This document shows positions 1 to 64,000 of a stretch of DNA of 64,000 nucleotides, piece by piece. The stretch is from an uncultured Legionella sp. GTDB lineage: Bacteria > Pseudomonadota > Gammaproteobacteria > Legionellales > Legionellaceae. Made by a program: the position numbers and the translations under genes. Numbering within the stretch: position 1 is the stretch's first letter; every line of letters begins with the position of its first letter. The notes beneath the pieces are model-generated. The model was not told where the DNA came from. It searched no databases and saw nothing but the letters and a program-made list of their open reading frames with translations. The stretch is taken from assembly GCA_964576655.1 (NCBI GenBank), contig CAZNVR010000001.1, positions 26,637 to 90,636 on the forward strand, in the 5' to 3' direction.

Positions 1-295
1 AATCTTTAACACTTATGCCATGATATGCAGCTTGTGAAAGCGTATTTTCTTCGGCGTGACAACATATACACTCATGTAAATCAATGCTCGATGCAATATT
101 ATGATTATTGCAGCGTGGACATCCACCTTCATCGCAATTCTGAATGCCTCGTGGTGTACCATTATATCCAGTGGAAATAATACGTCCATCTTTTACTAAG
201 ATCGCGCCGACTTGACGACGACAACAGCTTGAGCGCATAGCGACAACACTTGCAATGCGTAAAAAATATTCATCTAAAGTCATTTTATTCATCAT
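1..295 (-). CDS. dCMP deaminase (deoxycytidylate deaminase family), N-terminal part only; 3' end lies beyond the window start
   Basis: Hand translation of the minus strand from ATG 295 (alternatives 292/283) gives MMNKMTLDEYFLRIASVVAMRSSCCRRQVGAILVKDGRIISTGYNGTPRG..GGCPRC..HECICCHAEENT. It has the CxHAEEN zinc/catalytic-Glu motif. It is missing from the ORF track because it is truncated. Confidence 0.8.
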   Translation of the reverse strand, partial: MMNKMTLDEYFLRIASVVAMRSSCCRRQVGAILVKDGRIISTGYNGTPRGIQNCDEGGCPRCNNHNIASSIDLHECICCHAEENTLSQAAYHGISVKD

Positions 296-692
296 TTGTA
301 TCAAAATCTAAATATTGCGTAAAATCATGCTTTGATTTCATTTTTCGGTGTAGTTTCATTAGAGATCGTTTAATATATAAATCGGCAGATGTGATAGTAG
401 AATTTGTAAGTGTTGCAATTTCATCTAATGTATGGACCTTATTATGTAGATGCTGATATGTGAAAAAGCAATAGTTGCTATCACCATGGACTATATACCA
501 TTCGCACTGCTCGTGAGGTGGACCTTGTTGATAGATCGTATTCAAGGCATATGGACACGGTTCACCAGAAAGACATTTGAGCTGACGAGGACAACGTGAA
601 TCCATTGGAATTGTTGAATAAAGTCGTTCTTTCTCTTTAGGATTCATTAAGTTAATGTCTTCAAATCCAGTTGTAATTTTCTTTTTACGCAT
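285..692 (-). CDS. Cys/His-rich small protein with C-terminal sigma-70 region-4-like helix-turn-helix
   Basis: 135 aa. N-terminal CPRQLKC..PCPY..HEQCEW..YCFF cluster. The C-terminal HTLDEIATLTNSTITSADLYIKRSLMKLHRKM resembles a sigma region 4.2 HTH. Confidence 0.4.
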   Translation of the reverse strand: MRKKKITTGFEDINLMNPKEKERLYSTIPMDSRCPRQLKCLSGEPCPYALNTIYQQGPPHEQCEWYIVHGDSNYCFFTYQHLHNKVHTLDEIATLTNSTITSADLYIKRSLMKLHRKMKSKHDFTQYLDFDTNDE

Positions 693-699
693 TGAGATT

Positions 700-705
700 A
701 TTATA
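700..705 (-). promoter_or_regulatory. -10 hexamer TATAAT located 7 nt upstream of ATG 692 (leaderless geometry)
   Basis: Minus strand reads TTTCGTATTATAATAATCTCA-ATG. There is no Shine-Dalgarno between the hexamer and the start. Confidence 0.4.
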
Positions 706-806
706 ATACGAAATTATGAAAAATGAAATATACTATTTATTTTAATCTATAAATCATAATTAAAAAAGAAAAAAGATAGATTACAATAGCAATTAATAGG
801 GATGTG

Positions 807-920
807 TCAATAGTGGTCATAAGCTCCATTGACATTGACAATTGATTCTATATGTTCAAAAACTACAATTGCCGATATAAAAGATAATGCTGAAAATGCC
901 ATAATTATAATAAATTTCAT
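807..920 (-). CDS. small hydrophobic protein (37 aa), below ORF-track cutoff
   Basis: Hand translation gives MKFIIIMAFSALSFISAIVVFEHIESIVNVNGAYDHY*, with one predicted TM helix. No clear SD. Confidence 0.35.
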   Translation of the reverse strand: MKFIIIMAFSALSFISAIVVFEHIESIVNVNGAYDHY

Positions 921-966
921 AAATTATTCACTTTCATATTAAAATCTTTTTTTATTGTTCTTAGTT

Positions 967-1290
967 TCATATGTTTTTTCCGACATAAGACAGTTCACCT
1001 GTTGCAATTCCATTTTCGTGTTTAAAATTCTTGATCACTATTTTGATAGAGGTAAACATGTCATTAGATTTCACATTTAATGGTTTGATTCCCTTCCTAT
1101 TATCTAAATTATCTTGAAAGACATCTAGACTTATCGAAACCTTTTCTTCTTCTTTGATCTCTTCGAAAATATCTGGGTAATCTTGTGGAGGATATATCTC
1201 ATCGTTTATAAGATAATTCGGTGGATACACTTTATGAATAGTATCTTTACAAAACCCTGGACAATCAATTTTTACTCTGTATTTTTTCAT
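967..1290 (-). CDS. hypothetical protein, paralog of ORF 19568-19909
   Basis: 107 aa starting MKKYRVKIDCPGF. The first 38 nt are identical to 19872-19909. The shared YP(D/E)IFEEIKEE segment is also present. Its SD (GGAGAG) lies in a hairpin at 1296-1311. Confidence 0.65.
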   Translation of the reverse strand: MKKYRVKIDCPGFCKDTIHKVYPPNYLINDEIYPPQDYPDIFEEIKEEEKVSISLDVFQDNLDNRKGIKPLNVKSNDMFTSIKIVIKNFKHENGIATGELSYVGKNI

Positions 1291-1363
1291 ATTATCATCG
1301 TCTCTCCGATGCGCCTCTCTCCCTATTATGCACCTATAGGGTCATGGCTTTAAGTTAGCACTG

Positions 1364-1385
1364 AATTGGTCACCACTAGTTGCTG
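1364..1385. repeat. direct repeat copy 1 (AATTGGTCACCACTAGTTGCTG) inside island A
   Basis: Matches 1515-1537 (AATTGGTCGCCCCCTAGTTGCTT), 151 nt away. Confidence 0.7.
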
Positions 1386-1514
1386 TGGAGGCAGGGCTTG
1401 ATACCTGCTGATGATCTTGTTGAGATAGTCGATTACAACTACGCCTTCATTACACCGATCAATAGTATCATCTAAGTCCTTATTCGCACGTCCTTCCGTG
1501 CCGCTCCACAATTA

Positions 1515-1537
1515 AATTGGTCGCCCCCTAGTTGCTT
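1515..1537. repeat. direct repeat copy 2 inside island A
   Basis: See 1364-1385. Consensus is AATTGGTCRCC(M)CTAGTTGCT. Confidence 0.7.
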
Positions 1538-1660
1538 GCTGGGTACGCTCTGACTTAACTTCACGCGCAATTAATCGTTCTACCCAATGTCAGATTAATT
1601 ACTAGGCTCCGTCGCGCATATTACAAGCAACATCGGGGCGTTGTTATAATAATCTGTACC

Positions 1661-2794
1661 TCATATTTCCACCTTATAAGCTTTTGAATGTTTAGGACAA
1701 ATGATTTGCCAAATAATACTATCGTATTCTTTCTCGCTTAACATAGCAAATAAGATTGTATTAAGTTTCTTAGGATGGGTCATGATTTTTAATGCTGCTT
1801 CTTTTCGCGGCAATTGATCAAGTTGTTCTCCCATATATATCGATAGAACTTGTTGGCGTATAGTACGGAATTTCTCTTTATAATGCTCTGAGACATCTGT
1901 GACCCATTTATAAAGCTCATCGGGTACACGATCAACAAGTCGTGTAATAAGTGATTCTTTACATTCTAGTATGTCTTCTACGTAGTACTTATCTAAGTTA
2001 AGCTTCAATCCAATGACCTTTGCATCTGTCATGCCTTTGCTTCTTAAGCTATCGATGGCTACAGCTTCCCAGATGGCCCGAGTGTTAAGTCCTGTAACAA
2101 GTTTATGTAGTCGGACGTATTCTTTAAATTTGATCTTTAGACGTAAACCAGAAGCATATTGAATAACATAGCCTTCTGCATTATCTTCTTGTTTGTTTAA
2201 TAAGAATTGTAAATCTCCCTTAGCATAGTGGCGATAAGGAGTTTCAATTGGAAGAATCTCATAGACGTCTGATCCATTGTCATTATCAATTGTTGCGATA
2301 TGAACAAGTTTCCGTTCATCTCCATAATTCACAACTATACGATTTTCTGGATAGATAATCTCGAATAAATATGTATAGGATTTTCGATTCTCTTGAAGAT
2401 AGCGGACAAAATTTGTTTTAGAACGAAGCATTTTAGTGCCTTCAAGCGCTTGATTGCTGGTAAAGCTTCCGCGCGTTGCAATATACGGTATATCGCCAAT
2501 CCAGTACATAATCCCTAAACTTCCATCAAACTTCATTGTAATTGTAAATTCTTCATCTGGTAATGGTTCTTTATGTTCTTCTAAATTGAAGAATTTTCTA
2601 AATGGTCTAGCTACAATATTATCTTCGCCATCTAAGATTAATCCACGACACATTAGTGTTTCAGGAGTCCAATATTTATTATATTGACATTTTGACGTAT
2701 AGTTGTAGATATATAGATCTTCAGTAGGATGTTTTTGAACTGAAATATATCGTTCTTCGATTAACTCTTTAAATTTAGTTGTATCAATTTTCAT
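1661..2794 (-). CDS. RNA ligase 1 (T4 RnlA/gp63-like)
   Basis: 377 aa. Motif I is KFDGSLG. MCRGLIL..ARPFRKFFNLEE, GSFTSNQA and FEIIYPENRIV are collinear with T4 Rnl1 ECRGIMF..SRPMEKFFNLNE, KEDGSL, GSIKSEQA and FEFVAPTNRIV (recalled from memory). Confidence 0.8.
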   Translation of the reverse strand: MKIDTTKFKELIEERYISVQKHPTEDLYIYNYTSKCQYNKYWTPETLMCRGLILDGEDNIVARPFRKFFNLEEHKEPLPDEEFTITMKFDGSLGIMYWIGDIPYIATRGSFTSNQALEGTKMLRSKTNFVRYLQENRKSYTYLFEIIYPENRIVVNYGDERKLVHIATIDNDNGSDVYEILPIETPYRHYAKGDLQFLLNKQEDNAEGYVIQYASGLRLKIKFKEYVRLHKLVTGLNTRAIWEAVAIDSLRSKGMTDAKVIGLKLNLDKYYVEDILECKESLITRLVDRVPDELYKWVTDVSEHYKEKFRTIRQQVLSIYMGEQLDQLPRKEAALKIMTHPKKLNTILFAMLSEKEYDSIIWQIICPKHSKAYKVEI

Positions 2795-2907
2795 TTTTTA
2801 TTAAAAGTTACATTCGTACTAAAAAGTACAGCTAAAATCCAAAGCCATAATGGAAAAGACCAGTTCAATGGTCCATATTTAAGAATTAATAATAACATTA
2901 ACGCCAT
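2791..2907 (-). CDS. small membrane protein (38 aa), below ORF-track cutoff
   Basis: MALMLLLILKYGPLNWSFPLWLWILAVLFSTNVTFNKK*. Its TGA overlaps the ATG of the ligase gene (ATGA coupling). Confidence 0.4.
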   Translation of the reverse strand: MALMLLLILKYGPLNWSFPLWLWILAVLFSTNVTFNKK

Positions 2908-2918
2908 AAATTTAAGTT

Positions 2919-3527
2919 TTACGTAAAATCAACCTCTACTTTTAATCTAACGTTGAGACTAGGAATACCAATTTTATTCACTAATCCATATTGAACAGCT
3001 TCTTCTGTACCTATATACCAATCAGCATGGCCTCGTTTATGAACTAATTTTGTAAAGTAATCTTCACGTTTACCACAATTCTTAGCCAATATTGTATAAA
3101 TAAGGTTATTTAATTTAATTAATTGCTCTGTATCAGATTTAATTTCGCCAATCTTGCCCATCGACATACTGGATGCATCATGGATCATAAATGTCGAATT
3201 AGCGGAAGCAAATCGCATCCCATCTGTACCACAAGAGAATAGAATAACACCACAACTCATTGCTTTACCAACACATATAGTCGCGACAGACTTTTTACAT
3301 GATCGTATAATGTCGATCATAGCTAATAATGAATAAACGCATCCGCCATAAGAATCAATTAAAATAGGAATAACTGGTTGACTTGATTGCGATGCCCTTA
3401 AGACATCAGCATGAAAATTTTTTACGGCAGATTCATTAAATTCATTAACAGTTACAATGACCGGTAAATCGATAAGATCCTCTGCTTTTTTACTTTTAAA
3501 GGCATTATCAATTTCTATATTGATCAT
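2919..3527 (-). CDS. ClpP-family serine protease-like protein
   Basis: Motifs IDSYGGCVYSLLAMIDIIRS, GKAMSCGVILFS (Ser), FMIHDAS (His) and C-terminal EEAVQYGLVNKI. The start is moved to ATG 3527 (MINIEID), 2 nt after the upstream stop. Confidence 0.7.
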   Translation of the reverse strand: MINIEIDNAFKSKKAEDLIDLPVIVTVNEFNESAVKNFHADVLRASQSSQPVIPILIDSYGGCVYSLLAMIDIIRSCKKSVATICVGKAMSCGVILFSCGTDGMRFASANSTFMIHDASSMSMGKIGEIKSDTEQLIKLNNLIYTILAKNCGKREDYFTKLVHKRGHADWYIGTEEAVQYGLVNKIGIPSLNVRLKVEVDFT

Positions 3528-3529
3528 AA

Positions 3530-4273
3530 TTATCTTATACCATCTAATCTCCAAAAACGTTCTAACATTGTCATTTGTAATTTTTCAATAGCATCGCGAT
3601 CTGGTGCCCATTGTAAGAGGGATTTTTGATATAATGTATCAATACGTTCCTCTAATTGAATGGCTTGTGCTAAAACAGTTTCTAATGAATAGACTCCTGA
3701 TCGAATATCTTTTAATTCTTCAACATGTAGTGATGGGTAAATAATTTCTTCATGTTCAAAAATATCAATCGCTTCATATAAGAGTCGTATAAGATGCATA
3801 GCAAACTTCGTGTCATAACCATACTGTTCAATTAGCGCATAACGTTTACTATTAGCTTGAGGATTCTTAATAAGAATCTTATGACGTTGAGTATGAGCAT
3901 ATCCTTTAAAAGCATGATATGCTTTCTTAGATAAAAATAAATGACGATTCTCTATAAGTTCTTCGCCAAACATTGTATTATAAACAATCTTGTTTTCAGG
4001 CGTATAGAGAATACTAAGGATGTTTGGATTATTAGCGATCGCTAATTGAATAAATTTGATTAAACCATAGCACGTATAATCAACATTTTTACCATCAATT
4101 TTATCATTAAGAACAAGATGTTCACATTTCGATAATCCATATACATATTCTTTTGGAAAGATACAAATGCCTTGGAAGTCATCATCTGATTCAATAGTAT
4201 CAGTACCATAAAGTTTGGAGCCGGTTCGAACCTTAAGAATTAAATTCTCTTGTGCGAGTCGTTGTTCTTGCAT
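3530..4273 (-). CDS. Pol-beta superfamily nucleotidyltransferase (RlaP / PF10127-like, RNA-ligase-associated)
   Basis: 247 aa. The N-terminal VRTGSKLYGTDTIESDDDFQGICI is the GS..SDxD nucleotidyltransferase signature. It sits in the same operon as Rnl1. Confidence 0.6.
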   Translation of the reverse strand: MQEQRLAQENLILKVRTGSKLYGTDTIESDDDFQGICIFPKEYVYGLSKCEHLVLNDKIDGKNVDYTCYGLIKFIQLAIANNPNILSILYTPENKIVYNTMFGEELIENRHLFLSKKAYHAFKGYAHTQRHKILIKNPQANSKRYALIEQYGYDTKFAMHLIRLLYEAIDIFEHEEIIYPSLHVEELKDIRSGVYSLETVLAQAIQLEERIDTLYQKSLLQWAPDRDAIEKLQMTMLERFWRLDGIR

Positions 4274-4274
4274 A

Positions 4275-4505
4275 TCATGGTTGTTTATTTAATATAGCAA
4301 CAGCATCATCTAAACATTGTAAGATGATTTTATTCATCTTGTCATGATAATAAATATCAAAAACTTTATCCACAAATTTCTCTTCACGTACTGCCCATAA
4401 TTCATAAAGGGCACTTCGAAGCTTCATTGATTGACTTGTGCCTTTATTGATACGTTGTATCGCATCTTTGCGCCATTGAACTGAATCAATTTTAGTTTGT
4501 TCCAT
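4275..4505 (-). CDS. hypothetical protein
   Basis: 76 aa, 1-nt gaps to both neighbours. No motif recognised. Confidence 0.6.
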   Translation of the reverse strand: MEQTKIDSVQWRKDAIQRINKGTSQSMKLRSALYELWAVREEKFVDKVFDIYYHDKMNKIILQCLDDAVAILNKQP

Positions 4506-4506
4506 A

Positions 4507-5040
4507 TCAATCCCACCAATCTAATAAATGTTGTCGTAAAATTTTACTAAAAAGCATTAAATCCTGTCGTTTTAATGAGTCTTCTTTTTTATATAATGCG
4601 AGAATACTAGCTCTATTAGCTTTAGGATGTGAAACCCATTCAACACTTCCATCTTCATGTTCTATTGTTGTATGAGGATATGCTGTATGATATTCATCTA
4701 ATTCGGTGCTAATATATTCATCATCTATAAGTCGTTGTAATGCGAATCGACATTCTTTCATTTGTTCAGCATTTTTAGGCGCATCATTTGAATGAGCATC
4801 ATTTAAAAAATGTTTTTCCATCAATTCTAATTTAAGACATATTAATTTCGCGAAATAATACCAATCCCAATCAAATGATGTAAGTGCATATTTTCCAAAT
4901 ATGTAAAGTAATTTTAAACGATATGCTACATGAGATGGTCGGAATAAACGAAAAAAATCTACAATCCGACCATAATAGTATTCAATTTCAAAACGTAATA
5001 TGTCGAGTTTTGATTTTTTTGTACGTGATGGAAATAACAT
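4507..5040 (-). CDS. hypothetical protein
   Basis: 177 aa with an AAAGGA SD upstream. No motif recognised. Confidence 0.65.
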   Translation of the reverse strand: MLFPSRTKKSKLDILRFEIEYYYGRIVDFFRLFRPSHVAYRLKLLYIFGKYALTSFDWDWYYFAKLICLKLELMEKHFLNDAHSNDAPKNAEQMKECRFALQRLIDDEYISTELDEYHTAYPHTTIEHEDGSVEWVSHPKANRASILALYKKEDSLKRQDLMLFSKILRQHLLDWWD

Positions 5041-5071
5041 GAAATAATCCTTTCATTAAAAATCTGCATAT

Positions 5072-5080
5072 ATTATACCC
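5072..5080 (-). promoter_or_regulatory. extended -10-like element GGGTATAAT upstream of ORF 4507-5040
   Basis: Minus strand reads TTGGGTATAATATATGCAG..AAAGGATTATTTC-ATG. Confidence 0.35.
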
Positions 5081-5152
5081 AATAAGGATTATAATTAGTT
5101 GTAATAATGTTAAAGGTTCATTCATGATTGACAATAGATAATGAATCATTAT

Positions 5153-5338
5153 TTAATCCTCAGACATATAGATTAAAATACAGCCAGTCACGATCGAAAT
5201 TCCCATCAGTATAGTGACGTGTGGAAAGCTCCAAATGAATGATACAATTGTGAGAACTATAATAGATAATACGACAACGATAATTGGTACTAAAATTAAT
5301 AAACTACCTAATATACGTCGAGTGTTTTGGGTTATCAT
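5153..5338 (-). CDS. small membrane protein (2 TM)
   Basis: 61 aa, ILGSLLILVPIIVVVLSIIVLTIVSFIW..ILMGISIVTGCILIYM. Confidence 0.6.
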   Translation of the reverse strand: MITQNTRRILGSLLILVPIIVVVLSIIVLTIVSFIWSFPHVTILMGISIVTGCILIYMSED

Positions 5339-5465
5339 ATTTATTACACCACCTTCTAATTAAAAAAACAAGTAATAGTAAAACAAAGATTGTTGTTAAA
5401 ATGCCAAAAAACCAAAAAGCAATAATTCCAATAATCATTAATGTAAAATATCCAAGAAATGACAT
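5304..5465 (-). CDS. small membrane protein (53 aa), below ORF-track cutoff
   Basis: MSFLGYFTLMIIGIIAFWFFGILTTIFVLLLLVFLIRRWCNKYDNPKHSTYIR*. It starts 2 nt after the stop of ORF 5467-5679 and overlaps the next ORF by 35 nt. Confidence 0.4.
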   Translation of the reverse strand: MSFLGYFTLMIIGIIAFWFFGILTTIFVLLLLVFLIRRWCNKYDNPKHSTYIR

Positions 5466-5466
5466 A

Positions 5467-5679
5467 TTAATCATCTAATGCCATTACAACAGCATTTCCT
5501 ACACAATAGACCTGTATTGCTAAGTATCCTACTTCTGATATATTATTTGGATGTATAAAAAAATGGAACAACCCTATGCTGAAAGCCATATTAAGGGTAT
5601 AAAATATCGTAAAACGAATAATTTTAATATCCCATAATAAAGTAATCCAACATAAACAACATGCGATAAGTCGTTGCAT
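5467..5679 (-). CDS. small membrane protein
   Basis: 70 aa, hydrophobic throughout (LIACCLCWITLLW.., FSIGLFHFFI.., LAIQVYCVGNAVV). Confidence 0.55.
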   Translation of the reverse strand: MQRLIACCLCWITLLWDIKIIRFTIFYTLNMAFSIGLFHFFIHPNNISEVGYLAIQVYCVGNAVVMALDD

Positions 5680-5701
5680 AAAAGCTCCTTACTTTATTAT
5701 A

Positions 5702-6202
5702 TCATAAGGGTACGAAAGAAAGTGATTTTAAATTAATTGAATTCTCTAATTCTTTATCATATTGAAAATCATTTGCTAATTGATTTAATTGTTGGATATA
5801 GAATTGATCGTCATGGTAAAAGCGATGAATAACGTGATGATTATGAATTTCAGTAAACCACCGAAAACCTTGGACCATATCTTTCACCTTTAAAAGCATC
5901 TTCTTAACTTTTCGATTTCCCAAGGCGACAACCATGCGTGGACGAATTAATTCAAGTTCCATTGCAAGAGCTTCATGCCACTCATCTTCAGAATGCATCC
6001 AGCGTTTTTCCGCAGTAGTGATGTAGATATGGTGTAGATTAATACTCGATCGTTCTAAATAAGAACGGAATAACTTAATAGATTCACTTTCAATATCATA
6101 TTGATCAGACCATTCATCAATAAAGACTAAATTTGCATCTGTAGAACCGAAGCCTAAGGCTTGAACAGATTTGAGCTTTGATGAAATTAGCTTAGTATCC
6201 AC
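5702..6202 (-). CDS. uracil-DNA glycosylase superfamily-like protein, degenerate motifs
   Basis: 166 aa. GFGSTDANLVFIDEWSD sits where family-4 UDG has GEGP..A.IMFVGEAPG. IYITTAEKR matches (TN..KC), and LIRPRMVVALGN is also UDG-like. The catalytic motifs are not conserved. Confidence 0.4.
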   Translation of the reverse strand: MDTKLISSKLKSVQALGFGSTDANLVFIDEWSDQYDIESESIKLFRSYLERSSINLHHIYITTAEKRWMHSEDEWHEALAMELELIRPRMVVALGNRKVKKMLLKVKDMVQGFRWFTEIHNHHVIHRFYHDDQFYIQQLNQLANDFQYDKELENSINLKSLSFVPL

Positions 6203-6221
6203 TATACTAATATACCAAGCA

Positions 6222-6401
6222 TTAACTATCTAATTGATCTTTATTAACTGGTTTTCGTTGCGATGTATTAAGGTTAAGAAAACTCAGCATATAAAGCACT
6301 AATTCTTCTTCATCTTGTTGACGATTTTTATTAAGTTCATCAAGTGCTTTGACCGCATCCTCTAAATTCTCATATTCAAATGTTCGTTGTTTTTTGTTCA
6401 T
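6222..6401 (-). CDS. hypothetical protein (59 aa), just below ORF-track cutoff
   Basis: MNKKQRTFEYENLEDAVKALDELNKNRQQDEEELVLYMLSFLNLNTSQRKPVNKDQLDS*. ATGA overlap with the stop of ORF 6398-6712. Confidence 0.5.
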   Translation of the reverse strand: MNKKQRTFEYENLEDAVKALDELNKNRQQDEEELVLYMLSFLNLNTSQRKPVNKDQLDS

Positions 6402-6712
6402 AATTCCCCCTTTGCTTTTAGAATAGCTTGTGAAATTTTAACAAATGCAACTGTAGCCCCAACATCTTGAGGTAAAATCGATCGAAATTGCATGTAAAAG
6501 TCCATTGCAGCTTCACATGCTTCAAATAAATCAGGACTTGCTGCAATCAAAGAAGCATTAGCTTTTTGAGTATTAGCATAGAAAGGTTGTTTAGTAGCAT
6601 AGGCGATAATGGCGTCAGGATCCAAACTTTTGTTAGCTGAGATACCTATTTTACCATCATATTGGTTGGCAGGTAATGTATGCCATGGTCCTTCTGTGTA
6701 GTCTTTACCCAT
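6398..6712 (-). CDS. hypothetical protein with ANAxLIAxxPxLxxACE motif (paralog family)
   Basis: 104 aa. KANASLIAASPDLFEACEAA is shared with ORFs 16075-16359 and, more weakly, 18716-19132. Confidence 0.65.
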   Translation of the reverse strand: MGKDYTEGPWHTLPANQYDGKIGISANKSLDPDAIIAYATKQPFYANTQKANASLIAASPDLFEACEAAMDFYMQFRSILPQDVGATVAFVKISQAILKAKGEL

Positions 6713-6726
6713 TGTTATATTCTCCT

Positions 6727-7221
6727 TTATTTTGTATTAATGTTAGAATGTTTTGCACAACAACATTTTTTATGTAGATCCTCTAATAATTTTTTATTTT
6801 CATAAATATTTCCTACTACGTAAAAACATTTATTTGCAAAAGGATATTGATCAGTAGTCAATGTATAGATGTTTTTTTGATTTTCATATGTATAGAGTGT
6901 TGAATCTTCTATAACATACCATCCATTTCCCGATACATTATCGCCATCGTTTTCACCATTATCATATATTCCAAATTTAACTTCGCATAATGAATAGCCA
7001 GTAGGATAATCATAACGAAGTATATCACCCTCATAAATTTCTTGACCATTTGAATCATATGAATTAGTTGATTGCATCACAATCATATCTGCTATATTTG
7101 GATGGCTTTTTTTATCAATATAAAAAGTCCAATGAAAATCGTATATTGTAAATGATGTCATTATAGATAATGACGGATTATCTACAGTTGGACCCCATCC
7201 TCTAAAATTGATGTCTTTCAT
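6727..7221 (-). CDS. YopX-family protein
   Basis: 164 aa. Motifs INFRGW, NGQEIYEGDIL and C-terminal VVGNIYEN are typical of the YopX domain. Confidence 0.6.
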   Translation of the reverse strand: MKDINFRGWGPTVDNPSLSIMTSFTIYDFHWTFYIDKKSHPNIADMIVMQSTNSYDSNGQEIYEGDILRYDYPTGYSLCEVKFGIYDNGENDGDNVSGNGWYVIEDSTLYTYENQKNIYTLTTDQYPFANKCFYVVGNIYENKKLLEDLHKKCCCAKHSNINTK

Positions 7222-7236
7222 ATTGGATTTTCCTCT

Positions 7237-7434
7237 CTAAATATAAAATAAAATATCAAGTGAACAAATTTCTTTCATATCATTACATATTATACGAGCA
7301 ACGGATATTTGATGATGAGGATTTAAAAATTTATATAATTCACCTCGTTTAATTGCTTGTTTCATTCCTTTGCACTTAATATATGGCTTATTATTAAATA
7401 AAATCATGTAATGCATATTGTGCGTGTGCCTCAA
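7237..7434 (-). CDS. hypothetical protein (start uncertain; ATG 7416 or 7407 possible)
   Basis: 65 aa ORF that overlaps the 3' end of ORF 7394-7573. Confidence 0.45.
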   Translation of the reverse strand: MRHTHNMHYMILFNNKPYIKCKGMKQAIKRGELYKFLNPHHQISVARIICNDMKEICSLDILFYI

Positions 7435-7573
7435 GATAGTTCACAGCTTCGCGATACGTCAAAAATATATTGAGAAGTTTCATACCATTGGTGACGTAAT
7501 ATTGATCATCTTTTTTATAAATATAGAATTTCGTAGTCTTTTTGCTGTCTATATAGAGTAGGTTATAATTCAT
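7394..7573 (-). CDS. hypothetical protein (59 aa), below ORF-track cutoff
   Basis: A strong SD (AGGAGGAAACGAT-ATG) precedes MNYNLLYIDSKKTTKFYIYKKDDQYYVTNGMKLLNIFLTYREAVNYLEAHAQYALHDFI*. Confidence 0.6.
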   Translation of the reverse strand: MNYNLLYIDSKKTTKFYIYKKDDQYYVTNGMKLLNIFLTYREAVNYLEAHAQYALHDFI

Positions 7574-7588
7574 ATCGTTTCCTCCTAA

Positions 7589-7819
7589 TTAAAAATCATC
7601 TGGAAAGTTGCTCTGTTCTCTTGAAAAATCTTCGCAACCATTGTGATCCTGATAATCTTGTTCAGCGGCTCCTCGTTCTTCTTGTTCAACCTCAAAAATT
7701 AATTGTTTAATGTTGTTTCTTGCTGCTTCCCAAAAGCTTTGCTCCCTACAATATGGTCCACTAAGTTTTTTATTGATTTGTTCAAGATCTTTAAGTAGTT
7801 GTTTTGTCGTTATCTTCAT
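7589..7819 (-). CDS. small acidic protein, first gene after conserved cassette copy 1
   Basis: 76 aa with a C-terminal half rich in D/E (EQEERGAAEQDYQDHNGCEDFSREQSNFPDDF). The ATG lies 6 nt after TACTAT. Confidence 0.6.
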   Translation of the reverse strand: MKITTKQLLKDLEQINKKLSGPYCREQSFWEAARNNIKQLIFEVEQEERGAAEQDYQDHNGCEDFSREQSNFPDDF

Positions 7820-7824
7820 AAGAC

Positions 7825-7910
7825 TATAGTACTATATCGCCTTTGAGATGTATACAAAATAATGGAATTAAATTGATATTAAATAACTATATGATTTGAT
7901 TAATTATTTT
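7825..7910 (-). promoter_or_regulatory. conserved promoter/regulatory cassette, copy 1
   Basis: Minus strand reads ..ATCAAATCATATAGTT..AATTCCATTATTTTGTATACATCTCAAAGGCGATATAGTACTAT. Same architecture as copies at 16884, 17322, 21846, 27811 and 61204. Confidence 0.6.
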
Positions 7911-7979
7911 TAACAATGAGCAGTATTAGAAACGGCTAAAGTTAAGAAAAAGAGAAATAATAGAACTGATATTGAAATT

Positions 7980-8519
7980 CTAATCGTTTGTAGATGTGTC
8001 ATGATGATCGATTGGCTCCCATTCCTTGGTTTTCATAATCTCTTGAACTTGATCAAATGAAATTGGTCTATAATCATTGACATCTATACCAACATCATGC
8101 TGTCGTAAATTTGGAAGTATCTCTAATGTACCATGACTATGGCCATGGAGATTCCAACTTCCATGATGTGAGTTGCGCCAAGTTCTCATCGCATAATGAC
8201 ATAAAACTATTAATTGTTTTTGATACTTAAGTTCATAATAGTCTTTAACCCATTCAAAGCGTTCAGCATAGATTTGTTTATCGTGATTTCCTTTAACTAA
8301 GTAGATCCGACCTTTTAAAGAATCAAGAATATCTTTTGTGGTGTTATATGATCCTAAAGCAAAATCACCTAAATGATATATTTCATCAGTTAAGCTGACT
8401 GTATCATTCCATCGTTTTACAAGTTCTTCATTCATCTCTTGAACAGAAGCAAATGGACGATTGCAATATTTTATAACATTGGCATGATTAAAATGCGTAT
8501 CGGCAGTAAAGAAAATCAT
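7980..8519 (-). CDS. calcineurin-like metallophosphoesterase
   Basis: 179 aa. Motifs DTHFNH, HLGDF, VKGNHD, LCHY and HGHSHG appear in the canonical order. Confidence 0.8.
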   Translation of the reverse strand: MIFFTADTHFNHANVIKYCNRPFASVQEMNEELVKRWNDTVSLTDEIYHLGDFALGSYNTTKDILDSLKGRIYLVKGNHDKQIYAERFEWVKDYYELKYQKQLIVLCHYAMRTWRNSHHGSWNLHGHSHGTLEILPNLRQHDVGIDVNDYRPISFDQVQEIMKTKEWEPIDHHDTSTND

Positions 8520-8911
8520 TTTGTGACTTTCTTATCAGATTTGTAGATTGTAGTAAGTTTCTTTTTCATTATAGTGATTAGTGATGGATTTCTATATTCA
8601 TAATTATCTGGTACATCAAGATTTAAAATTTTTCCTTTATAACCACGATCTTGTAATTGCTCAACTTGTTGTAAACTCATACACACTACTTCATCAGCCC
8701 ATTCTAAAAGTATATTATCAACTGGAATTAATGCATAAGATTCAAGTCCAGCTGCACGTGTATTAAAATTAAATGGTGATTTTGATAATATCAGAGCTGC
8801 AGTAGGAGAACGCAATAATCCAGCTGAACAGACACATAAGACCTTGCGAAATGCTCCTTGATTTGGATTTTTTACGTTCCATAGTCTATTCATATCGATT
8901 TCATCTGTCAT
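8516..8911 (-). CDS. low-molecular-weight phosphotyrosine phosphatase / ArsC-family phosphatase
   Basis: 131 aa. VLCVCSAGLLRSP is a C-X5-R-S P-loop, and the downstream DVPDNY is a general-acid-like motif. 4-nt overlap with the metallophosphoesterase gene. Confidence 0.65.
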   Translation of the reverse strand: MTDEIDMNRLWNVKNPNQGAFRKVLCVCSAGLLRSPTAALILSKSPFNFNTRAAGLESYALIPVDNILLEWADEVVCMSLQQVEQLQDRGYKGKILNLDVPDNYEYRNPSLITIMKKKLTTIYKSDKKVTK

Positions 8912-9693
8912 TATACACTCCTAGTTGGATATGATCCATTTAAAGCATTATGAGCAATTTCTTTTGTTTTATCAGCAAAGTTACCTTTTAAGATCCATTG
9001 TAAATACCCTGCATCATTTTGGCTCATATCTTGCAGCGTTCTACCTAAATGTTTCCCGAATGATATTACTGCATTGTCACCACGCCAAATAAATTTTCCT
9101 TCATCATCAACATACTCTTTCGGCTTCTCATGACAATAGTCGTGAAGACGTGTAACTGTAGGCGATGAACCTAAACTATAGTAGTCAATTTGCGTCTTTA
9201 AGATGTCACTCGTGGCTTTCACATCTTCTAAAGCATTATGTGCACCATAATGATCTCTCTTTAAATAGAATCTGACAGCAGATGGAAGATCTCGCTTCTC
9301 ATTCTTATGATATATCGTCATAACATCAATGACTTTACGGCCTTGCATAAAATCTTCGTAACCTGCTCTTTTAAATTCATTCACTAATAAGGGAATATCG
9401 AAGCGCTCAATATTAAACCCACATAGATCGCTACCTTCAAATATCGACCATAAAGATGGTGCTAAAGTTGCAAACGTAGGTTTACCAACTAGTTGCTCAT
9501 CTTTTATTCCATGAACAGCAATTGCATCAGAATCAATTGGCATTTCAGGATTAAGGAAACAATCGAATTCTTCTGTAACGCCATTAATATCAACGCGAAC
9601 TAAAGCAATTTGAATGATTCGATCCTTCTCAACATTGATACCTGTAGTTTCAAGATCAAAAAATATCAACGGTTTATCTAAAACTAACGACAT
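8911..9693 (-). CDS. DEDD-family 3'-5' exonuclease (DnaQ/epsilon-like) with C-terminal DUF3820-like domain
   Basis: 260 aa. Exo I is FFDLETTG and Exo III is HNALEDV. The C-terminal FGKHLGRTLQDMSQNDAGYLQWIL motif is also present. Confidence 0.8.
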   Translation of the reverse strand: MSLVLDKPLIFFDLETTGINVEKDRIIQIALVRVDINGVTEEFDCFLNPEMPIDSDAIAVHGIKDEQLVGKPTFATLAPSLWSIFEGSDLCGFNIERFDIPLLVNEFKRAGYEDFMQGRKVIDVMTIYHKNEKRDLPSAVRFYLKRDHYGAHNALEDVKATSDILKTQIDYYSLGSSPTVTRLHDYCHEKPKEYVDDEGKFIWRGDNAVISFGKHLGRTLQDMSQNDAGYLQWILKGNFADKTKEIAHNALNGSYPTRSV

Positions 9694-9702
9694 ATATTAC
9701 TC

Positions 9703-9966
9703 CTAATTATATGATCCATTATAATCATCATAACATCCAATGCTATATTCAGCACATTCAGCTAACAATTCATCTAATAATTGAATCATTAATGGTCCAT
9801 CATCTTCGTTTATGGTAATTTCATCTAATCTACGAACCCAATGATTTAAGAATTGTTCTTTATCAAAGATTTTTACTGGCGAATGGCGATGATTTTCGCA
9901 TGAATCTATAAGTTCCTCTTCATCGAGTTCAATGATAAGTTTACCATCTTGTCTATATGTCAACAT
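9703..9966 (-). CDS. hypothetical protein
   Basis: 87 aa, acidic. No motif recognised. Confidence 0.6.
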   Translation of the reverse strand: MLTYRQDGKLIIELDEEELIDSCENHRHSPVKIFDKEQFLNHWVRRLDEITINEDDGPLMIQLLDELLAECAEYSIGCYDDYNGSYN

Positions 9967-9975
9967 ATCAGATAC

Positions 9976-10137
9976 CTATATATCAAAGTCATCCGTGGAT
10001 ATTATACAAGGAGCGGGGAATATATTATCCAATACATCGGAAATATCTGGCAACTTCATTTCATCACAGTCACAATAGAATCCTGTAAACAAAATCTTTT
10101 GTTCTCGACCGCATTTTTGACATCTTTCGGGTCCCAT
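9976..10137 (-). CDS. small Cys-rich protein (53 aa), below ORF-track cutoff
   Basis: MGPERCQKCGREQKILFTGFYCDCDEMKLPDISDVLDNIFPAPCIISTDDFDI*. It has CxxC..CxC and starts 3 nt after the ligase stop. Confidence 0.5.
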   Translation of the reverse strand: MGPERCQKCGREQKILFTGFYCDCDEMKLPDISDVLDNIFPAPCIISTDDFDI

Positions 10138-10140
10138 TTT

Positions 10141-11094
10141 TTATCTTTCTAAATATGCATTACTAACAATCTTAAGTTGGAGTCTACCGACTTCGTATTC
10201 ATATCGCTCAATAGTAGGTCTAATCACAATTCCTTCTCGTATCTGATTCTCATATAATTCTGTCTTTCCTTCGGCTAAATCTTTGATTTTGAGCTCACTA
10301 TATGGCCCACGGTATATGAGTGGACAGAACTGCATACCTTGACCCATCGACTGCATTTCATCATAACTGAGCCATCTGCCATGATCGTAGACGTCAAAGA
10401 CTCTAATATCAGGTTCGGAACGCCCATATCTAAGGTCTTGCACAGGTCCGAACACTTCTCCATAGACTGCAAGTCCTTCGTGCGCCTGAAGCCAAGTCGA
10501 TAACCATGGACAATTCTTTAAAGCATTCCACCACATATTATTATCGGCTTCTTTAACCCATCGAGTGCGTGATCCACAATGCATCTGTCCGTTAACAAAA
10601 ACGAATCGACCATTTGCTCCATGGACCTTCTCTGTTGCGACGATCTCTTCATTCTCTTGGAATAAATGTCCATATCTATGCCATGATTCAACGTCATAAA
10701 TTGGATAAACGCCTTCTGGTGCATTGGCTTCTTCAGCGAATGAACTAATGCCTCGAATAGGTGGATCATATCGTGTGATACCAATTATCGGTGCCGCATC
10801 ATCTCCTTCTTTTAATCCTTCAGGTGATGGTATCAATAATCCTTGAGAATATACACCCCTAAAACGACGAACTTTAATTCGTTTGCTATCTTTCAGGAAG
10901 TCGAATTGTGGAGTATCTGGTACAACGCTGTCTGGCTGTATATAAACCGCAAGATCTCCTTCGTGCCAATCAGCTAGGCGAACACAGATTGTAAAATTCC
11001 ATATCTTAACAATACCTAAGGTATCGGCATTTGGATGTTTTTCGATTGCTCCAAGTTGAACAACGTCAGCTCTATGGGTTGATTTTGTTTCCAT
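10141..11094 (-). CDS. RNA ligase, Rnl2/DraRnl(Rnl5)-like: N-terminal OB-like domain plus adenylyltransferase domain
   Basis: 317 aa. Motif I is EKVHGANGRF (T4 Rnl2 has EKIHGTNFS). VYGEVFGPVQD matches VFGEFAGPGIQ. The N-terminal 110 aa resemble the OB module of DRB0094-type ligases. Confidence 0.7.
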   Translation of the reverse strand: METKSTHRADVVQLGAIEKHPNADTLGIVKIWNFTICVRLADWHEGDLAVYIQPDSVVPDTPQFDFLKDSKRIKVRRFRGVYSQGLLIPSPEGLKEGDDAAPIIGITRYDPPIRGISSFAEEANAPEGVYPIYDVESWHRYGHLFQENEEIVATEKVHGANGRFVFVNGQMHCGSRTRWVKEADNNMWWNALKNCPWLSTWLQAHEGLAVYGEVFGPVQDLRYGRSEPDIRVFDVYDHGRWLSYDEMQSMGQGMQFCPLIYRGPYSELKIKDLAEGKTELYENQIREGIVIRPTIERYEYEVGRLQLKIVSNAYLER

Positions 11095-11106
11095 TCTAAT
11101 TCCATT

Positions 11107-11304
11107 CTAATTCTCAATGATAGGATCTAAACGATTTGATACGTATAGCTGATAAGCTTTGATGAGTTCTTGCATCGCACAATCGAAGTCAATCTTACTC
11201 ATTGATTTTCTCACTTTTGATTGTTGATAAGTATTATATGCATGAATTGTATACGCCACGTTAGCTATTAACTTTTTAATATCATCAGTCATATCGTTCT
11301 TCAT
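11107..11304 (-). CDS. hypothetical protein; ATG lies 1 nt after the tRNA 3' end
   Basis: 65 aa, helical-looking. There is no room for an SD between the tRNA and the ATG. Confidence 0.55.
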   Translation of the reverse strand: MKNDMTDDIKKLIANVAYTIHAYNTYQQSKVRKSMSKIDFDCAMQELIKAYQLYVSNRLDPIIEN

Positions 11305-11305
11305 G

Positions 11306-11378
11306 AGCTAGCGGTAGGACTCGAACCTACAACCTCCGCATTACAAATGCGGAGCTCTGCCAATTGAGCTACGCTAGC
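11306..11378 (-). tRNA. tRNA-Thr(UGU): tRNA-Thr (anticodon UGU), no encoded CCA
   Basis: Hand-folded cloverleaf: GCTAGCG-TA-GCTC-AATTGGCA-GAGC-T-CCGCA-TTTGTAA-TGCGG-AGGTT-GTAGG-TTCGAGT-CCTAC-CGCTAGC-T. All four stems are perfect. Confidence 0.9.
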
Positions 11379-11386
11379 ATGTAGGT

Positions 11387-11554
11387 TTAACTACAAAGAT
11401 CATCGCGCGTCATACATACGCAATTTGGTAATTCATTACGTGAATCAATATCGGTAAATGTTTTCATCCCATATGGACACGAACGGCTACATTCTGTCGC
11501 TGAAGTACAACCTATCGATACTAATGATAATATCAATAATAAAAGATATTTCAT
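11387..11554 (-). CDS. small lipoprotein (55 aa), below ORF-track cutoff
   Basis: An AAGGAG SD precedes MKYLLLLILSLVSIGC-TSATECSRSCPYGMKTF..CVCMTRDDLCS*. It has a lipobox (SIGC) and a Cys-rich mature part. Confidence 0.6.
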   Translation of the reverse strand: MKYLLLLILSLVSIGCTSATECSRSCPYGMKTFTDIDSRNELPNCVCMTRDDLCS

Positions 11555-11569
11555 TTATTCTCCTTTAGA

Positions 11570-12052
11570 TTATTTATTCACCTTATGTCTACTAATATAC
11601 CGTTTAAGTTCATCGAAATTCTTAAAAACCATGTTGCCTTTCATCTTTGATACCGTCAAGGGCCAACCACTAAGTTTCCTAGATGTTACGATATAGCATG
11701 GAATGTCATGATAACCAGCAAAGGTAAGTTCTGAAACTGTTCCAGTTGAGTACTTGGTAAAATAGCAGATGATAAAACTGGTTCGGTACTTGATTTGATT
11801 CAAGTCATTCAACATTATCTCAACTTGAAGTGGGATAGGAAACTTGTCCCATTGATGTGGTTTAATCTTACTTAAGTCGTACTTTTGATGAAACTCTACT
11901 TCATCTACACAGGGATCGAAGCATTGTAAATCGTATTTCGCCAACCATTTACGCAACATCTTGCGCCATTGAGCTCCAAATGTCTTCATTCCTGACATTG
12001 AACCAGCCAAGTAAATTACCTTCTTATTTTTGAATATCATGGATATTAGCAA
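11570..12052 (-). CDS. nucleoside 2-deoxyribosyltransferase-like superfamily protein (start uncertain: TTG 12052 or ATG 12040)
   Basis: The N-terminal KKVIYLAGSMSG..W...L......FDP pattern is typical of the N-deoxyribosyltransferase/DUF4406 fold. Confidence 0.4.
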   Translation of the reverse strand: MLISMIFKNKKVIYLAGSMSGMKTFGAQWRKMLRKWLAKYDLQCFDPCVDEVEFHQKYDLSKIKPHQWDKFPIPLQVEIMLNDLNQIKYRTSFIICYFTKYSTGTVSELTFAGYHDIPCYIVTSRKLSGWPLTVSKMKGNMVFKNFDELKRYISRHKVNK

Positions 12053-12069
12053 TATCCTTTGTAAGGATA

Positions 12070-12381
12070 CTACTCTCCTATTTTAGTATTAGTTAAGTCT
12101 TCTGGACTTAACTTATTTTCATCTATTAAGGTCTGATAAACATCACCATTTTCAATGATTTTTTTATCCTCATACGGTGCTGCGATGCGACGATAGAACT
12201 CAAGTTTAGCAGATTCTAATGCACCAACCACATCATTGACTCCAATGTACTTTAAGCCTTTATAACGTAAGTATTTAATGACTGTTAGTGTAACAAGATA
12301 ATTTAATTGACCAGGATCTGCTGGACTATTATTTTCGTGATAGGCGATGTAGGTTTTTAGTTCTTTTGTTAGATACGGCAT
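12070..12381 (-). CDS. hypothetical protein (GQLNYLVT motif)
   Basis: 103 aa with a strong SD (AAAAGGAGCAATA-ATG). Overlaps the upstream ORF by 53 nt. Confidence 0.6.
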   Translation of the reverse strand: MPYLTKELKTYIAYHENNSPADPGQLNYLVTLTVIKYLRYKGLKYIGVNDVVGALESAKLEFYRRIAAPYEDKKIIENGDVYQTLIDENKLSPEDLTNTKIGE

Positions 12382-12712
12382 TATTGCTCCTTTTTATTGT
12401 TGACCATCGATCATCAAGATTTTGATGAGTCTTTGTATGCTCCAATAAAAAAGAAATGTCGCACATTGCATGCGATAAGTGGAGCAATTTACTTTCAGGA
12501 TCATGATCTTCACCATCCCAAAATGCTGTTAAGTGACGTTGAATAGCTGCATAGGTACGTGACCATTTGACACCATTTCGCCAATTATGGTCATTGTACT
12601 TCAAAGATCCAAAACCTAATACATCAGCCATACATTGTAATGGGTAGATAGGAATTAAATCCATGCGTCTTTTTTGATGATCTTTTTTAATGCCTTCTTT
12701 TTGATTCTTCAT
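12329..12712 (-). CDS. DUF5664-like protein (N-terminal domain of dATP/dGTP diphosphohydrolases)
   Basis: RMDLIPIYPLQCMADVLGFGSLKYNDHNWRNG..AAIQRHLTAFWDGEDHDPESKLLHLSHAMCDISFLLE matches my recollection of the R.DL.P..KY...NW..G..RH...W..GE..D.ESG..HL.H pattern. Confidence 0.5.
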   Translation of the reverse strand: MKNQKEGIKKDHQKRRMDLIPIYPLQCMADVLGFGSLKYNDHNWRNGVKWSRTYAAIQRHLTAFWDGEDHDPESKLLHLSHAMCDISFLLEHTKTHQNLDDRWSTIKRSNNAVSNKRTKNLHRLSRK

Positions 12713-12981
12713 AAAGGCTGAACACTTAAGTTTCGAACATTTATATCTATTACATTGAGTTCGGCTTTAAGTTTAAGAAGTTCTTTACGTAATGAAATGC
12801 GTTGCGTAAATTTTGTATGAGATTTTGAGGGTGGATTATATTGGACGCATTCCATCTTTGCAAATGGCGTATGGAAGTCACATGTAATCATATCTTTAGC
12901 TGGTTTTTCATCCCATACACTGTAAAGTTCTCGTGTACGTTGGCATTTAGGGCATTTATAAATGTGTGATAACATTGTCAC
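12709..12981 (-). CDS. zinc-ribbon protein (FmdB-like YKCPKC start)
   Basis: 90 aa with HIYKCPKC...CDFH. Confidence 0.5.
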   Translation of the reverse strand: MTMLSHIYKCPKCQRTRELYSVWDEKPAKDMITCDFHTPFAKMECVQYNPPSKSHTKFTQRISLRKELLKLKAELNVIDINVRNLSVQPL

Positions 12982-12985
12982 TCCT

Positions 12986-13282
12986 TTATTTTATAGGTTG
13001 AAAATTAAACTTATCACAACCTAATGCTGTATTATCCTTACTGCCCCAATTCGGGGGTAATTTAACGCCGCACCATTTCTCTACTTTCTTCTTATACAGC
13101 GCTTCAAGAGCTGATTGTAACTCTTTTGCTTGCTCAAATGTTCGAACCTTATAATTGATCTTAACGCTATAATAAGACATCGCAGGATCTTTGGTATCAA
13201 TTTTAGATTTTTTCTTATCCATCTTAGTTTTTAAAATCTTGTCTTTAATGTTTATCGTATCTTTAGATGATTTTTGTTTCAT
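12986..13282 (-). CDS. hypothetical lysine-rich protein
   Basis: 98 aa. The N-terminal 35 aa are very K-rich. Confidence 0.55.
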   Translation of the reverse strand: MKQKSSKDTINIKDKILKTKMDKKKSKIDTKDPAMSYYSVKINYKVRTFEQAKELQSALEALYKKKVEKWCGVKLPPNWGSKDNTALGCDKFNFQPIK

Positions 13283-13490
13283 ATCCTAATACCTCTCCAG
13301 TAAATTGATATTGTGTATTTTTTGGTAAATATTTGGTGCATTCAGTATGTTCCTCTGCAAAATTCATTAAGTCAATCTGCATTGCTTGCTGAACAGCAGT
13401 GGGATCTTTAGGATCTATACCATACCATTCATCTAACTTTTGATCATCAAGGTCATATTCTAAGTACATTGCAAGACGAATTCGAGCCAT
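13263..13490 (-). CDS. hypothetical protein
   Basis: 75 aa. First ORF downstream of island B and of a CTAGTATAAT element. Confidence 0.6.
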   Translation of the reverse strand: MARIRLAMYLEYDLDDQKLDEWYGIDPKDPTAVQQAMQIDLMNFAEEHTECTKYLPKNTQYQFTGEVLGYETKII

Positions 13491-13510
13491 AATATGTATC
13501 CTATCTTTTT

Positions 13511-13520
13511 ATTATACTAG
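13511..13520 (-). promoter_or_regulatory. -10-like element CTAGTATAAT upstream of ORF 13263-13490
   Basis: Minus strand reads GGTCCACCTAGTATAATAAAAAGATAGGATACATATT-ATG. Confidence 0.35.
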
Positions 13521-13718
13521 GTGGACCGAATCACAGGCTAGCAGATGATTCGGTCCGTTTGGCAACCTAGTTTGACTGGCGCAATCAGGTCAAAGCTTCT
13601 ATATGCTGATTCTTTGACGGTACGAATTACTGGCAGTATACTCAGTTAAGTTCCCGTATACTGCATTGCATATACCTAACCCCTCTCCCCTAACTAGATC
13701 GCTGATTGCCTGATAGCT
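13521..13718 (-). ncRNA. candidate structured RNA (GC-rich island B), class unknown
   Basis: ORF-free, about 47% G+C by hand count. It has an 11-bp hairpin (13523-13556), an 8-bp hairpin (13634-13663) and mutually exclusive pairings of TTTGAC/GTCAAAG/CTTTGAC segments. Strand is inferred from context. Confidence 0.45.
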
Positions 13719-13955
13719 TTACTTAGTTGAATTACCACTTAAAGATTTTATTAAATGAATGTGTTCCCATAACTTCTTATGATTCTTAATGGTATTATCT
13801 AAATCTTTCCCTTGTATTATACCACCCTTAACGTGTACTGGTAACATAATAGGATCTGCTGGATACGATGTTTTAACGATCTTCGGTATACTACCACAAC
13901 TTATAAGCACAAGAGTTAAAATTAAAATTATATATAGCTTAAGATATGTATTCAT
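13719..13955 (-). CDS. lipoprotein, possible o-spanin
   Basis: 78 aa, MNTYLKLYIILILTLVLISC-GS, with a lipobox (LISC) and a Pro-containing mature part. Confidence 0.45.
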   Translation of the reverse strand: MNTYLKLYIILILTLVLISCGSIPKIVKTSYPADPIMLPVHVKGGIIQGKDLDNTIKNHKKLWEHIHLIKSLSGNSTK

Positions 13956-14137
13956 TTAGTAACCTCATGTTCCTGAACGGGAGATAAAAATAAAGATTCG
14001 ATTGATTTTAATGTTTTCGCTTGGTCATCAATAATATCACACAGGTTCATAATCAAATGATAATGTGCAGAATCATCATTAATTAAATTCTGTCTTATTT
14101 TATCTGTAGTTGTCATAATAGTGTTCATTTTATACAT
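13952..14137 (-). CDS. hypothetical protein
   Basis: 61 aa. Overlap-coupled to both neighbours. Confidence 0.55.
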   Translation of the reverse strand: MYKMNTIMTTTDKIRQNLINDDSAHYHLIMNLCDIIDDQAKTLKSIESLFLSPVQEHEVTK

Positions 14138-14433
14138 TTCTTTTTAAAAGGATCATTTGATAATAAACAACTATCTCTCGTATCATCTAAAGGCCTACTT
14201 TGACGATCTTCATCAATTTTTTGACTCTCCTTATCAATTGCTTCTTGCGTCTTAAGATATTCAGCCCAACGACGTTCTAATTCTTTATTAACAGCCTTTT
14301 CCGCTGAACGTTGAGCAGAAACGTTTCCATTATGATAACCTACAAAATAGATACCAACAACGAGGCCAACAATAGCCAATGGCTTCCAATATGATTTAAT
14401 AAAGTTAAAAGCAACTAAAAGAAACACTGGCAT
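14125..14433 (-). CDS. type II membrane protein with coiled-coil, possible i-spanin
   Basis: The start is moved to ATG 14433 (SD AAAGGAGAATATA). The sequence MPVFLLVAFNFIKSYWKPLAIVGLVVGIYFVG is followed by a charged helical region. Confidence 0.4.
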   Translation of the reverse strand: MPVFLLVAFNFIKSYWKPLAIVGLVVGIYFVGYHNGNVSAQRSAEKAVNKELERRWAEYLKTQEAIDKESQKIDEDRQSRPLDDTRDSCLLSNDPFKKKCIK

Positions 14434-14446
14434 TATATTCTCCTTT

Positions 14447-14581
14447 TTACTCTTTAGATGGCTGTACTGGACACGTATGCCACTTCTTAGCGTGTGTATA
14501 ACATCGTTGTTCACTTGCCAAAATAAATGTTGAATTTAGTAATAAAATTAAACTTACAGTTATAAAGATAGTTTTGTTCAT
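14447..14581 (-). CDS. small secreted/membrane peptide (44 aa), below ORF-track cutoff
   Basis: MNKTIFITVSLILLLNSTFILASEQRCYTHAKKWHTCPVQPSKE*. The stop lies just before the SD of the next gene. Confidence 0.45.
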   Translation of the reverse strand: MNKTIFITVSLILLLNSTFILASEQRCYTHAKKWHTCPVQPSKE

Positions 14582-14587
14582 AAAATA

Positions 14588-14725
14588 TTATTTAATTAAA
14601 AATGCAATCATATTACCTAAAGCCCAAAAGAATGTTGCAACTGTATACCATCCTTTATCATTATACCAGCAAAGCCATACAGGGGCGAGTTGAATAAAGA
14701 TAAAAAATAGAGTTGACCATTTCAT
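14588..14725 (-). CDS. small membrane protein (45 aa), below ORF-track cutoff
   Basis: MKWSTLFFIFIQLAPVWLCWYNDKGWYTVATFFWALGNMIAFLIK*. Starts 3 nt after the upstream stop. Confidence 0.45.
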   Translation of the reverse strand: MKWSTLFFIFIQLAPVWLCWYNDKGWYTVATFFWALGNMIAFLIK

Positions 14726-14728
14726 AGA

Positions 14729-14911
14729 TTATTTATCCATATTATTATATGGTTTTATGCCTTCATATGTTTGAATCATTTGTCCACAATTGCAAAGTGT
14801 TCCTATTGGAATTATATTCGACGTATTATCGACGCCTAGAAGTATGAAACGATGACATTCAGCATCACATAGCCATGGATTGTAGAGAGTAGGTTGTTTA
14901 TAATCTTCCAT
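14729..14911 (-). CDS. mini Cys-protein, tandem paralog A
   Basis: 60 aa. CDAECHRFILLG..IPIGTLCNCGQMI parallels the neighbouring ORF. Confidence 0.6.
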   Translation of the reverse strand: MEDYKQPTLYNPWLCDAECHRFILLGVDNTSNIIPIGTLCNCGQMIQTYEGIKPYNNMDK

Positions 14912-14913
14912 AA

Positions 14914-15108
14914 CTAACTATACGTTTGATGTTCAATATTTGATATATGATTATCAGCATCTTTAATCATTGAGCCACAGACACAAATAGAACCTATTGT
15001 TACATCAGTTGTTGGATTAAGATAAGTCAATTTAAAATAATGATTTTCATTATCGCATTTAGGATAATTGCGTAGTTTTATACGTTGTGGAACAATCAAT
15101 GTCTCCAT
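14914..15108 (-). CDS. mini Cys-protein, tandem paralog B
   Basis: 64 aa with CDNENHYFKLTY..VTIGSICVCGSMI. Confidence 0.6.
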   Translation of the reverse strand: METLIVPQRIKLRNYPKCDNENHYFKLTYLNPTTDVTIGSICVCGSMIKDADNHISNIEHQTYS

Positions 15109-15112
15109 ATAC

Positions 15113-15457
15113 TCACCATTGTATTTGACTTGGTTTTAATACAGTTGATCTTTTCTTAGTTTGAATTACAGCTCGCTTTGATTTGCTTTTTGATGAACAC
15201 TTTTTCCCCTTGCAATTGATACAATTAGTTGTTTTTGCATTCGCCACAATATATTGATGAACCCATTCTTTCGCAACTTTAAAATATCGATCATGAATAA
15301 TACATAATATAGTCCACAAGCTATCTGGAATACCAATTTCTTGATGAACTTCAGCTTGATACTTTTCAGAATAACGCGATAAAAGTTCAATCATATGTAA
15401 AATCGAAACTAATTCTTTAACTGGTATCTCAATCATTTGTTGTTTTTTCTTACACAT
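15113..15457 (-). CDS. hypothetical protein with basic C-terminus
   Basis: 114 aa. CINCKGKKC is followed by a K/S-rich tail. Confidence 0.55.
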   Translation of the reverse strand: MCKKKQQMIEIPVKELVSILHMIELLSRYSEKYQAEVHQEIGIPDSLWTILCIIHDRYFKVAKEWVHQYIVANAKTTNCINCKGKKCSSKSKSKRAVIQTKKRSTVLKPSQIQW

Positions 15458-15708
15458 AAATTTTTATATTCCTTGTCATCATGAAGATTATAATCTAATT
15501 CCGTTAATTCAGGATCAATAAATATTTTTTCATCAACAACTTCAAGTCCTAAAAAACTATTGCACCCACTGCACTTATGATACAACATTGTTAATACACA
15601 GCTATATGGATTAAAAAGAGTTCCTTTGTCCGACGATGTGATCGTTGTATGATTGACAATCTTTAAATCACTACATCGATAACACCATTCAACATCGCCA
15701 ATCTTCAT
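15433..15708 (-). CDS. Cys-rich hypothetical protein
   Basis: 91 aa with WCYRC...CSGC. Confidence 0.55.
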   Translation of the reverse strand: MKIGDVEWCYRCSDLKIVNHTTITSSDKGTLFNPYSCVLTMLYHKCSGCNSFLGLEVVDEKIFIDPELTELDYNLHDDKEYKNLCVRKNNK

Positions 15709-15759
15709 AAGAAAATAAAGCTACTTACCCAACTTGGGGATGTTGAAGTAAGTAGCTTT
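15709..15759 (-). terminator. rho-independent terminator-like hairpin
   Basis: 12-bp perfect stem AAAGCTACTTAC/GTAAGTAGCTTT (15717-15728/15748-15759). On the minus strand it is followed by ATTTTCTT. Confidence 0.55.
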
Positions 15760-15807
15760 AGTGCTAGGAGGGAAAAGGTTGTTTTTATATCTTGCATGTA
15801 TATATTC

Positions 15808-16038
15808 TTAATTTCTTATATTTTGCTTATAATGTAGATCAATTCTTTGTATCTGCTGTTTATTCCGAATCTCACATAAGCTCTTTTGAACTTTAGCATA
15901 AAAATCATCAGATCGATCAACAAACATAAAACTTTTACGATTTGTTTTATGACGTATCTTTAATAATTCTTTATATAGAGTTGCATCATAAAATGCTAAC
16001 TCTGAAACATCTTTTCGTTTTAAATTTAGTGTTGGCAT
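15808..16038 (-). CDS. hypothetical protein
   Basis: 76 aa with SD GAGGGAA. Confidence 0.6.
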   Translation of the reverse strand: MPTLNLKRKDVSELAFYDATLYKELLKIRHKTNRKSFMFVDRSDDFYAKVQKSLCEIRNKQQIQRIDLHYKQNIRN

Positions 16039-16057
16039 TATCGTATTCCCTCATAAT

Positions 16058-16066
16058 ATTATACCG
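16058..16066 (-). promoter_or_regulatory. -10-like element CGGTATAAT upstream of ORF 15808-16038
   Basis: Minus strand reads AAAAATCGGTATAATATTATGAGGGAATACGATA-ATG. Confidence 0.4.
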
Positions 16067-16074
16067 ATTTTTCT

Positions 16075-16359
16075 TTATTCATCACCTTTTACTAGGGCAA
16101 TAAGTTCTCTGAGTTGTTCTTTAATAAGACATGTATCAATCTTTTGTCCCCATGTGTCAATCGTTGCAGCTAACTCACATGCGGCTAGTAATTCCGGCGC
16201 GTAGCAGATAAGTCGGGCATTGCCGATTGCGTACTTATGGGGCTTAATTGTAGCGATTGCATCATTGCCACTTACTATCGTCGTGAGATATTCAGTGTGT
16301 GTTGTAGACGTGGTTGGCGTGTGTATTACCCATTGGTCTTGTGCATGTTCGATTCTCAT
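16075..16359 (-). CDS. hypothetical protein with NARLICYAPELLAACE motif (paralog family)
   Basis: The start is moved to ATG 16359 (SD AAAGGAGACACA). It shares a motif with ORF 6398-6712. Confidence 0.6.
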   Translation of the reverse strand: MRIEHAQDQWVIHTPTTSTTHTEYLTTIVSGNDAIATIKPHKYAIGNARLICYAPELLAACELAATIDTWGQKIDTCLIKEQLRELIALVKGDE

Positions 16360-16369
16360 TGTGTCTCCT

Positions 16370-16858
16370 TTATAACGTTTCGATTTGACCTTTTTCATTG
16401 AAATAATACTCATTAGCTTCAAGCTCTTCAATGACCGCTTCATCAGTTGTGAGATAATGATATTCAGTTTTTAGCATTGTAACATACTCGTGTCGAAGAT
16501 CGTTTTCAAATTGAAGCGTAATAGCATCTTCTTGTGGAGTATCATCTTCATCTTGTGGCAATAGTTTATAGTTTTTGATGTATTCTTGAGCAAGGAGATA
16601 TGTACCGCGTGCTGTTCCATGGTTCTTAATGATCAATTCTGCAACTTCTAATGGGGTCTTCGTAAACTCAAGGTCAAGGTGTCTGCTCCAGATATCAAAG
16701 TTGTCAATTTCTAATCCAACATTATTTGCATCCTCATCAATGTGTTCGCACCAACCATCGTAGTCAACATTGATCGTACGATTCTGTGTCAATACGCGCG
16801 TTTGAACGTCTTTTGGTAATTCTTGAAATGTATATAAGTTGATTGTTTTTGTTATCAT
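16370..16858 (-). CDS. acidic hypothetical protein, first gene after cassette copy 2
   Basis: The start is moved to ATG 16858 (SD AAGGAGAAAAT). MITKTINLYTFQELPKDVQ.. is D/E-rich. Confidence 0.6.
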   Translation of the reverse strand: MITKTINLYTFQELPKDVQTRVLTQNRTINVDYDGWCEHIDEDANNVGLEIDNFDIWSRHLDLEFTKTPLEVAELIIKNHGTARGTYLLAQEYIKNYKLLPQDEDDTPQEDAITLQFENDLRHEYVTMLKTEYHYLTTDEAVIEELEANEYYFNEKGQIETL

Positions 16859-16883
16859 ATTTTCTCCTTGTTTTGTTTCGTTG

Positions 16884-16944
16884 TTCACCATACATTATAA
16901 TAGTACTATAACTTTGTTGCAATGTATACAAAATAATGGCATTA
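16884..16944 (-). promoter_or_regulatory. conserved promoter/regulatory cassette, copy 2
   Basis: Minus strand reads AATGCCATTATTTTGTATACATTGCAACAAAGTTATAGTACTATTATAATGTATGGTGAAC. Confidence 0.6.
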
Positions 16945-17178
16945 ATCAATTATTTTAATGACATCTTTTAAGGAACAAATCGTCCAGGGAGTAGGTTTTG
17001 TGAATCCTATGGGCATATCCTCAAGACACACCTTAACTGTTGATTCCATTGGTCTTTTCCATGAGCATTCTTTGCATCTAGAATAGATTTCTCCCCAATG
17101 GTTAGTTCCTTCATTCGAAACATGATTGCAATGTGTGCATTTATATGGTTTTATTGAGTATTTTCCTGTTGTATTCAT
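16942..17178 (-). CDS. zinc-ribbon protein
   Basis: 78 aa with YKCTHCNH..CKECSW and SD AAAGGAGACAAAT. Confidence 0.6.
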   Translation of the reverse strand: MNTTGKYSIKPYKCTHCNHVSNEGTNHWGEIYSRCKECSWKRPMESTVKVCLEDMPIGFTKPTPWTICSLKDVIKIID

Positions 17179-17189
17179 ATTTGTCTCCT

Positions 17190-17321
17190 TTACACCATTT
17201 GATGATGCATTAAGAATTCTAAGAACGTCTTTTCATGGGCGACAAGAAGCTTAAGGGCGAGGATCGCACCAAACTGCTTCCAAACTGCCAACCAATTCCG
17301 TTTTGTCACTGTTCCGCTCAT
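17190..17321 (-). other. GC-rich island C: either a 43-codon leaderless ORF or a small RNA
   Basis: About 49% G+C by hand count. The ORF reads MSGTVTKRNWLAVWKQFGAILALKLLVAHEKTFLEFLMHHQMV*, and its ATG sits 6 nt after the cassette's TACTAT. It also contains direct repeats (GCAGTTTGG x2, TCGCCC x2) and a GGUGCGA-UCC-UCGCCC hairpin. Confidence 0.35.
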
Positions 17322-17372
17322 AGATTAATAGTAACATAACATAGCAGCGATGTATATAAAATAATGGAATTA
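17322..17372 (-). promoter_or_regulatory. conserved promoter/regulatory cassette, copy 3 (diverged)
   Basis: Minus strand reads AATTCCATTATTTTATATACATCGCTGCTATGTTATGTTACTATTAATCT-ATG. Confidence 0.5.
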
Positions 17373-17440
17373 AAATATAATGATGCAACCTATTAATATG
17401 GTTGAAGATTTTGTGAGCAATTTATGACGAAATAATGCCG

Positions 17441-17472
17441 TTAATTCACTATATGGCAATATTAATTCACTA
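17441..17472. repeat. direct repeat TTAATTCACTA x2, spaced 21 nt start-to-start
   Basis: 17441-17451 and 17462-17472, in the ORF-free stretch upstream of cassette copy 3. Confidence 0.6.
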
Positions 17473-17547
17473 ATGAAATAGATAAGTATATGATATGATT
17501 CAACTTAATAGCTATGGTACAGCGTATTTCAATTTAGATGATCGAGT

Positions 17548-17871
17548 CTATCGTCTAACGTTAGATTCATTTTTCGCATTGATGTCTTTTTCATATATAT
17601 TATGGAAATATAGAGGAGGACTACCTTTAATCCTTTCATTCAGCATTGCATCAGCTATCTGATAAGATTGTTTACATAACGTTTTGTGGGTTATTGATGC
17701 TTCATCAAACATATCGCCTTTTCCACCCCATCTTAAAATCCCACTTTGCATAGCTTTAGCTGCAAAATAATCGCGGAGCGAAATATCAACACTAATGTTT
17801 GGAATATCATTTGCTATTACATCAGAAACAAACATTGGAAAAGCTGGTCCGCCATCTTTATTATTTTTCAT
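17548..17871 (-). CDS. hypothetical phage protein (GGPAFP / SLRDYFAAxAM motif family)
   Basis: 107 aa. DGGPAFP and ISLRDYFAAKAMQSGIL are motifs I recognise from widespread phage proteins of unknown function. Confidence 0.6.
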   Translation of the reverse strand: MKNNKDGGPAFPMFVSDVIANDIPNISVDISLRDYFAAKAMQSGILRWGGKGDMFDEASITHKTLCKQSYQIADAMLNERIKGSPPLYFHNIYEKDINAKNESNVRR

Positions 17872-17880
17872 GTATAGTTC

Positions 17881-18264
17881 CTATATATTTTGCAATGTAT
17901 TTTTAATATTATTCAAATCATTAGATATACGGTCTCCTATATAGTCTTTGACTATTCCAAAGAATCCTTTACCAAGCTCTTCGTTAATAGCGCGTGTTAC
18001 TTCATCTTTATGATCTGTCATCCATTCTTTAGCAGCTAAAGCAACCTGAGGCTTAAGTTCTTTTTGAATTAATTCAATAAATAACGAAGTCTTTGGTGAA
18101 TCATAATAACCATTAGTCTTTCGTTCTTTAAAGAATGATTCATGAACCGCTGCTTCTACGATTCTTTTTAGATCCTCATGAGTCATTAAATCACCCATTG
18201 ACTCTTGTATCTTGGTAAACATGCGTTGTTGAAATGTTTGTGTTGTATCAATTGTAGTGGTCAT
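17881..18264 (-). CDS. hypothetical protein
   Basis: 127 aa. No motif recognised. Confidence 0.6.
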   Translation of the reverse strand: MTTTIDTTQTFQQRMFTKIQESMGDLMTHEDLKRIVEAAVHESFFKERKTNGYYDSPKTSLFIELIQKELKPQVALAAKEWMTDHKDEVTRAINEELGKGFFGIVKDYIGDRISNDLNNIKNTLQNI

Positions 18265-18719
18265 ATTATTGGTCTCCTTAGTATGTTTTGAATTTTTTTA
18301 AAGTACTCGTATATTTTAAACCATATTGGATGACGACGTTTGATATGAATAACGACTTTATCTCCAATGATTTTATACCGTCCAGGATTTACTTCATATA
18401 CTGGAACTGTATTGCCAACGCCATCAACTACTAATGCATTAGTTGAAAAAGTACCTTTATAAGTATCACCAATGATTGGCATTTGACGATTGAAAATGGG
18501 GACATCGCAATCACATTCAAAGCTTTGACTACTGCTCTCACGTCCGCATTTTGTACAAGTATTTGTCATTTTTTCCAGTCTCCATGGTTGGGGTTCATTT
18601 GCCATATATGTTGGAAGATAGTGGCCATCTGAAGAACCCCGCGTATCATCATTGGATGCTATCTTTAGGCTATTATTCGCTATTGAAATATAACATTTTG
18701 CCATATCATATTGTTTCAT
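18261..18719 (-). CDS. hypothetical protein
   Basis: 152 aa with a CTKCG..CDC cluster. Confidence 0.6.
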   Translation of the reverse strand: MKQYDMAKCYISIANNSLKIASNDDTRGSSDGHYLPTYMANEPQPWRLEKMTNTCTKCGRESSSQSFECDCDVPIFNRQMPIIGDTYKGTFSTNALVVDGVGNTVPVYEVNPGRYKIIGDKVVIHIKRRHPIWFKIYEYFKKIQNILRRPII

Positions 18720-19132
18720 AATTTTAATTTTCTTGATTTAATTATTTTTAATGCATCTTTAGCTAATAATTCCAATTGTTGTAATTTCGATGCTGCGAAT
18801 TTTTCATCACCTGAAGGAGCTAAGTTCATTGGTTTAGCCAAAGCTTTATAGCCATCAATTGCAATATTTAACATTTTTAGTAAGGTTGGATAGGTATTAT
18901 GGGCATGCACAACGAAACGTGCATTGGCATTTTGTTCTTTTAATGTTTTATTCCATCCTCCATATTCAAAAGTACCAAGATATGCATCAGCAGGAATATA
19001 CCCACAATCTGTCCAAATATTGTGTTTTTTCTTTGTTGTTTTATCTTCATCATATTGTCGCTGCCACATGCCTTGAGTTGTTTGAGCCTCAATTGATGAA
19101 GATAGTTGTAAAAATGTTTTCATATAATTCAT
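18716..19132 (-). CDS. hypothetical protein (weak NANARFVVHAHNTYPTLL motif)
   Basis: 138 aa. Confidence 0.6.
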   Translation of the reverse strand: MNYMKTFLQLSSSIEAQTTQGMWQRQYDEDKTTKKKHNIWTDCGYIPADAYLGTFEYGGWNKTLKEQNANARFVVHAHNTYPTLLKMLNIAIDGYKALAKPMNLAPSGDEKFAASKLQQLELLAKDALKIIKSRKLKL

Positions 19133-19137
19133 ATAGA

Positions 19138-19326
19138 TTACTCCAATTCATCGCATTGTTTAAGGGCTTCGAAAGCAATATCGTAATGTGCAAGAAGTGT
19201 ACCGCATTCTCCACAAGCAGAGATTTGTTTGTCACGATCTTTGGACATATATGGATCATACTTGCCGACTTTAAACGTATACAATAGTACAGGTTCTTTG
19301 GGATTATCAACTAGAATTTGTAACAT
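19138..19326 (-). CDS. hypothetical protein
   Basis: 62 aa. Preferred over the overlapping ORF 19089-19310 because of its packing with neighbours and SD GGGGAA. Confidence 0.55.
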   Translation of the reverse strand: MLQILVDNPKEPVLLYTFKVGKYDPYMSKDRDKQISACGECGTLLAHYDIAFEALKQCDELE

Positions 19327-19349
19327 ATAATAGAATTCCCCATAAAATA

Positions 19350-19571
19350 TTAAATATTATTATTAGCTTTTAATTCGCACATTTCAACAAACTGTATTAA
19401 ATGAGGAATTAACATCTTCACTTGCTTCTTTGTCAAACACATGCGACTTGATTCATCACAACCAAGCCACATACACAAAGAAGAAGAAAATGTTTCAAGA
19501 GTACAATTGCTGTTATATTTATCTTTAAATTTAATTAATTTAAGGTCTTTATTCTTTTTTAATACTTTCAT
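19350..19571 (-). CDS. hypothetical protein
   Basis: 73 aa. Confidence 0.55.
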   Translation of the reverse strand: MKVLKKNKDLKLIKFKDKYNSNCTLETFSSSLCMWLGCDESSRMCLTKKQVKMLIPHLIQFVEMCELKANNNI

Positions 19572-19909
19572 TTTTTCACCTCACACCATAAATCCGCTTC
19601 AATTTCTTCAATCCTACTGTTGAATTTAACATTCTTCAACACTACTCGCATTGGCCATTGCATCTCGTTAGACTCTGGATTTATAGAGTCTCTAGGATCA
19701 TCTTTAAATAGCCCTACGATACCACCACGACAAACTGCTGGACTAACCAAAATCTTTTTTTCTTCTTTGATCTCTTCAAATATTTCAGGGTAGTGAACTG
19801 GATCGATAGATGGGATTTTTGCTTCTAGATATGGCACCAAAGAAGACACAGTCAATATTGTGTTCTTATAGAACCCTGGACAATCAATTTTTACTCTGTA
19901 TTTTTTCAT
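19568..19909 (-). CDS. hypothetical protein, paralog of ORF 967-1290
   Basis: The start is moved to ATG 19909 (ATGA overlap with the upstream stop). It begins MKKYRVKIDCPGF, identical to the paralog. Confidence 0.65.
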   Translation of the reverse strand: MKKYRVKIDCPGFYKNTILTVSSLVPYLEAKIPSIDPVHYPEIFEEIKEEKKILVSPAVCRGGIVGLFKDDPRDSINPESNEMQWPMRVVLKNVKFNSRIEEIEADLWCEVKK

Positions 19910-20142
19910 TTTATCCACTTTCTAAAAAAATGTTTAACTTTAAGAAACAATAATCTTAATTGACTTCCATGATCTGTTGACAATTCTACCGCTAAATCAT
20001 CAGCATATGAAGCATAAACAATATTCCCTCTTCGTATATAGCGAATAAGTGGCATATTAATAAATCGAGAATCAGTTCTTCCAACACGTAAGGCAGGGGA
20101 CCATAAATCTTTACAATAATCAATGTTATTTTTTCTTTTCAT
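19906..20142 (-). CDS. hypothetical protein
   Basis: 78 aa. Confidence 0.55.
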   Translation of the reverse strand: MKRKNNIDYCKDLWSPALRVGRTDSRFINMPLIRYIRRGNIVYASYADDLAVELSTDHGSQLRLLFLKVKHFFRKWIK

Positions 20143-20308
20143 TATCTTGTATTAGAGAATAAATTTTCAAATGTTGTTCTTCAATAATGCGTAATAGATG
20201 TTGCACCACAATATAAGTAGCATACGATGAAGTCGGCAATGTAAGTAGGTCATATCCTTGCTGAATATAGTGTTCTTTTAATTCTTCCGAATGTATGGTT
20301 GAAGACAT
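20126..20308 (-). CDS. hypothetical protein
   Basis: 60 aa. Confidence 0.5.
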   Translation of the reverse strand: MSSTIHSEELKEHYIQQGYDLLTLPTSSYATYIVVQHLLRIIEEQHLKIYSLIQDNEKKK

Positions 20309-20352
20309 CTTATTCTATTTCAAAAGGATAATTGCAGTCCTTAAGATCTCCA

Positions 20353-20502
20353 TTACAATTTGTATGTCGAATGGGATGATCCATCTTCTTTATATCCATC
20401 ATCGCCATATTTTAAACATTGATCTTTATTAACTTGATAATAACGACATCGCAAATGTAAATTCTCAATAATTAGATTAATTAAAAATTTTTCTTTTGTC
20501 AT
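20353..20502 (-). CDS. hypothetical protein (49 aa), below ORF-track cutoff
   Basis: MTKEKFLINLIIENLHLRCRYYQVNKDQCLKYGDDGYKEDGSSHSTYKL*. Starts 3 nt after the upstream stop. Confidence 0.4.
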   Translation of the reverse strand: MTKEKFLINLIIENLHLRCRYYQVNKDQCLKYGDDGYKEDGSSHSTYKL

Positions 20503-20505
20503 ATT

Positions 20506-21318
20506 TTATCCATTCCATTTTAAAAAGTATGTTGACGCATTATGTTTTGGAAACACATATAGTATCGTTTCTCTTACAATCTCTAAAGCTTGTCGATACC
20601 AATCACCTTTGCTTTTATCTTCGATCCGCTTCATAATAGCATATATACAAGGTTTTAATGAATATTGACTTTTACCTTTCATAAGTCCATAGCATTTATG
20701 CCCATTTCTATAAAATGTTCCACGATAATTTGCATAGTCATTGAATTGGTTCGTCTTATTCTCTTTCATGTCTTCGATGAATGCTGTTAACGCTTGTCGT
20801 CTATTAGTAGGTATATCATTCATATTATCTAATACATCAATTTCAATCGCTTGATATTGTCCTGAACTTGTCTTCATTATGTCATCATATTGGCGTAAAA
20901 GATAATCAATACGATCTAATGAAGCTATCCAATTTGGTGAATGATAATAAACATCTTTTTTATAATCAAAGATCCAATCAAGTGTAGAAAGTCCAAGTTC
21001 TTTTAAAACTGCATCTAGTCCATTACTATTATACGAACTTCTAAAATAACCTATTTTAAAACCATGATCAGGATAATGCAATGATGGAAGCTCAACTTTA
21101 TGCTTATCTAAACACGAACCAAATTCATCCAACCTTAAACTTTCAGCAATACGTATTGTTTTTATTCGACATTCTTTCTTAAACTCTTCTGGAATTAAAT
21201 CATAATCTACACCCTTATATGCAGACCAAACAAGATCAAATTGTTTTAAATATTCATCTTCACGTTGCAAAGTATCTTGCAAATTATCGCATTGATAAAG
21301 TTCAATATCAAGACCCAT
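20506..21318 (-). CDS. hypothetical protein
   Basis: 270 aa. No motif recognised. Confidence 0.7.
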   Translation of the reverse strand: MGLDIELYQCDNLQDTLQREDEYLKQFDLVWSAYKGVDYDLIPEEFKKECRIKTIRIAESLRLDEFGSCLDKHKVELPSLHYPDHGFKIGYFRSSYNSNGLDAVLKELGLSTLDWIFDYKKDVYYHSPNWIASLDRIDYLLRQYDDIMKTSSGQYQAIEIDVLDNMNDIPTNRRQALTAFIEDMKENKTNQFNDYANYRGTFYRNGHKCYGLMKGKSQYSLKPCIYAIMKRIEDKSKGDWYRQALEIVRETILYVFPKHNASTYFLKWNG

Positions 21319-21321
21319 AAT

Positions 21322-21570
21322 TTAGTCCTCAAGATCTAAAAGATCATCGTCATCATCAAAATCATCTTCATCTTCGTCATAAGCGTACGATGATCTACAT
21401 GAATCAGAATTATTCAATTTAAAATCACATTCACTACATAACATATTGCCATCGCTACATGTATCTAAAAGAAGATCTTTAAAACCAGTACAATAAAAAC
21501 AAATGCCTAGTTTCGTTGGATGTCGATCTTCTAAATCAATATCATTTGTAAAAAGATTAAGTTGTTTCAT
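21322..21570 (-). CDS. Cys-rich protein with poly-acidic C-terminal tail
   Basis: 82 aa with CFYC..CSEC and the tail YAYDEDEDDFDDDDDLLDLED. Confidence 0.6.
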   Translation of the reverse strand: MKQLNLFTNDIDLEDRHPTKLGICFYCTGFKDLLLDTCSDGNMLCSECDFKLNNSDSCRSSYAYDEDEDDFDDDDDLLDLED

Positions 21571-21845
21571 ATATTTACTCTTTTCTTTTTGCGACGATCA
21601 AATATTGGTATGTTATACCATGCAATCTTCGCGGCTTTTTTAATGTGACGACAAATGCTATTGAGATTCGATGATTCTATGGTACGCTGATCAAATCGAC
21701 TAAATAAGATTGTATGAGGTTGGGTATTAAAAACTTCAATGAAATTCTTGCATCCATTATGTGTTGCAGCATATTCAGCTTCTGTTTGTTCTTTAATAAT
21801 ATTATCCATTTCAACAACTTGCGTTTTATCAAAATCTTTTATCAT
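21567..21845 (-). CDS. hypothetical protein, first gene after cassette copy 4
   Basis: 92 aa with SD TAGGTG. Confidence 0.6.
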   Translation of the reverse strand: MIKDFDKTQVVEMDNIIKEQTEAEYAATHNGCKNFIEVFNTQPHTILFSRFDQRTIESSNLNSICRHIKKAAKIAWYNIPIFDRRKKKRVNI

Positions 21846-21909
21846 AATCGCACCTATATTAGAATAGTCTCATAATATGTGATAAATGTACACAAAATAA
21901 TGGAATTAA
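21846..21909 (-). promoter_or_regulatory. conserved promoter/regulatory cassette, copy 4 (diverged)
   Basis: Minus strand reads AATTCCATTATTTTGTGTACATTTATCACATATTATGAGACTATTC. Confidence 0.5.
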
Positions 21910-21924
21910 ATACAGATACGATAA

Positions 21925-22287
21925 TTACTTAATTTTATTAACTTTTTTGGCTTTACCATTGCACGTTTCATACCAAAATTTAATAATAGGTGGTTCTTTA
22001 AATAAATATAAAGAAATACAATCAGGTTGAAAACGTCGATTTAATTTAGCTAATGTTTTTCCGGAAAATACAGCTGTATCTATAATAAGTATAGGTTTTA
22101 AAGCTTGTGGAATGCTTTTTAATGAGGAAGGTAAAAATGGGATACCTAGAAAATGACTTGCATATACTGATGCGACTGCACCGCTACGACCTGGACCCAT
22201 AACAGATTTTACATTCATTTTAAGATTTGATAATTTATTACTCAATCTCTCACGAAATTCAGGCTCTAAAACAATGCGATAAGTCAT
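21925..22287 (-). CDS. small type I phosphoribosyltransferase-like protein
   Basis: 120 aa. KPILIIDTAVFSGKTL matches the PRPP-binding loop (acidic-hydrophobic run followed by SG.T). Confidence 0.5.
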   Translation of the reverse strand: MTYRIVLEPEFRERLSNKLSNLKMNVKSVMGPGRSGAVASVYASHFLGIPFLPSSLKSIPQALKPILIIDTAVFSGKTLAKLNRRFQPDCISLYLFKEPPIIKFWYETCNGKAKKVNKIK

Positions 22288-22294
22288 AAAAACA

Positions 22295-22355
22295 ACGCCA
22301 CACTACGTTGTAATAGTGTGGCGTCTTCTAAGCGGTTAGAGGAGAACCGCAGAAG
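22295..22355 (-). terminator. twin GC-rich hairpins, terminator-like
   Basis: ACGCCACACTA/TAGTGTGGCGT forms 11 bp (22295-22324). On the minus strand this is followed by TGTTTTTATG. A second hairpin, CTTCTAAGCGGTT..AACCGCAGAAG, lies at 22325-22355. Confidence 0.55.
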
Positions 22356-22360
22356 AAAAA

Positions 22361-23098
22361 TTACCACGTCGCCTTCGTCAAATGCCAGATACAGTTACGT
22401 GAGAATTGTGGAAATAATGGTGCAAATAACACAGCTAATGTATTTGTATCATAATATTGTTGGAGATGCGCAAAATGATCTTGCTGCGCTGTCGACATAT
22501 GAGGCAAAATATCTTTTTGACTTGCAAACGTTCCATAATGTGCTTCAATATTAAAACGTTTTGAAAGCTCTTCCTTAAGCTCATCATATCGCCATTCATA
22601 TACATGATTTTCAGCTGCTGAACCATTAAAACAGGGGGTTGATAGAAAGACTTTTGTATGTGGTTTAGTCCATTGTGCAATTGTATCAAGAAGTTTTAAC
22701 CCAGAATCACGGTCAACATGTTCAATAACTTCGAAACATGTAATAATATCATAATCATGATCCGGAACAATTTCAGGTTGCTTAATTAAATCAACTTGAT
22801 AAAATTCCGTGGGAAAATTAGTTTTAATATTCTCTTTATTATGGCTCACCGCACTTTCACGATACTCTAATCCTACATAAAGCGAAGGTTTTGCTTTATT
22901 AGAATACAATGCCATACACATTGGTGCATCTTTACCACATCCAACATCAAGAATCTTTTTTTCACGACCCCAAAATTTCGCAACATGTGTCCATCGTAAA
23001 TGATGAGCTAAAATATCACGATGCATAACTTGACGCTTACTATATTGGTCAGCAGTTAACTGCGTCGTATTATAGCCATTTTTATTAATGTTCACCAT
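22361..23098 (-). CDS. class I SAM-dependent methyltransferase
   Basis: 245 aa. Motif I is KILDVGCGKDAP, and DIITCFEVIEHV is the post-II/III region. The substrate is not inferable. Confidence 0.7.
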   Translation of the reverse strand: MVNINKNGYNTTQLTADQYSKRQVMHRDILAHHLRWTHVAKFWGREKKILDVGCGKDAPMCMALYSNKAKPSLYVGLEYRESAVSHNKENIKTNFPTEFYQVDLIKQPEIVPDHDYDIITCFEVIEHVDRDSGLKLLDTIAQWTKPHTKVFLSTPCFNGSAAENHVYEWRYDELKEELSKRFNIEAHYGTFASQKDILPHMSTAQQDHFAHLQQYYDTNTLAVLFAPLFPQFSRNCIWHLTKATW

Positions 23099-23133
23099 TA
23101 TTGCTCCATTCTTGTTTAATATTTGATGATATA

Positions 23134-23673
23134 TTAAGCAGCAGTAGATGTTGTATCCACAGATGTATTCTCAATAACAATACGCTTCTTATGAAAATTA
23201 CTATACCATGTAACCAAGGCTTTGGGGGATTGTTTTGTTTTAAATACACCATCTTTAATTTTAACTTCTAAATCTGATACTAAAACTGATTTCTCAACTT
23301 TTGCATCCAATTGTGTTTTAATATAAGTAGCGATACTTTCAGTTTTTCTACGGTTTCCCATAGGATTACCTCCTGGTTGTTGAGTTTGAAGAGAAGTATT
23401 GAATTCATGATGAATTTTAATAATTCTATCCATTAACTCTTTGTGTTGACTATACATAGAACATTTACGCTGCATTTTTATAGGGCATAAGCGAGGTTTT
23501 AAACGGTTTTCCACGCATATTCTTTGTGTTAATTTTCGTCCTTCAAGACCACATGATTGCTCACAATCATTGTCTTTTTTTATTTGACATTCATCAAGTG
23601 CCACAAGCAAACGAGGATCATTATATAGCCATGTGTGACAACTACGGCGCAATTCATGATAAAATTTATTCAT
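23134..23673 (-). CDS. hypothetical Cys-rich protein
   Basis: 179 aa. Confidence 0.6.
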   Translation of the reverse strand: MNKFYHELRRSCHTWLYNDPRLLVALDECQIKKDNDCEQSCGLEGRKLTQRICVENRLKPRLCPIKMQRKCSMYSQHKELMDRIIKIHHEFNTSLQTQQPGGNPMGNRRKTESIATYIKTQLDAKVEKSVLVSDLEVKIKDGVFKTKQSPKALVTWYSNFHKKRIVIENTSVDTTSTAA

Positions 23674-23895
23674 TTAGTTTATCTCATTACACAATACTCG
23701 TGCTTCACACAAAGAAGAAGCAGCGAACGCATAACCATTATATCCGTTATACCAAATCCAACATTGTGATTCTTCAGTTGTTCGTTGAATTGCATCAGCA
23801 TAAGTCTCACTAGGTTGTAAATAAATATGCTTATGTTCACGAACCCCTTCATTTGGAATGTAAATATAAGTTTTTAACATAATATCCTCGTTCAA
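23674..23895 (-). CDS. hypothetical protein
   Basis: 73 aa. Confidence 0.55.
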   Translation of the reverse strand: MNEDIMLKTYIYIPNEGVREHKHIYLQPSETYADAIQRTTEESQCWIWYNGYNGYAFAASSLCEARVLCNEIN

Positions 23896-24503
23896 TTAGA
23901 AAAATACATCGTGCTTGTATTATTTATACCAGCAACATTCCAAGGTAAAATAGTATTTGATTCATTTTTTACAATTACTTCATAATGCTTTTGAATTTTA
24001 CGCCAATACCGTTGACGATATTTAGGCGTTAATGAATGGTATGCTGTAGCCCAATAAGGTGAAGTTGTAACATTTTGTTTTGCTTTATAATATGCCAAGA
24101 TACGACCCATAGTTTCAACATTGAATTTCCAATTCCACAAATCTTGATGCTTGTATCCATAGAATTTAGCCCATAGAGGTTCAATTTGTCCTAATCCTAT
24201 ACCATGACGATTGCGCGCCTTTGAATCAAAATTACTCTCTTGCTTAGTGACCACTACGAGAATGCGCCAATCAATATTATAATAATGTGAGACAGCTGAT
24301 ATTTGAGTTGATAGCTTCGTGCACCATTGGCGTTCAATAGTGGGCGTTAATTTTTGAATAGCATTACTAATGTTTTGTATTTCACGATCTTTAGACTCCG
24401 TTGTGATACTATGATAACGGTGCGACGTCTGTGCATTATGATATGATGTACTTGAGCAACATGTCAAACAAACAACAATAATAAAAAATAGAAAATTTCG
24501 CAT
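23892..24503 (-). CDS. lipoprotein lytic transglycosylase (SLT domain)
   Basis: 203 aa. The signal/lipobox is FFIIVVCLTCC, and the SLT motif is TKQESNFDSKA..GIGLGQI. Confidence 0.7.
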   Translation of the reverse strand: MRNFLFFIIVVCLTCCSSTSYHNAQTSHRYHSITTESKDREIQNISNAIQKLTPTIERQWCTKLSTQISAVSHYYNIDWRILVVVTKQESNFDSKARNRHGIGLGQIEPLWAKFYGYKHQDLWNWKFNVETMGRILAYYKAKQNVTTSPYWATAYHSLTPKYRQRYWRKIQKHYEVIVKNESNTILPWNVAGINNTSTMYFSN

Positions 24504-24506
24504 TCT

Positions 24507-24725
24507 TTAGTCCTCCTCTTCAAAAGTTAATAACCAGCGTATATCGGTTAGAATATCATCACTATGATATGTCCGATCAATATAGCCCTCTCTAAAATAA
24601 TTCGATGTTGCTACGCCCTCTTCAGTTCTATAGCCACACAAGATGCATTGACTGATAATAAGTCCTTGTGCTGTTTTATTAACAAGACCTTCAGCTCTAC
24701 ATTTTGGGCATTCTAATGCAAACAT
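24507..24725 (-). CDS. zinc-ribbon protein (leaderless geometry)
   Basis: CPKC..CILCGY. The first ATG at 24725 lies 6 nt after TATAAT. The track start at 24731 is GTG. Confidence 0.55.
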   Translation of the reverse strand: MFALECPKCRAEGLVNKTAQGLIISQCILCGYRTEEGVATSNYFREGYIDRTYHSDDILTDIRWLLTFEEED

Positions 24726-24731
24726 GTCCAC

Positions 24732-24740
24732 ATTATACCC
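24732..24740 (-). promoter_or_regulatory. -10 element GGGTATAAT, 6 nt upstream of ATG 24725
   Basis: Minus strand reads GTAGGGTATAATGTGGAC-ATG. Confidence 0.4.
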
Positions 24741-24799
24741 TACATAGTTGTGGCATTAATACATAAAAATAAATTTTGATGATTTTGTTTAAAAAAACT

Positions 24800-25309
24800 C
24801 TATGAATACAAGCCTTTAGCCCATATAAAAGTTTCACGAGAACGACGTATTGAGAGTCCAGAAGTAACTTTTCCACCAGCTTTATTCCAACGAATTAATT
24901 GTCCTTGCGCAACGCCCTTATCATCGATCCAACCAACTTTGTCATATTTGCCTTCATTTAATAGGCGCAAGAGTGTACTCGCTGCAAAATTACTTGGTCC
25001 CACATTAAAGACAAACGATACTAATGTATCAAATTGTGCTTGACTTAAGGGAACAGTGACTAAATGATTGACGGTATCTTCTGTATGGACTAAATCTTGA
25101 CGAAGCAGCTTATCTACCTGTGCTTTTGTGAGTCCAGATTGATATGGAATGGGGATACCATCAATCGATATGGTGCCGCTTTTGTGCTCATCAGAAGTAA
25201 TTAAATGCCCAACACCAATGGTGTCAAAATTTGCTGAATCACGATATACCTTTAAGCGGAAGCCTTCAAATTTAACAATTTGTTGAATACCATTATCACT
25301 TGTCTTCAT
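24800..25309 (-). CDS. endolysin, T4-type lysozyme (GH24)
   Basis: 169 aa. IVKFEGFRLKVYRDSANFDTIGVGHLI parallels T4 e [26 protein letters not shown], including the catalytic Glu. Confidence 0.9.
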   Translation of the reverse strand: MKTSDNGIQQIVKFEGFRLKVYRDSANFDTIGVGHLITSDEHKSGTISIDGIPIPYQSGLTKAQVDKLLRQDLVHTEDTVNHLVTVPLSQAQFDTLVSFVFNVGPSNFAASTLLRLLNEGKYDKVGWIDDKGVAQGQLIRWNKAGGKVTSGLSIRRSRETFIWAKGLYS

Positions 25310-25676
25310 TTTTGAAAATCACCTCATTTAAATCTTGTAGCCATTGAGATGATTGAATTGATCCATCATCATTGAACTGTCGCACAACCCCTACATTTGC
25401 TAATGATACTATATTAAGTGCGGCATGTGGTGATCCATTGAGTCGAGGAATTTCACCTATCATAGCTTTCTTAGGAAAATTTAACTTTGTTACGTTTTCT
25501 TTTAATACAACAACTTCACTCTGAGGAAAACCTTGAATTTGATCAATTTTCAAAATTAAATAATTTCCACCTACATTCTTAACTTTGCATTTTAATAAAA
25601 CATCATAATCTGTAGCATAAAAAGAAGATATAATCTTATCATTTGATAATTGCATATTAAAATCCAATAACTTCAT
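25296..25676 (-). CDS. hypothetical protein
   Basis: 126 aa. Confidence 0.6.
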   Translation of the reverse strand: MKLLDFNMQLSNDKIISSFYATDYDVLLKCKVKNVGGNYLILKIDQIQGFPQSEVVVLKENVTKLNFPKKAMIGEIPRLNGSPHAALNIVSLANVGVVRQFNDDGSIQSSQWLQDLNEVIFKNEDK

Positions 25677-26172
25677 GTAAAGTTACTCGATGATCAAAAC
25701 CCTCTTCATCATCAGGTACTTCTAATTGAGCATAAAATGTATGATGCAATCTATTGACCATTTCTGTTGCATCTTGTATACTAATGCCTTTTTGCATAGC
25801 ACATTGAACCGCACGTTGAGCAGCAAGTGGCATTTCAATATCAATATATAAAAGTCCAACAGATGCATTGTATTCACGAGCTAATTTTATCCATGATTGC
25901 CGTATTGTTTTTGTTGGATTAATATCATCAATAATTAATAAATTACCAGAAATTAACGCATAGCGAGCAAAAATCATTTGTTGAGCGTGATTTAAACGTT
26001 TTCCATCAATACGTGTTCCACCTAAAGCTTTATAAATCAAGCGATACGCAAGAGTTTTTCCAGCTCCTTGCGGTCCACATAACACAATAACACAACATTG
26101 ACTAAGTGATTCAACAAACTTCATAGATCCATTATAGCATGAATTAGATGTTGTTTGTATCATCATTATCAT
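25657..26172 (-). CDS. P-loop kinase, polynucleotide-kinase (T4 Pnk kinase domain)-like; start uncertain
   Basis: Walker A is LCGPQGAGKT. LIIDDINPTKTIRQSWIKLAREY..IDIEMPLAAQRA parallels T4 Pnkp [34 protein letters not shown] (recalled). Confidence 0.5.
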   Translation of the reverse strand: MIMMIQTTSNSCYNGSMKFVESLSQCCVIVLCGPQGAGKTLAYRLIYKALGGTRIDGKRLNHAQQMIFARYALISGNLLIIDDINPTKTIRQSWIKLAREYNASVGLLYIDIEMPLAAQRAVQCAMQKGISIQDATEMVNRLHHTFYAQLEVPDDEEGFDHRVTLHEVIGF

Positions 26173-26464
26173 TATTCAATGGTGGAATCTCTATCCTCTC
26201 GTCTTCGCGATCTAGAAAAAAAGAATATGAATTTAATAATAGATTCCAAATACTTATAGAATTTTTTAATTGAACTTTTAAAAAAGCATTATATTCAGAA
26301 ATGCAAAGCTGCTGTTGTGGATGCAACGGTTTGAATTCAAAAAATGAATCTAATGAATTATCAAATAGATCCGTTAACGTCTTATTAAACGTTTGCATGA
26401 CATTACTTAAAGTAGCAGCATGCTTCGATTCAATGGCGGTTAAATTAATTGGTTTCTTACTCAT
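26144..26464 (-). CDS. hypothetical protein
   Basis: 106 aa. Confidence 0.55.
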   Translation of the reverse strand: MSKKPINLTAIESKHAATLSNVMQTFNKTLTDLFDNSLDSFFEFKPLHPQQQLCISEYNAFLKVQLKNSISIWNLLLNSYSFFLDREDERIEIPPLNNDNDDTNNI

Positions 26465-26760
26465 TGACGAATCTCGATTTGTGACATTTTTGGATACTTA
26501 TCATCTAGCCGGAACATATAGACAGAACCGTCTGCTAAACACCATACTTTAGCGACGCCATATTGCTTTGGATCATCATCAATTAATTCTCCTAATAGTC
26601 GCTGTAATTGTTCATATTTAACATCAATCAATTTACGACTAATTTTTGATGCATTATCAAATGCAAACAATGGCCATAAGTGATTTAATCCATTGTTGTC
26701 AATAGCACCAATAATCATTGATCCATGATCTTGCTTAATTAATTTTAATCCTATGTCCAT
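26461..26760 (-). CDS. hypothetical protein (leaderless geometry)
   Basis: 99 aa. The ATG lies 6 nt after TGGTATAAT. Confidence 0.6.
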   Translation of the reverse strand: MDIGLKLIKQDHGSMIIGAIDNNGLNHLWPLFAFDNASKISRKLIDVKYEQLQRLLGELIDDDPKQYGVAKVWCLADGSVYMFRLDDKYPKMSQIEIRQ

Positions 26761-26766
26761 AATCTA

Positions 26767-26775
26767 ATTATACCA
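26767..26775 (-). promoter_or_regulatory. extended -10 TGGTATAAT, 6 nt upstream of ATG 26760
   Basis: Minus strand reads CTTTGGTATAATTAGATT-ATG. Confidence 0.5.
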
Positions 26776-26784
26776 AAGTACTTA

Positions 26785-26817
26785 AGGACCATCATTTTTT
26801 ATTTTTATGATGGTCCT
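26785..26817. terminator. 11-bp stem-loop AGGACCATCAT/ATGATGGTCCT (possible terminator or RNA-stability element)
   Basis: Perfect stem with an 11-nt T-rich loop, lying between ORF 26826-27761 and the next promoter. Neither strand has a clean U-tract after it. Confidence 0.4.
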
Positions 26818-26825
26818 AAAAAAGA

Positions 26826-27761
26826 TTATGCTGCCAACTGTATCGCGTCATGAAGTGCGCGCTCTTTTATTAATTTACCTTGACCAAACCATGCTTGATT
26901 TAAGCGCGTATCGCTGTGTCCTCTATAATGATCAACATACTGCGTTACTGCATTATATGCAGACCATAATGATCCACCAATCGATGAAAGATTGTTTGTT
27001 ATATCATTGTTAAATAAATCAACAATCTTTTCAACAGTGCGTGTTTCTTTATGCTTCTCAATAACGTTTAAATCAGTCAGTTGCGGATATATAACTTTCG
27101 TAACATATTGCTCAATATTTTTGACACCTACAGATGCTAAGTGACGATACTGTGTTAATGTAGCGTCAAATGTATTGTTGGCAGTATCAATGATTCCTCG
27201 TACATCTTCAAGATTTTGCACAACTCTTGATGAATGCATTAATCCAACACGCGGTGTATCCATTGCTTCAGCCATATTGAGAGTATTAGCGCAGACAACG
27301 CGTTGTGGAGTAAATTGTACATTTATTCCATTGCGACCATTATGTGCTGCAGATAAAAGAAGGAAGCGCTCGACAATATCGCCTTTAACAATTTCCATGT
27401 TATCGCCAGCTAATTTAACCAATATCCATATACGTGCACCACTTTGCAAACTGCCTGCAGTATGATATTGAGCTAAACCTGCTTTGACAATTGGATCAAA
27501 AAATGCAAAAGCTTCAACATTTTGAAGTGGTGTATATCGTGCTTTTACGACACCATAAACTTGTCCATCTGTTTCGCGTTGAATTGCAAGAAATTCATTA
27601 AATGTACGTTCGCCTACAGTAATGGGCTTTAAACCTACTTTCCAATCAAGACCAGCATCACGAATCGCTTCTTCAGATGTAGGTGGTTGATCTAATTTTT
27701 TACCTAATCCATGCCACGGTGTTTCGCCTACATAAAACATATTTTCAACTTGATGAGCCAT
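26826..27761 (-). CDS. DUF932 / phage-plasmid-like protein (TIGR03299-like)
   Basis: 311 aa. The N-terminus MAHQVENMFYVGETPWHGLGKKL is characteristic of that family. Confidence 0.6.
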   Translation of the reverse strand: MAHQVENMFYVGETPWHGLGKKLDQPPTSEEAIRDAGLDWKVGLKPITVGERTFNEFLAIQRETDGQVYGVVKARYTPLQNVEAFAFFDPIVKAGLAQYHTAGSLQSGARIWILVKLAGDNMEIVKGDIVERFLLLSAAHNGRNGINVQFTPQRVVCANTLNMAEAMDTPRVGLMHSSRVVQNLEDVRGIIDTANNTFDATLTQYRHLASVGVKNIEQYVTKVIYPQLTDLNVIEKHKETRTVEKIVDLFNNDITNNLSSIGGSLWSAYNAVTQYVDHYRGHSDTRLNQAWFGQGKLIKERALHDAIQLAA

Positions 27762-27810
27762 ATTATTCTCCTTTATTATTTATTTTTTCATATCATTAAC
27801 CATACATCAT

Positions 27811-27896
27811 AATAGTACTATAATATCGCAGCAATGTATACAAAAATAATGGAATTATTTTATAATTGCATAATTATATGATTTTATTAAGTTTTT
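27811..27896 (-). promoter_or_regulatory. conserved promoter/regulatory cassette, copy 5 (best copy)
   Basis: Minus strand reads ..TTAATAAAATCATATAATT..TAATTCCATTATTTTTGTATACATTGCTGCGATATTATAGTACTATTATGATGTATGGTTAATGAT. Confidence 0.6.
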
Positions 27897-28262
27897 TTAA
27901 TGAACAGTTGATGACAAATTAGTGAGACGGCCTAATATCGATGTAGCTTGAATCTGTGCTAATAATTCAAGTGATTGTGATTGAGTAAAGGATAATAAAG
28001 CATCTTCCGATAGAGACGGTATAGCGAGTCGTAACATTGTGAATGTAATATCAGATTCAGCGCTTCCAAGTTTCGATAATTGTTCAATAATTGTTAAATC
28101 ACGAAGATCATATTCATAAATAGGATATAACTCACCGTCAACATAAGCATCACAAATCTTCTTTTTACGTGGATTTATTGGCAATAATGATGGACAATCG
28201 ACAACTTGAAGTTCAATAGGTGGATCATTATTGATGGAAGTTTCTTTTTTCTTATGATCCAT
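27897..28262 (-). CDS. hypothetical protein
   Basis: 121 aa. Confidence 0.6.
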   Translation of the reverse strand: MDHKKKETSINNDPPIELQVVDCPSLLPINPRKKKICDAYVDGELYPIYEYDLRDLTIIEQLSKLGSAESDITFTMLRLAIPSLSEDALLSFTQSQSLELLAQIQATSILGRLTNLSSTVH

Positions 28263-28270
28263 TAAGCTTA

Positions 28271-29218
28271 TTATACTACTTTTTTATGAGTTTTCGTTGA
28301 AAGAAACAATGCAAGGTCTTTAGAATAGCATGCAATTTTATTCATTTGTATTGTGGTGTCTTTTTGTTTCCAAATTGATTTTAAAACAAACATTTCCACA
28401 AATAATTGCCAAAAAGGATCAATTGGTAAAAGCTCATGTGGATAATCATTCATATTAGAATTACGTAATATGCCTTCAATAATAGAAACATTATCTAGAT
28501 TATTCAGATTATCTTCTAAAGAAGTAGAATGTAATATCGGTAACTCTCCTGATGTCGATTGTTCATCAATCAACTCACGGGCTAATTGAAAATGTGCTTC
28601 ATATATATGCATTGAATTAGCAGTTAAATAAAGTTCACCCGGCACAATTCCAACACAACTTGCAATAAAATTTAATAACAAACAAAATGATGGCACATCA
28701 TAATTGTTTCCCCAAATGGCGTCATTGCTTCGCATTAAAACATGTAGATTTAATTGATTGTCGCGAATTAAAAAATGTAATGCCACAGTACACGGAACAT
28801 CTTTGCTAGTAGGTGGATTCCATCTCCAAAATGTCATGATTGCTTGACGTGTATCAGGATCTTTTTTTAAGGTATTAACCACAAAACGTAATTGTTCACG
28901 AAATGGTATGCCATACGCACCGTCATGGATACCGTCTTCTGAAAAAGACGAGATGTTTTTGTTATAATAATGCAGCATGGCTGTATCATTACGACCTAAT
29001 AAATACCATAGATTTTCAGCAAATAAAAAGAAAAAATTAAGATTACGTTTTTCTGATAAATATAAGCACTTCAATGGATCAATAGGACCCATCGTGTATG
29101 GACCACGAGCCTCTAGAGTTAATTGACCTCTTGGCGAAACTTTACGACCATTTGTTAAAATACAATCAACGGCTTTTTTAAACTCTATATGATATTCGTG
29201 ACCTTGTTGCAAAATCAA
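28271..29218 (-). CDS. ThyA-family pyrimidine C5-transferase, dCMP hydroxymethylase-like (T4 gp42-like)
   Basis: 315 aa. DPDTRQAIMTFW, catalytic-Cys motif VPCTVALHFLIRD and MRSNDAIWGNNYD are present. Asp occupies the position of E. coli ThyA Asn177, as with Asp179 of T4 gp42. Confidence 0.7.
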   Translation of the reverse strand: MILQQGHEYHIEFKKAVDCILTNGRKVSPRGQLTLEARGPYTMGPIDPLKCLYLSEKRNLNFFFLFAENLWYLLGRNDTAMLHYYNKNISSFSEDGIHDGAYGIPFREQLRFVVNTLKKDPDTRQAIMTFWRWNPPTSKDVPCTVALHFLIRDNQLNLHVLMRSNDAIWGNNYDVPSFCLLLNFIASCVGIVPGELYLTANSMHIYEAHFQLARELIDEQSTSGELPILHSTSLEDNLNNLDNVSIIEGILRNSNMNDYPHELLPIDPFWQLFVEMFVLKSIWKQKDTTIQMNKIACYSKDLALFLSTKTHKKVV

Positions 29219-30167
29219 CTCCTTTCGTAAACATCTCGGCGTATTCTTTTAATTTTTCATAATGAAAACGTTTCCAATATGAAGGATGTGGTATCATAAT
29301 CTTATTTGAATCATCATCAATTTCATATTTCGTTGCAAAATCCGCAGCTTTTTGTCCTAGAAAAACAATCGTCTTCGGCTTAATCCATTGAATTTCAAGC
29401 TTCAGTATTTCGGCTGCAACATCATCATTAGGAAGCCAAGGTTTAAAAGCATTTGTTAAATAGATGTCCTTCTTATACAAATTTGATTCTTTTAGCGTCG
29501 AATATAAATACTCTGATGAAGTACCAGAAGAAAATGGATATTCATTCAATGTGGCTTTAGGACGTAATTGTTCGCCAACAATCATAATTTCAGCGTTACG
29601 ACTTCCAGTACTTCGTGCATCAATAGTATTCAATTTAGAATTAATAAATGAAGTATTCGTACGTCTTTCGATAAGTGGTTGGACATGCGCGACAAATGTT
29701 TGAGCTGAACATTTAGCAGAATCATAAAAAATTGGATTTAATGAAGATTTTTTCAAAATTATTTCATTAAATAATTCAATCGCTTTATTGATGTCATTAT
29801 TATAATTAAATTCCGCTAATGATTCATTAGTTGCAACACAGCGATTATAAATAGTTTTGGCATCGGTTGACGAATAAATTAATAATGCATCATTCTTTTT
29901 TGCCAACATATCAAAAACCCAAAATTGAAAATCTGAAATTGTACATCCATCACGATAAAGATTTGAATAAACATATTCACCTAAATAAAATCGATCAAAC
30001 ACAACATCTTGACCTTCATATTCTTGGAATAATTGTAAGTATTCTTGATAAGGATTGTTAGTCTGTGGCTTAGAACAATGAATTAACTTAAAATTAAAAT
30101 CACGCGCTATTATTTCCGCTAAAGTTGATTTTCCAGATCGATCTAATCCTTCAATTATGATAAACAT
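29178..30167 (-). CDS. fusion protein: thymidylate/dNMP kinase-like P-loop domain + uracil-DNA-glycosylase-superfamily domain
   Basis: 329 aa. The N-terminus has IIIEGLDRSGKSTLAE..DRFYLGEYVY (Tmk-like). The C-terminus has EIMIVGEQ, IYLTNAFKPW, PKTIVFLGQKAA and IPHPSYW (UDG family-4-like motifs A/B). Confidence 0.6.
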   Translation of the reverse strand: MFIIIEGLDRSGKSTLAEIIARDFNFKLIHCSKPQTNNPYQEYLQLFQEYEGQDVVFDRFYLGEYVYSNLYRDGCTISDFQFWVFDMLAKKNDALLIYSSTDAKTIYNRCVATNESLAEFNYNNDINKAIELFNEIILKKSSLNPIFYDSAKCSAQTFVAHVQPLIERRTNTSFINSKLNTIDARSTGSRNAEIMIVGEQLRPKATLNEYPFSSGTSSEYLYSTLKESNLYKKDIYLTNAFKPWLPNDDVAAEILKLEIQWIKPKTIVFLGQKAADFATKYEIDDDSNKIMIPHPSYWKRFHYEKLKEYAEMFTKGVDFATRSRISYRV

Positions 30168-30172
30168 TATAT

Positions 30173-30526
30173 TTAGCTCCTTATTTTATACATAATCGTC
30201 GATGCTGTTAATCGACGTTGAAATTCATCTTCTGTAATTTTTTCTTGTTCAAATGAATACCGATAATTGTTACGATCCCAACCATCTGGATCCATTATAA
30301 AAGTATCAGGATATAATTCTTGAAGCCAAGTAGCGCTGGTTTTCAAAATCGGCATTGAAGTATTAAAATATTGGCATATAAAGTCAATAATTATGCGTAA
30401 TATACAATCTTGATGATGTGTTATATAGCCTTGTTTACCATTACATAATCCACAGAATGTCGATGGCTGCTTTAAGGCATTAATAAATCCAATTAAAGAT
30501 TCTATTTGCAGCATAAATATCTCCAT
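30173..30526 (-). CDS. hypothetical protein
   Basis: 117 aa. Start is 30526 or 30514. Confidence 0.6.
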   Translation of the reverse strand: MEIFMLQIESLIGFINALKQPSTFCGLCNGKQGYITHHQDCILRIIIDFICQYFNTSMPILKTSATWLQELYPDTFIMDPDGWDRNNYRYSFEQEKITEDEFQRRLTASTIMYKIRS

Positions 30527-30606
30527 ATACGTCTAAAAAATCCGCATCGTTTTGATTGACCTAAAGACTGAATTAGATCATATCCTGATATATTAAAAGT
30601 CGCCAT
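30502..30606 (-). CDS. small protein (34 aa), below ORF-track cutoff
   Basis: A strong SD (AGGAGGTAGT-ATG) precedes MATFNISGYDLIQSLGQSKRCGFFRRIWRYLCCK*. Confidence 0.4.
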   Translation of the reverse strand: MATFNISGYDLIQSLGQSKRCGFFRRIWRYLCCK

Positions 30607-30614
30607 ACTACCTC

Positions 30615-30815
30615 CTAATTAGATTCATACCACCGTTGATACATAAGATTCCAATCAATAGTATTGAAGCAATATTGTGTTATTTTATATCCAATACCAC
30701 CTAAAGAATATGGTAATTGATCTGAAATATAATATTTAAAGTTTAATTCAGTTATATGAAGATCATCTTTTTTTAATTTTAAAGATTGTATCCATGTAAA
30801 GATTATATCTTCCAT
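30615..30815 (-). CDS. hypothetical protein
   Basis: 66 aa. Confidence 0.55.
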   Translation of the reverse strand: MEDIIFTWIQSLKLKKDDLHITELNFKYYISDQLPYSLGGIGYKITQYCFNTIDWNLMYQRWYESN

Positions 30816-30817
30816 AA

Positions 30818-31288
30818 TTACTGTAATGAATTGCTATTTTTATGTATACAATTTTTAATTAAATCAATTTCAACTAGACTTACTAACGAACAATCTTTGC
30901 CGCCGTATCGTAAATAATCACGACCACCATCAACCATAGTTTCATTGTTGCAGCCACACGTTTTATAATCATGACGATTAATAGAATATAAAAGCTTTTC
31001 ACATTGTAGACATTGAACGCCTTGTTGATAACGAAACGGCTTCATTTCAGACGTCGTCATGCCGCGTACAATCATGGATTTACTATTTTGCGGATCAAGT
31101 TGTAGTAATAAATAATCTTTATGGCCTAATTTTTTATCAGGCTTGTGTACTTTATAGACCGCTACAGGGTAATATTCATTGTTAACACAAAATTCATTAC
31201 AAAAAACTGGATCGCTTTTAAAATGTTTTGCAACTGCCTCATGGTCAAAATTATAAAACGAATCTCGTTGATTTAATCTTTTGCGCAT
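30818..31288 (-). CDS. hypothetical Cys-cluster protein
   Basis: 156 aa with CLQCEKLLYSINRHDYKTCGC..VDGGRDYLRYGG. Confidence 0.6.
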   Translation of the reverse strand: MRKRLNQRDSFYNFDHEAVAKHFKSDPVFCNEFCVNNEYYPVAVYKVHKPDKKLGHKDYLLLQLDPQNSKSMIVRGMTTSEMKPFRYQQGVQCLQCEKLLYSINRHDYKTCGCNNETMVDGGRDYLRYGGKDCSLVSLVEIDLIKNCIHKNSNSLQ

Positions 31289-31306
31289 ATCATTAACCTT
31301 GTTTAT

Positions 31307-31660
31307 TTATACCAAATAATTATACTTTTCTTTTAATTCCTTACGTACAGATTTTAAACATTGACGATAAAGTTTATAGAATCGTTTAGAATGTCGATTA
31401 TGCGCTTCATGTACAACTTCATGTGCAACAGTTGTTAAAAGATATGGTAATGAATAATAATGATTAGTTTTTAAACGTCTCAATCTAATACGAATATGAC
31501 CATCAGCATTGTAACCTAAGGTTGTTCTATAAAATTCATCTTTATGATGCATTTTATTTAATGATTTAAAAGAAACGTTAAGATGTTGAGCAACAAGATA
31601 TGCAAATATGCGGAGTAATGCAATTAAATAAGTTTCAAAATAATGATTTAAAGATTTCAA
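31307..31660 (-). CDS. SprT-like zinc metallopeptidase-like protein
   Basis: 117 aa with an HExxH motif in TVAHEVVHEAHNRH. Confidence 0.45.
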   Translation of the reverse strand: MKSLNHYFETYLIALLRIFAYLVAQHLNVSFKSLNKMHHKDEFYRTTLGYNADGHIRIRLRRLKTNHYYSLPYLLTTVAHEVVHEAHNRHSKRFYKLYRQCLKSVRKELKEKYNYLV

Positions 31661-31673
31661 ATTAACCTCATTT

Positions 31674-31907
31674 TCATTGTATATTCGGTTTTTGATTATT
31701 TAATCGTTTAGACCATTCAAGTTCATATAAAATTAAAGATTTAATATTTTGGTAATATTGATCTTTTAAAGGTTCCCATCTTTCGAGTGCCTTTGGATCT
31801 TGTAAAATACTAAATCCAACACACAATGTCCGAATTTCATCAAAAATTTTAAAAATCTTTTCCTTAACATCAGAAATAGATGATATATCAATGTCATCAT
31901 TTATCAT
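31674..31907 (-). CDS. hypothetical protein
   Basis: 77 aa. Confidence 0.55.
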   Translation of the reverse strand: MINDDIDISSISDVKEKIFKIFDEIRTLCVGFSILQDPKALERWEPLKDQYYQNIKSLILYELEWSKRLNNQKPNIQ

Positions 31908-32356
31908 TTTGTAGCCACCTTTGAATATCCACGATTAATACGTTTAATATTTTCGCTATTTTTTGCCATATAAAAATCAAATAACTCTTGTGCTGATAGA
32001 TTAAAAATTAAACAAAGATTAACAAAAAAATGTAGAATATCAACTAATTCCATCTTAATTTCTTTTACTTCATCTTGTGATGGATTAAAATCTTCTGGAA
32101 CTTTATAATTTCTCCATGGCTTCCAAGGTGTTCTATTTAAAAGTTCATGCAATTCATCGGTCAATGCTAACACCATATCTTTGACTACTATAGGTTTTTC
32201 TATTTGATTATCAAGATTTTGTAAATCATTTCCATATAGAAGTTGAAGTTTTTTTTGATATGCAAATATTGTTTCTAATTTATTCTCAATGTTATCTAAC
32301 GGAATAACATCAACATTAGCACATTGGTTTTCAGGATTAATTATTCTAGTTGACAT
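31904..32356 (-). CDS. all-alpha NTP pyrophosphohydrolase (dimeric dUTPase / MazG-like)
   Basis: 150 aa. LALTDELHELLNRTPWKPWR and EIKMELVDILHFFVNL match the E..E..WK.W / E.VD.LHF pattern of dUTPase_2/MazG enzymes. Confidence 0.6.
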   Translation of the reverse strand: MSTRIINPENQCANVDVIPLDNIENKLETIFAYQKKLQLLYGNDLQNLDNQIEKPIVVKDMVLALTDELHELLNRTPWKPWRNYKVPEDFNPSQDEVKEIKMELVDILHFFVNLCLIFNLSAQELFDFYMAKNSENIKRINRGYSKVATK

Positions 32357-33366
32357 ACAGTCTCCTTTGTAAAACCTGTCTGATGAAGAAGCGTTTGTAT
32401 ATCATCATAAGATATGATTGATTTACGGTATGCTTCATGTAAAATTTGGGAACAAATATTTGTTTCTAATTTCGTATAATACCGATGCAATACATTAATT
32501 TTTAATTTTATATCTGAAAGTTGACAAATCGTTGTGGAAGCAGATAAATATGCTAAGCATTCATCAATTTTGCATTGTAAAATATCATTATGTCCTTGTT
32601 GTTGTAAACGATTAATTGTTGGTAAAATATCATTTAATTTTTTCCAATTTAGCCAATTAGTGTTAAATGATTTATTATTGTGCTGTAAAGATTCAATCAA
32701 TTGATTATATAGAACATAATTATCCATTGCGTCAACTGATGAACATTGTAAAAGATTCATTACATCATCTACATTGATATTTTGACCCTGCGCAATCTGA
32801 TTTGATATATCATTCGTTGTGTTAAGATCTTGTTTAAAATTCTGTAATGTTTTATGTTTTTCAATTGTTGAATAAATTGTTAATGAACGATGAAAAAGAT
32901 TTCCAAATCTAAAATAAAGATGACGATAAACATAGGTCAATTCACATCCAAGCGAAAAAGGCCTTAATGTTGTATTAGGATAAGGGACAGTAAGATTTGT
33001 ATTTAATTCTTTTTTATTGATTAAATCATTAAGGCGTTCTAATGTTCGTTCTAAATCATAATTCAATTCAATAAACGTTCGTGAACAATCTTTTAATTCT
33101 GCTCCAGTTTTTTCTTTCAGATATTTGACGTGATGATTAATCCAAGCTTGGTGTCTAATTTCAGGTTTATAAAAATTTTGTAAGGCATAAAAAATCTCTT
33201 TTCGCCCTTCTTGTTGAAGATCTTCAAGAGACATAGCCAAATTATTATAATGACCAAGTCCACGAATCATTTTATGTATTAACCAATCGTATTGTTGAAT
33301 TTTTTTGTTATCGATAATCGATTCTTGACATACATCTTCCATTAGGGCCTCCTTTGTTAAAAACAT
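32341..33366 (-). CDS. divergent sigma-70-family-like protein (region 2-like)
   Basis: 341 aa. SLEDLQQEGRKEIFYALQNFY resembles the region 2.1-2.2 DLvQEG..gL..A..kF pattern. The rest is unrecognisable. Confidence 0.4.
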   Translation of the reverse strand: MFLTKEALMEDVCQESIIDNKKIQQYDWLIHKMIRGLGHYNNLAMSLEDLQQEGRKEIFYALQNFYKPEIRHQAWINHHVKYLKEKTGAELKDCSRTFIELNYDLERTLERLNDLINKKELNTNLTVPYPNTTLRPFSLGCELTYVYRHLYFRFGNLFHRSLTIYSTIEKHKTLQNFKQDLNTTNDISNQIAQGQNINVDDVMNLLQCSSVDAMDNYVLYNQLIESLQHNNKSFNTNWLNWKKLNDILPTINRLQQQGHNDILQCKIDECLAYLSASTTICQLSDIKLKINVLHRYYTKLETNICSQILHEAYRKSIISYDDIQTLLHQTGFTKETVCQLE

Positions 33367-33417
33367 GAAGAACGCCTAGTAATACTAGCAAAAATGCATC
33401 AATATGTACACCATTAT

Positions 33418-35019
33418 TTAAAGTTTCCAAAAACCATCAATAGAATGGATTAATTGACGTGATCCGTTAGCATAAACAAGACAAGATGAATGAAGCCAAC
33501 TAGAAGGACCACTATTATAACTTAGTTTTAAAAAGCTTGATGTACCAACTCCCCAGGCACCTCGTAGTATTTCGGGCGTATGTGTATGACCTGTAACAGA
33601 ATTTCCATAAGCACTTTCCATACCCATAATAGATCCACGTGACCCATTTGGTCCTTTATCGCCATGTGCGCCTAATTGGATTCTAGCGACCTTATAGTCT
33701 TGATCACGTTGAAGCCAGACAATTCTATCTTTATTTTTTAATCCTGCAAGTTCGACTCCATATCGTAGAGGATCACGTCCTTCCAACATAGCTTGTGCTA
33801 ATTTAAGACTAATATAATGATTGAAGGGATCCTTTACATATATGCCTTCATCTAAATAGCGTTTTAAAAATTCATCATGATTTGACTTAACAATAACAAT
33901 TTTTGACACAATTTTGGACCATTTGTCTAAATCATTTGCTAAAATTTTAAGTTCTTGTTCTAAATTTAATTCACCACGATGCGCACGGATTGCTCGTAAA
34001 ACTAAATTATGCTGCTCATGATGATTAATTGACATACCATTAAAAGCATCATGAAGTATGAGACTTTTTGGCTTTAATTTACAAACAATTTCAGCCCATG
34101 CTTTCGCAGCCTGTGGATCAGTTTCACCTGAATGCCAATCGCCTAAAACAAATGCTTCAGGAATACATGTCGTGATTTGTCCATTTTTTTGATATTTAAT
34201 TCCAAGATCAATAAAGGAACCATTTTTATCAGCTTGAATTTGTCGAAAATGATAAATTTCATTATCTACAACTTCAACGATTATAGCACCCATAATATGG
34301 TCATTATCAGCAATATATGCTGTTCGTTCGCTCATGTAGCGTTGGGTATTATAATGAGGACTCGTAATGGCACCCGTTGTCATAAGGGCGTGAGGAGATT
34401 TACTGTTTGCAACAGGAACCATTTTTAAACGTTGTTTCGGTGAAGCATAAATAAAGCTTCCATTTCGTTGACCAATTCTGCCAAGCGATGTAGTAGGATC
34501 AATATGTTTTGCACTTAATTTTATTGTGCTTAAATAAATGTTGCTATTTAATGCCATCTCCTCAACAACAATATGCTCATCTCTAAGGCGACGATCTACT
34601 CGACATCCTGCTGATGACGCGGGATCAGAAGCTAATAAAATTAAAAGTTCAGCATTCTGCCTTTTGCAATAATTTTTTAATGCATTATAAAAATTTTCAT
34701 CAACTGAACATCCTACAACAGCTGTTGTAATAATAAAACGTTGTTGATTACCAATTACACTTCTCAGATCTTTAAGTTTTTTGGGGGTTAAAATATCTTC
34801 AACATTGACATCAGAAAAAACATTAGGAAATTTTAATCGCGCTTGTTTTTCTAACTCTGATAATGATCCGTAATAATGCTCGATTTGACGCTTTGTATAT
34901 AAAAATGCTTTTAAATCCTGAATTGTAACGTGTCGTTTTAGTGTCTTCTGTAATTTAATATAGTCATGTAGTAATTGATCTTTCTTGTTTTTCACTAGTG
35001 GAGTTTGTATTTTTTTCAT
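33418..35019 (-). CDS. large metallophosphoesterase-domain protein
   Basis: 533 aa. The C-terminal half has GDWHSG, VKSNHDEF, GAHGDKG and GHTHTP in order. The N-terminal 290 aa are unassigned. Confidence 0.6.
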   Translation of the reverse strand: MKKIQTPLVKNKKDQLLHDYIKLQKTLKRHVTIQDLKAFLYTKRQIEHYYGSLSELEKQARLKFPNVFSDVNVEDILTPKKLKDLRSVIGNQQRFIITTAVVGCSVDENFYNALKNYCKRQNAELLILLASDPASSAGCRVDRRLRDEHIVVEEMALNSNIYLSTIKLSAKHIDPTTSLGRIGQRNGSFIYASPKQRLKMVPVANSKSPHALMTTGAITSPHYNTQRYMSERTAYIADNDHIMGAIIVEVVDNEIYHFRQIQADKNGSFIDLGIKYQKNGQITTCIPEAFVLGDWHSGETDPQAAKAWAEIVCKLKPKSLILHDAFNGMSINHHEQHNLVLRAIRAHRGELNLEQELKILANDLDKWSKIVSKIVIVKSNHDEFLKRYLDEGIYVKDPFNHYISLKLAQAMLEGRDPLRYGVELAGLKNKDRIVWLQRDQDYKVARIQLGAHGDKGPNGSRGSIMGMESAYGNSVTGHTHTPEILRGAWGVGTSSFLKLSYNSGPSSWLHSSCLVYANGSRQLIHSIDGFWKL

Positions 35020-35665
35020 CAGCGGATCTCTTTTCTTTTAAACGACTTAATGTAAGACTAAAATGAAGTGTTTGTCCAGCAACACGGGGATTCACTTTAT
35101 AATCGTCAGGAAAATGAACATTAATGTGATCTTTTCTCTCACCTGGTACCATATTAATAAGAGCGGAATTAAGATTCGGCATTAACTGTGGAAACATTAA
35201 ATCAGTTATACCAATTGTTGTCATAAAATAGTTCGTACTCATTTCTTTCACAGCATTGCCCGATGTATCAGACGCTGAAAAAGATACAATCACTATGTCC
35301 CCTTCTTGAGCTGGACGTTCTACATCAATAAGATTCAATTGCTTATCAGTCTCCGCTTCGCAACGTGTCATATAATCAACGCGTTGACGTTCAATTGATT
35401 CTGCTAATTCATCTTCAAATAAAATTCCTTTTGTAGCTAAAAGTTTAATTAATCCCGTATATTCAAATTCAATCACGGGGACCACTACATCAATACGTGA
35501 CTCAAGTTGCGCCAAACGTTTTTCTGATTCATTATTACGCTCCATAAGCATTTGACATGCATACAATAATTTTTGCATATCAGTATTATCTGATTCTTTT
35601 TGTTTTAAAACTTGTTTTTTTGTTAAATCCTTATTACGACGAAAACCTTTTAATTCTTCAGTCAT
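34964..35665 (-). CDS. trigger-factor/FKBP-type PPIase-domain-like protein
   Basis: 233 aa. AQEGDIVIVSFSASDTSG...MVPGERKDHINVHFPDDYKVNPRVAGQTLHFSLTL parallels E. coli Tig GDRVTIDFTGSVDG...[33 protein letters not shown] (recalled). Confidence 0.5.
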   Translation of the reverse strand: MTEELKGFRRNKDLTKKQVLKQKESDNTDMQKLLYACQMLMERNNESEKRLAQLESRIDVVVPVIEFEYTGLIKLLATKGILFEDELAESIERQRVDYMTRCEAETDKQLNLIDVERPAQEGDIVIVSFSASDTSGNAVKEMSTNYFMTTIGITDLMFPQLMPNLNSALINMVPGERKDHINVHFPDDYKVNPRVAGQTLHFSLTLSRLKEKRSADEKNTNSTSEKQERSITT

Positions 35666-35667
35666 GA

Positions 35668-36006
35668 TTATGCTCCTTTTATTGTATATTTTGATGTTTG
35701 TCGTTCTTTAAGAACATTCCAGAATTTTATTCTAAATTGTGACCAGCTAAAGCATTGTGATATATTAGTATTAAAAAAACCCATTTTCCACATTATTATT
35801 AATAAACGATGATAGTTCATGGTGACAAAATTTTGAATAACTGCTTTTATTAAGGAAGTCAATGTAAGGGTTCTAAGTTCGATCGTTCGGTCACAAACAG
35901 AAATATCAGAAACAAAAAATGTTTGTGGCCAAGGTTGTAAAGGAACATACCGTCCCATGAATTTATTAAATATCGCTTGTTTGTATTTAAAACTTAATTG
36001 CACCAT
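35668..36006 (-). CDS. hypothetical protein
   Basis: 112 aa. Confidence 0.5.
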   Translation of the reverse strand: MVQLSFKYKQAIFNKFMGRYVPLQPWPQTFFVSDISVCDRTIELRTLTLTSLIKAVIQNFVTMNYHRLLIIMWKMGFFNTNISQCFSWSQFRIKFWNVLKERQTSKYTIKGA

Positions 36007-36007
36007 A

Positions 36008-36604
36008 TTAAATTAACTCTAAGCAATCCGATGGAATGCGAAATTGAATCATTCCTTGCTTAACAATAGCATTTTCACCCTCTATCGTCATAATAATTAC
36101 TTCTGAATCTGGTATGACACGGTCTTTAATATTAATTCCATCGATACTAGGTGGACCTTGAAAATCATAGGCAGATGCACTATCTAATAGAATTGCTTTA
36201 CGACCCTTAACAGGGGGTAATGATTGCAGCATTAAATGTGTCGTAGATGCAGTGGTTGTTTTAATAATAGGCTCAATAGCAGAAGCAGTAGAGGCAGGCA
36301 GGGTTGCGATATATCCGCTAGTCGCTGTGGGTTTCGATGTTAAACGATCAGCTACAAGCTTTAGTTTTTCTATATCTTCCGCGGTTAAGCTGATAGTACA
36401 GGTAGGGTTAATGTCGCGCTCTACATTAGAAATAAATTGTGTCAAAAAATCTTTAATTGTTCGAGTAATTTCAGATATAGCTTCATTAGAAGATTTTCGT
36501 ATTAAAGAAGGTTGGAATAAAATCTCTGCCGCTATCATCTTTTGTGATAACTCTATGAGCTCTGATTTATGCTGTAGTTTCTGAATTTCATCTTTAATTG
36601 ACAT
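36008..36604 (-). CDS. hypothetical protein (scaffold-position)
   Basis: 198 aa. It follows the minor head protein gene and has a promoter-like element plus SD upstream. Confidence 0.6.
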   Translation of the reverse strand: MSIKDEIQKLQHKSELIELSQKMIAAEILFQPSLIRKSSNEAISEITRTIKDFLTQFISNVERDINPTCTISLTAEDIEKLKLVADRLTSKPTATSGYIATLPASTASAIEPIIKTTTASTTHLMLQSLPPVKGRKAILLDSASAYDFQGPPSIDGINIKDRVIPDSEVIIMTIEGENAIVKQGMIQFRIPSDCLELI

Positions 36605-36626
36605 TATCTATCTCCCTGATATCCAC

Positions 36627-36635
36627 ATTATACCG
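36627..36635 (-). promoter_or_regulatory. -10-like element CGGTATAAT upstream of ORF 36008-36604
   Basis: Minus strand reads TCTTCGGTATAATGTGGATATCAGGGAGATAGATA-ATG. Confidence 0.4.
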
Positions 36636-36640
36636 AAGAC

Positions 36641-37540
36641 TTATTGATCTTGATGACGAATATAGTTGGGCGTTTTATAGATCATTTGACCAGCGTCATT
36701 AAATGTCCATCCATTAGGAATTTCAACCAAAGAACATCGACAATTAGGGTGCATTGATGTAATTGTAGGTTTATAATCAACGGCTTTTTTACCATAGTTA
36801 CTGCCATTTGCTTGCAATTCCGATAATTTAAAGACTCTCGGCGTTAAGCCATTGGATAGTGTATACGCTTTACGACAATATACACAAGTTGCGGCATCAT
36901 TGTTAATGCGCTTATACACATAGATCTCATCTGGTGATCGTCCTTTATTTCTGGATACGATAGCATCAGCTTCACCTAAATTCATGGCTGAGGTCAATTC
37001 TGTTGTTGCTACACGCTTCCAATCGCGAAATAAGTCACTTGTTTTTTCACGAAGATCTGAAGCAATTTGCATAATTGTTTGATTTTGTTCAATACCTTCG
37101 ATTAATGGAGAGCGTACAGTATCAGTCAAAATTTTATTGCGATACTCTAAATTATTGTCATTAATGATTTGTTCAATACTAACTCGCGCCTTTTCTCTAA
37201 TGTTTGTTAAAAAATTGCCTGCTGACAGACTGATATGCTCAATAGCGTACTGTTCTTTGTCCGTTATGGTCTGTGCAGTGTGTCGAAGCTGTTTATTAAA
37301 CTGATTTAACGTCATGTCATCACGAAGACGAGGATCTAATGTATTGCGTGCACGACCTATATAGTAGCCATCTTTGATTTTCCCACCATCATCAGAAACG
37401 TCAATTAACCCAGCATCAATTAAGGCTTGGAGTTCCTGATCTGTGAGATTTTCACGACCAGCAATTTTAAAAATCAATGCATTGTAGTGATTTTTAATCA
37501 AATCTCTAATTTGTTGTATTTTTTCTTTGTTAATAATCAC
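36641..37540 (-). CDS. minor head protein, Mu F / SPP1 gp7 family
   Basis: 299 aa. The C-terminal MHPNCRCSLVEIP is the family's H.nCRC signature. Adjacent to the portal gene. Confidence 0.8.
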   Translation of the reverse strand: MIINKEKIQQIRDLIKNHYNALIFKIAGRENLTDQELQALIDAGLIDVSDDGGKIKDGYYIGRARNTLDPRLRDDMTLNQFNKQLRHTAQTITDKEQYAIEHISLSAGNFLTNIREKARVSIEQIINDNNLEYRNKILTDTVRSPLIEGIEQNQTIMQIASDLREKTSDLFRDWKRVATTELTSAMNLGEADAIVSRNKGRSPDEIYVYKRINNDAATCVYCRKAYTLSNGLTPRVFKLSELQANGSNYGKKAVDYKPTITSMHPNCRCSLVEIPNGWTFNDAGQMIYKTPNYIRHQDQ

Positions 37541-37763
37541 GTTTAAGTATTTCTAAAATATCTTTAATGAGTGTGGAATAAGAATCCTTAAAATCACGAT
37601 CCATATCTTCCGCTAAAAGATTCATTAAAGAATCATCGAATCGCTTATCTAAAAATTCTTGATCTTTTTTTTCAATAAAGGATTTAATTAAAGATTCTTC
37701 AATTTCTTCTGGATTTTCATTTGATTCAGTAATGATTTTAACAATGGCCATTATTTTTTCCAA
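37530..37763 (-). CDS. hypothetical acidic protein
   Basis: 77 aa. Confidence 0.55.
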   Translation of the reverse strand: MEKIMAIVKIITESNENPEEIEESLIKSFIEKKDQEFLDKRFDDSLMNLLAEDMDRDFKDSYSTLIKDILEILKRDY

Positions 37764-39415
37764 TATTCAACTTTCATTAATTGTGGTTTTGTAAATTTCA
37801 TATTCTTTACTAGCGATTTTGTAATAGAATCTATTGATTGATTATCTGTAGAGCCACTACTGTTCGCAGAATCAAATGACGATAATTCATCAATAGCAGG
37901 ATCCGATTGTGCACCATCTGGTTGATCTATTGTTGTATTATTCATCAGCATTTGAATATAATTGCTATCACGTATAATATCGCCACCATCAATAGGATCT
38001 AAATCAAATTCTGCACGAACTTCATTTATTGTTTTATATGTAATGGTTTCTTTCTCTATACGATCTAATTCATTCTTTTTTGACTCAACATCGAGTCCGC
38101 AAAATATAAATTCATATTTTTCATAAAGTTGTGGATTATAACGATGTAATAATTTTTCATTCATTATACATTCAAAAAATTTCAATAGAGGCCATAAACC
38201 ACGAATTCGTGAGTCAGTCAACACGCTATCATGTTTGGCTCCTGAATCACTTAGAGATGGACCCTGAGATTTAGTTATATCAAAATTAATTTCTTGCGGT
38301 GCTATTGAATAAAGAGCGCAGATTAATTTAATAAGATATTCAGTCCATGCAGACCATTCCATATCTCTATTTGTAGCTTGTAATGGTATCCAATTAATTT
38401 TTTCACCACCAGCTAAAATTGGTGTACGCCAAGAGTTTTGAGTTCCTGAAAGTTGTTCACGCCATTGACGTCGAAATGCTTCTAAATGATGTGAAGGAAT
38501 ATCGCCTTGAATATGTAAAATTCCACGGCTCGCAAATCCTTGAATAAAAAATAACCTATTATGAGCTTCAGCGAATAAATGGTAACTCACAATATTCGCT
38601 AATAATTCTAAAGGACCAACAGAATAGCCATTAGCTTCTAAATCAGTAACAGGATTTAACATAGCTAAGATCATTTCATCATCAAAAAATCCTCTAATTA
38701 TTTGACCTTGATGAATTTGTACTAATTTATAATTCTCATCTTTTTTCGCATCATTTTTAAGAATCTCTTCTTCATGCTGACGATCCTTTTCATCATAAAA
38801 TTGATTACTTGAAGAACTACCCGCAATAATATCTTTTTGTTTAGCTAAATTTTTTGATGCCCAACGTAAAGATCCTGATGCAGCAGGAACAAAATATGCT
38901 AGAGTGCCGTCTTTTGCTGCAATAGTTTCAATCCCAACTTGATCATAGATTAATACATCACGTGTCAACATGCCTAAAAAATCCATAAAAAACATTTTTG
39001 TATTATCAGGACGACCTTCATGATTTCCAGTTGATAAAATCCAATTTTCAAGATCCTTCATGGTTTCTTTTTCTTCATCAGTAGGGGTCGCATCTTTATC
39101 ACGCAACACAATTTTAAATCCAACATCATATTTTGTCGGCTGTAGTCGAGCAAAAGATTTAATTTGATTAACACGAGTCATTATAATGGCTGATACAATA
39201 GAATCGCGCATTGCCATCTGACGTAATATATCAAATGTAACAGACGAAGCACGCTCTTTATATCCAGCTTCGTTGTCCTCATGTTTCTCTAATCCAGATA
39301 TTGATTTACGTTCAATCACGTACTCCTCTTTAGTATCGAGAGTTTTACGTGCTTTTGCAATATAACTTTGTAAACTAAGATCTAATGCTTTTTTAATATT
39401 TTCAAATATTGCCAT
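37751..39415 (-). CDS. portal protein
   Basis: 554 aa. The call rests on its position between the terminase and the Mu-F-like gene, its size and its acidic C-terminus. There is no motif-level proof. Confidence 0.7.
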   Translation of the reverse strand: MAIFENIKKALDLSLQSYIAKARKTLDTKEEYVIERKSISGLEKHEDNEAGYKERASSVTFDILRQMAMRDSIVSAIIMTRVNQIKSFARLQPTKYDVGFKIVLRDKDATPTDEEKETMKDLENWILSTGNHEGRPDNTKMFFMDFLGMLTRDVLIYDQVGIETIAAKDGTLAYFVPAASGSLRWASKNLAKQKDIIAGSSSSNQFYDEKDRQHEEEILKNDAKKDENYKLVQIHQGQIIRGFFDDEMILAMLNPVTDLEANGYSVGPLELLANIVSYHLFAEAHNRLFFIQGFASRGILHIQGDIPSHHLEAFRRQWREQLSGTQNSWRTPILAGGEKINWIPLQATNRDMEWSAWTEYLIKLICALYSIAPQEINFDITKSQGPSLSDSGAKHDSVLTDSRIRGLWPLLKFFECIMNEKLLHRYNPQLYEKYEFIFCGLDVESKKNELDRIEKETITYKTINEVRAEFDLDPIDGGDIIRDSNYIQMLMNNTTIDQPDGAQSDPAIDELSSFDSANSSGSTDNQSIDSITKSLVKNMKFTKPQLMKVEYWKK

Positions 39416-39417
39416 AA

Positions 39418-39801
39418 TTATATACCTGCAAAAAGACGAACATTCGCTATGGATGCACCGGGAACATTAATCACTAAACTTGTTACTGCACCACGCTTAA
39501 ATAATACACCATCAGAAAGTGTGGGTGTAGAAGGAGATACTTCATTTTTATCTGTAACATCACCATTGAATCGTACATAAATCAATTGATCTGTTTCAAT
39601 ATAAAGCCAATTAATTGAAGCAGCTGGTAAAGATAATGTTGTAACTGTAGTAGCTGGTAATTGCAATATCTGTGATTGCATACTTGATAACGACGATACT
39701 CCAATTGTCTTTGTATAATCAAAATCACGCTGTTGAGGATCGTTTGATGCTTTAACATCAGAATAAACTAACGCATCAATTGTAAATTCAGCTTTAGCCA
39801 T
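39418..39801 (-). CDS. hypothetical beta-rich protein
   Basis: 127 aa, with a promoter-like element plus AAGGAG upstream. Confidence 0.6.
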   Translation of the reverse strand: MAKAEFTIDALVYSDVKASNDPQQRDFDYTKTIGVSSLSSMQSQILQLPATTVTTLSLPAASINWLYIETDQLIYVRFNGDVTDKNEVSPSTPTLSDGVLFKRGAVTSLVINVPGASIANVRLFAGI

Positions 39802-39824
39802 AAAATCTCCTTTTATCTCGCTAT

Positions 39825-39833
39825 ATTATACCA
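39825..39833 (-). promoter_or_regulatory. extended -10 TGGTATAAT upstream of ORF 39418-39801
   Basis: Minus strand reads AGTGGTATAATATAGCGAGATAAAAGGAGATTTT-ATG. Confidence 0.45.
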
Positions 39834-39842
39834 CTAATAATT

Positions 39843-41750
39843 CTAAAAACTCCATGAAAAACCAGATGAACCACCGCCATTTGGATCTTTTGGATCATCT
39901 TTAGGTAATAACTTATTATCGTCAGTTGTTTGAAAATCTTCTCTATTATCAATAAATGATGCACCTACATGTTGTGCTAATTCAACTGCAATAGGTGCTC
40001 GTGTTGGACTATTGGCATTAAATTCATTAAGTGTGGAGTTCAATTGTCCTCTAAAATTTAAATCCCATGTAATTCCACCAAAAATTGTATGAATTACGTA
40101 TCGTGCTTGATCTAATGAGTGATCATTGCGTTTGAAAACTTCAGGCAGAGCAGTTTGTGTACGTTGATCAATTTTATTACGATAATTCGGTACTTCCTCA
40201 CGAAATACTGAACAGACAGGTGCAACAAAAAACATTGTTTCACGACTTCCTGGTAATCTCAAAAGTTTGCGAACTGTTGATATACCTTCACCTACACTTT
40301 TATCAACCTTTTCATGTGTACCCCATCCTGTAGCCTTACGAATTTCTTTTTTACCTCCTGGTGATTCAGGATCTGCTATAACAATATCAACTGGAAGATG
40401 TCCCCAATTTTTCTTTAATTCCGCAGCTACTTCAGAATCTGTATATCCTTGATATGATAACTCATCAACAAAATAAACACGTCCAGATCCGTCAATAAAA
40501 TACAATCCACAGACAGCCAATATGCTAAATCCAAAATCTACACCTACTACACAGCGACATCCAGCCTTAATAAATGCATCAACTAATTCTTTTAATTCAA
40601 TATCCCAACGTTTAGGACGACCAGATGAATCAGGTATCGTATCAGGATGAGGAGATCCATGAAAAATCTGCCACATCTGAGCGTATATCTTAACATGTAT
40701 CGTCTCATCCCACATGCCATAGATCAATCCTGTGGTCGATGGTTTTCGATTTAAGCGTTGACTTTTAAAGAAGTCTGGATTATCAGTTTTGAAAAAACTC
40801 TTTGCAATTTCAATTGGTTGAAGATGAGGATTACCAGCATCTTGATTTGGCAAACGACCTTGACAAAATGAAAAAATCCCACACTTAAGGCAATTCTCAT
40901 ATCCGTTCATTTTTGCATATTTATCTTGATCAGATAATGATAAATGAGCATATTCATCAGATGAAATTGCAATTAAATCTTCTTCATTTACATAAATATT
41001 TTCATTAGCATTACCATGACGTTCAGAAGTGCATTGTTCTGTTGTTTCTAAAATTCCCCATTTGTATATTTTAAGCGGAAAATCAACATCTTTCGCCGAC
41101 TTATCAATCATGTTTTGAATATTTCCAATGGCAAATTTACGAGATGAAATAGCAATATTTAAAGGCATACGACCTTGTTGTGCACTCAGCATACCTTTAG
41201 ATTCATCAAAAATTATTTTTGGTGTAAGATCGACCTCATCCTGAACCAAAGATCCATGAAATGAGTTTACACTATCCATCGTAGCAGTACCGATTTTTAA
41301 TTGTTTATTAAAACGTGAAATTGTTTCACGCATAGTTGGATCGCTGCTTGTAATACCATTCATAATTGGTTTAGTTAAAATATTCTTAAAATACTGATAT
41401 GTTACATATGACTGCTCTTTAATAGATGCCATATGAAACCAATCACGAAATTGATCATGTGTCAACAATAATGCTTCAATAACTGCACAACATAGACTTT
41501 TTTGTGAACCGCGTGCCGCCATTCCTAGAAAATTAAAAACTGGCGCAGGATTAAAGCCCATTGCTGTTGAATAAATATCCCAAACAAAATCTAATGGTGA
41601 GGAATTATCAGTATCAATAGGTTTTTTTGCTAAAAAGACATTATAAAAATGTCGTAAATAGTAATCAAGCTCTTCTCGTGTTTTAGGAGCACGATCACGA
41701 AGTTTTAATACACTTTGAAGGATTTTAGTTTTAGATTGAGAATCAACCAT
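39843..41750 (-). CDS. terL: terminase large subunit
   Basis: 635 aa. It has a Walker A-like GMAARGSQKS and a Walker B/DE motif SLVQDEVD. The C-terminal RNase-H-like nuclease has VVGVDFGFS. Confidence 0.85.
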   Translation of the reverse strand: MVDSQSKTKILQSVLKLRDRAPKTREELDYYLRHFYNVFLAKKPIDTDNSSPLDFVWDIYSTAMGFNPAPVFNFLGMAARGSQKSLCCAVIEALLLTHDQFRDWFHMASIKEQSYVTYQYFKNILTKPIMNGITSSDPTMRETISRFNKQLKIGTATMDSVNSFHGSLVQDEVDLTPKIIFDESKGMLSAQQGRMPLNIAISSRKFAIGNIQNMIDKSAKDVDFPLKIYKWGILETTEQCTSERHGNANENIYVNEEDLIAISSDEYAHLSLSDQDKYAKMNGYENCLKCGIFSFCQGRLPNQDAGNPHLQPIEIAKSFFKTDNPDFFKSQRLNRKPSTTGLIYGMWDETIHVKIYAQMWQIFHGSPHPDTIPDSSGRPKRWDIELKELVDAFIKAGCRCVVGVDFGFSILAVCGLYFIDGSGRVYFVDELSYQGYTDSEVAAELKKNWGHLPVDIVIADPESPGGKKEIRKATGWGTHEKVDKSVGEGISTVRKLLRLPGSRETMFFVAPVCSVFREEVPNYRNKIDQRTQTALPEVFKRNDHSLDQARYVIHTIFGGITWDLNFRGQLNSTLNEFNANSPTRAPIAVELAQHVGASFIDNREDFQTTDDNKLLPKDDPKDPNGGGSSGFSWSF

Positions 41751-42415
41751 TATGGATCTTTATCCTCATTATTATCAACTAATTGACTTAGTTTTAATAA
41801 ATCATCATCGTCTTTTTTTGCTTCACTAAATTCTGCATCAATGACACCAGATGCTTTGCGTACTAAATCTTGAGTTGATGCTTCAGACAATAACTGTAGC
41901 ATTTGCCGTGCAACTCCATCAGGAAGGGGTGTTGACAATAATTGATCAGCACGCTTAATACTAATAGCATTCTTTTCAACGCCTCCCGATACTACGAAGT
42001 CATGGAGTTTGTATAAAATGTCAATATCCTTCATCGAAGAAGGCACCCAATCTGGATGTTTAGATGGATTTTTAAGGTAGTCTTGGTAGCCACGCTGCAC
42101 AATATCAGAGGTGAGTGACATAATTACATGTAATGTTTTAATCTTTTCAGAAGTAAATAATTCAATTTCTTCATCAATTCCTTCTCGTACTTTGCTTAGA
42201 ATTTTTTCACGACGTTCTTTCCATGCATATTGCAACATACTACGATATAATGAAGACATGGAAAATTCTTCGGCAGTACCTTCATATAGACCTACGAGTT
42301 CTTCTAAACTCTTACCCATCATCCAAAGTTTAAAAAGAATTTCGTTAAGCCGGGCATCGATCGCCATCTGATGTCTGCTCAATCGACGTTTCTTTGGCAA
42401 GTTGCTGTCGGACAT
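41750..42415 (-). CDS. possible terminase small subunit
   Basis: 221 aa. It sits immediately upstream of terL with a 1-nt overlap, and has a basic N-terminus and an acidic C-terminus. The call is positional only. Confidence 0.4.
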   Translation of the reverse strand: MSDSNLPKKRRLSRHQMAIDARLNEILFKLWMMGKSLEELVGLYEGTAEEFSMSSLYRSMLQYAWKERREKILSKVREGIDEEIELFTSEKIKTLHVIMSLTSDIVQRGYQDYLKNPSKHPDWVPSSMKDIDILYKLHDFVVSGGVEKNAISIKRADQLLSTPLPDGVARQMLQLLSEASTQDLVRKASGVIDAEFSEAKKDDDDLLKLSQLVDNNEDKDP

Positions 42416-42710
42416 AATATTGAAATTTTATCCTTATCGTATAATTTGGAATATATTCAGAATATAGCGCCTTTAGTTGATTTACAATTTTTTGCTTATT
42501 CGCAAACTTAAGGTTAAACCATCCTAAATACAATGTTGCATCAATGTTTTTATTGTTTGAATCGATAGTAAAGTGTACATTTTTAATTTTTGTACATGCA
42601 CACATCGTTACGAGGACTAAGTTATTCTTTTGAAAATCACTTAAGATACCGAATGATCTTAAGAACTCATCACTATACATTGCATTGCTTAAATTTATAG
42701 GATCAGTCAT
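42345..42710 (-). CDS. hypothetical protein
   Basis: 121 aa. Confidence 0.55.
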   Translation of the reverse strand: MTDPINLSNAMYSDEFLRSFGILSDFQKNNLVLVTMCACTKIKNVHFTIDSNNKNIDATLYLGWFNLKFANKQKIVNQLKALYSEYIPNYTIRIKFQYYVRQQLAKETSIEQTSDGDRCPA

Positions 42711-43260
42711 TCGCTGTTCCTTTCAGATAGGCCAAGCCCAAAAGAACGGCGTCAGCCTTGTCGTTATCTTTCATTTTATAATTCAATTGATAAAGATCAT
42801 TAACTAACCGTACGGCTAAATGTTTTTTATTAATTTTTCCGCGTCCACCATCTTTTTTTAAATTGGCATTGTGTTTTTTATCTTCTTTCGACATCTTAAG
42901 ACCTACAAGTGATCGCCATTGTGAAGAATCAAGATATATAGGATATTTTTGTAACTGTTGAAGAATCATAATAATAACTTGAAAGTGCAACCATTCAAGA
43001 AGTTTTTGTGTATAACGAGATCGACCTTTATTAGTTTGCTCAATTACAACTTCATCTATATTATACAAGATAATAAGTTTTTGAATTGTGAAACTTAAGG
43101 TATAGGCCGCGAAAATCATAGCAGCTGTTGAATCAATGCTAAAATTTTTATAATCAATATCAGAATCTTTACAGTTAATAATACCAGTATGCTTTAAATT
43201 ACCATCTTCAAAAAATGCCCAACCTGTATTAGTACTAATATCAAGAGCCAATAGTTTCAT
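42703..43260 (-). CDS. RuvC-like Holliday junction resolvase
   Basis: 185 aa with LLALDISTNTGWAFF, VVIEQTN and DKADAVLLGLAY (catalytic D/E/D pattern). Confidence 0.75.
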   Translation of the reverse strand: MKLLALDISTNTGWAFFEDGNLKHTGIINCKDSDIDYKNFSIDSTAAMIFAAYTLSFTIQKLIILYNIDEVVIEQTNKGRSRYTQKLLEWLHFQVIIMILQQLQKYPIYLDSSQWRSLVGLKMSKEDKKHNANLKKDGGRGKINKKHLAVRLVNDLYQLNYKMKDNDKADAVLLGLAYLKGTAND

Positions 43261-45101
43261 TTAATCACACTAATTCCATCTTGTTTTTCAATTCGTATTA
43301 CATTATCAAAAGCAGTCACAAAATCACTCGCATGATCAATTACTAAAATACAATCACGTTTAGTAGATAATTCTTGCAATAAAGTCATGCATTTAACTTT
43401 ACCTTCAGTATCTAGGCCATCAAATACTTCATCAAAAAAAGCTATATTAAAAGATTTGTTCGATCGACTAGCAATAATATCAGCGAGCGCTAAATTAATG
43501 GCAAAGATTAATCTACGCTCTTCACCACCTGAAAAATTACCTAATGCTACTTCAATATTGTCTTTAAGGAATTGTGTTGTAAATGTTTGCTTTACATCAC
43601 CTTTTGCCGTTGTAGATTCAGATAAGAATCTTAGTCTAACATTTTGATCGAAAAGCTTAGTTAAATAATTATTGACTCTTGTATTTAGTTCATTCACAAC
43701 TGTATCAAAGACATATGACTTTATTCCTTTATTGCTAAAAACTGCTTGCAAAAAAGTCAGATTAGTAATGGCTATAGTTTGATCTGATATAGTTTGTTGA
43801 TCAAGAAGAAATTTTTGATTCTTTTCAATCAACTGCACTTCATTCTTTTGCATCATTGATTGATATGGATTTGTTTCTGCTTGTAGAGTGATGATAGCAT
43901 TTTCTAATACTGGAATTCTAGATTGTACATTATTAATAGTAGTTGCTGTTGCTTTAATATCGTATTGGCAAGCTTGTAAAGATGTACGTAATTCTTGTTC
44001 ATGGCTGTTTAATTGTGATCGTTGCGCAGTTAATTCTGCTCGATTAGGCAAAGTCCTTAAGTCGTCGTGATCAATATTTAATGCTTCATTAATTACTATA
44101 ATATTCTTTTCAATATCAGATCTTTGATTCTTTAAAAGTTCAAAATCAACATTTTGACGACATGTCGGACAGATAGGTGTCGTTACTTCTAATGAGCTAA
44201 GATTTGATGATTCATAACGTAGTTTGGTCTTTAATTCCGTTATATCAGTTTCAATACGACGATATTCATCTTCAAAAATATCTAATGCTTCAATTTTCTT
44301 TGGTTTTTCAGATGTTAAAAAAGTATTTAGACGCGTCTCTATAGATTGAATTAATGATGTAGATTCATTTTGTTTTTGTGTTAATGTCGCAATATTCGTA
44401 CGAATATTATTAATTTCAAGATTTAGATTCTGTATTTTTTGTTTTTGTTCTTCGTTATAATATTTACTTTGTGTTTTAAGATCAATATTCTGTGCATTAA
44501 GTGAATCAATAATACTTTTATCAGCAGCATTTTGTGATTTTAATATCATAAATGATGCTTCAACATCTTTTAACTTACGATGCGCTAAATCTTCAGCCTT
44601 ATCAAAAATTTTTAAATTTAATAAATCCGTTAAGATTTGTTTTTTCTGCTCATCATTAGCAACTAAAAAATTAGTAGATTGCTGTGCAAAATAGATACTG
44701 TTGATAAATGTTGAATAAGTAAGGCCCAATGTATTTTCTATAAGCTTTTGTGTCTTACGAACATCAACATCATGTGTAGCTATATCATTAACAAAGAATT
44801 TCAATATATTAGGAGAACGACCACGAATAATTTTATAGATGTGATTATTATCTTCAATTAAAAGCTCAACAGTACAATCGTGAGGAGCTTTTTTATTAAT
44901 CACATCATCAAGTTTTATTGACTTCGGTAGATCGCCAAATAATGCAAAACAGACGCTATTGAGTAATGCAGATTTACCACTACCATTGCTGCCTTGTTCA
45001 TCGGTATTATGCCCCTCGATAAGACAGAGTCCTCGATCAAAAGTAAACTCTAATGATAAATAGGACCAAAAATTTTGAGCTTTAATGCTAATGATCTTCA
45101 T
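43257..45101 (-). CDS. SbcC/Rad50-like ATPase (T4 gp46-like)
   Basis: 614 aa. Walker A is GSNGSGKSALLNS, followed by a long coiled coil with CPTC. The signature is FSGGEERR and Walker B is FFDEVFDGLD. Confidence 0.85.
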   Translation of the reverse strand: MKIISIKAQNFWSYLSLEFTFDRGLCLIEGHNTDEQGSNGSGKSALLNSVCFALFGDLPKSIKLDDVINKKAPHDCTVELLIEDNNHIYKIIRGRSPNILKFFVNDIATHDVDVRKTQKLIENTLGLTYSTFINSIYFAQQSTNFLVANDEQKKQILTDLLNLKIFDKAEDLAHRKLKDVEASFMILKSQNAADKSIIDSLNAQNIDLKTQSKYYNEEQKQKIQNLNLEINNIRTNIATLTQKQNESTSLIQSIETRLNTFLTSEKPKKIEALDIFEDEYRRIETDITELKTKLRYESSNLSSLEVTTPICPTCRQNVDFELLKNQRSDIEKNIIVINEALNIDHDDLRTLPNRAELTAQRSQLNSHEQELRTSLQACQYDIKATATTINNVQSRIPVLENAIITLQAETNPYQSMMQKNEVQLIEKNQKFLLDQQTISDQTIAITNLTFLQAVFSNKGIKSYVFDTVVNELNTRVNNYLTKLFDQNVRLRFLSESTTAKGDVKQTFTTQFLKDNIEVALGNFSGGEERRLIFAINLALADIIASRSNKSFNIAFFDEVFDGLDTEGKVKCMTLLQELSTKRDCILVIDHASDFVTAFDNVIRIEKQDGISVIK

Positions 45102-45155
45102 TTTAAATGTACTCCTATTTAATAAAAAAACTCTTCCTTAATTAACGTCCTATAT

Positions 45156-45344
45156 TTAAACGATTTTTGTAAAATCTAGACCTGTATTATTTAAAACAAA
45201 TGATGGGATTCCATGTGTTATTTTTGTCATTTTACATACATGCTTTATAACAGATTCAAGTGTTTTGATTCTTCTTTCAAGAGTCTTTATTTTCTTTTGA
45301 TGCCAAGTTAATTTTTTCTTTTTATTTAATACTAGAGATTTCAT
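45156..45344 (-). CDS. hypothetical basic protein
   Basis: 62 aa. Confidence 0.5.
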   Translation of the reverse strand: MKSLVLNKKKKLTWHQKKIKTLERRIKTLESVIKHVCKMTKITHGIPSFVLNNTGLDFTKIV

Positions 45345-45688
45345 TTTTCATCCCACACAGTTCTTTTTTTACCATCTTTTAATAATGTAGTACGATTAAC
45401 ATCGGTAATACCATGTTTTTCAATATATTCACCAACATTCTGCTTCATATCATCGCGTGAACGCTTTTTAAGAATGGATTGAATATTACGACGCACTTGT
45501 TTCCCATGATATTGACTACCTGTTTCCATCACTGTTGGTTCTGATATTGAAGTAATAATACGAGACATTATGCCATTCGAACACAATGTATTTGTACATG
45601 TCAATGCTAACTCATCACGCTCTTTCATAGAAAGTTTGATAACCTCAATACGACTGCATATAGGGCATTTAAATTTATATAGAGGCAT
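45341..45688 (-). CDS. FmdB-like zinc-ribbon protein
   Basis: 115 aa with MPLYKFKCPIC...C..C. Confidence 0.55.
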   Translation of the reverse strand: MPLYKFKCPICSRIEVIKLSMKERDELALTCTNTLCSNGIMSRIITSISEPTVMETGSQYHGKQVRRNIQSILKKRSRDDMKQNVGEYIEKHGITDVNRTTLLKDGKKRTVWDEK

Positions 45689-46709
45689 CTTTTAAGAAAG
45701 CTAGTCCATCCTCAAGAAGATCAGACTTACCTTTAATTTCCAAATATTGTGATAATAATTGTTCTAAAGAGGATCCTTCTTTTAACCTAACGTTCCGCGT
45801 ATTATCAATGATGTCATATTTTACTCTTAAGGTGATATTTGTAGTTGATAATTTAGATAAAATAAAATCAGAATTATAGGTAGCAATCTCGTCAGATGTA
45901 CAATGAATGATCGTTTCTACTAAATCACCATCTTTAATAGCATTCAGATATGGCTCAGAATCAGCATTGAAGGCGCTATTAATAGATGACCAATGAATCG
46001 AATAATGTTGTGGCAAAAATTTACCTGTATCCACGAGAGTCAAATTAGATGTATTGACATCGAAGACGCCAATGTGCTTAAAATGATTTGTTTCACCAAA
46101 TGAATGACTAAAGGGTGTACCTAAATAAATAACATTAGCATCGGCTTGTGGTTTATGATAATGGCCTACAATGAATTTTAATGTCTTAGGTAAGTCATTG
46201 GTAGTAATGCCAGTTTTATCTAAAAAACCACTACCTAAATCAAAACCGGCTAAGCCTTGATGACAGAATACAGTCTGAATATTGTTGCAATCCTTAATAG
46301 TTTCAATATCTTTTAAGAATAATTCATTAGTAGGACGAAATGGAACAAACGCGCAACTAAGATCGTTATGACAAAATAATTCATTATAGATAAAGACATT
46401 ATTAATAAGATTTAATGGTGTTAAAGAATTTTGATGACATTGCAAATTTTCATAATCATGATTACCAACTATAATATGTGTATAGACTTTTGATCTTCTC
46501 GATATATCAGATAAATGCTCAATTAAGAAATTTTGTGCTTCAGAACGAATAATCGCTTTTGTATCATATATATCACCCAAAAAGATCAAATCGGTAATAT
46601 CATACTCAACAATCCATTTTGCTATTAATTCAAAAAGAATTTGAGCAATATTTAAATTAGCAACTTTTAAATGCAAGTCACCGATTATCAATAATTTTTT
46701 CTTCTCCAT
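45675..46709 (-). CDS. SbcD/Mre11-like nuclease (T4 gp47-like)
   Basis: 344 aa with IGDLHL, LGDIYD, VGNHD and VGHYH phosphoesterase motifs. Confidence 0.85.
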   Translation of the reverse strand: MEKKKLLIIGDLHLKVANLNIAQILFELIAKWIVEYDITDLIFLGDIYDTKAIIRSEAQNFLIEHLSDISRRSKVYTHIIVGNHDYENLQCHQNSLTPLNLINNVFIYNELFCHNDLSCAFVPFRPTNELFLKDIETIKDCNNIQTVFCHQGLAGFDLGSGFLDKTGITTNDLPKTLKFIVGHYHKPQADANVIYLGTPFSHSFGETNHFKHIGVFDVNTSNLTLVDTGKFLPQHYSIHWSSINSAFNADSEPYLNAIKDGDLVETIIHCTSDEIATYNSDFILSKLSTTNITLRVKYDIIDNTRNVRLKEGSSLEQLLSQYLEIKGKSDLLEDGLAFLKDASI

Positions 46710-47769
46710 CAGAGGTCTCCATGATGATTTTAATCATCTTTGTTTGAAGGTCGAGATCATTAGCGATACAGGTGGTCATGGCTTCTTCGCCAACACCAAG
46801 TTTTTGTTCACCAAAAAAGTATGTATTGCCTTCTTTATTTAATATTCCTAATGATTTACCCAAGACTGCAATTTCATTTGCTTGATTAATAATTCCTTTA
46901 TTATAGTGTAGATCGAATTCTGCTATTCTAGGAGGACCAAAACGATTCTTTTTCGTCTTAACACGGACACGATGACCTATTTGACTATTAGAATCGTTCA
47001 TGTTTTTAAAATTTTCATCGACAATTCGTGATGCTTTAGATTGAATAGCTTCAAATAATAGCTCGACATCTAAGTTATGACCAAAAGCTTTACCACCTGT
47101 ACGTCTGTATTTTTCACCAGTATATGCAGCACTTGGATCAAGATTATCCCTTACTTGACTAATAAAGATCCATGGAATTCCCATAAAGCCATCAGATAAA
47201 CGTGGTTTACATGGAGAACTAATAAGTCGTAAAGCTTTCGGCAAATAAGCAGATAAATCACCCATTAAAAAATTTTCTGTTGACTTGGCTTGAGCTTCTT
47301 TAGGGGGTACAATTGTTTGTAAACTATCAACAACACAACCTGCAACCTTTAATCCATCTTGAACTAATCCTAAAACATTATTAACAAAATAATCAAATAT
47401 CTCTGCACCTGTAGGTGGATCAGATCTACGAACAATTAATCGTTTTGCATCCTCTTCATTTGGTAAAAAAATACTCTTAAAATGTGGACTAAAACTATGT
47501 TCACAATCAAACCAAAATGCCACTGACTCTTTATCTTTTTTAAGCATTTCAGCAATACAATGCATTGCCATAAAACTCTTACCACTCTGTTCAGGTCCAA
47601 GAAAACAATAAAAACCACCTGAACGTATTCCACCATTAAGTGCCCAATTTAAAGCATGAGATCCAATTGCGACAGGTTCTGGATATTTAATATCTTCAGC
47701 AGGAGCATTTGAAGGATCATTGTAAAGCTTATCTAATAATTTACTCATAGCTTTTTTATCAGTTGTCAT
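46678..47769 (-). CDS. RecA/UvsX-family recombinase
   Basis: 363 aa. Walker A is FLGPEQSGKS (RecA has GPESSGKT). Walker B region is CVVDSLQTIVPPKE (RecA has VVDSVAALTPKAE). Confidence 0.75.
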   Translation of the reverse strand: MTTDKKAMSKLLDKLYNDPSNAPAEDIKYPEPVAIGSHALNWALNGGIRSGGFYCFLGPEQSGKSFMAMHCIAEMLKKDKESVAFWFDCEHSFSPHFKSIFLPNEEDAKRLIVRRSDPPTGAEIFDYFVNNVLGLVQDGLKVAGCVVDSLQTIVPPKEAQAKSTENFLMGDLSAYLPKALRLISSPCKPRLSDGFMGIPWIFISQVRDNLDPSAAYTGEKYRRTGGKAFGHNLDVELLFEAIQSKASRIVDENFKNMNDSNSQIGHRVRVKTKKNRFGPPRIAEFDLHYNKGIINQANEIAVLGKSLGILNKEGNTYFFGEQKLGVGEEAMTTCIANDLDLQTKMIKIIMETSDGEEKIIDNR

Positions 47770-48272
47770 TATGAAACACCTCGTTCAGCTGTACGCATAT
47801 CAATCTGTTTTTTGATCCACATGTGCTTTTGCAAAAAAGAATCGCGTTTGTGATCAAGCCATTCGACAAACGCTTGCCAACCGTCACGAAGATTTTTACT
47901 TTTTACAAAATCAGCATTTTGATCAATCCATTTTTCTCTACTTGAATGACTGTCTTTCATACCTGCGACTTCTAAAGCATCACCAGCCTCTTTAAAATAA
48001 AGATCTGCTGATTGCTTGTCATATTGAACATGCGCAAATTTTGCAAATCTTTTTGCAATATATGCATAGTCTGCTGCAAGATCCATTGCACGAATTGTTT
48101 CTAATCCTAACATCTCAAAGTCTTGATCTTTAAGATGTTGAATTTCATTAAATTTTGATTCATAATGAAGCATTCTTGTAATATCAACAAAATCTGGTGA
48201 CATTACAAAAAACAACTCATTTAATTTAGGCAACATACTAACAGTTAATTCAAGATTTTGAATTTCGCTCAT
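47769..48272 (-). CDS. hypothetical protein (between SSB and recombinase; mediator position)
   Basis: 167 aa. No motif recognised. Confidence 0.6.
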   Translation of the reverse strand: MSEIQNLELTVSMLPKLNELFFVMSPDFVDITRMLHYESKFNEIQHLKDQDFEMLGLETIRAMDLAADYAYIAKRFAKFAHVQYDKQSADLYFKEAGDALEVAGMKDSHSSREKWIDQNADFVKSKNLRDGWQAFVEWLDHKRDSFLQKHMWIKKQIDMRTAERGVS

Positions 48273-48273
48273 A

Positions 48274-49161
48274 TTAACCTCCGGCTAAAATACGACGTGC
48301 TTCTTCAAGTGATGGTTTTCTATTGATTTGTATAGCTGATACATTAGGTGACGATACAGGAGATAAAGTAGCAGTTGGCTGCACTGTAACAGCAGTTACT
48401 TGATTTACAATATTTGTAGCTTGTGGTTCCACGATTGTTTGCGTGCTAACATTTTTTGATGTATCAGCTGACGTTTGATGTACTTTTTTTGTTTTAATAC
48501 CCTTAGGATCTAAATTTCCTGATAATACTTGTAGAAGCTCATCATTTGTATAAATTTCATAAATCTTATCAAGTTTAGGCAAATTAGAATGATTAGCAGC
48601 TACAACATCAGGTAAATCAATTCTCGAACGTTCAGCACGAGCTTTATAATCTGTTGTATTCCATGATCCTTGATCAGTACGTTCAATCTTAATCATAACA
48701 CCACCTTTGTATGCTGTAGGATCAAAACCAGCACTCATATCTTCTTTAAGTTCAAAAAGAATTTCTTTATGAGCTTTAGGACCAACGCCGAGAACTTGAA
48801 CTTCATTATCTATTCCACACACATTATAAAAATGACGATGAGATGCTTTAAGACGCTTACCTAACTTTTCCTCTTCTTCCTTATCAGAATGAAGTAATTG
48901 TGCTACGCGATCACATAAAACACATCGGCCATTTTCAAATCTTTTTGCACATTGGAATACATGAACATTGCTACTCTCATCATCTACAAAGTGAAGCCAA
49001 GCATCATGAAATGGTAAATCACCATCATTCCAAGGAGGCAAAATATGGGCATATGTTACGCCTTTTTTTAATTTCATCCATTTAATATTATTTGAGGAAG
49101 ATGAAGTGCTTCCGCTTGATTTGTCAAATGCATCTTGTAAAGCTTTAAGATTTAAAGCCAT
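48274..49161 (-). CDS. T4 gp32-like single-stranded DNA-binding protein
   Basis: 295 aa. ILPPWNDGDLPF..H..CAKRFENGRCVLC parallels the gp32 zinc-finger region (IRFLP..APF..H..C...CPVC). The C-terminal tail is low-complexity. Confidence 0.6.
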   Translation of the reverse strand: MALNLKALQDAFDKSSGSTSSSSNNIKWMKLKKGVTYAHILPPWNDGDLPFHDAWLHFVDDESSNVHVFQCAKRFENGRCVLCDRVAQLLHSDKEEEEKLGKRLKASHRHFYNVCGIDNEVQVLGVGPKAHKEILFELKEDMSAGFDPTAYKGGVMIKIERTDQGSWNTTDYKARAERSRIDLPDVVAANHSNLPKLDKIYEIYTNDELLQVLSGNLDPKGIKTKKVHQTSADTSKNVSTQTIVEPQATNIVNQVTAVTVQPTATLSPVSSPNVSAIQINRKPSLEEARRILAGG

Positions 49162-49197
49162 ATTGTTCTCCTTATGGTAGTTAGCCTTAATCGGCGT

Positions 49198-49203
49198 ATT
49201 ATA
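49198..49203 (-). promoter_or_regulatory. -10 TATAAT upstream of SSB gene
   Basis: Minus strand reads TTCACTATAATACGCC..ATAAGGAGAACAAT-ATG. Confidence 0.35.
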
Positions 49204-49218
49204 GTGAATAAAAGTATA

Positions 49219-50088
49219 TTATAAATCACGTGGTACTGGACCTATAATGTCGTTCTTATTTTGATAAATAAAACTAATATTTGGATTTTTTGAAGATCCA
49301 TTAATTTCGGCAGTATTTTGTAAATTGTCTTTTACAACAATAGACGGACATGTCATTTTTTTCCAATCATTCGCGGTCAATTGTGGTATTCTATGTTTAA
49401 CATCATCTTGTATTTGTTGAAAAACAATACTTGCATTCTTAATTAAATCATCAATTGAACTATTGTTTTGAATTGTTGCAAATGGTTTAATTTGTTTCCA
49501 TTCATTTTCGCTAATATGTTGACTATATGAATCATCTTCAATTGAGCGACCATTAATTAGAATAGGATAAAAAAGTGGGAATACTTCACGGGCATATTTT
49601 TCTTCATGGAGGAAACGAAGATCTGTGATAAACCATACCCCTGAATAACCGCGAATTTTATCATATGCAATATGGCAATGAAATGATTTAAAAATTGATT
49701 GAATCATATCTGTTCCAATAAACTGCAATATGGCACGTGGAGTCATAAATGAACGATCACAATATTTTTGAATTCCAACTTTATGTAATTTAAGATTATG
49801 CTGTTTTTTAATTTCATCAGACAGTGCGCGATCCATCATATCTAAAATTCCGCGTATATGATGGCCTTTTAAAACAAAAGGACGAGGTAAAACGTTATCT
49901 TTATAGGTATTAAATAAATCTAAAGGTAGTTTTAATATTTTACTACATATCTCTTTAAGAAAAGTGGCGCTGGCAACTTTTCCTACAGCATTCATTGTTT
50001 TAATGCTCAACTCTGCGAGCGTATCTTTACCAGCTCCTTTAGAACCCATTAGAGCAATAACAACTTGAGTTTGAACTTTATCAGACAT
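49219..50088 (-). CDS. dNMP kinase-like P-loop protein (T4 gp1-like N-terminus) with C-terminal extension
   Basis: The start is moved to ATG 50088 (SD AAGAGG). IALMGSKGAGKDTLAE parallels T4 gp1 LSGVKRSGKDT. Confidence 0.5.
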   Translation of the reverse strand: MSDKVQTQVVIALMGSKGAGKDTLAELSIKTMNAVGKVASATFLKEICSKILKLPLDLFNTYKDNVLPRPFVLKGHHIRGILDMMDRALSDEIKKQHNLKLHKVGIQKYCDRSFMTPRAILQFIGTDMIQSIFKSFHCHIAYDKIRGYSGVWFITDLRFLHEEKYAREVFPLFYPILINGRSIEDDSYSQHISENEWKQIKPFATIQNNSSIDDLIKNASIVFQQIQDDVKHRIPQLTANDWKKMTCPSIVVKDNLQNTAEINGSSKNPNISFIYQNKNDIIGPVPRDL

Positions 50089-50116
50089 AAAATACCTCTT
50101 ATAGAAAATCAATAGT

Positions 50117-50124
50117 ATTATACA
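50117..50124 (-). promoter_or_regulatory. extended -10 TGTATAAT upstream of ORF 49219-50088
   Basis: Minus strand reads TTTTTGTATAATACTATTG..AAGAGGTATTTT-ATG. Confidence 0.35.
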
Positions 50125-50173
50125 AAAACAAACTATTTATAGGGTGCAGAAAAAGATCTTTTTTTAGTGCACA

Positions 50174-53100
50174 TTATAGCGATACAATCTTGTCAACGAC
50201 GAGGCTTAATGAATTATTCCAAATATTAATCGTACCCCAAACCTGTACAATAGACGACGAACTGATGAGCGACTGATGTTGTTGCAACTTTTCAGGCCAT
50301 ACGACAAGCCTAACTTTTTGACCGCCATTGTTGAGGTTTACAAAAGCCATCTTATCGCCTTTTTTCGTTGTAACACTGTGAAAGTCAGTAAGTTTTCCAA
50401 CTGATGATAATTTACATCCTGATCCATACTTAGGGAGTTCTGCAACTTTTATTGGTGATCCAACGATGGTTTTTTGAAAAATGTCGATATAATTCATGTC
50501 CTGAACAGGTAGTGCAGCGCAGCGAAATTCTATTAATTCTGGAAGTGAGAGGTTCTTATACTTATCTGGTAATGTCTTAGCTTTTGCTAAAGTATAGAGT
50601 TTATTGATTAATTGCATTGGATCATCTAATTCTACTTCTTTAAAGCAATCGGCAAAAATAAGAGCTTCAATAACGTCTTTACGCACAATTCGTTTATTAA
50701 TTCGATCATAAAAATCCTTAAATGATGCAAAAGGCTGTTTACTAGCTACCTCAGACACGGAGCGCTCTCCCATGCCATTAATAAAACTTAATGACATAAT
50801 GATTTTTTTATCTTGAATATAAAAATCTTCTTTACTGCTATTAATGCCTGGTAACTGTAAAATATCTTTAATTAATGGATATAGTTCTTTACGATCATCT
50901 TTTGATCCATTAGAAAATACTGCACAATACCATTCCAAGGTGTAATGCTGTCGCAAGTATTGACAAATGTATCCCAACATAGCATACGCTAATGCATGTG
51001 ACTTATTGAATCCATATCCTGCAAAAGACTCAATCAACGACCATAGTTCATTTGCTTTTTCGATACTAATATCGTCATAATGAGACGATGCATGGGCTGT
51101 GAACCTATCTTTAAAAGATGACAATAACACTTTGTCCTTATCGCCCATGGATCGTCGGACCTCATCTGCTTCCGCAGGAGAAAATCCACCTAAAATTTGT
51201 ACGGCTGCCATAACCTGCTCTTGATAAACAATGATTCCATACGTATCGCGTAAAATATCTTTTAGCGAAGGATGTGGATAAGATATTAATTCTTCAGAAT
51301 TTTTTCTCTTCACAAAATGCCGATCCATTCCAACATTCATAGGTCCTGGTCGCCCTAAGGAAGTGATCGCTGCTAAATCATCAAGCCCTGTTATATTATT
51401 TAAATCGGTTAAAATTTTTCGTGCAACAGTTGTATGATATTGAAATATCGTATCTGTATCAGCTTTAGAAAAGGCATCAAGTGTTTTTTTATCATCTAAT
51501 GGTATTGTATATGGATCTATTTCAATATTATGAAGCGTTTTAATAATTTGAATGCACTTTGCAATATCGCCTAATGTATTTAAGCCTAAAAAATCATATT
51601 TAATAGCTCCTACTTTTTTCACCCAATCTGCACTATATTGCGTCGCCCATTCATCATTATCGCTAAAAAGTGGCATTACATCAGAAAGTGGCTTAGATGA
51701 AACAACTACGCCACATGGATGTCGACCACGTTGACGAGATTGACCTAAAAGAAGTATTGTCGATTCATATACGTCGCGATTTTTTACCATAAAATCATAT
51801 AGAACCGCACTCTTATCATCAGCCAAAACCTCGGAAAAAAATTCTAATTCATTCGATCCTTGTGGACTTCCAGGAATTAAACTTGTCAATGCATTTTTTT
51901 CTGGAAATGACATATCAGGTCGAAGTGCACCTAAAACATCTTTGAGAGCTTGTTTAGTTTTTAGTGTTTGAAATGTACCTAAAATAGCAACTTTATCCTT
52001 ACCATATTTTTCCATAACATACTTCTTAACGGGATCTGAATTACTAAAATCTAGATCAACATCTGGAAACGTGCCATTGATAATACGCGCTTTATTAATA
52101 AAGCGGTCAAATGAAAGGCTATAAGTGATGGGATTTAAATGAGTTATCTTAAGTCCATAACTTAATAATGATCCTGATGCTGAACCACGACCAGGACCGA
52201 CAGAGATGTTATTCGTTCCACACCAGCGAATCACATCTTCAAGTAATAAAAAATATGATATAAAATTAACTTTGCCATTATGAAATAGCGTGTCCATTTC
52301 ATATTTTAATCTTTCAACATGAGCATGGTTTTGAAAATCAATACGTCCATTGTCAATTAAAATTTTTAATAGAAGACCCTGATCATCGTCGCCTTCTTGA
52401 TACAGTGGATGCTGACTAAGATCGATCGCAGGTAGTAGCGGTTCAAATTTAGGCATATCGAATTGTGATTTTTGCATAATCTCAATAGTGTTTGCCATCA
52501 TATCAGGTAAATCGTCTAATAAATATGCATGATGAGCCTCAATTTTATCATGTAATTGTGTAGGGGTAAAAAGATGATGGCTTTGATCAAAATCCCAACC
52601 TTTGCCGCTTCTTGAATGCAATTTAATATCCTGTAACACTTTCATGCTCTCATCAATAATATGCGCATCGGGTGTAATGATTTTCTTAATATTATATCGT
52701 TGCGAATAATCAAGCAAAAACATATTAACTAATTGTTGCTTATTAACTTTTGTTGGATCATCCTTATCTATAACAATAGATGGCTGAAGCTCAAGATAAT
52801 AGTCGTCCTTAAATTGCTTAAGAAATTCTTTGACATACTCTTCAGCGAGAGGTTCATTGCCTTTAAGCAGCTCATCGCAAATTGGACCCGCTAAGCATCC
52901 AGAACCAATAATTAACCCCTCTTTATGGGCAAATAATTCATCGATAGTTACACGAGGTTTATAATAAAAATGATCTGGCTTAAATGAAAGCGTTGATAAA
53001 CGACATAAATTCTTATATCCTTCAAAATTCTTAACCAATACCGTCAAATGATAGTATCCTTTTTTAGGTTTTAATCCATCATATAATTGATCCGTAAGAT

Positions 53101-53299
53101 AAATCTCACATCCCATTGTGATGGGAAATTGATGTTTTTTGCCTAATGTATATAATTCAAGCAATGAACTTGAATCGCCGTGATCTGTTAATGCTAATCC
53201 AGCAAGACCTTTACGTTTTGCAGCTAAAACCCATTGTTCAACGGTTCCTACACCATCTAAAGAAAAATGCGAATGCGAATGTAAGCTAGCATAGGTCAT
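50174..53299 (-). CDS. dnaE: DNA polymerase III alpha subunit (DnaE-type, PHP domain)
   Basis: About 1040 aa. The PHP start is MTYASLHSHSHFSLDG, with GRHPCGVVVS and a fingers/OB-like C-terminus. ATG 53299 forms an ATGA overlap with the primase stop. Confidence 0.9.
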   Translation of the reverse strand: MTYASLHSHSHFSLDGVGTVEQWVLAAKRKGLAGLALTDHGDSSSLLELYTLGKKHQFPITMGCEIYLTDQLYDGLKPKKGYYHLTVLVKNFEGYKNLCRLSTLSFKPDHFYYKPRVTIDELFAHKEGLIIGSGCLAGPICDELLKGNEPLAEEYVKEFLKQFKDDYYLELQPSIVIDKDDPTKVNKQQLVNMFLLDYSQRYNIKKIITPDAHIIDESMKVLQDIKLHSRSGKGWDFDQSHHLFTPTQLHDKIEAHHAYLLDDLPDMMANTIEIMQKSQFDMPKFEPLLPAIDLSQHPLYQEGDDDQGLLLKILIDNGRIDFQNHAHVERLKYEMDTLFHNGKVNFISYFLLLEDVIRWCGTNNISVGPGRGSASGSLLSYGLKITHLNPITYSLSFDRFINKARIINGTFPDVDLDFSNSDPVKKYVMEKYGKDKVAILGTFQTLKTKQALKDVLGALRPDMSFPEKNALTSLIPGSPQGSNELEFFSEVLADDKSAVLYDFMVKNRDVYESTILLLGQSRQRGRHPCGVVVSSKPLSDVMPLFSDNDEWATQYSADWVKKVGAIKYDFLGLNTLGDIAKCIQIIKTLHNIEIDPYTIPLDDKKTLDAFSKADTDTIFQYHTTVARKILTDLNNITGLDDLAAITSLGRPGPMNVGMDRHFVKRKNSEELISYPHPSLKDILRDTYGIIVYQEQVMAAVQILGGFSPAEADEVRRSMGDKDKVLLSSFKDRFTAHASSHYDDISIEKANELWSLIESFAGYGFNKSHALAYAMLGYICQYLRQHYTLEWYCAVFSNGSKDDRKELYPLIKDILQLPGINSSKEDFYIQDKKIIMSLSFINGMGERSVSEVASKQPFASFKDFYDRINKRIVRKDVIEALIFADCFKEVELDDPMQLINKLYTLAKAKTLPDKYKNLSLPELIEFRCAALPVQDMNYIDIFQKTIVGSPIKVAELPKYGSGCKLSSVGKLTDFHSVTTKKGDKMAFVNLNNGGQKVRLVVWPEKLQQHQSLISSSSIVQVWGTINIWNNSLSLVVDKIVSL

Positions 53300-54327
53300 A
53301 AATAAGAACATGATAATGAGCTAGTAAGTGCTCGATGGGTGACATTGTATTGAATAGATGATGTAATATAATTATTAGCTTCATCTATAGAACAGTCGCC
53401 TAAGTCTTTATCTAGCGGCAAGTCGACAATCTTTACGTCGTATAAAAGAGATAATTGTGCAGCTAATGCTAAGCATTCTTTGCGTGCATCAGGATCAAGA
53501 CCTAAGATAACAGTTTGTAAATTTTCATTTGACATTAATAATGATAATTGAATATCGCTTATTTGTTTTCCAAATAATGCTACAGCATTGTGTTGATAAG
53601 CTTTATGACAATCAATCGGTCCTTCCACAAGAGTTATAGTCGACTCATCTTTAACTGTACAAAAATTATACAGAAATAATGATTTTTTAAGACCATCAGG
53701 TTTTGTTAATATTTTTATTTGAGATTCACCTGTTATATCACGACCTTGCCATCCAATAAAACGACCTAAATGATCTTTGATTGGAAATATCACTCGTTTC
53801 GCATAATCGTGATAATAAAGATCAAATAAATCTACAAGCTCTTGGGTGTATCCACGAACATTCTTAAGATAATTTGAAACATCTGATCCATCTTTAAGAT
53901 CAATTCTTGTAAAATAAAAAGGTATAGAAATAGTATCGTTTTGAAATGCTAATTCATCTAATGTAGATATTTTGTTGCTTAAAGCTAAGGGTGCTAAGGT
54001 AGTATTTTGAGTAAAGATAGTTTGATTTTTGATTATTTCGAATGCTTGATATTTTGAGATATTATCTAATAAGCTAATAAAATGTGCTAAGTTACCATGA
54101 TAATCACATACAAAACAGCGGAAATATTTATCTTGTCTATTAATAATAAATTTTCTCGAACGTCTACAATCAGGGTTAATGCAATACTCAAGCATTAAAT
54201 AACGTGATTTATCAATAAAGTTAATATTATGTGATGTTAAATATTCATCAATGGGAAACAGATGAATTAAGTTGGTTAGATCCTGTATAGTCATTTTCGT
54301 CGTTGCTTGTAATCTCTTGATTTTCAC
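53296..54327 (-). CDS. dnaG: DnaG-like DNA primase (zinc finger + TOPRIM); start uncertain
   Basis: 343 aa. The zinc finger is CINPDCRR..FRCFVCDYHGN, and the TOPRIM region has LVEGPIDC and GLDPD. Confidence 0.75.
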   Translation of the reverse strand: MKIKRLQATTKMTIQDLTNLIHLFPIDEYLTSHNINFIDKSRYLMLEYCINPDCRRSRKFIINRQDKYFRCFVCDYHGNLAHFISLLDNISKYQAFEIIKNQTIFTQNTTLAPLALSNKISTLDELAFQNDTISIPFYFTRIDLKDGSDVSNYLKNVRGYTQELVDLFDLYYHDYAKRVIFPIKDHLGRFIGWQGRDITGESQIKILTKPDGLKKSLFLYNFCTVKDESTITLVEGPIDCHKAYQHNAVALFGKQISDIQLSLLMSNENLQTVILGLDPDARKECLALAAQLSLLYDVKIVDLPLDKDLGDCSIDEANNYITSSIQYNVTHRALTSSLSCSYL

Positions 54328-55660
54328 CTACTGTCAAAGGATATATACCGATTCTTCGATCGTATAAAACAATACGTTTTAAATCTGTAACACAATCTAC
54401 AGCAACATTCGTAGCACCATCTCGTTGTTTCGCCAATAGAATTTTCATTCTATTATTTTGTTCATCTTCTTTTGATTTTGTTAAGGTAATGACGCATTCA
54501 GAACATCGAATAATATCAAAACATTCTGATACATCAGTAATGCTAAATAGTTTACGCCCCTTAGCAGTATCAATTTGGGCAGCTCTATTTCCTTGCGCTG
54601 CAGATACAACGGCAACTTCCAACTCTTCTGCTAACGCAACAAGACCACGATAGATTAAAGCTTGATTATGACGTAATTCTTTTGCAGCATTTTTGGTACA
54701 CAATAATTGTCCATAATCACATACAATCATATCAAAATCAAAGTCAGCTTTCTTCTGTTTACAATATGCTATAAAATCTTCAATTGTCACATCAAATCCA
54801 TGCCAAGGTTTTAAAACTAAGTTTTTACCAAACAATGCTTTAGCAGCAATTAAGCGTTGTTGTTCAGTAGAATCTAGAGCACTTTGTCCATTATAAAACT
54901 TCATATATGGAATACCAGTAAAACGACTTAAAAAACGTAAACTTGTTTGTTCATCTTGACCTTCATGATATATGTATAGCACTTTCTTATCATTGATCAT
55001 CGCATTATATGTCAAATTAATTAACATTAATGATTTTCCAACATTAGTTCCACCTAAGATCGTTGTAAGAGTTTGACGTGGCAATCCACCGAGCATAGCA
55101 GAATCAAATTCTGGAATTCCTATTGGTATACGTCGATCTTGACTATTTGATACTGCATCAATAAGCGTCTCAATTGAACTAAAATCGATAACTTTATCTG
55201 CTATAAAATCTATTTGTTTAATCTCATTAATTGCATTAAGTGTTATATCATAAGCATTTTCTCTTTGATTTTCATTAAATAAAGATGCAACTTTTGTATG
55301 AAGTTTAATAAACATCCGACTTCTTAACCATCCTGTCAATTCTTTACGTAAATATTCTTCATCACGATAATGACTTGCTTCAATTTTTTCTAATACTCGT
55401 TCATATACAAATCGCTTATCTTGAGAAAATTTTAAAAGCTCATTCTTAAGAGTTATTATTTCAATGGGGCGACCAAATTGTTCATAATGCTGCAATATCG
55501 TATCGAAAAACCAACCTAAAATAGAATCTTCGAAATAATCTTTTTTTAAATATAATGAACATTTAGCAAGAAGATGTTCGCTTATAGTCATCATTTTAAG
55601 TATATGATACTGTATTTCTTGATCAAATGGAAGATATTTTTGCTTTTCTTCTGGCGTCAT
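54248..55660 (-). CDS. dnaB: DnaB-family replicative helicase
   Basis: 470 aa. Walker A is GGTNVGKSLMLIN, Walker B is MIVCDYGQLL, and the arginine-finger region is AAQGNR. Confidence 0.85.
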   Translation of the reverse strand: MTPEEKQKYLPFDQEIQYHILKMMTISEHLLAKCSLYLKKDYFEDSILGWFFDTILQHYEQFGRPIEIITLKNELLKFSQDKRFVYERVLEKIEASHYRDEEYLRKELTGWLRSRMFIKLHTKVASLFNENQRENAYDITLNAINEIKQIDFIADKVIDFSSIETLIDAVSNSQDRRIPIGIPEFDSAMLGGLPRQTLTTILGGTNVGKSLMLINLTYNAMINDKKVLYIYHEGQDEQTSLRFLSRFTGIPYMKFYNGQSALDSTEQQRLIAAKALFGKNLVLKPWHGFDVTIEDFIAYCKQKKADFDFDMIVCDYGQLLCTKNAAKELRHNQALIYRGLVALAEELEVAVVSAAQGNRAAQIDTAKGRKLFSITDVSECFDIIRCSECVITLTKSKEDEQNNRMKILLAKQRDGATNVAVDCVTDLKRIVLYDRRIGIYPLTVGENQEITSNDENDYTGSNQLNSSVSH

Positions 55661-55681
55661 AAATGTCCTCTATGTTTTTTT

Positions 55682-57541
55682 CTACAGCTCACATACACCG
55701 TTGGGGCACGCAATTTTCTTACTAGCATCTTCTAAAGAGAGAGATTTTAATGGAGCAGCTCCACGTGATCCATCAACATATATTGTTATACCTTTTAAAA
55801 AAGGCAAGTAATCAAGTAATAAATCATAAAGTTCAGTTTTATCATATCCAACAGGGATATTAATAGTTTTTGAAATTGATTGATCAACATGTTTTTGACA
55901 TCGTTTTTGAATTTCAAGATGATCCTTAACTGATAAATCATAAGTACTCTCAAAATGAGATGTATCTCGTTTAGAATCAACAAATTTTTTAAAAAGATCA
56001 TGATGCACAATAGTTGTTTTTATTTCATCACCATCATAATAACGACGTTCATAAGCATAAGCAAAAATAGGTTCAATTCCACTCGTTACATTACAAACAA
56101 TTGACGTAGTTCCTGTAGGTGCTATAGTTAATAAAGCACAGTTGCGAATTCCATTATGTTTAATTCTTGATTTAGCTATTTTTGATAACGATTGATAAAA
56201 TCCACTTTTACAATATCCATCGTATTCATAAGCTGGAAATGAACCTTTTTCAGCAGCTAAAAAACAACTTGCTTCGTAAGCACTAAATTTAATAAACGCG
56301 CATAACTTGTCGACAAAATCTAAGCCTTCTTTAGAAGAATATTTTAATCCCATTAACAATAACGTATCATGAAGACCCATAATACCTAAACCAATACGGC
56401 GAAATTTTTGAGCTGCAGCTTTCGCTTCGGGAATAGGATAAACATTAGCATCAAGAACATTATCTAAAAATCGAACTGCAACAGTAACAGTCTCTGCTAA
56501 TTGATCCCAATTAAACTTATCATTTTCAATAAAACGTGGTAAGACAATAGATCCTAAACAACAACTTTCAGATGCAGACATAATTATTTCACCGCATGGA
56601 TTGCTAGAAGACAACGGTGCGATATATCCAATATTGCTCATTTTTTCAGCTAAATCAAGATTTAAAATACCGGGTTCAGCTGAAGAGTAAGCATTATCAA
56701 CAATCGTATGCCAAATATCAGATGCTTTGACATTCGCTAAAACTTCTCGTCTCCATATTAACGGCCAATCTTTATCATTCTTCACAGCATCAATAAAATC
56801 GTCTTGTTTTCCTTTTGGTATTACAACGCTAACATTAGCATTTTGTAATACTTTATCGCTCGATGCTTTGACAACATTATAAAACAGATCTAAATTTTTT
56901 TGATTTGATAATGATTTGTTTAATGTCTTACAGAATTGAACATCAGACTTTAGATTAGGGAAAAATTTAAAAAAGGCTGTGTATAGATCTTCTTTAGTTT
57001 TTTTAATCTTAAAACATTTTTTATCTAAAAATTCTAATAAATCTGGATGATCAATATTAAGACACTCCATAAGTGCAACTCTACGACCTCCACCACTTTT
57101 AATAACATCACCAGCAGAATTAATAATTTCCATTAAACTAATTGCACCTGTTGCAAATCCACCTGTACCAGAAATTTTAGATCCACGAGGTCGTATTTTT
57201 GAAAAATTTATACCTACTCCTCCACCAAGACCAGATATAATAATCATGTCATTGGTTAATTTTGCCCAACCTTCACGTGAGTCTTCTGGCTCAATTACAA
57301 AACAATTCAATAAGCCACCTTTAGATCGTCCAGATCCATACCAAATACGTCCACCAGGCATAAAACGATTGGTGATTAATTCTTCATAAAATAATGCTTC
57401 ATTTTTCGTTATTTTTTCGGATGATTCAACAGAGCTAATATGTTTTGCTAAACGACTACACGCTTCAGCCCATGTTTCATTTTCATGCAATGCGTAACGT
57501 TTTTGAAATATCTCTAAACTATATCCAGTAGGTTCAAACAT
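55682..57541 (-). CDS. nrdJ: ribonucleotide reductase, class II (adenosylcobalamin-dependent, NrdJ-like)
   Basis: 619 aa with SSNPCGEI, TIAPTGTTS, SKTIN and the C-terminal CPNGVCEL pair. No NrdB-like partner is visible. Confidence 0.7.
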   Translation of the reverse strand: MFEPTGYSLEIFQKRYALHENETWAEACSRLAKHISSVESSEKITKNEALFYEELITNRFMPGGRIWYGSGRSKGGLLNCFVIEPEDSREGWAKLTNDMIIISGLGGGVGINFSKIRPRGSKISGTGGFATGAISLMEIINSAGDVIKSGGGRRVALMECLNIDHPDLLEFLDKKCFKIKKTKEDLYTAFFKFFPNLKSDVQFCKTLNKSLSNQKNLDLFYNVVKASSDKVLQNANVSVVIPKGKQDDFIDAVKNDKDWPLIWRREVLANVKASDIWHTIVDNAYSSAEPGILNLDLAEKMSNIGYIAPLSSSNPCGEIIMSASESCCLGSIVLPRFIENDKFNWDQLAETVTVAVRFLDNVLDANVYPIPEAKAAAQKFRRIGLGIMGLHDTLLLMGLKYSSKEGLDFVDKLCAFIKFSAYEASCFLAAEKGSFPAYEYDGYCKSGFYQSLSKIAKSRIKHNGIRNCALLTIAPTGTTSIVCNVTSGIEPIFAYAYERRYYDGDEIKTTIVHHDLFKKFVDSKRDTSHFESTYDLSVKDHLEIQKRCQKHVDQSISKTINIPVGYDKTELYDLLLDYLPFLKGITIYVDGSRGAAPLKSLSLEDASKKIACPNGVCEL

Positions 57542-57616
57542 GGATTAATGCCTCATATGTTTTTTAAAAAATATAAAATGATAATGTTCTACTATAGGCT
57601 AAAAAAAGGATTTTTT

Positions 57617-59320
57617 TTATGATTCGTTTTGACCTTCTTCATTAACATAAAAATTATCCTTAATTTTCATATTGGAGGGTTTAATAATAATGGATCCACC
57701 ACTTCGTAATAACATAGTGGCAATTGAAACAGCATTCGATAATGCCGTTTTAACAACTTTAAAAGGATCAATTACGCCAGCTTGTATCATATCTTCTTCA
57801 ATTCTATTAGCTCTTGCATTATAGCCTACATTTGGATATTCCATAAATTTATTTAATAATTCCAAAACAACAATATCTGCGCTACGTTTCCCAGAATTAT
57901 AAATAATTTGACGTATTGATGCTTCACAAATCTTGCCAAAAATTTGCATTGCAATTTGTTCTTCTCGCGATACACCATCAACTAATGCATTCTGTTGATC
58001 GCATAACATCTGAAAAGCAAAGAGTAAAGCAGAACCACCTCCTGCTACAACACCTTCCTCTAAAGCAGCACGAGTTGCATTTAAGGCATCTTCAATTCGA
58101 TCCTTCTTTTCTTTCATTTCAAGTTCAGTAACAGCACCAACTTCAATAATAGCAATGCCACCAATTAAACGTCCTAAGCGTTCTTTTAATATATCTCTAT
58201 CAAATTCTGAAGGAGCATCTTTCATCTGAACACGCAAAGCGTCAGCGCGTGACTGAATTTCAGCATCAGAACCACTACCATTATAAATAATGGTTTCACG
58301 TCGTGATCCAATAATACGTTCAGCACCACCTAAATATTCGCTATCATGATTAGTAATATCAGATAATTTACTCAATCCCGGCCTTACAACTTTAGCACCG
58401 CTTAAGATTGCAATATCGTCAATAACATTGCTTTGACTATACATTGATCCAAGTTTAGGAACTTTAATTGGCAAAAGTTTTAGACCCATCTGTTGGGCAT
58501 TAATCATAACAATATTTATGATTTGAGGAGAAAAATCATGAGCAAAAATCACTAATGGAATAGCATCTTGACCACCACAATTGATTGAATTTAAACAACG
58601 ACCAAAATCGACAACATCATCGATAACTCCATCATAAGCAATAATGGCTGGCGTTTCATAACGGACTTGCTGTGCAACTGGTGCATTAATTAAGCAGACT
58701 CCATGGGGTCCTAAGCTACCAAAACCACGCTGAATTGAGAAGCCTTCTTCTAATCTCAGCGCTGTTCGAATTCCACCTTCTTCTAAAGACACAACGCCAT
58801 CAACTCCGACAGCATCAATAGCTTTTGTTACAATTTCAGCTATTTCATCATCGCCATTACAAGATATATAAGCAACATTATGAACTTTATCTGTTGTGTT
58901 GATTTCCACTGCTAATTTTGATAGTTGTTCAATAAGCATTGTAGAAACTTTAATTAGATGATCTCCTAAACTTTGCGGATTAATTGTATTAGTTTGAAGA
59001 TAGGCTTGTGATTCCTTAATAAGTGATTCAGTAAGCAAAATCGCTGTAGTTGTTCCATCACCAGCAATAGAATTTGTTTTCATTGCTGCTTCTTTAATAG
59101 ATTGAATAATAGCATTAATAGCGGGATCTTCGACAAATACATGATTAGCAACAGTTACGCCATCTTTTGTAATTAGTGGAACTTGACCAGGTCTATCTAA
59201 TACAATTGGAAGACCATCTGGACCTAAGGTAGCTTTAACAGGTTCAGCAAGAAGCTGAATAGCTTGTAAAACTTGTTTTTGAAAATCTACCTTACTATAA
59301 ATGAGTTTTGCATCAGACAT
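57617..59320 (-). CDS. groEL: GroEL-family chaperonin
   Basis: 567 aa with LGPDGLPIVLD, AGDGTTTAILL, VVAGGG and an overall collinear Cpn60 layout. Confidence 0.9.
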   Translation of the reverse strand: MSDAKLIYSKVDFQKQVLQAIQLLAEPVKATLGPDGLPIVLDRPGQVPLITKDGVTVANHVFVEDPAINAIIQSIKEAAMKTNSIAGDGTTTAILLTESLIKESQAYLQTNTINPQSLGDHLIKVSTMLIEQLSKLAVEINTTDKVHNVAYISCNGDDEIAEIVTKAIDAVGVDGVVSLEEGGIRTALRLEEGFSIQRGFGSLGPHGVCLINAPVAQQVRYETPAIIAYDGVIDDVVDFGRCLNSINCGGQDAIPLVIFAHDFSPQIINIVMINAQQMGLKLLPIKVPKLGSMYSQSNVIDDIAILSGAKVVRPGLSKLSDITNHDSEYLGGAERIIGSRRETIIYNGSGSDAEIQSRADALRVQMKDAPSEFDRDILKERLGRLIGGIAIIEVGAVTELEMKEKKDRIEDALNATRAALEEGVVAGGGSALLFAFQMLCDQQNALVDGVSREEQIAMQIFGKICEASIRQIIYNSGKRSADIVVLELLNKFMEYPNVGYNARANRIEEDMIQAGVIDPFKVVKTALSNAVSIATMLLRSGGSIIIKPSNMKIKDNFYVNEEGQNES

Positions 59321-59571
59321 TATTTTTTCCTTCCTTTTTTAAAGTTAGCATGGAAATTGATTTTTTTAGGAATGCTTATAAGATTATCAGAATTCAAGAC
59401 TTTAGCATTATAAGTTAATTCAATTTTTTTTATTTCTTCGGGCGTCATATCTTTCAATGTTTTAACTTTGGAAGTATATTGTATTTTCATTGCTTCTTCA
59501 GCAATAAGATTTGTCATAAATTGATGTATTGATCCATCGTCAACATTGAAAGCTGTATTATAATTTGCCAT
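59320..59571 (-). CDS. hypothetical protein (not GroES-like)
   Basis: 83 aa. 1-nt overlap (TAATG) with groEL. First gene of the minus-strand operon. Confidence 0.6.
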   Translation of the reverse strand: MANYNTAFNVDDGSIHQFMTNLIAEEAMKIQYTSKVKTLKDMTPEEIKKIELTYNAKVLNSDNLISIPKKINFHANFKKGRKK

Positions 59572-59685
59572 AAGTTGCTTAACTTATACCGAACACCTTA
59601 AACATATAGAGATTTAAAAAAATAATTAATTTTAATTAAAAATAAATAAATCTCGGTATATTAATTATTTCAGTATTGCTTCTTT

Positions 59686-59720
59686 ATCTTTTCTTAATTA
59701 GTTTTTATATCTTTTCTTAA
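59686..59720. repeat. direct repeat ATCTTTTCTTAA x2 in AT-rich divergent control region
   Basis: 59686-59697 and 59709-59720, 23 nt apart start-to-start. Confidence 0.6.
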
Positions 59721-59807
59721 GTATTTTCTATACCTAATTAATAAGCGATTTTTGGCATTATTATAAAAAATAATTCATTTTTTTCTCTTATATTTATAGA
59801 GGTGCTT

Positions 59808-59816
59808 TGGTATAAT
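59808..59816 (+). promoter_or_regulatory. extended -10 TGGTATAAT, 5 nt upstream of GTG 59822
   Basis: Plus strand reads GCTTTGGTATAATAAAAG-GTG. Confidence 0.45.
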
Positions 59817-59821
59817 AAAAG

Positions 59822-61198
59822 GTGCCAGTTACACTAACAATAAATAATAGTCATACCTCAATCCATGACTTAGATGAAGAGTTCGAAGAAGAACTGTCGA
59901 ATCTTTTATCCTATCCAATTCCTGGTGCTCATTTCACTAACCTACCGTGGTATTTAAAAAGAAAATTTTTATTAAAGAAAAAAGGTGGTGTCCTAACATT
60001 ACCGACAGGTCTGCTTACGATTGTTTTTGATTTTTTTAAAGAACATAAAATTATATATGATACTAAAGACAATCGCAAAGCGCCAGCTTCATACGGAAGT
60101 TTGAGAATCTTTAATAAGACGCAATCTAAACTACGTCCTTATCAAGAAGCCATAGTTGAACGGTGCTTAACGTCACAGCGCGGAGTTGTTGAGGCAGCGA
60201 CAGGCACTGGTAAAACACGCATCATCATTGAATTAGTTAAACGATTTTGCTTAACGACGCTTATCATCGTACCATCAACACAGATTCTATATCAATTCTA
60301 TGAATTGTTAGTAGCGACATTTGGCAAGAAAGTTGTTGGACGTATAGGCGATGGTAAATCCGAATATAAGGCTCAAATCACGATCGCCAATATTCAAGCA
60401 TTAGAAAAGGTACCAGATAGTTTTTGGCAACGTCAAGATGTGTTAATTATCGATGAATTTCATCACAGCGCTGCAGAGACGTATCAACAACTTAACAATA
60501 AGAAGTTTCTTAATATTTACCATCGCTTTGGCTTTACAGGAACCAATTTTCGTAACGATGGAACTGATCTCGCCCTACAAGGGGTCTTAAGCGATGTTCT
60601 TTATACCTACAATGCTATCGATGCTATCAATGATGGGTATCTGTGCTCACCTATCTTCTGCTTTTATGATGTCCACCATAACGCTTTGGTGTCTTCTGCC
60701 ACATGGAAAGAAGAATATGATCGATGTATCATTAATAATGATTCATTTGACCTTAGTGTATCCTCGTTAGCGAGCAAGCTTATAAAGCAAGGACTTCCAA
60801 CAATTGTTTTTGTGAAAGAAATTGACCATGGTCAAAAACTTACGAACCTAATACCAGGCAGTGTTTTTATCAATGGTGAACAATCAAGCCAACATAATAA
60901 GCAGGCGCTTGAGGACTTTAACGAAGGTAAGGTAATGTGCATTGTGGGGACTTCAGTAATAGGTGAAGGTGTCGATACTGTCAAAGCAGCATGCGGCATT
61001 ATGGCAGGCGGTGGTAAAGCGCGATCTGAAGTGATACAAAAAATTGGTCGCTTACTACGTCCACATCCGGACAAGAAGTTCGCTATGGTTATCGATTTTA
61101 TGCATCGCGACACAAAATGGTGCTTACGTCATTCAAAACTACGTGAAAAGGTCTATAAAGAGTACGGTTGTGACATTATCTACAACAATATCGTATAA
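59822..61198 (+). CDS. superfamily 2 DNA/RNA helicase (DEAH/RPYQ type, UvsW/res-subunit-like)
   Basis: 458 aa with RPYQEAIV, motif I EAATGTGKT, motif II IIDEFHH and motif VI QKIGRLLR. Confidence 0.8.
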   Translation: MPVTLTINNSHTSIHDLDEEFEEELSNLLSYPIPGAHFTNLPWYLKRKFLLKKKGGVLTLPTGLLTIVFDFFKEHKIIYDTKDNRKAPASYGSLRIFNKTQSKLRPYQEAIVERCLTSQRGVVEAATGTGKTRIIIELVKRFCLTTLIIVPSTQILYQFYELLVATFGKKVVGRIGDGKSEYKAQITIANIQALEKVPDSFWQRQDVLIIDEFHHSAAETYQQLNNKKFLNIYHRFGFTGTNFRNDGTDLALQGVLSDVLYTYNAIDAINDGYLCSPIFCFYDVHHNALVSSATWKEEYDRCIINNDSFDLSVSSLASKLIKQGLPTIVFVKEIDHGQKLTNLIPGSVFINGEQSSQHNKQALEDFNEGKVMCIVGTSVIGEGVDTVKAACGIMAGGGKARSEVIQKIGRLLRPHPDKKFAMVIDFMHRDTKWCLRHSKLREKVYKEYGCDIIYNNIV

Positions 61199-61203
61199 AA
61201 GCC

Positions 61204-61310
61204 AAAAATAATCAATAAAATCATATAGTTGTATCATTACATTTTAATTCCATTATTCTGTATACATCGCTGCCACGCTATGGTACTATTAGAGAGTATG
61301 GTTAATGATA
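61204..61310 (+). promoter_or_regulatory. conserved promoter/regulatory cassette, copy 6 (only plus-strand copy)
   Basis: Plus strand reads AAAAATAATCAATAAAATCATATAGTT..AATTCCATTATTCTGTATACATCGCTGCCACGCTATGGTACTATTAGAGAGTATGGTTAATGAT. Confidence 0.6.
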
Positions 61311-61333
61311 ATATAATTCAAAAGGAGATTAAA

Positions 61334-61600
61334 ATGGACAAAATTCAATTGACAACAAAGGTTCATGCTTACTTTATGGCTCACGCTGAAGACGCTCCTA
61401 ATTGGGGCGGTACTCCAATGGTTGGTGGCAATACGCATCAAGGTTTAGCGGAAAATGGCTATTTGACGGATTTGAAGAAAAAAGGACTCGTTACAACGCA
61501 GGTTGATAGAGAGCAAGGAAAACCAGTTGTTGAATGGATATATTTTACACCAATTGGCAAACAATACGCACTTGAAAATGGTTACGAAATTCAAGAATAA
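61334..61600 (+). CDS. hypothetical protein (alternative in-frame start 61298)
   Basis: SD AAGGAGATTAAA-ATG, then MDKIQLTTKVHAYFMAHAEDAPNWGG... The upstream part of track ORF 61229 overlaps the cassette and is rejected. Confidence 0.6.
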   Translation: MDKIQLTTKVHAYFMAHAEDAPNWGGTPMVGGNTHQGLAENGYLTDLKKKGLVTTQVDREQGKPVVEWIYFTPIGKQYALENGYEIQE

Positions 61601-61615
61601 AAAAGGATGAGCAAA

Positions 61616-61783
61616 ATGAGTCATACACTAATTGTTAAGGTTGTAAATCCAAGCACAGGAGTAATGTGTCAAGTCATAGACAATGGTGATTATTGGATAA
61701 CAGCCATTGATGAAAATGGAAAAAAGGTCATTTGGGATAAACGTGAATGCATACTAAAATACAACTTCAACTACAAGGACTAA
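61616..61783 (+). CDS. hypothetical protein (55 aa), below ORF-track cutoff
   Basis: SD AAGGA, then MSHTLIVKVVNPSTGVMCQVIDNGDYWITAIDENGKKVIWDKRECILKYNFNYKD*. Confidence 0.5.
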   Translation: MSHTLIVKVVNPSTGVMCQVIDNGDYWITAIDENGKKVIWDKRECILKYNFNYKD

Positions 61784-61786
61784 AAA

Positions 61787-61948
61787 ATGGACATATATTT
61801 TTATCAAGACGCTTTTAATCTAGAACAAATTGTTGACAGTATAGTACACAGTATATGGATACAATGTACGAGCAAAAATTATATAAGTTGCTGTTGCATT
61901 GCAAATTTCTATACTGGTGAAATAAGAATAAATAGAAGTTTTGTCTAA
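61787..61948 (+). CDS. hypothetical protein (53 aa), below ORF-track cutoff
   Basis: MDIYFYQDAFNLEQIVDSIVHSIWIQCTSKNYISCCCIANFYTGEIRINRSFV*. Starts 3 nt after the previous stop. No SD. Confidence 0.35.
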   Translation: MDIYFYQDAFNLEQIVDSIVHSIWIQCTSKNYISCCCIANFYTGEIRINRSFV

Positions 61949-61954
61949 TCCTTA

Positions 61955-62260
61955 TTAATCAGGTGAATCAACTTTATTCTTTTTTACTATCTTCTTTTTT
62001 CCTGTCGATGAATCATTATTTTGTAACGAAAAAGATTGCTGATCAATCCATCGTCTAAAACCATATAAACCAAAAGAAGGAGTTAACAGAGCTAAAACAA
62101 TTCCAGCATCGAGCATTCTAAATTTTAACACATAATTATTAATAGTAATTTCTTCAATTAAGCCAATTGTAAGTGCTACAAGGCACCAAATAAATGAAAC
62201 CCATGCAAATGTTACCGATGACGATGGTTTACCCGCTGAATCTTTAATCATTATTCGCAT
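61955..62260 (-). CDS. two-TM membrane protein with charged C-terminus, holin-like
   Basis: 101 aa. TM1 is VTFAWVSFIWCLVALTIGLI and TM2 is AGIVLALLTPSFGLYGF, followed by a K-rich tail. Confidence 0.35.
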   Translation of the reverse strand: MRIMIKDSAGKPSSSVTFAWVSFIWCLVALTIGLIEEITINNYVLKFRMLDAGIVLALLTPSFGLYGFRRWIDQQSFSLQNNDSSTGKKKIVKKNKVDSPD

Positions 62261-62262
62261 AA

Positions 62263-64000
62263 TTATTGATTGCCTTGTGCTATGATACTAAAATCTATAT
62301 TTGCATCGGCACCACTAATATCTTTTGTTTCTACTATGACATAGTCTGTTGTGCGATTAGTTGATGATATACTAATAAATCCTGCTTGACCTTCGAGCGA
62401 TACTATGCAAGGATAATCATTAGTTAAAAAAGGTGTTGTCCAATTAACCTGAACATCACCTGGACTTAAATAAACTAATGAAGAAATACCATTACTATCA
62501 GTTCCAAGAGTTGGTATACCATTATTATGAATTAATCCATGAGCTTTTAGACTCGCTGCTGCTAGTTGTGCGGGTAAATCATCAAGACTAAGTGTAGTGT
62601 CTTTGAACCAAAATTTATTAACTGAACTTGTTCCATGTTTAATACGTAAGATTTCAGTCATTATCGCATCAAGCATTTCTTTTAAGGTTGTAACTGATTT
62701 ATCTGAAGTATTGAAACTTTCTTTGATTGTTAAAATAGGTCGTGAAGATCCAGAAGTCATACCTAATAAGCGTTCACCAACTGTGTAAGTTGGCGCAGTT
62801 TTTGCATCAATTGTAATTGTTGTAGAGCCACCCGCTACAACAATTGCTGATGTTCCTGAGGTATCACCTGTAACGGTCTCGCCTGTTATGTAATCGCCAC
62901 CACCACCGCCGCCAATCGCTACATTGCCAGAATCTGCGATTGCTAATATAATTGTTAAATTATCTTGATCGATAACCGTGATTGAATCTGGTATCACTAC
63001 ATTATTCGATGAATCATAAACAGTTATATCAGCATATTCGGTGTTTAAGTTGTGTGCAATATTCCATGTTGTAGCTGGAGCTGCTTGATTAACTACTGCA
63101 AATAGTCCGTCACCGCCTCCTATTGTGACAAATGCATTGCCTGCAATCGCAACTGAAAATGTAACTGTAGTAACAGTTGTACTTGTTGCTGCAATAACAT
63201 CGGGTAAAACTAAACTATTTGAAGCATCGTAACATTTTATATTAACAAATTGTGTACCAAGATTGTGATTAATGGTCCATGTAGTAGATGGAGCGGCTTC
63301 ATTATGGTCATAATATTCGCTCGATGGATTGCCGATAGCTATAAGGCATTTACCAGCCATTGCAATTGAAAATGTAGCTGTTAATGTCGTAGTACTTGTT
63401 ACAACCACAGTATCCGGTATCACTACATTGTTATCAGCATCATAGAATGTTCCACTAACGAATTGTTTACCTAAATTATGAGTAATTGTCCATGTCGTAC
63501 TAGCAGTAGATTGCGTAAAAAGATATGAACCAGGTGCAGAACCTAAGGTCAATGTATGTATTGCTTCATAACGTCCTTCAGTGAATGAATATTGATTATC
63601 ACCGTTATATGGTTGGCCTGTGGCTAAACGAAAAAATAGTTGTCGACGATCATAAAATGCTGTAATGACACCAAGACTATCTACTGTAATTGCAGCAATT
63701 GGAGCTTTATTCCCACCTACGAAACCAGTTGTATTAACTGTGATTGAAGGATCGACATTTTCTACGGTATCCACTGATTGGATAAATTCTTCACCCGCGT
63801 TATTATTTGCAGTTGGATCCCAAAATGCGCGATTATCTGGAGAACCAGTTGACGTCGTTAAATCGACTTCAATATAATTTGTGGTATTAGCAGTTAAAGA
63901 AATGGAGACCGGCGCTGTACCACTTGCACCAACATACCAGTGAGGTTCGGTAGTCTTACTTGAATGTATTAAAACTGATCCGTCTAATTCAACATAAATT
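62263..64000 (-). CDS. tail fibre / receptor-binding protein, 5' end beyond window
   Basis: The reading frame stays open upstream of the track's GVG start at 63774 all the way to 64000 (hand translation IYVELDGSVLIHSSKTTEPHWYVGASG...). It has three internal repeats and a poly-Gly linker. Confidence 0.7.
   Translation of the reverse strand, partial: IYVELDGSVLIHSSKTTEPHWYVGASGTAPVSISLTANTTNYIEVDLTTSTGSPDNRAFWDPTANNNAGEEFIQSVDTVENVDPSITVNTTGFVGGNKAPIAAITVDSLGVITAFYDRRQLFFRLATGQPYNGDNQYSFTEGRYEAIHTLTLGSAPGSYLFTQSTASTTWTITHNLGKQFVSGTFYDADNNVVIPDTVVVTSTTTLTATFSIAMAGKCLIAIGNPSSEYYDHNEAAPSTTWTINHNLGTQFVNIKCYDASNSLVLPDVIAATSTTVTTVTFSVAIAGNAFVTIGGGDGLFAVVNQAAPATTWNIAHNLNTEYADITVYDSSNNVVIPDSITVIDQDNLTIILAIADSGNVAIGGGGGGDYITGETVTGDTSGTSAIVVAGGSTTITIDAKTAPTYTVGERLLGMTSGSSRPILTIKESFNTSDKSVTTLKEMLDAIMTEILRIKHGTSSVNKFWFKDTTLSLDDLPAQLAAASLKAHGLIHNNGIPTLGTDSNGISSLVYLSPGDVQVNWTTPFLTNDYPCIVSLEGQAGFISISSTNRTTDYVIVETKDISGADANIDFSIIAQGNQ
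62908..63513 (-). repeat. three tandem ~60-70-aa domain repeats inside the tail fibre gene
   Basis: The three units are S/PxTTW(T/N)IxHNLGxxFV..(F/C/V)YDxxNNxV(I/L)PDxxxxTSTTxxTxxFSxAxAGxxxxxIG, at residues about 88-149, 158-219 and 229-289 counted from the codon at 63774. Confidence 0.75.

Follow-up and report, generated by a model that had tools for sequence, protein, structure and literature searches.

The early promoters of Kayvirus vB_SauM-515A1, which were mapped by RNA-seq, carry TTGACW/TATANT hexamers with a TRTGN extension, and the same authors attributed the late promoters of Kayvirus, which have a long -10 and no -35, to a phage sigma factor (PMC7698491). The early promoters of SPO1 are of the sigma-A type (PMC13401047). 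Promoters in repeated form are found in T4-type phages, whose PeSLs are units of ~100 bp that carry a strong sigma-70-like promoter and recombine with each other (PMC2839356, PMC4122927).

The locus described here lies in a window of 64,000 nt (the whole stretch of DNA that was analysed, positions 3253-67252 of an 80,169-bp groundwater metagenome contig; ENA ERZ909576, k127_158332) from a large, A/T-rich phage (~33% G+C) with nearly all of its genes on the minus strand. Genes for a PolIII alpha subunit, ribonucleotide reductase, GroEL, SbcC, a portal protein, a terminase and a DUF932 protein are present; judging from this gene set, thymine is perhaps replaced by a modified base, which could alter promoter recognition. 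A megablast comparison of 8 kb with GenBank phages gave no match and thus no close relative at the DNA level. At the protein level, the portal shares 34% identity with its counterparts in SPO1-like Bacillus phages, and myoviruses of Staphylococcus, Listeria and Enterococcus account for the other matches; on the basis of these protein matches the phage is treated here as a distant SPO1-like (Herelleviridae-like) phage, and its host is probably a low-G+C Gram-positive bacterium. Six copies of a cassette are present in the window, and we put the probability at about 0.65 that they are strong early promoters that follow the primary-sigma (sigma-70/sigma-A) pattern of bacteria and are read by the host holoenzyme.

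Six oriented copies and their block structure

When the window was rechecked, all six copies that an earlier note had located were found, each directed at the next gene. The 22-nt core AATTCCATTATTTTGTATACAT occurs at five sites with at most one mismatch, against 0.00 expected from 100 shuffles, and the remaining copy (27811) departs from this core by the insertion of a single T; a search with the -35/-10 pattern retrieves the identical six sites. No further full copy is present in ~11 kb of contig flanks (~3.1 kb to the left and ~8 kb to the right of the window).

Copy 5 (the copy at 27811; 27805-27900, minus strand) heads the DUF932 operon and consists of an upstream box (27900-27872), AATTCCATTATTTTT (27856-27842), a -35 hexamer TATACA (27840-27835), a -10 hexamer TACTAT (27817-27812) and a predicted +1 G at 27805. 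In copy 1 (at 7825; 7819-7913, minus strand) the upstream box lies at 7913-7885, TATACA at 7854-7849 and TACTAT at 7831-7826, and the predicted +1, 7819, is the A in the ATG of a 76-aa ORF. Copy 2 (at 16884; 16893-16947, minus strand), the upstream part of which is within ORF 16942-17178, has TATACA at 16928-16923, TACTAT at 16905-16900 and a predicted +1 G at 16893, and is followed by a 162-aa ORF (16370-16858) with a Shine-Dalgarno site. Copy 3 (at 17322; 17321-17400, minus strand) has TATACA at 17356-17351 and TACTAT at 17333-17328, its predicted +1 (17321) being the A in the ATG of a 43-aa ORF. Variant hexamers are found in copy 4 (at 21846; 21857-21950, minus strand), with TGTACA at 21892-21887, a TATG extension, GACTAT at 21869-21864 and a predicted +1 A at 21857, ahead of a 92-aa ORF (21567-21845). 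Copy 6 (at 61204; 61202-61296), the sole copy on the plus strand, has TATACA at 61261-61266, a TATG extension, TACTAT at 61284-61289 and a predicted +1 G at 61296, with three small plus-strand ORFs (61334-61948) downstream.

The far-upstream box described earlier stands, and is also present in copy 4, where it overlies the 3' end of ORF 21925-22287, and in degenerate form in copy 3; the extents of ~50-110 nt given before need revision, five of the six copies being ~95 nt long. As an observation apart, the upstream box itself contains TTAAAA-16-TATA(A/G)T, which might be taken for a second, weak promoter in tandem. At the other end of the cassette GTATGGT(T/G)AA does recur in three copies, as had been claimed, and begins exactly at the predicted +1. 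The conserved predicted transcript start GTATGGTTAATGATA is found at 27791-27805 (minus strand) and 61296-61310 (plus strand), with a variant, GTATGGTGAACAACG, at 16879-16893 (minus strand); it holds an ATG at +3, and in copies 2 and 6 this ATG shares the reading frame of the main ORF.

The copies were aligned on the invariant ACTAT, and pairwise identity was computed per segment. Identity is 88-96% in the block from about -52 to -30 (TTAATTCCATTATTTTGTATACAT) and 73-100% in the block from -17 to -7 (TAT-R-N-K-ACTAT), compared with 18-73% in the 11-nt spacer and 26-70% in the region of the upstream box. Over the first ~20 transcribed bases the values run from 29 to 81% for all pairs, with 62-81% among copies 2, 5 and 6 and 29-52% for every other pair. 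Two conserved blocks with a free spacer point to a two-part promoter, and such block-wise identity is expected under selection on two recognition blocks, whereas a uniformly decaying repeat would look different. It is scarcely credible, then, that the cassette has no role in transcription and is instead a dispersed repeat of selfish or neutral kind, or a replication or packaging site. Such a sequence could well be A/T-rich and dispersed, as this one is, but every copy lies between genes, just ahead of a gene start, their orientation is coupled to the downstream gene in 6/6 cases, their conservation is bipartite, and the position upstream of the DUF932 operon is kept across diverged phages.

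The conserved blocks contain two short dyads, TGTATACA at the -35 and ATAGTACTAT at the -10, which the earlier note had called perfect palindromes and had suggested as operator sites for a dimeric regulator. The palindromes themselves are perfect in part of the copies (TGTATACA in four of six, ATAGTACTAT in three of six) and not in all. If a dimeric repressor bound both, the early operons could be shut off jointly, and early-gene shut-off is common in large phages; moreover, all five TGTATACA sequences in the window occupy the -35 position, and a TGT-N0-2-ACA dyad recurs at the -35 in related phages (e.g., TTGTACAA and TTGTTTACAA). However, a run rich in T that leads into a TnTACA -35 accounts for most of this dyad, and no helix-turn-helix regulator is found among the scanned first genes behind the cassettes. 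With dyads that are imperfect in part of the copies, no inverted repeat of at least 7 nt common to all copies, and no such repeat whatever in two of them, the operator part of the claim is not supported, and we regard repressor binding at these palindromes as improbable.

Hexamer geometry, related phages and ATG register

The -35 and -10 are separated by 17 bp in all six copies (TGTACA and GACTAT in copy 4). The -10 is TACTAT in five copies, in the TAnnnT form of a primary-sigma promoter, and GACTAT in one; a purine stands 7 nt past the -10 hexamer in 6/6 copies and is the A of an ATG in two. At -17 to -14 three copies have TATG and the other three TATA, which may be compared with the TRTG of Kayvirus (PMC7698491). 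TATACA/TGTACA is a 4/6 match to TTGACA and TACTAT a 4/6 match to TATAAT, both generic consensus sequences that may not be those of the host. The mismatches of TATACA fall at positions 2 and 3 of the -35, where T and G usually dominate. A generic sigma-70 scan of the window did not call the cassette sites, because their hexamers match at only four of six positions each. The non-consensus bases of the hexamers are nevertheless invariant, and so is the CC at -46/-45. No other bipartite, TTGACA-like promoter class was found ahead of coding-strand genes in the window. Two other pairings of hexamers, TTGTAT with TATAGT (15-nt spacer) and TTGTAT with TACTAT (20-nt spacer), were rejected, as the related phages and the ATG register described below favour TATACA-17-TACTAT.

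Two weaker promoters of the same -35/-10 type, both on the minus strand and both lacking CCATTATTT, the invariant stretch just upstream of the cassette -35, occur elsewhere in the window. The first (TGTACA-17-TAGTAT; 33382-33410) lies directly upstream of the gene for a sigma-like 341-aa protein and is preceded by AATAATGG, an inverted CCATTATT; its counterpart in the related contig L016 (see below) is TTTACA-17-TAAACT. The second (TATACA-17-TACAGT; 30820-30848), which contains the sole TGTATACA in the window outside the cassettes, lies 4 nt ahead of the ATG of a 66-aa ORF (30615-30815).

DUF932 protein homologues served to locate syntenic contigs of four related phages. There the promoter ahead of the DUF932 operon is AATAATACCATTATTTAT-TGTACA-16-TATAAT in L016 (DUF932 identity 64%), AATAATGCCATTATTTTG-TTTACA-17-TAATGT in L018 (58%) and TTGACA-17-TATTCT in L024 (52%); L022 (53%) has AATAATTCACTTTTTTA-TTTACA with a -10 located 17-18 nt downstream. 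By this comparison TATACA stands in the place of a TTGACA-like -35 and TACTAT in the place of a TATAAT-like -10. CCATTATTT is kept in L016 and L018 and altered in L022 (AATAATTCAC), and the upstream box (TTAA(T)AAAATCATATA) is kept in L016 and L022. In both L022 and the window, 42 nt separate ATCATATA from the -35; in L016 the distance from the box to CCATTATTT is 26 nt, versus 36 nt in the window, so that the box is closer by 10 nt, or one helical turn. Beyond these four phages, a search of genome contigs with the closest DUF932 protein gave no match, and the full -35/-10 pattern is absent from the genome contigs and JGI metagenome contigs that were scanned. Nine matches to the core pattern in IMG/VR were set aside as chance, as they lie within coding sequence and have no -10.

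The first genes behind the copies encode small unknown proteins, in addition to the DUF932 gene, and the cassette is co-oriented with these operons, in agreement with the earlier description; the small ORFans are typical of early or host-takeover regions. The 76-aa ORF that begins at the predicted +1 of copy 1 (7589-7819, minus strand) is acidic and has no Pfam or PHROG family, and the 43-aa ORF that begins at the predicted +1 of copy 3 (17190-17321, minus strand) ends just ahead of the Shine-Dalgarno site of ORF 16942-17178. In both cases (7819 and 17321) the ATG follows TACTAT by exactly 6 nt. TATAAT boxes are likewise followed by an ATG after 6 nt at 26760 and 24725, and after 7 nt at 28262 and 692, none of them with a Shine-Dalgarno site. 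Since this register is common to TACTAT and to perfect TATAAT boxes, TACTAT behaves as a -10. The proposed pairing of a TATACA -35 with a TACTAT -10 at 17 nt is in this way upheld by block conservation, by the related phages and by the leaderless ATG register. From the same register the two operons behind copies 1 and 3 are predicted to begin with leaderless mRNAs, and the recurring design of hexamer, 6 nt and ATG suggests that leaderless translation is routine in this phage group. A small RNA downstream of copy 3 was considered as well, and was rejected in favour of the 43-aa leaderless ORF when the sequence folded no better than its shuffles (z = -0.32); an Rfam search of the window returned a tRNA and no other known RNA family.

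The comparison also bears on how the copies may have arisen. The CCATTATTT cassette occurs once in 35 kb of the closest relative (contigs L016 and L020) and once in L018, in both cases as the DUF932-operon copy, and the other early-type promoters in L016 and L020 look unlike it (e.g., TTGTTTACAA). An 11-nt match, CATCGCTGCCA, in the L016 gap at 19931-20217 was rejected as a cassette remnant, being part of a small ORF and no more than a rough chance estimate allows. Lineage-specific copying of an ancestral DUF932-operon promoter is possible. Carried further, the ~100-bp unit might be a homology patch as well as a promoter: the DUF932-operon promoter would have been copied to five more sites, and ORFan modules would be inserted, deleted or swapped via the copies, a reading that adds to that of host-read early promoters. 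The six copies in the window, against one in the 35 kb of L016 and L020 and one in L018, speak for it, as does the mosaic kinship among them, with copies 3 and 6 sharing the spacer and the segment from -65 to -53, and copies 1, 4, 5 and 6 sharing the upstream box. The cassettes also sit in a region where the window and L016 diverge in gene content, and PeSLs offer a precedent as ~100-bp sigma-70-like promoter units that adjoin ORFans (PMC2839356). On the other hand, no stem-loop or terminator component is found in or beside any copy; the closest relative, at only 64% DUF932 identity, is too distant to show breakpoints at cassettes; the count of one cassette leaves out 17.6 kb of the L016 contig; and block-wise conservation with a diverged spacer reflects selection on function, not only recent copying. 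We hold this recombinogenic role to be tentative and, on present evidence, rather unlikely.

Candidate readers of the cassette and of a second promoter-like class

A second promoter-like class was found on the coding strand. GTATAA lies 7-50 nt upstream of start codons at 16 of its 36 sites, a zone that makes up 7.6% of the sequence (binomial p = 2e-9), and the consensus of the class is t(G)GTATAAT, with no -35. The (G)GTATAAT motif precedes portal and other structural genes (39831, 36633) and, at 59589, a block that includes GroEL, ribonucleotide reductase, DnaB, primase and PolIII; it is also found ahead of a plus-strand helicase (59810-59816) and of several genes in the early-looking region. 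The related phages have it often too, in L019 in the form GTATAACT.

Two proteins of the phage possibly are sigma-like. The first, of 341 aa (32341-33366, minus strand), has an N-terminal stretch that resembles sigma-70 region 2, with all matches below threshold. Its family comprises eight proteins among 1.84 billion cluster representatives, five of which match Pfam Sigma70_r2 (best E-value 6e-4, with bit scores under the curated cut-off); when the family profile was compared with solved structures, the N-terminus aligned to FliA sigma region 2 at E = 0.14, and the family core (~200 aa) contains a region-2-like segment only. The second, a Cys-rich protein of 135 aa (285-692, minus strand), may resemble at its C-terminus the sigma region 4.2 helix-turn-helix, but the signal is very faint, its ortholog P0124 matching Sigma70_r4_2 at E = 0.064, below threshold. 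The AlphaFold models are of low confidence (mean pLDDT 52) for the 135-aa protein and unusable (mean pLDDT 39) for the 341-aa protein, a tblastn search of phages with the two ORFs gave no match, and a single-sequence search of PDB chain sequences gave noise only. The sigma-like label given to both ORFs before is thus weakly supported, by the sub-threshold Sigma70_r2 and Sigma70_r4 matches and not by the structure models. A factor with region 2 only, if it is sigma-like, would fit the -35-less class better than the cassette, and the 341-aa protein is, from its sequence, a candidate phage sigma for that class.

The earlier note had suggested that the cassette is a phage-specific promoter class read by these sigma-like proteins. 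Several results oppose this. The architecture is that of a primary-sigma promoter, with -35 and -10 hexamers and, in three copies, a TRTG extension; the related sites carry TTGACA or TTTACA and TATAAT; the sigma-like gene is itself preceded by a promoter of the cassette's type; and a better target for a phage sigma is the separate, -35-less (G)GTATAAT class ahead of the replication and structural genes. Class-specific boxes, or a -10 only, are the hallmark of phage-sigma promoters (those of SPO1 gp28 or gp33/34, and the late ones of Kayvirus and T4), and the cassette instead has a -35 at the canonical 17 bp.

A milder form of dependence on the phage is conceivable, in which a weak -35 is offset by a phage activator, a phage sigma or a split sigma (the 341-aa region-2-like and 135-aa region-4-like proteins combined), with the invariant 24-nt TTAATTCCATTATTTTGTATACAT as the docking site of that factor, following the logic of T4 MotA/AsiA or SPO1 gp28. 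Activator-dependent promoters typically have poor -35 boxes. T4 MotA-dependent middle promoters combine a good TAnnnT -10 with a non-consensus -35 region that has its own conserved box, and the SPO1 middle consensus is AGGAGA/TTTNTTT. The cassette hexamers would agree with such a mechanism in being only 4/6 matches each and yet invariant, along with the CC at -46/-45, and the phage does encode proteins with weak similarity to sigma regions 2 and 4. Against it, the related phages have good TTGACA/TTTACA -35 and TATAAT -10 hexamers, so that the promoter is an ordinary bipartite one there; a sigma-like gene behind its own promoter type would be circular; the 341-aa core, with a region-2-like segment only, suits the (G)GTATAAT class better; and the aligned copies contain neither the SPO1 middle sequence nor a T4 MotA box. 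We judge a factor-dependent, middle-type promoter to be unlikely.

The reading as host-read early promoters is preferred because the cassette is bipartite with a canonical spacer and, in three copies, a TRTG extension, because the promoters of the relatives are near consensus, and because no rival bipartite class is present and the downstream ORFans are typical of early regions. The position of the sigma-like gene behind TGTACA-17-TAGTAT also agrees with a promoter type that is active ahead of any phage factor. The 4/6 hexamer matches count against this reading, as do the invariant non-consensus bases and the CC at -46/-45 to the extent that they would fit a dedicated factor too. The consensus sequences of Bacillus sporulation and other alternative sigma factors, Fur/PerR boxes and the IHF site were also compared with the cassette, and none fitted; a literature search for TGTATACA with phage and promoter returned nothing relevant.

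From these features we infer initiation of transcription at the cassette, the polymerase that reads it, and its timing. Host RNA polymerase holoenzyme would recognise the -35, T(A/G)TACA, and the -10, TACTAT, 17 bp further on, together with a TRTG/TATR extension of Gram-positive type that adjoins the -10 on its upstream side. The invariant stretch TTAATTCCATTATTTT (about -52 to -37) would serve as a sequence-specific upstream element, contacted by the C-terminal domain of the alpha subunit or by some other factor; the A/T-rich box ~42 nt upstream of the -35 would act likewise, both elements raising promoter strength. Transcription would start at the purine 7 nt past TACTAT and enter the operons of small ORFan genes and of the DUF932 gene, and in two copies the first transcribed base would be the A of the start codon, giving leaderless mRNAs. 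The weaker promoter of the cassette's -35/-10 type would drive the gene for the sigma-like protein, which would then probably shift transcription to the -35-less (G)GTATAAT class, and thereby to replication and structural genes. Such a cascade would be as in SPO1, in a two-class layout as mapped in Kayvirus.

Conservation over ~95 nt exceeds the needs of sigma recognition. A more far-reaching proposal joins two of the points above: a dedicated factor (from the phage, delivered by the virion, or a non-sigma factor of the host) would dock on the invariant block of 24 nt plus the upstream box at its fixed distance, and the ~95-bp unit would at the same time be a portable module copied from an ancestral DUF932-operon promoter to five sites. 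As a joint claim this is speculative and has low odds in our estimation; if it were true, an ORFan operon, in many cases with a leaderless mRNA, would come under control of every newly made copy, and the cassette would be a counterpart of T4 PeSLs, lacking their stem-loop, in an uncultured SPO1-like lineage.

On the preferred reading of host-read early promoters, the cassette would provide a map of early transcription units for an uncultured groundwater phage, and, once the (G)GTATAAT class and the gene for the sigma-like protein are added, a testable two-step programme similar to those of SPO1 and Kayvirus. The long invariant upstream element (CCATTATTT, present in at least three diverged phages) is a candidate for what, beyond sigma, sets the strength of early promoters.

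Comparison with described promoter systems

Among described systems, the early promoters of the Herelleviridae are like the cassette in occurring in many copies per genome, in their sigma-70-type layout of -35 and -10 with a 17-bp spacer, in their TRTGN extension (TATG in three of the six cassette copies) and A/T-rich upstream element, and in their early-gene role, which for the cassette is presumed. As in Kayvirus, the cassette class coexists with a -35-less, long -10 class. Unlike those promoters, the cassette has the hexamers TATACA/TACTAT and not TTGACW/TATANT, is conserved over ~95 nt, including the invariant CCATTATTT and an upstream box at a fixed distance, and is predicted to give leaderless mRNAs in two of its copies. 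T4 late (gp55/gp33) and Kayvirus late promoters resemble the (G)GTATAAT class, which has an extended -10 only and a small region-2-like protein as the candidate factor; the cassette differs from them in having a -35 at the canonical distance.

With T4 MotA-dependent middle promoters the likeness is one of logic only, namely a TAnnnT -10 and an odd -35 region with a conserved box; the cassette has no MotA-box, and the related-phage sites have normal -35 hexamers. T4 PeSLs are closer in form: the cassette, like them, is a unit of ~100 bp with a sigma-70-like promoter, an A/T-rich upstream part and ORFans in variable regions, and it may have spread by recombination between copies. It differs from PeSLs in having no stem-loop or terminator (no terminator-like hairpin is found at any of the six copies) and in belonging to an unrelated phage lineage. 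Set beside these systems, the cassettes are best explained as a family of early promoters in which a familiar control element is extended to a new lineage, leaving current concepts unchanged.

A promoter-like class without a -35 box

Besides the cassette, the window contains another promoter-like class, which lacks a -35 box and reads t(G)GTATAAT; among the coding-strand GTATAA sites, 16 of 36 are followed by a start codon 7-50 nt downstream (p = 2e-9). Examples on the minus strand lie at 39825-39831, 36627-36633, 26767-26773, 24732-24738, 16058-16064, 13511-13517 and 59583-59589, with a plus-strand example at 59810-59816, and the genes behind such sites comprise structural, replication and some early-region genes. 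The class is likewise frequent in related phages, taking the form GTATAACT in one of them (L019), and is probably read by a phage sigma-like factor. The weakly sigma-like 341-aa protein (32341-33366, minus strand) falls into a very small family, with just 8 members in a set of 1.84 billion cluster representatives; most of these are ~200 aa long, with a sub-threshold sigma-70 region 2 signature, and the versions from the window and from its closest relative (L016) carry large insertions.

A recurrent design in the window places a hexamer 6-7 nt ahead of the ATG with no Shine-Dalgarno site, as at the minus-strand start codons 26760, 24725, 28262, 692, 7819 and 17321, the last two being the predicted transcription starts of cassette copies 7825 and 17322. 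The same arrangement is found in relatives, for example in the closest one, both ahead of a small membrane ORF (TATAAT + 7 nt + ATG; L016) and at the ortholog of the 135-aa gene (L020). Read from sequence, this design implies that leaderless mRNAs would be common in the phage.

Elements near the proposed early promoters and G+C-richer non-coding stretches

The sole strong intrinsic-terminator-like hairpin of the early region (22294-22325, minus strand; 13 pairs, then a T run) follows the gene for the methyltransferase and sits one gene upstream of copy 21846 of the cassette. Cassette copy 16884 has, as a feature specific to it, an overlapping near-consensus promoter, TTGCAA-17-TATAAT (16894-16922, minus strand), offset 6 nt downstream from the shared TATACA/TACTAT pair.

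The ~220-nt non-coding stretch at 13500-13720 (minus strand), which is richer in G+C than its surroundings, folds much better than shuffled sequences (z = -3.27), contains a 12-bp hairpin directly ahead of a GTATAAT site, and may be a structured RNA; it matches no Rfam family. Further G+C-richer non-coding stretches adjoin an RNA-ligase gene (1500-1665, minus strand, and 1291-1349); their folding exceeds that of shuffled sequences only slightly (z = -1.67), and Rfam gives no match.

RNA repair and nucleotide metabolism

Two RNA ligases (one T4 Rnl1-like, the other of the RNA_ligase family), an RlaP RNA-repair nucleotidyltransferase and a tRNA-Thr(UGU), located at 1661-2794, 3530-4273, 10141-11094 and 11305-11378, together look like a tRNA-repair toolkit, and such a predicted toolkit suggests counter-defence against host anticodon nucleases.

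The nucleotide-metabolism genes encode a thymidylate-synthase-like protein (28271-29218), a kinase + UDG-like fusion (29178-30167), a dUTPase_2 (31904-32356), a second UDG-like protein (5702-6202) and, in the left flank of the window on the same contig (L014), a dCMP deaminase (988-1449). The phage's DNA may contain a modified thymine. The gene cluster is reminiscent of the hydroxymethyl-uracil pathway of SPO1, and an hmU DNA kinase domain (HMUDK_hel) is present in a related phage (L022).

Follow-up and report, generated by a model that had tools for sequence, protein, structure and literature searches.

A phage-encoded ThyA homolog, predicted to be a deoxycytidylate 5-hydroxymethylase, and the conserved gene cassette of which it is part

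The locus described here raises the question of whether a phage protein of the ThyA family serves the synthesis of thymidylate or that of a modified cytosine nucleotide and, in the latter case, which modification is to be expected. The window (i.e. the whole stretch of 64,000 nucleotides that was analysed) contains, on the minus strand, an open reading frame at 28271-29218 of 315 aa with a TTG start, in which both strings quoted from it in an earlier note (DPDTRQAIMTFW and VPCTVALHFLIRDNQLNLHVLMRSNDAIWGNNYDVPSF) are present. A Shine-Dalgarno sequence (AAAGGAG) lies 6 nt upstream of a second TTG at 29212, and it is therefore most likely that the real coding sequence begins there (Table 1). With this start there is a 35-nt overlap with the upstream kinase gene, a sign that translation of the two may be coupled. 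A groundwater metagenome has yielded the identical protein, called as 313 aa, on contigs that reach 103.5 kb in length. The phage itself is uncultivated and known from metagenome contigs only; a megablast search with 8 kb of the window against 50,697 phage records returned no near-identical phage genome.

Table 1. Positions of the ThyA homolog and of the other genes discussed, as numbered within the window.
Feature	Position	Strand	Remarks
ThyA-family enzyme, predicted dCMP 5-hydroxymethylase	28271..29212	minus	313 aa; ORF reaches 29218
Kinase + UDG-like two-domain protein	29178..30167	minus	Pfam UDG E = 1.4e-14; Thymidylate_kin at N-terminus
All-alpha NTP pyrophosphatase, dUTPase_2 type	31904..32356	minus	Pfam PF08761 E = 6.9e-13; PHROG 173
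T4 gp1-like deoxynucleotide monophosphate kinase (DNMK)	49219..50088	minus	Pfam PF21448 E = 2.4e-8
dCMP/dCTP-deaminase-family gene	1..295	minus	PF00383 + PF14437 on parent-contig gene call
Class I SAM-dependent methyltransferase	22361..23098	minus	Pfam Methyltransf_23/31/11/25/12
DUF932/TIGR03299 protein	26826..27761	minus	Pfam PF06067 E = 1e-43; TIGR03299 227 bits, above cutoff

The protein matches Pfam PF00303 at E = 1.6e-25, so that its likeness to the ThyA family is not a matter of chance, and the family assignment made in the earlier note was borne out. Its AF2 model (pLDDT 89.5) was matched by Foldseek to many ThyA structures with a probability of 1.0, and fold, catalytic Cys and ligand-binding residues all place it in the ThyA / pyrimidine hydroxymethylase superfamily. 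In a MAFFT L-INS-i alignment of 115 sequences, with E. coli ThyA as anchor, Cys143 corresponds to C146, Thr144 to H147 and Asp174 to N177, and Arg163-Ser164-Asn165-Asp166 corresponds to R166-S167-C168-D169; HMMER alignments to MilA and to one solved ThyA agree with this placement. The superfamily is defined by a set of phosphate-, sugar- and base-binding residues (E58, Y94, R126, R166, S167, D169, H207 and Y209 in E. coli numbering), and Glu68, Tyr102, Arg124, Cys143, Arg163, Ser164, Asp166, His204 and Tyr206 of the window protein all align with the superfamily-conserved residues; its other key residues are Asp140, Thr144 and Asp174. The 115-sequence alignment confirms what had been proposed beforehand, namely that an Asp occupies the Asn177 position and that a Thr follows the catalytic Cys.

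At the five published diagnostic positions of the family (143/146/147/169/177 in ThyA numbering) the protein reads D-C-T-D-D, as do T4 gp42 (dCMP hydroxymethylase, EC 2.1.2.8) and MilA (the CMP hydroxymethylase of mildiomycin biosynthesis; PDB 5b6d, 5jnh). E. coli ThyA reads L-C-H-D-N, the verified 5m-dCMP synthases of Xp12 and PaMx74 N-C-P-D-D, the 5ho-dCMP synthase of RB69 E-C-T-N-D, and the dUMP hydroxymethylases of SP-10 and Det7 D-C-N-D-N. The D-C-T-D-D signature recurs in 105/105 database homologs and 80/80 IMG/VR relatives, and ThyA homologs of this type were found on at least 587 viral contigs. Association with cytosine-modified contigs is strongest for positions 177 and 147, and N177D turns ThyA toward dCMP (PMC8670742). 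Asp174, which both MAFFT and HMMER align with T4 Asp179 and ThyA Asn177, is invariant in the 105 and the 80 relatives, and Asp140, within K-D-V-P-C143, is invariant across all relatives. In the T4 dCMP hydroxymethylase (dCH) it is Asp145, three residues ahead of the catalytic Cys, that activates the substrate water, and 5hm-dCMP formation is abolished by D145N (PMC6400193).

Regarding the sugar, Ser164 and Arg124 are residues of the deoxyribo type (Ser and Arg in all 185 relatives) and indicate that the substrate would be a deoxyribonucleotide. The ribose-preferring pair of MilA, Ala176 and Lys133, is not found in the protein, and a MilA A176S/K133R double mutant has its preference reversed to dCMP (PMC5175136). 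T4 Ser94 is reported to be essential for water positioning, as it holds Asp145 and the catalytic water (PMC6400193), whereas the window protein has Gly100-Ala101 at this position, ahead of Tyr102 (family consensus G-A-Y-G), and hence no Ser/Thr hydroxyl; MilA has a Thr there. Judged from the alignment, this substitution counts against a hydroxymethylase. A hydroxyl at the T4 Ser94 position is, however, not universal among hydroxymethylases, since the dUMP hydroxymethylases of SP-10 and Det7 likewise do without one.

MilA is the only full-length structural match of the model (TM 0.80 over ~317 columns, versus about 0.6 for the others in Foldseek), and a sequence comparison with the PDB likewise ranks it first (E = 9e-24, compared to 2e-16 for ThyA). 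Residues about 233-306 form a MilA-like helical C-terminal extension, which replaces the ThyA-type tail (Y-D/N-P-x-P) that is kept in Xp12 and PaMx74 and is absent from T4 dCH as well. The likeness to MilA thus covers the full-length fold and the signature, while identity is 27-32%, the Ala176/Lys133 pair gives MilA its ribo (CMP) preference, and MilA is an enzyme of bacterial secondary metabolism, whereas the window gene belongs to a phage replication module.

The earlier note had drawn its parallel to T4 gp42 instead, and the gp42 strings that it gave (FMCTNTVQYLIRD and MRSNDVVFGFRND) are correct in the real T4 sequence. The parallel stands as far as the signature, the MRSND motif and the deoxyribo-type Ser and Arg are concerned, but gp42 is not a close relative: it aligns with 58 bits over 133 residues, the second lowest score among nine references (RB69 gp48 being the most distant at 52 bits), and the window protein has a C-terminal extension of roughly 100 aa relative to it. 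Pairwise scores were 103 bits for SP-10, 83 for Det7 (in a full-length alignment) and 75-85 for Xp12/PaMx74. In a neighbour-joining (NJ) tree with ThyA as outgroup, the clade of the window protein stands apart from gp42 and RB69 as well as from Xp12/PaMx74, so that, on score and tree alike, it is not an orthologue of gp42. The protein falls in a distinct clade without a biochemically characterised member, nearer to MilA and SP-10 than to gp42. The deep nodes that link this clade to known hydroxymethylases have weak bootstraps (57-59), which, together with the lack of a characterised enzyme in the clade, counts against a hydroxymethylase.

Following these results, the D-C-T-D-D signature, the Ser164/Arg124 pair and the MilA-like extension in place of the ThyA-type tail make a hydroxymethylase the best reading, and the protein is probably a folate-dependent deoxycytidylate 5-hydroxymethylase, which would convert dCMP to 5-hydroxymethyl-dCMP. 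In such a reaction, Cys143 would attack C6 of dCMP, and Asp174 would form hydrogen bonds to N3 and the N4 amine, by which cytosine would be selected, after which the methylene of 5,10-methylene-THF would be passed to C5. There would be no hydride transfer; water activated by Asp140 would add to the exocyclic methylene, yielding 5hm-dCMP and THF, because of which DHFR would not be needed.

All computational checks that the earlier note had suggested favoured its reading, and its option 'hydroxymethylase or methylase' can now be resolved toward hydroxymethylase. A dCMP methyltransferase of the Xp12 kind, in which Asp174 would pick dCMP, a folate hydride would complete the methyl group and the deaminase would make dTTP from the 5-methyl-dC pool, seems unlikely, even though an Asp at 177 by itself cannot tell methyl from hydroxymethyl products. 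The Xp12 and PaMx74 enzymes are ThyA homologs too, with dCMP as substrate (predicted for the window protein), and their operons, with a deaminase and pyrophosphatase or hydrolase genes alongside, resemble the set of ThyA homolog, deaminase and NTP pyrophosphatase found here. Moreover, a preprint (bioRxiv 10.1101/2024.12.05.627091) reports 5m-dCMP as the product of 5/7 metavirome ThyA homologs that have Asp177 and are linked to a deaminase, so that some enzymes in similar deaminase and pyrophosphatase contexts are methylases. What decides between the two is that Asp140 sits at the water-activating position (a carboxylate at 143 being the water activator in T4 dCH; PMC6400193), that the ThyA-type tail is missing and that DHFR is unlinked (0/80 related loci of the query type), as Xp12/PaMx74 differ on all three, with Asn143, the tail and DHFR in their operons. 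In addition, the verified enzymes have Pro147 instead of Thr and fall outside the clade.

A dUMP hydroxymethylase of the SPO1/SP-10/ViI type, which would serve a 5-hydroxymethyl-uracil pathway with dUMP supplied by the deaminase, is very improbable. Few characterised enzymes are closer relatives than those of SP-10 and Det7, the window encodes a dCMP deaminase along with an NTPase of the dUTPase family, and the homolog of phage PW916 (see below) is annotated as deoxyuridylate hydroxymethyltransferase; this label, however, is annotation only, for which no supporting experiment was found, and position 177 is Asp in the window protein and 185/185 relatives but Asn in SP-10 and Det7, while position 147 is Thr compared to their Asn. 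Still less can be said for a flavin-dependent 5-hydroxy-dCMP synthase of the RB69 gp48 / DLP3 gp80 kind: like these enzymes, the window protein carries Asp at 177 and is acidic at 143, but D169N, the mark of 5ho-dCMP synthases (PMC13326640), is absent (Asp166 being invariant in the family), RB69 gp48 is the most distant reference, and no sugar-nucleotide or arabinosyl/glycosyl-transferase genes were found in the window. Finally, despite the PF00303 match and the database label 'thymidylate synthase' on its homologs, the protein is almost certainly not an ordinary thymidylate synthase turning dUMP into dTMP, as it does not cluster with bona fide ones (ThyA being the outgroup), scores 28-67 bits against all eight NCBIfam ThyA equivalog models (cutoffs 108-576), differs from ThyA at 143, 147 and 177, misses the C-terminal tail that in thymidylate synthases closes over the folate, and has a homolog in phage AXL3 that stands alongside a separate ThyX.

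If the protein is a dCMP hydroxymethylase, further enzymes would be needed around it, and the T-even-like pre-replicative accessory genes that the earlier note had listed (a gp56-like NTPase, two candidate dNMP kinases and a deaminase) are indeed present. The all-alpha NTPase is of the dUTPase_2 type and shares 37% identity with the C-terminal 73 residues of the T4 gp56 dCTPase/dUTPase (pairwise E = 1e-12); it is a candidate dCTPase/dUTPase, which would deplete dCTP and supply dCMP. Both of the proteins described as dNMP-kinase-like are kinases, one of which turned out to be fused to a UDG-like domain as well. A YorR/Tmk-like P-loop nucleotide kinase (PDB YorR, E = 2e-7), the candidate for phosphorylating 5hm-dCMP, makes up its N-terminal domain; its C-terminal domain folds like a family-4/UdgX uracil-DNA glycosylase, lacks the Fe-S cysteines and conserves the motifs G-[E/D], P-F, N and H-P (AF2 pLDDT 87.6; Foldseek TMt 0.86 for YorR and 0.5-0.58 for family-4 UDG/UdgX). 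The fusion was also considered as a thymidine-hypermodification enzyme of the aGPT-Pplase/5-HMUDK type and rejected, there being no Pfam match and the folds being those of family-4 UDG/UdgX and YorR. The gp1-like DNMK (PHROG 139 'deoxynucleoside monophosphate kinase', E = 1e-22) adjoins DnaE and is a second candidate kinase for the modified dNMP. The deaminase is present as a fragment, with the N-terminal 98/153 codons inside the window and NCBIfam matches of the ComEB/dCMP deaminase type.

These genes would fit together as follows. The gp56-like NTPase would turn dCTP into dCMP, the 5hm-dCMP made from it would be phosphorylated by the coupled Tmk-like kinase and/or the gp1-like DNMK, and host NDK would then yield the modified triphosphate, which the phage DnaE replicase would incorporate, so that 5hmC or a derivative would take the place of cytosine; the deaminase would provide dUMP for host dTMP synthesis. 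The same three kinds of accessory gene (gp56-like NTPase, gp1-like dNMP kinase, dCMP deaminase) accompany gp42 in T4, but the window phage differs from it in its DnaE/DnaB/DnaG replisome, all three genes of which were found in the window as previously described, and in having no recognisable glucosyltransferase. In agreement with the earlier note, no glycosyltransferase, arabinosyl-transferase or sugar-nucleotide genes were recognised within the window, and tblastn searches of the window and its contig extensions with canonical ThyA, ThyX, DHFR and the GT-like protein of locus L015 gave nothing significant. The best tblastn hit of the T4 beta-glucosyltransferase (E = 0.016 over 47 residues) lies inside a gene for an ssDNA-binding-protein-like product and was taken as chance. 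A dATP/dGTP diphosphohydrolase-like ORF prompted a consideration of a Z-genome (2-aminoadenine), which was rejected, as no PurZ-like gene is annotated in the window.

Beyond what the earlier note had seen, the ThyA homolog is part of a conserved five-gene cassette. Most of the 80 related viral loci carry a methyltransferase, an NTP pyrophosphatase, a kinase (sometimes fused to a UDG-like domain), the ThyA homolog and a deaminase, and all five are encoded in the window. In 76/80 loci the ThyA homolog is directly preceded by the NTPase gene and in 70/80 directly followed by the deaminase, while the methyltransferase occurs in 56/80. Pfam, PHROGs, NCBIfam and PDB sequence searches with the window methyltransferase returned generic class I matches only, the nearest in PDB and NCBIfam being the O-methyltransferases UbiG and Hen1, far below cutoffs. 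Among the 50,697 phage records its family is found in only 4 distinct phages, all of them cassette-bearing. A DUF932 gene is near the ThyA homolog in 14/80 loci and adjoins it in L013 and MW202621; whether its product has a tie to the pathway is uncertain.

Two cultured relatives, Stenotrophomonas phage AXL3 (gp27-gp31) and Pseudoxanthomonas phage PW916, have ThyA homologs of ~40% identity with the same D-C-T-D-D, and their cassettes likewise include a deaminase and an NTP pyrophosphatase. AXL3 gp29 is an end-to-end homolog of the kinase-UDG-like fusion (E = 1e-18), and gp31 a full-length homolog of the methyltransferase (E = 2e-35). AXL3 and PW916 carry the five genes in a single compact operon of a 47-kb PolA siphovirus, whereas in the window phage, with a DnaE replisome and a genome of at least 100 kb, they are spread over about 32 kb. 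The pyrophosphatase also differs, being of the PRA-PH type in AXL3/PW916 and of the dUTPase_2 type in the window; no sequence homology was detected between the window NTPase and AXL3 gp30, which have only superfamily and cassette position in common.

A plain hmC pathway has no use for the tightly linked SAM methyltransferase or for the UDG-like domain, which counts against the hydroxymethylase reading. It is conceivable, if rather doubtful, that the ThyA homolog is the first enzyme of a cassette whose end product is, rather than plain 5hmC, a cytosine derivative new to DNA, e.g. an O-methylated 5-hydroxymethylcytosine, and that the UDG-like domain polices or processes the modified DNA. Such a product would account for the methyltransferase family occurring in phages only beside a D-C-T-D-D ThyA homolog, and also for the resistance of AXL3, whose DNA withstands every one of the 35 restriction enzymes tested whose sites contain G/C (PMC7504290). 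Literature searches on the cassette, on PW916 DNA chemistry and on methoxymethyl-cytosine in phages found nothing experimental.

With active-site residues that all match those of dCMP hydroxymethylases, it is most likely that the phage replaces cytosine in its own DNA, by means of a widespread gene cassette. Fold, residues, clade, linkage of the genes and conservation of the cassette were observed directly, and from these the catalytic activity, the flow of nucleotides and the make-up of the virion DNA are inferred. If true, cytosine would be replaced pre-replicatively by 5hmC or a derivative despite a replisome unrelated to that of the T-even phages, and by an enzyme whose lineage stands closer to MilA and to the dUMP hydroxymethylases than to gp42, which would mean that phages have put the hmC strategy together on more than one occasion, using interchangeable parts. 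A large and environmentally widespread clade would thereby join the experimentally anchored residue code by which the products of ThyA-family enzymes are predicted. The practical lead is the cassette, with its specific methyltransferase and its kinase-UDG-like fusion, neither of which has an assigned role in known pathways, and since AXL3 is a cultured member with a G/C modification, the final base is directly identifiable. Modified DNA of this kind affects the evasion of restriction and CRISPR and can bias representation in sequencing libraries, and such systems provide epigenetic sequencing with new enzymes.

The ThyA-family protein of this phage is probably a dCMP 5-hydroxymethylase, as the earlier note had proposed on the basis of a cytosine-specifying Asp, and that interpretation is supported by D174 at ThyA position 177 (E. 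coli numbering) together with the complete set D-C-T-D-D at positions 143/146/147/169/177. The ORF that it had claimed is present, with the quoted strings in its translation, and residues 13-232 match Pfam Thymidylat_synt (PF00303; E = 1.6e-25). Since a Shine-Dalgarno sequence (AAAGGAG) lies 6 nt 5' of the second TTG at 29212, the coding sequence is most likely 28271-29212, and its first 35 nt then overlap the 3' end of the preceding gene. An identical protein of 313 aa is recorded from groundwater metagenome SRR2177968, where the contigs that carry it reach 103.5 kb. No genome similar to that of the window phage was found among 50,697 GenBank phage records.

Diagnostic residues were read from an L-INS-i alignment of 115 sequences that included reference enzymes of each chemistry. 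At position 177, Asn confers dUMP and Asp dCMP specificity, and cytosine-modified viral contigs are associated most strongly with residues 177 and 147 (PMC8670742). Position 143 is hydrophobic in ThyA, whereas its equivalent in T4 dCMP hydroxymethylase is Asp145, on which activation of the substrate water depends; a D145N enzyme yields no 5hm-dCMP (PMC6400193). D-C-T-D-D is found in 105/105 database homologs and in all 80 IMG/VR relatives of the protein. MilA, the mildiomycin CMP 5-hydroxymethylase, owes its ribo preference to Ala176 and Lys133 (ThyA Ser167 and Arg126); in an A176S/K133R double mutant the preference turns round, in favour of dCMP (PMC5175136). The phage protein carries Ser164 and Arg124, i.e. 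the deoxyribo pair. It departs from the T4 signature at one residue, in that Gly100-Ala101 stands where gp42 has Ser94. The hydroxyl at that position is also missing from the SP-10 and Det7 hydroxymethylases.

Residues at ThyA positions 143/146/147/169/177, products, and pairwise bit scores to the window protein
Enzyme	Residues	Product	Bits
Window protein	D140, C143, T144, D166, D174 (D-C-T-D-D)	predicted 5hm-dCMP	
PW916 homolog	D-C-T-D-D		148
MilA (aligned segment)	D-C-T-D-D	5hm-CMP	106
SP-10	D-C-N-D-N	5hm-dUMP	103
Xp12	N-C-P-D-D	5m-dCMP	85
Det7 (ViI-like)	D-C-N-D-N	5hm-dUMP	83
PaMx74	N-C-P-D-D	5m-dCMP	75
E. coli ThyA	L-C-H-D-N	dTMP	69
T4 gp42	D-C-T-D-D	5hm-dCMP	58
RB69 gp48	E-C-T-N-D	5ho-dCMP	52

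The closest enzyme of known structure by sequence is MilA (E = 9e-24, versus 2e-16 for the best true ThyA). In an AlphaFold2 model built from 105 homologs (mean pLDDT 89.5, pTM 0.89), MilA is also the only full-length Foldseek match (TM 0.80, ~317 columns), which takes in the C-terminal three-helix extension, whereas thymidylate synthases cover the core alone (TMq 0.55-0.64). A neighbour-joining tree (232 columns, 100 bootstraps) places the protein in a well-supported clade (100, 100, 100, 87) that includes the homolog of Pseudoxanthomonas phage PW916 but no characterised enzyme. Of the characterised enzymes, MilA, SP-10 and Det7 lie closest to this clade and gp42 and RB69 come next; Xp12 and PaMx74 branch outside, with ThyA as outgroup. 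Support at the deep nodes is low (57-59), and the pairwise bit scores agree with this placement. Because D-C-T-D-D is common to both proteins, while the clade is separate and the bit score low, the enzyme appears from its sequence to resemble gp42 in active-site chemistry, but is not its orthologue.

The main residual doubt concerns a dCMP methylase, since 5/7 homologs, described by Asp177 and linkage to a deaminase, made 5m-dC in a preprint (bioRxiv 10.1101/2024.12.05.627091). The same preprint verifies the Xp12 enzyme as a 5m-dC maker and reports PaMx74 DNA as fully 5mC, and it is from these verified cases that the window protein differs, i.e. at the Asp140 position, in the C-terminal tail, in DHFR linkage and in clade. 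Xp12 and PaMx74 have a C-terminal region of ThyA length ending in a Y-(D/N)-P-x-P tail motif, which the window protein lacks; in ThyA this tail closes over the folate (PMC6400193). The T4 enzyme misses the tail altogether, and a long helical C-terminal extension is common to the window protein, MilA, SP-10 and Det7. DHFR lies inside the Xp12 and PaMx74 operons, as suits a DHF-producing reaction, whereas it occurs in none of the 80 loci of the present type (tblastn of their flanks) and not in the window. A methylase is therefore quite unlikely. A dUMP hydroxymethylase is very improbable, as the near neighbours SP-10 and Det7 carry Asn177 and Asn147 against Asp174 and Thr144 here, and a flavin-dependent 5-hydroxy-dCMP synthase still more so, the marker of such enzymes being D169N (PMC13326640), where the window protein retains D166. 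A plain thymidylate synthase can practically be dismissed: not one of the eight ThyA equivalog models of NCBIfam reaches its cutoff (28-67 bits versus 108-576), the residues at 143, 147 and 177 are not those of ThyA, and MilA is the best match in both sequence and fold.

The gene context is also consistent with dCMP hydroxymethylation. At least 587 stretches in IMG/VR encode relatives of the protein, and tblastn of seed proteins against the flanks of 80 fetched loci recovered a recurrent set of partners, but no T4 beta-glucosyltransferase (0/80).

Features of the window (Pfam calls precomputed on the parent contig, and own scans) and of related contigs, with partner frequency in the 80 loci
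Feature	Position	Strand	Remarks	Loci and place relative to ThyA homolog
dCMP-deaminase-family gene	1-295	-	partial	70/80, immediately downstream
Rnl1-type RNA ligase	1661-2794	-		
ClpP	2919-3554			
RlaP nucleotidyltransferase	3530-4273	-		
Metallophosphatase	7980-8519	-		
Second RNA ligase	10141-11094	-		
Nucleoside 2-deoxyribosyltransferase-like	11570-12052	-	weak match, E = 0.003	
DUF6899	12070-12381	-		
dATP/dGTP diphosphohydrolase N-terminal domain	12329-12712	-	PF18909, E = 5e-32	
Class I SAM methyltransferase	22361-23098	-	UbiG/Hen1-like	56/80, 1.5-3 kb upstream
DUF932/TIGR03299 'phage/plasmid-like protein'	26826-27761	-	two genes from ThyA homolog	14/80, ~3.4 kb upstream
121-aa ORF	27897-28262	-	immediately 3' of ThyA homolog	
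ThyA-family ORF	28271-29218	-	315 aa, TTG start	
Tmk-like kinase/UDG-superfamily fusion	29178-30167	-		P-loop kinase 57/80, immediately upstream; fused UDG-like domain 31/80, directly after kinase domain
dUTPase_2-type all-alpha NTPase	31904-32356	-	NTP pyrophosphatase	76/80, just upstream
gp1-like DNMK	49219-50088	-		
GroEL	57617-59320			
L013 (contig of closest relative), 121-aa ORF counterpart	10978-11343		same position	
L013, PLP-dependent enzyme	17677-18555	+	PF00291, ~7 kb from ThyA homolog	
L015 (contig of a related DnaE phage), glycosyltransferase-like	1-780	+	Glyco_trans_1_2, E = 1.2e-4; touches contig end	
PW916, ThyA homolog	3280-4098	+	Asp at position 177	

The deaminase, NTPase and second kinase-like gene described in the earlier note were all recovered, and the glycosyltransferase that it had not seen is likewise absent from the Pfam calls and scans of the window, as are ThyX, canonical ThyA and DHFR. 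Its other dNMP-kinase-like protein holds as to the kinase part, but is a fusion rather than a single-domain kinase. In the model (pLDDT 87.6), the N-terminal domain matches SPbeta YorR and dNK/dTMP kinases (TMt 0.84-0.86), i.e. a YorR/Tmk-like P-loop kinase, and the C-terminal domain family-4 UDG and UdgX (TMt 0.5-0.58). In 30 examples compared, the pocket residues of the UDG-like domain are conserved (motif-A Gly-[Glu/Asp], Pro-Phe, Asn and motif-B His-Pro), and Fe-S cysteines are missing. The NTPase is 37% identical to the C-terminal 73 residues of T4 gp56 dCTPase/dUTPase (pairwise E = 1e-12), and NTPase, kinase and ThyA homolog adjoin DnaE in the three closest relatives.

The cultured Stenotrophomonas phage AXL3 has a compact form of the cassette: deaminase (gp27), ThyA homolog (gp28), 'thymidylate kinase' (gp29, which is the same fusion and aligns end to end, E = 1e-18), NTP pyrophosphatase (gp30) and methyltransferase (gp31, aligning over its full length, E = 2e-35), besides a separate ThyX. 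Only 2/37 restriction enzymes cut AXL3 DNA, both with A/T-only sites (PMC7504290). The methyltransferase family occurs in only four distinct phages among the 50,697 GenBank records, each with the D-C-T-D-D cassette, and the enzyme may act on the hydroxymethyl product. GenBank calls the PW916 homolog a 'deoxyuridylate hydroxymethyltransferase', a name that probably gives the wrong base, judging from the residues of the protein; the paper on PW916 contains no experiment bearing on this, and a literature search found no experimental work on the cassette product.

On L015 the weakly matching glycosyltransferase-like gene immediately precedes the ThyA homolog, which would be in keeping with a hydroxymethyl group being glycosylated. 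Some pathways of thymidine hypermodification involve PLP enzymes; the one on L013 has no counterpart in the window. The DUF932/TIGR03299 family is also found near the ThyA homolog in L013 and MW202621, and the 121-aa ORF has no match in Pfam, PHROGs or NCBIfam. Elsewhere in the window, the three small adjacent genes at 11570-12712 may together be a second module for editing the nucleotide pool (the window showed no PurZ-like gene), and the combination of RNA ligases, RlaP and metallophosphatase recalls a T4-like tRNA/RNA repair set. Further genes include DnaE, DnaG, DnaB, RNR large subunit, RecA, SbcCD and portal protein.

From the observed residues, fold, clade, gene linkage and cassette conservation we infer the following pathway. 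The gp56-like NTPase would lower dCTP and yield dCMP, which would be held by Asp174 while Cys143 adds to C6; the methylene of 5,10-methylene-THF would then move to C5, and water activated by Asp140 would add to this methylene, now exocyclic, with 5hm-dCMP and THF as products. The coupled Tmk-like kinase and/or DNMK, followed by host NDK, would make 5hm-dCTP, which DnaE would incorporate into phage DNA.

The use of metavirome ThyA homologs with Asp177 to predict cytosine modification is well established (PMC8670742), and the enzyme call therefore belongs to an already known kind. Less ordinary are the MilA-like rather than gp42-like lineage, the DnaE-type replisome, and the large uncharacterised cassette with its dedicated O-methyltransferase-like enzyme and kinase-UDG-like fusion, of which the end product could conceivably, though this is unlikely, be a new base rather than plain 5hmC.

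Follow-up and report, generated by a model that had tools for sequence, protein, structure and literature searches.

A widespread phage gene fusing a predicted YorR-like nucleotide kinase to a UDG domain, upstream of a predicted (d)CMP hydroxymethylase gene

The fusion gene and its locus

We analyzed a 64,000-nucleotide window (the whole stretch of DNA under study, from contig CAZNVR010000001.1 of an uncultured Legionella sp. assembly, GCA_964576655.1). An intact open reading frame in this window encodes an N-terminal kinase domain and a C-terminal UDG domain in a single protein, and a ThyA-family gene directly follows it. The features of the locus, together with the more distant genes of related function, are given in Table 1.

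Table 1 Features of the kinase-UDG locus and of related genes in the window
Feature	Position	Strand	Basis
MazG/dUTPase_2-like NTP pyrophosphohydrolase, candidate dCTPase/dUTPase	31904..32356	(-)	Pfam dUTPase_2 6.9e-13
AAGGAG ribosome-binding site of the fusion gene, 9 nt upstream of the ATG	30177..30182	(-)	sequence reading
Kinase-UDG fusion gene, 329 aa	29178..30167	(-)	ORF, ATG start
Predicted YorR-like P-loop dNMP-kinase domain, residues ~1-152	29712..30167	(-)	profile match, Foldseek, conservation
Helical inter-domain linker, residues ~153-184	29616..29711	(-)	AF2 model and alignment
Family-4-like UDG domain, residues ~185-325	29193..29615	(-)	Pfam PF03167, profile alignment, Foldseek, conservation
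AAAGGAG ribosome-binding site of the ThyA homologue, within the 3' end of the fusion gene	29219..29225	(-)	sequence reading
ThyA-family gene, predicted (d)CMP hydroxymethylase, 313 aa, TTG start	28271..29212	(-)	Pfam, PDB match, signature, gene calls
Methyltransf_23 SAM methyltransferase	22361..23098	(-)	Pfam; BLASTP 1e-35 to cluster representative L100
dCMP-deaminase homologue, 5' part, runs off the window edge	2..304	(-)	HMM from Pfam-verified seeds, 1e-33

Pfam matched both halves of the protein, with UDG PF03167 on residues 187-308 (E = 1.4e-14; score 54.8 bits, cut-off 24.3) and Thymidylate_kin PF02223 on residues 5-42 (E = 1.4e-8; score 35.1 bits, cut-off 27). PHROG 761, "thymidylate kinase", matched residues 1-137. 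The AlphaFold2 (AF2) model had a pLDDT of 94.2 and a pTM of 0.92 and showed linker helices at residues 155-171 and 173-181, with block-mean pLDDT of 83-98. The linker sequence was variable across the fusion family in an alignment of 153 sequences.

The search for the fusion in related genomes, which the first-pass annotation had proposed as a check, found the same architecture in no fewer than 302 cluster representatives (clustering at 50% identity; E ≤ 1e-30). At least 370 relatives were present in IMG/VR, and the identical protein occurred on three contigs. This conservation excludes a frameshift, a sequencing error, or an assembly artefact, and with it the possibility that two separate genes had been misread as one. 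The kinase and UDG halves do belong to one gene, as had been claimed, but the description of that gene as unusual did not hold: it is a real and widespread phage gene, common in nature and merely unstudied. No paper on a kinase-UDG fusion was found in the literature searched, in keeping with the earlier statement that none had been characterised, and searches on YorR function and on phage G DNA modification returned nothing relevant beyond the papers cited here. Cellular genomes were also scanned for the fusion, and all of the matches listed were P-loop-only, suggesting that the fusion is absent from cellular genomes.

The kinase domain

The N-terminal domain contained both dTMP-kinase hallmarks, a P-loop of the form GxxxxGK[ST] (GLDRSGKS, residues 7-14) and DR[YHF] (D58-R59-F60, within FDRFYLGE), in addition to Y67 and R72. 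G12, K13, D58, and R59 were invariant in all family sequences (153/153). The best profile match was to SPβ YorR (PDB 2axp/3kb2; E = 1.9e-27), in which profile positions 2-160 corresponded to chain residues 3-159, and Foldseek superposed the domain on 2axp with a target-normalised TM of 0.86 and an rmsd of 2.3 Å. PDB matches to Tmk were far weaker, with E values of 1e-5 to 4e-3 versus 2e-27 for YorR. The NCBIfam dTMP-kinase model TIGR00041 scored 33.9 bits where 83.25 is the cut-off and aligned with just residues 1-27, not the full length, and we rejected canonical Tmk on this score and on the restriction of the Pfam match to residues 5-42. The earlier reading of residues 1-150 as Tmk-like was therefore right about the kinase fold and needs refinement as to the family; the profile and structure searches suggested for this half returned a kinase closest to YorR. 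From sequence comparison and the modeled structure, we predict a YorR-like dNMP kinase for this half, with weak resemblance to canonical Tmk.

The UDG domain

Profile alignment to 1vk2 and 1ui0 placed the UDG motifs of the C-terminal domain: G198-E199 (a motif A remnant), F212, S217-S218, N239, and H294-P295-S-Y-W-K-R-F (motif B). H294-P295-S296, N239, and F212 aligned with H155, N80, and F54 of T. thermophilus UDG. Conservation across the 153 sequences was nearly complete at these sites, with N239 present in 153/153, H294 and P295 in 151/153, F212 in 147/153, and an acidic residue at position 199 in 149/153. Y/F297 and R300, residues of the DNA-contact type, were also conserved. All of the motifs quoted in the first-pass annotation, including the ordered family-4-type ones at residues ~185-329, are present and coincide with the conserved positions of the alignment. 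Motif B HP[SA], the recognition Asn, and the stacking Phe are all family-4 hallmarks that the domain retains.

Other family-4 traits were missing. The complete motif A, GE[AG]PG, was absent; the window protein reads GEQLR here, against a family consensus of G-[ED]-x-x-N, in which the Gly and the acidic residue alone are kept and the Pro-Gly is not conserved. There were no Fe-S cysteines, as residues 175-329 contained no Cys and the UDG half of the 153-sequence alignment had no conserved Cys column. The domain is ~50 residues shorter than solved family-4 UDGs, and it scored far below the cut-offs of all NCBIfam UDG models, including those of family 4 (TIGR00758, 29.5 vs 125.3; NF040953, 33.6 vs 250), making the superfamily-level Pfam PF03167 the sole UDG model that it passed. 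We rejected a canonical family-4 UDG given the incomplete motif A, the missing Fe-S cysteines, and the low curated scores. Foldseek returned family-4 UDG and UdgX matches, with TDG complexes with 5hmU among the weaker structural matches, and together with PF03167 this confirmed that the C-terminal half has the UDG fold. UdgX itself, which binds uracil-DNA covalently through a cross-linking His in an extra loop, was rejected because TIGR03914 scored 31.9 vs 189.95 and there was no conserved His between F212 and N239; the domain is also shorter than UdgX (Foldseek alignment of ~165 of ~207 residues, TM ~0.53).

To judge from its sequence, the domain is probably an active uracil-type glycosylase at replicating DNA. 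Since the Pro-Gly and the Fe-S cysteines are lost, the domain is short, and its model scores are low, it could have a different substrate or just bind DNA. Nothing in our results supports the UDG-decoy function that had been suggested, and the catalytic-pocket residues are almost invariant.

The ThyA-family gene

The gene downstream of the fusion matched Pfam Thymidylat_synt (1.6e-25), and its closest PDB match was the CMP hydroxymethylase MilA (E = 9e-24), a nearest solved relative that acts on CMP, not dCMP. ThyA homologues of the fusion loci scored far below thymidylate-synthase cut-offs. In this family N177D denotes a dCMP substrate, L143D/E denotes hydroxymethyl transfer, and a retained D169 denotes an enzyme that is not a 5-hydroxy-dCMP synthase (PMC13326640). 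The residues that distinguish a (d)CMP hydroxymethylase of the T4/MilA type (the catalytic Cys146, Asp at N177 for a cytosine substrate, Asp/Glu at L143 for water access, and Asp169) were all found in the window gene, and the resulting dCMP-hydroxymethylase signature D143/C146/D169/D177 was also present in 75/76 loci with a ThyA homologue.

The first-pass annotation had reported a 41-nt overlap between the two genes. That overlap is real, but its length depends on the start codon: 41 nt if translation begins at the first TTG (29218), 35 nt if at TTG 29212. The latter sits 6 nt past the AAAGGAG, a relative (locus L143) has a homologous AGGAG-N6-TTG, and genes called independently in this sequence and in the closest relative show the 35-nt overlap. 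TTG 29212 therefore appears the more likely start.

Conservation of the module

Locus statistics were drawn from 78 non-redundant fusion loci, and neighbor clusters were counted in 82 fusion loci. A ThyA homologue lay immediately downstream of the fusion in 74/78 loci at a median gap of -13.5 nt. The two genes overlapped in 60 of these 74, which fits the co-expression that had been proposed for them. Given this almost constant position directly upstream of the hydroxymethylase, the fusion is probably part of a cytosine-replacing pathway. Stand-alone versions of the YorR-like kinase (about 175 aa) preceded a hydroxymethylase-type ThyA homologue in 14/16 loci, and we therefore regard the kinase-hydroxymethylase pair as the core of the module. 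In locus L034, the fusion adjoined ThyX rather than a ThyA homologue.

The recurrent neighbor clusters scanned with Pfam comprised ThyA, deaminase/MazG, PolA, helicases, nucleases, and methyltransferases. A deaminase was found within 1.7 kb downstream in 59/78 fusion loci, PolA within the locus in 60/78, and a MazG-like gene directly upstream of the fusion in 30/78. The deaminases matched ordinary dCMP deaminases, and one was adjacent to 53/67 UDG-fused kinases vs 3/10 stand-alone kinases, a comparison of few and phylogenetically non-independent loci. A SAM methyltransferase cluster occurred in 33/82 loci and adjoined the fusion in locus L144. A C5-cytosine DNA methylase occurred in 20/82, which would be odd if cytosine were fully replaced.

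The module is dispersed in the window phage, whose polymerase is DnaE-type, not PolA. The pyrophosphohydrolase of the window was assigned to the PHROG NTP-PPase and matched the HMM of fusion-adjacent MazG-like genes (4e-20), and the methyltransferase was homologous to one recurring beside fusions.

Cultured carriers of the fusion are few and number at least three: AXL3, PW916, and phage G. AXL3 carries the module plus ThyX, and PW916 also encodes ThyX. GenBank annotates AXL3 gp29/gp28 and phage G gp315/gp319 as dTMP kinase and thymidylate synthase. AXL3 DNA was left uncut by all of the tested enzymes with G/C in their sites, 35 in number, and TasI and Tru1I cut it (PMC7504290).

Comparison with known systems

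YorR (2axp, 3kb2) has the same fold and belongs to the same family as the N-terminal 150 residues of the fusion. YorR-like nucleotide kinases (DLP3_078, RB69p045, and RL38J1_214) are found in phage cytosine-modification clusters (PMC13326640), where, as in the fusion loci, they lie close to a ThyA homologue that modifies dCMP. These are separate predicted kinase genes with no UDG reported, whereas the fusion carries a UDG, and their partners have a 5-hydroxy-dCMP signature where the partner of the fusion has a hydroxymethylase one.

The 5hmC pathway of T4 uses the dNMP kinase gp1, the dCMP hydroxymethylase gp42, the dCTPase gp56, and the deaminase Cd. The fusion module shares its predicted logic and enzyme set (dCTPase, hydroxymethylase, dNMP kinase, and deaminase) with this T-even pathway, but the kinase family is unrelated, being YorR-like rather than gp1-like, the pyrophosphatase is MazG-like, and the genes form a tight overlapping operon. 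To our knowledge, T4 has no UDG.

The C-terminal domain has the same fold as the family-4 UDGs of T. maritima (1vk2/1l9g) and T. thermophilus (1ui0) and shares with them the motif A Gly-Glu, the stacking Phe, the recognition Asn, and the motif B HPxY..R. Unlike them, it has neither a 4Fe-4S cluster nor the Pro-Gly, falls ~50 residues short of their length, and is joined to a kinase. The PolA-UDG proteins of SPO1, SP-10, and the SP15-like phiLo (PDB 9qhs; bioRxiv 10.1101/2025.03.26.645540) are also fusions with a family-4-type UDG. Both kinds of fusion occur among the DNA precursor or replication enzymes of modified-pyrimidine phages, and both have conserved catalytic motifs. In PolA-UDG, however, the UDG is N-terminal on a polymerase and the phages modify thymine, whereas in our fusion it is C-terminal on a kinase and the phages appear to modify cytosine, with a PolA (~600-650 aa) that has no UDG domain. 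The 5-hmU DNA kinase and aGPT-Pplase (PMC5889632, PMC8989533) likewise pair a P-loop kinase with a glycosylase-like protein, but that kinase acts on DNA and no sequence relationship to the fusion was detected.

Proposed pathway and alternatives

We propose, at a confidence evenly poised between acceptance and doubt, that the fusion is a bifunctional enzyme of a phage module replacing cytosine with 5-hydroxymethylcytosine or a derivative, in which the UDG excises uracil. Alongside the observed architecture, folds, residue conservation, and gene linkage with signature residues, we infer what the kinase phosphorylates, that the UDG is an active glycosylase and on what it acts, and which base the DNA finally contains. 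The MazG-like pyrophosphatase would turn dCTP back to dCMP, the translationally coupled ThyA homologue would hydroxymethylate the dCMP, and the YorR-like kinase domain would phosphorylate 5-hm-dCMP to the diphosphate, as the phage-specific step. In the T4 paradigm, host kinases do not phosphorylate 5-hm-dCMP. Host nucleoside-diphosphate kinase and the phage polymerase would complete incorporation into DNA, and the adjacent dCMP deaminase would channel some of the dCMP into dUMP, from which dTMP is made. Uracil would enter the phage DNA because the pathway inflates dUMP/dUTP. The UDG domain, putatively a shortened family-4 UDG that has no Fe-S cluster and retains a complete uracil-type pocket, would most likely bind DNA and excise this uracil, and the kinase would thereby be positioned at replicating DNA. 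Family-4-type UDG domains fused to phage PolA excise dU experimentally (bioRxiv 10.1101/2025.03.26.645540). Among the ideas offered in the first-pass annotation, a kinase tethered to a pyrimidine-policing glycosylase seems the best fit to the sequence evidence.

A less probable alternative, though one to take seriously, keeps the role of the kinase and makes the UDG a catalytically dead DNA-binding or protein-docking module. Its sole part would be to hold the kinase on DNA or at the replisome, so that the modified dNTP is made at its site of use. The loss of the motif A Pro-Gly and of the Fe-S cluster, the shortening, and the scores below curated UDG cut-offs all favor this explanation, as does the high pTM, which suggests a rigid two-domain unit; N4-like PolA UDG domains do lack the catalytic residues (bioRxiv 10.1101/2025.03.26.645540). 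However, a pure tether would leave N239, H294-P295, F212, and the acidic residue 199 free to vary, and these residues are the most conserved.

It is also unlikely, and distinctly more so, that the UDG serves not in repair but as a glycosylase of shifted specificity that polices modified vs unmodified pyrimidines, perhaps by removing unmodified C, deaminase-made U, or 5-hydroxymethyluracil, and so enforces complete base replacement or destroys host DNA. The constant linkage to the cytosine-replacement module, the adjacent deaminase in 53/67 loci, the motif A altered beside the base C5 position (G-E-(Q/R)-x-N vs GE[AG]PG), and the TDG-5hmU structural matches are all compatible with such a shift, but the recognition Asn is invariant and the deaminase is of the ordinary dCMP type. 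In UNG, the recognition Asn (N204) specifies uracil-type, not cytosine-type, hydrogen bonding. We give similarly little credence to the version in which the domain enforces or exploits base replacement by, for example, removing unmodified C-derived bases (U formed by the adjacent deaminase, or C itself); were it true, DNA of the 5hmC type alone would stay intact, and the domain would be the glycosylase equivalent of the T4 cytosine-specific nucleases. In a related and equally improbable reading, the module and its conserved UbiG-like methyltransferase would produce a hitherto undescribed cytosine derivative.

Very doubtful, in our estimate, is a DNA-acting kinase like the 5-hmU DNA kinase, in which the UDG fold would flip a base out of the DNA for the kinase to phosphorylate at the hydroxymethyl group. 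Phosphorylation of the 5-hydroxymethylpyrimidine would then be the first hypermodification step. Known thymidine hypermodification does pair a P-loop DNA kinase with a glycosylase-like protein, and the recurrent SAM methyltransferase hints at further chemistry. But the stand-alone kinase beside the hydroxymethylase in 14/16 loci has no DNA-targeting domain, the scanned recurrent neighbor clusters included no aGPT-Pplase-like or PLP enzyme, and the pathway would be left without a 5-hm-dCMP kinase. A relationship to 5-HMUDK was rejected, as tblastn against 50,697 phage records found no match in ViI, M6, SP10, and ΦW-14 type phages. The base-modifying role suggested earlier built on the premise that phages have recruited proteins of the UDG fold for hypermodification; the known glycosylase-like enzymes of such pathways, the aGPT-Pplases, have a predicted helix-hairpin-helix fold instead (PMC8989533).

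Finally, ordinary thymidylate metabolism, with a dTMP kinase, a thymidylate synthase, and a repair UDG fused by chance, would agree with the GenBank annotations in AXL3 and phage G and with the ThyX beside the L034 fusion, but it is highly improbable given the Asp of the ThyA homologues at the N177 and L143 positions, the scores of homologues and kinase far below thymidylate-synthase and dTMP-kinase cut-offs, the ThyX already encoded by AXL3 and PW916, and the resistance of AXL3 DNA at G/C-containing sites.

If the proposed cytosine-replacing pathway is correct, hundreds of uncultured siphovirus- or podovirus-sized phages, together with AXL3, PW916, and phage G, would make 5-hydroxymethylcytosine-type DNA with an enzyme set other than that of the T-even paradigm, and its compact marker would be the kinase-UDG gene. 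The restriction resistance of AXL3 would be explained, and the gene would flag metagenomic phages whose DNA may misbehave in sequencing and cloning. It would also be the second example, after PolA-UDG, of modified-pyrimidine phages wiring a uracil glycosylase into their precursor or replication machinery. Cultured phages and a published in vivo assay, in which a ThyA homologue is co-expressed with a kinase (PMC13326640), make the question open to direct testing.

Other UDG-like and kinase sequences

A second UDG-like open reading frame in the window (5702..6202) is not a functional duplicate, as it scored 20 bits against the Pfam cut-off of 24.3 and had neither of the two motifs (A and B) nor the recognition Asn. 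Some kinases of 260-300 aa carry a different C-terminal extension, at first suspected to be a degenerate UDG; they have a low-complexity linker and a small helical domain, no Pfam match, and no ThyA nearby, and so represent an unrelated architecture.

Architecture of the kinase-UDG fusion

The first-pass annotation had reported a kinase-UDG fusion overlapping the hydroxymethylase gene; this observation was confirmed, and the interpretation attached to it, which included a nucleotide kinase tethered to a glycosylase-like domain, was supported in part. The ORF was intact, with Pfam Thymidylate_kin at the N-terminus and UDG superfamily at residues 187-308 (E = 1.4e-14), both passing curated cut-offs, and PHROG 761 'thymidylate kinase' spanning residues 1-137. 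Only the proposed 41-nt overlap needed revision. The ThyA-family ORF lacked an early ATG, which leaves TTG 29218 and TTG 29212, each shortly 3' of AAAGGAG, as its possible starts. The second is the start chosen where this sequence was gene-called in other assemblies, and also in the closest relative, giving a 313-aa product and making a 35-nt overlap more likely.

Kinase half. The N-terminal half, previously considered Tmk-like, was indeed a P-loop kinase domain, but its best PDB profile match was SPβ YorR (2axp/3kb2) across the whole domain (E = 1.9e-27), with canonical Tmk far weaker (E 1e-5 to 4e-3). Foldseek matched the fusion model to YorR at TM 0.86, and the fusion fell short of the curated NCBIfam dTMP kinase model by a wide margin. 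This kinase also occurs on its own, as a ~175-aa protein, and the family itself is not described in the literature searched. We counted conservation in a 153-sequence alignment of the fusion, which shows both halves to be under purifying selection. Kinase residues conserved in at least 90% of sequences were E6, G7, D9, G12, K13, L16, A17, P34, Y43, D58, R59, G63, E64, Y67, and R72. At loci L005-L013, L017, L020, L022-L031, and L036, the kinase family had another architecture, in which a low-complexity acidic/Ser-rich linker led from the kinase to a C-terminal domain that was small, helical, and conserved (..LERANAIR..KKKG..), with no Pfam match and no ThyA homologue nearby.

UDG half. The predicted UDG fold of the C-terminal half was upheld by profile and structure searches: PDB matches were, in order, family-4 UDGs (1vk2, 1ui0; E ~1e-12), UdgX, and a PolA-fused UDG (9qhs), and Foldseek matched family-4 UDG/UdgX at TM 0.5-0.6. 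Residues conserved at the same ≥90% level were G188, G198, F212, L221, N239, L270, G271, H294, P295, R300, and F301. Position 199 was Glu/Asp in 149/153 sequences, and S217-S218 and Y/F297 were strongly conserved. By residue alignment, G198-E199 corresponded to the Gly-Glu of motif A (GEGPG), F212 to the stacking Phe, N239 to the recognition Asn, and H294-P295-x-Y297..R300 to motif B (HPAYLLR). Unlike family-4 UDGs, the fusion domain was shorter, had lost the Pro-Gly of motif A, and contained no cysteines and therefore no Fe-S cluster; it fell short of the curated NCBIfam models for family-4 UDG and UdgX by wide margins. AlphaFold2 with a 100-sequence alignment gave a mean pLDDT of 94.2 and pTM of 0.92 and modelled residues 155-181 as a helical linker. 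Foldseek found no solved structure holding both domains, and only three proteins in a viral predicted-structure library, all uncharacterised, matched across both.

Three other UDG-like proteins were observed. A 166-aa ORF in the window resembled the UDG superfamily weakly (Pfam 20 bits, under the cut-off; family C-half HMM 2.5e-6). With motif A, the recognition Asn, and motif B all missing, it is either a UDG-like protein that has degenerated or a match by chance. At L054:9788-13522, a 1244-aa ORF whose N-terminal domain is UDG-like is probably a PolA-UDG fusion. In Ralstonia jumbo phage RsoM2USA (MG752970 265833-266198), a homologue of just the UDG half stood alone, with 36% identity to residues 186-303 of L077.

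Distribution

A 5.8-billion-protein index contained only four fairly close relatives (three at 48-56% identity, one at 27%), all with both domains. We built a profile from these and the window protein and searched 1.84 billion cluster representatives exhaustively, finding at least 302 proteins at E ≤ 1e-30; the best 150 were nearly all 290-330 aa and matched end to end. IMG/VR contained at least 370 confirmed relatives, and the identical window protein occurred on three contigs, the one shown being of groundwater metagenome origin. The architecture is therefore neither a sequencing or frameshift artefact, as the first-pass annotation had allowed, nor rare. Full-length homologues detected by tblastn among 50,697 phage records came from Bacillus phage G (gp315), Stenotrophomonas phage AXL3 (gp29), Pseudoxanthomonas phage PW916, and a single uncultured phage; they were labelled 'thymidylate kinase' or hypothetical where annotated. 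When bacteria and archaea were scanned at one genome per species, there was, among the matches listed, P-loop similarity only.

Genomic context

We retrieved 134 IMG/VR loci and searched them with HMMs for each fusion half, ThyA, dCMP deaminase, PolA, and the MazG-like NTP pyrophosphatase (seeds Pfam-verified), counting context in the 78 non-redundant fusion loci whose downstream sequence was long enough. A ThyA homologue lay directly downstream on the same strand in 74/78 (median gap -13.5 nt), overlapping the fusion gene in 60 of the 74. Deaminase was within 1.7 kb downstream in 59/78, MazG-like pyrophosphatase was directly upstream in 30/78 and elsewhere in the locus in 32 more, and family-A polymerase was present in 60/78, immediately following the deaminase gene in several inspected loci. 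The stand-alone kinase also had a ThyA homologue immediately next in 14/16 loci (13 with the D/C/D/D signature described below), which points to kinase plus hydroxymethylase as the conserved core and the UDG as an added C-terminal domain. An adjacent deaminase was found in 53/67 fusion loci vs 3/10 stand-alone-kinase loci (Fisher p ~0.003, a small sample with kinship ignored).

Deaminase and MazG-like ORFs formed one BLAST-linked cluster (126 members, 73 loci), suggesting that the two are fused into one protein in some phages. One locus deviated in order (L034:8268-12857), with a fused MazG-like/NT5C nucleotidase, ThyX, kinase-UDG, and PolA but no ThyA homologue; its fusion may serve a thymine-side pathway. 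C5-cytosine DNA methylase (PF00145) occurred in 20/82 fusion loci (e.g., L075:5421-6587), unexpected under complete C5 replacement of cytosine and suggesting partial replacement or another role. A Methyltransf_23 SAM methyltransferase accompanied the module in 33/82 loci and the window clade. Its nearest solved and curated relatives were O-methyltransferases (UbiG, Hen1; weak matches), and it could act further on the hydroxymethyl group or nucleotide.

Predicted hydroxymethylase and AXL3 DNA

A 2026 study, which put phage ThyA homologues to experimental test, takes N177D as diagnostic of dCMP as substrate, L143D/E of hydroxymethylation, and D169N of 5-hydroxy-dCMP synthesis (PMC13326640). Residues D/C/D/D occupied the equivalents of E. 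coli ThyA L143/C146/D169/N177 in 75/76 loci with a ThyA homologue and in the window gene, whose best solved relative, CMP hydroxymethylase MilA (E = 9e-24), was identical at all four positions. The same study lists YorR-like kinases adjoining dCMP-modifying ThyA homologues, without experiments.

AXL3 virion DNA was cut by 2/37 restriction enzymes, TasI and Tru1I, with sites of A/T only; every site of the 35 failing enzymes contains G/C (PMC7504290). AXL3 (PMC7504290) and PW916 also encode ThyX, so that the ThyA homologue is free to do something other than make thymidylate. In the annotation by the AXL3 authors, gp29 is a thymidylate kinase, and its UDG half goes unmentioned (PMC7504290).

Proposed pathway

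The most economical model shares the logic of T-even phages with different parts, all from known superfamilies. The MazG-like enzyme would convert dCTP to dCMP, the ThyA homologue would yield 5-hm-dCMP, the YorR-like domain would produce 5-hm-dCDP, and host NDK and phage polymerase would complete the remaining steps, with the deaminase supplying dUMP for thymidylate synthesis. We consider the kinase step probable given the near-obligate translational coupling to the hydroxymethylase, the invariant catalytic residues, and the need of hydroxymethylation-type pathways for a dedicated dNMP kinase (PMC13326640).

For the UDG domain, our preferred reading is that the kinase brings in a uracil-type glycosylase in trans, which would handle dU introduced by dUMP-rich metabolism, although activity on uracil is assigned only tentatively. 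Family-4-type UDG domains on PolA of thymine-modified phages excise dU ahead of the polymerase (bioRxiv 10.1101/2025.03.26.645540), and PolA of fusion loci was ~600-650 aa with no UDG domain of its own (exonuclease and polymerase domains only in the two examined with Pfam). Two positions that contact DNA in family-4 enzymes were conserved, an aromatic three residues and an Arg six residues after the motif B His, and the deaminase excess with fusions also fits. A dead tether domain is a rival, against which the near-invariant pocket residues argue, as is a specificity-shifted glycosylase policing C, U, or 5hmU. Our tests disfavoured a DNA-level kinase analogous to the thymidine-hypermodification kinase 5-HMUDK, and likewise ordinary thymidylate metabolism by the fusion and ThyA homologue.

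The literature searched described neither a kinase fused to an Fe-S-less UDG, nor the compact operon of MazG, kinase-UDG, hydroxymethylase, and deaminase genes, after which PolA sometimes comes, nor the breadth of the module in uncultured phages. The architecture is common in nature, unstudied, and linked to probable DNA base replacement, and its role is directly testable in the cultured carriers.

The window phage

The module was more dispersed in the window phage than in other carriers. Its closest relatives kept the fusion-ThyA pair, one overlapping and the other split by one small ORF, and a methyltransferase adjoined the fusion in one close relative. Most carriers are PolA phages whereas the window phage has a DnaE-type replicative polymerase; the module has therefore travelled between backbones that are unrelated.

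Positions of module members and other features
Feature	Location	Strand	Remark
Kinase-UDG fusion ORF	29178..30167	-	intact, 329 aa; ATG start 9 nt downstream of AAGGAG
MazG-like gene	31904..32356		module member in window phage
Deaminase (start)	304		module member in window phage
Methyltransf_23 SAM methyltransferase	window 22361-23098	-
Methyltransf_23 SAM methyltransferase	L100:6693-7508; L144:8921-9697; AXL3 gp31 (L001:5596-6420)
UDG-like ORF	5702-6202	-	166 aa
DnaE-type Pol III alpha, DnaB, ribonucleotide reductase, GroEL-like chaperonin	50174-53311, 54248-55660, 55682-57541, 57617-59320	all -	positions for the set
RNA-repair-type gene set	1661-2794, 3530-4273, 10141-11094, 25657-26172	all -	positions for the set
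DNA transfer protein-like ORF	33418-35019	-	533 aa

The contig is at least 103 kb with ~32% GC. Besides DnaE-type Pol III alpha and DnaB for replication, the phage encodes a GroEL-like chaperonin and a ribonucleotide reductase whose insertion domain is of the B12-dependent type. An RNA-repair-type set (T4 Rnl1-like RNA ligase, RlaP nucleotidyltransferase, second RNA ligase with OB domain, and polynucleotide-kinase-like P-loop protein) suggests a counter-measure to host tRNA/RNA cleavage. The 533-aa protein matched PHROG 1745 'DNA transfer protein' (E = 1.6e-96) with a weak metallophosphatase signature, reminiscent of T5 A1-type pre-early proteins.
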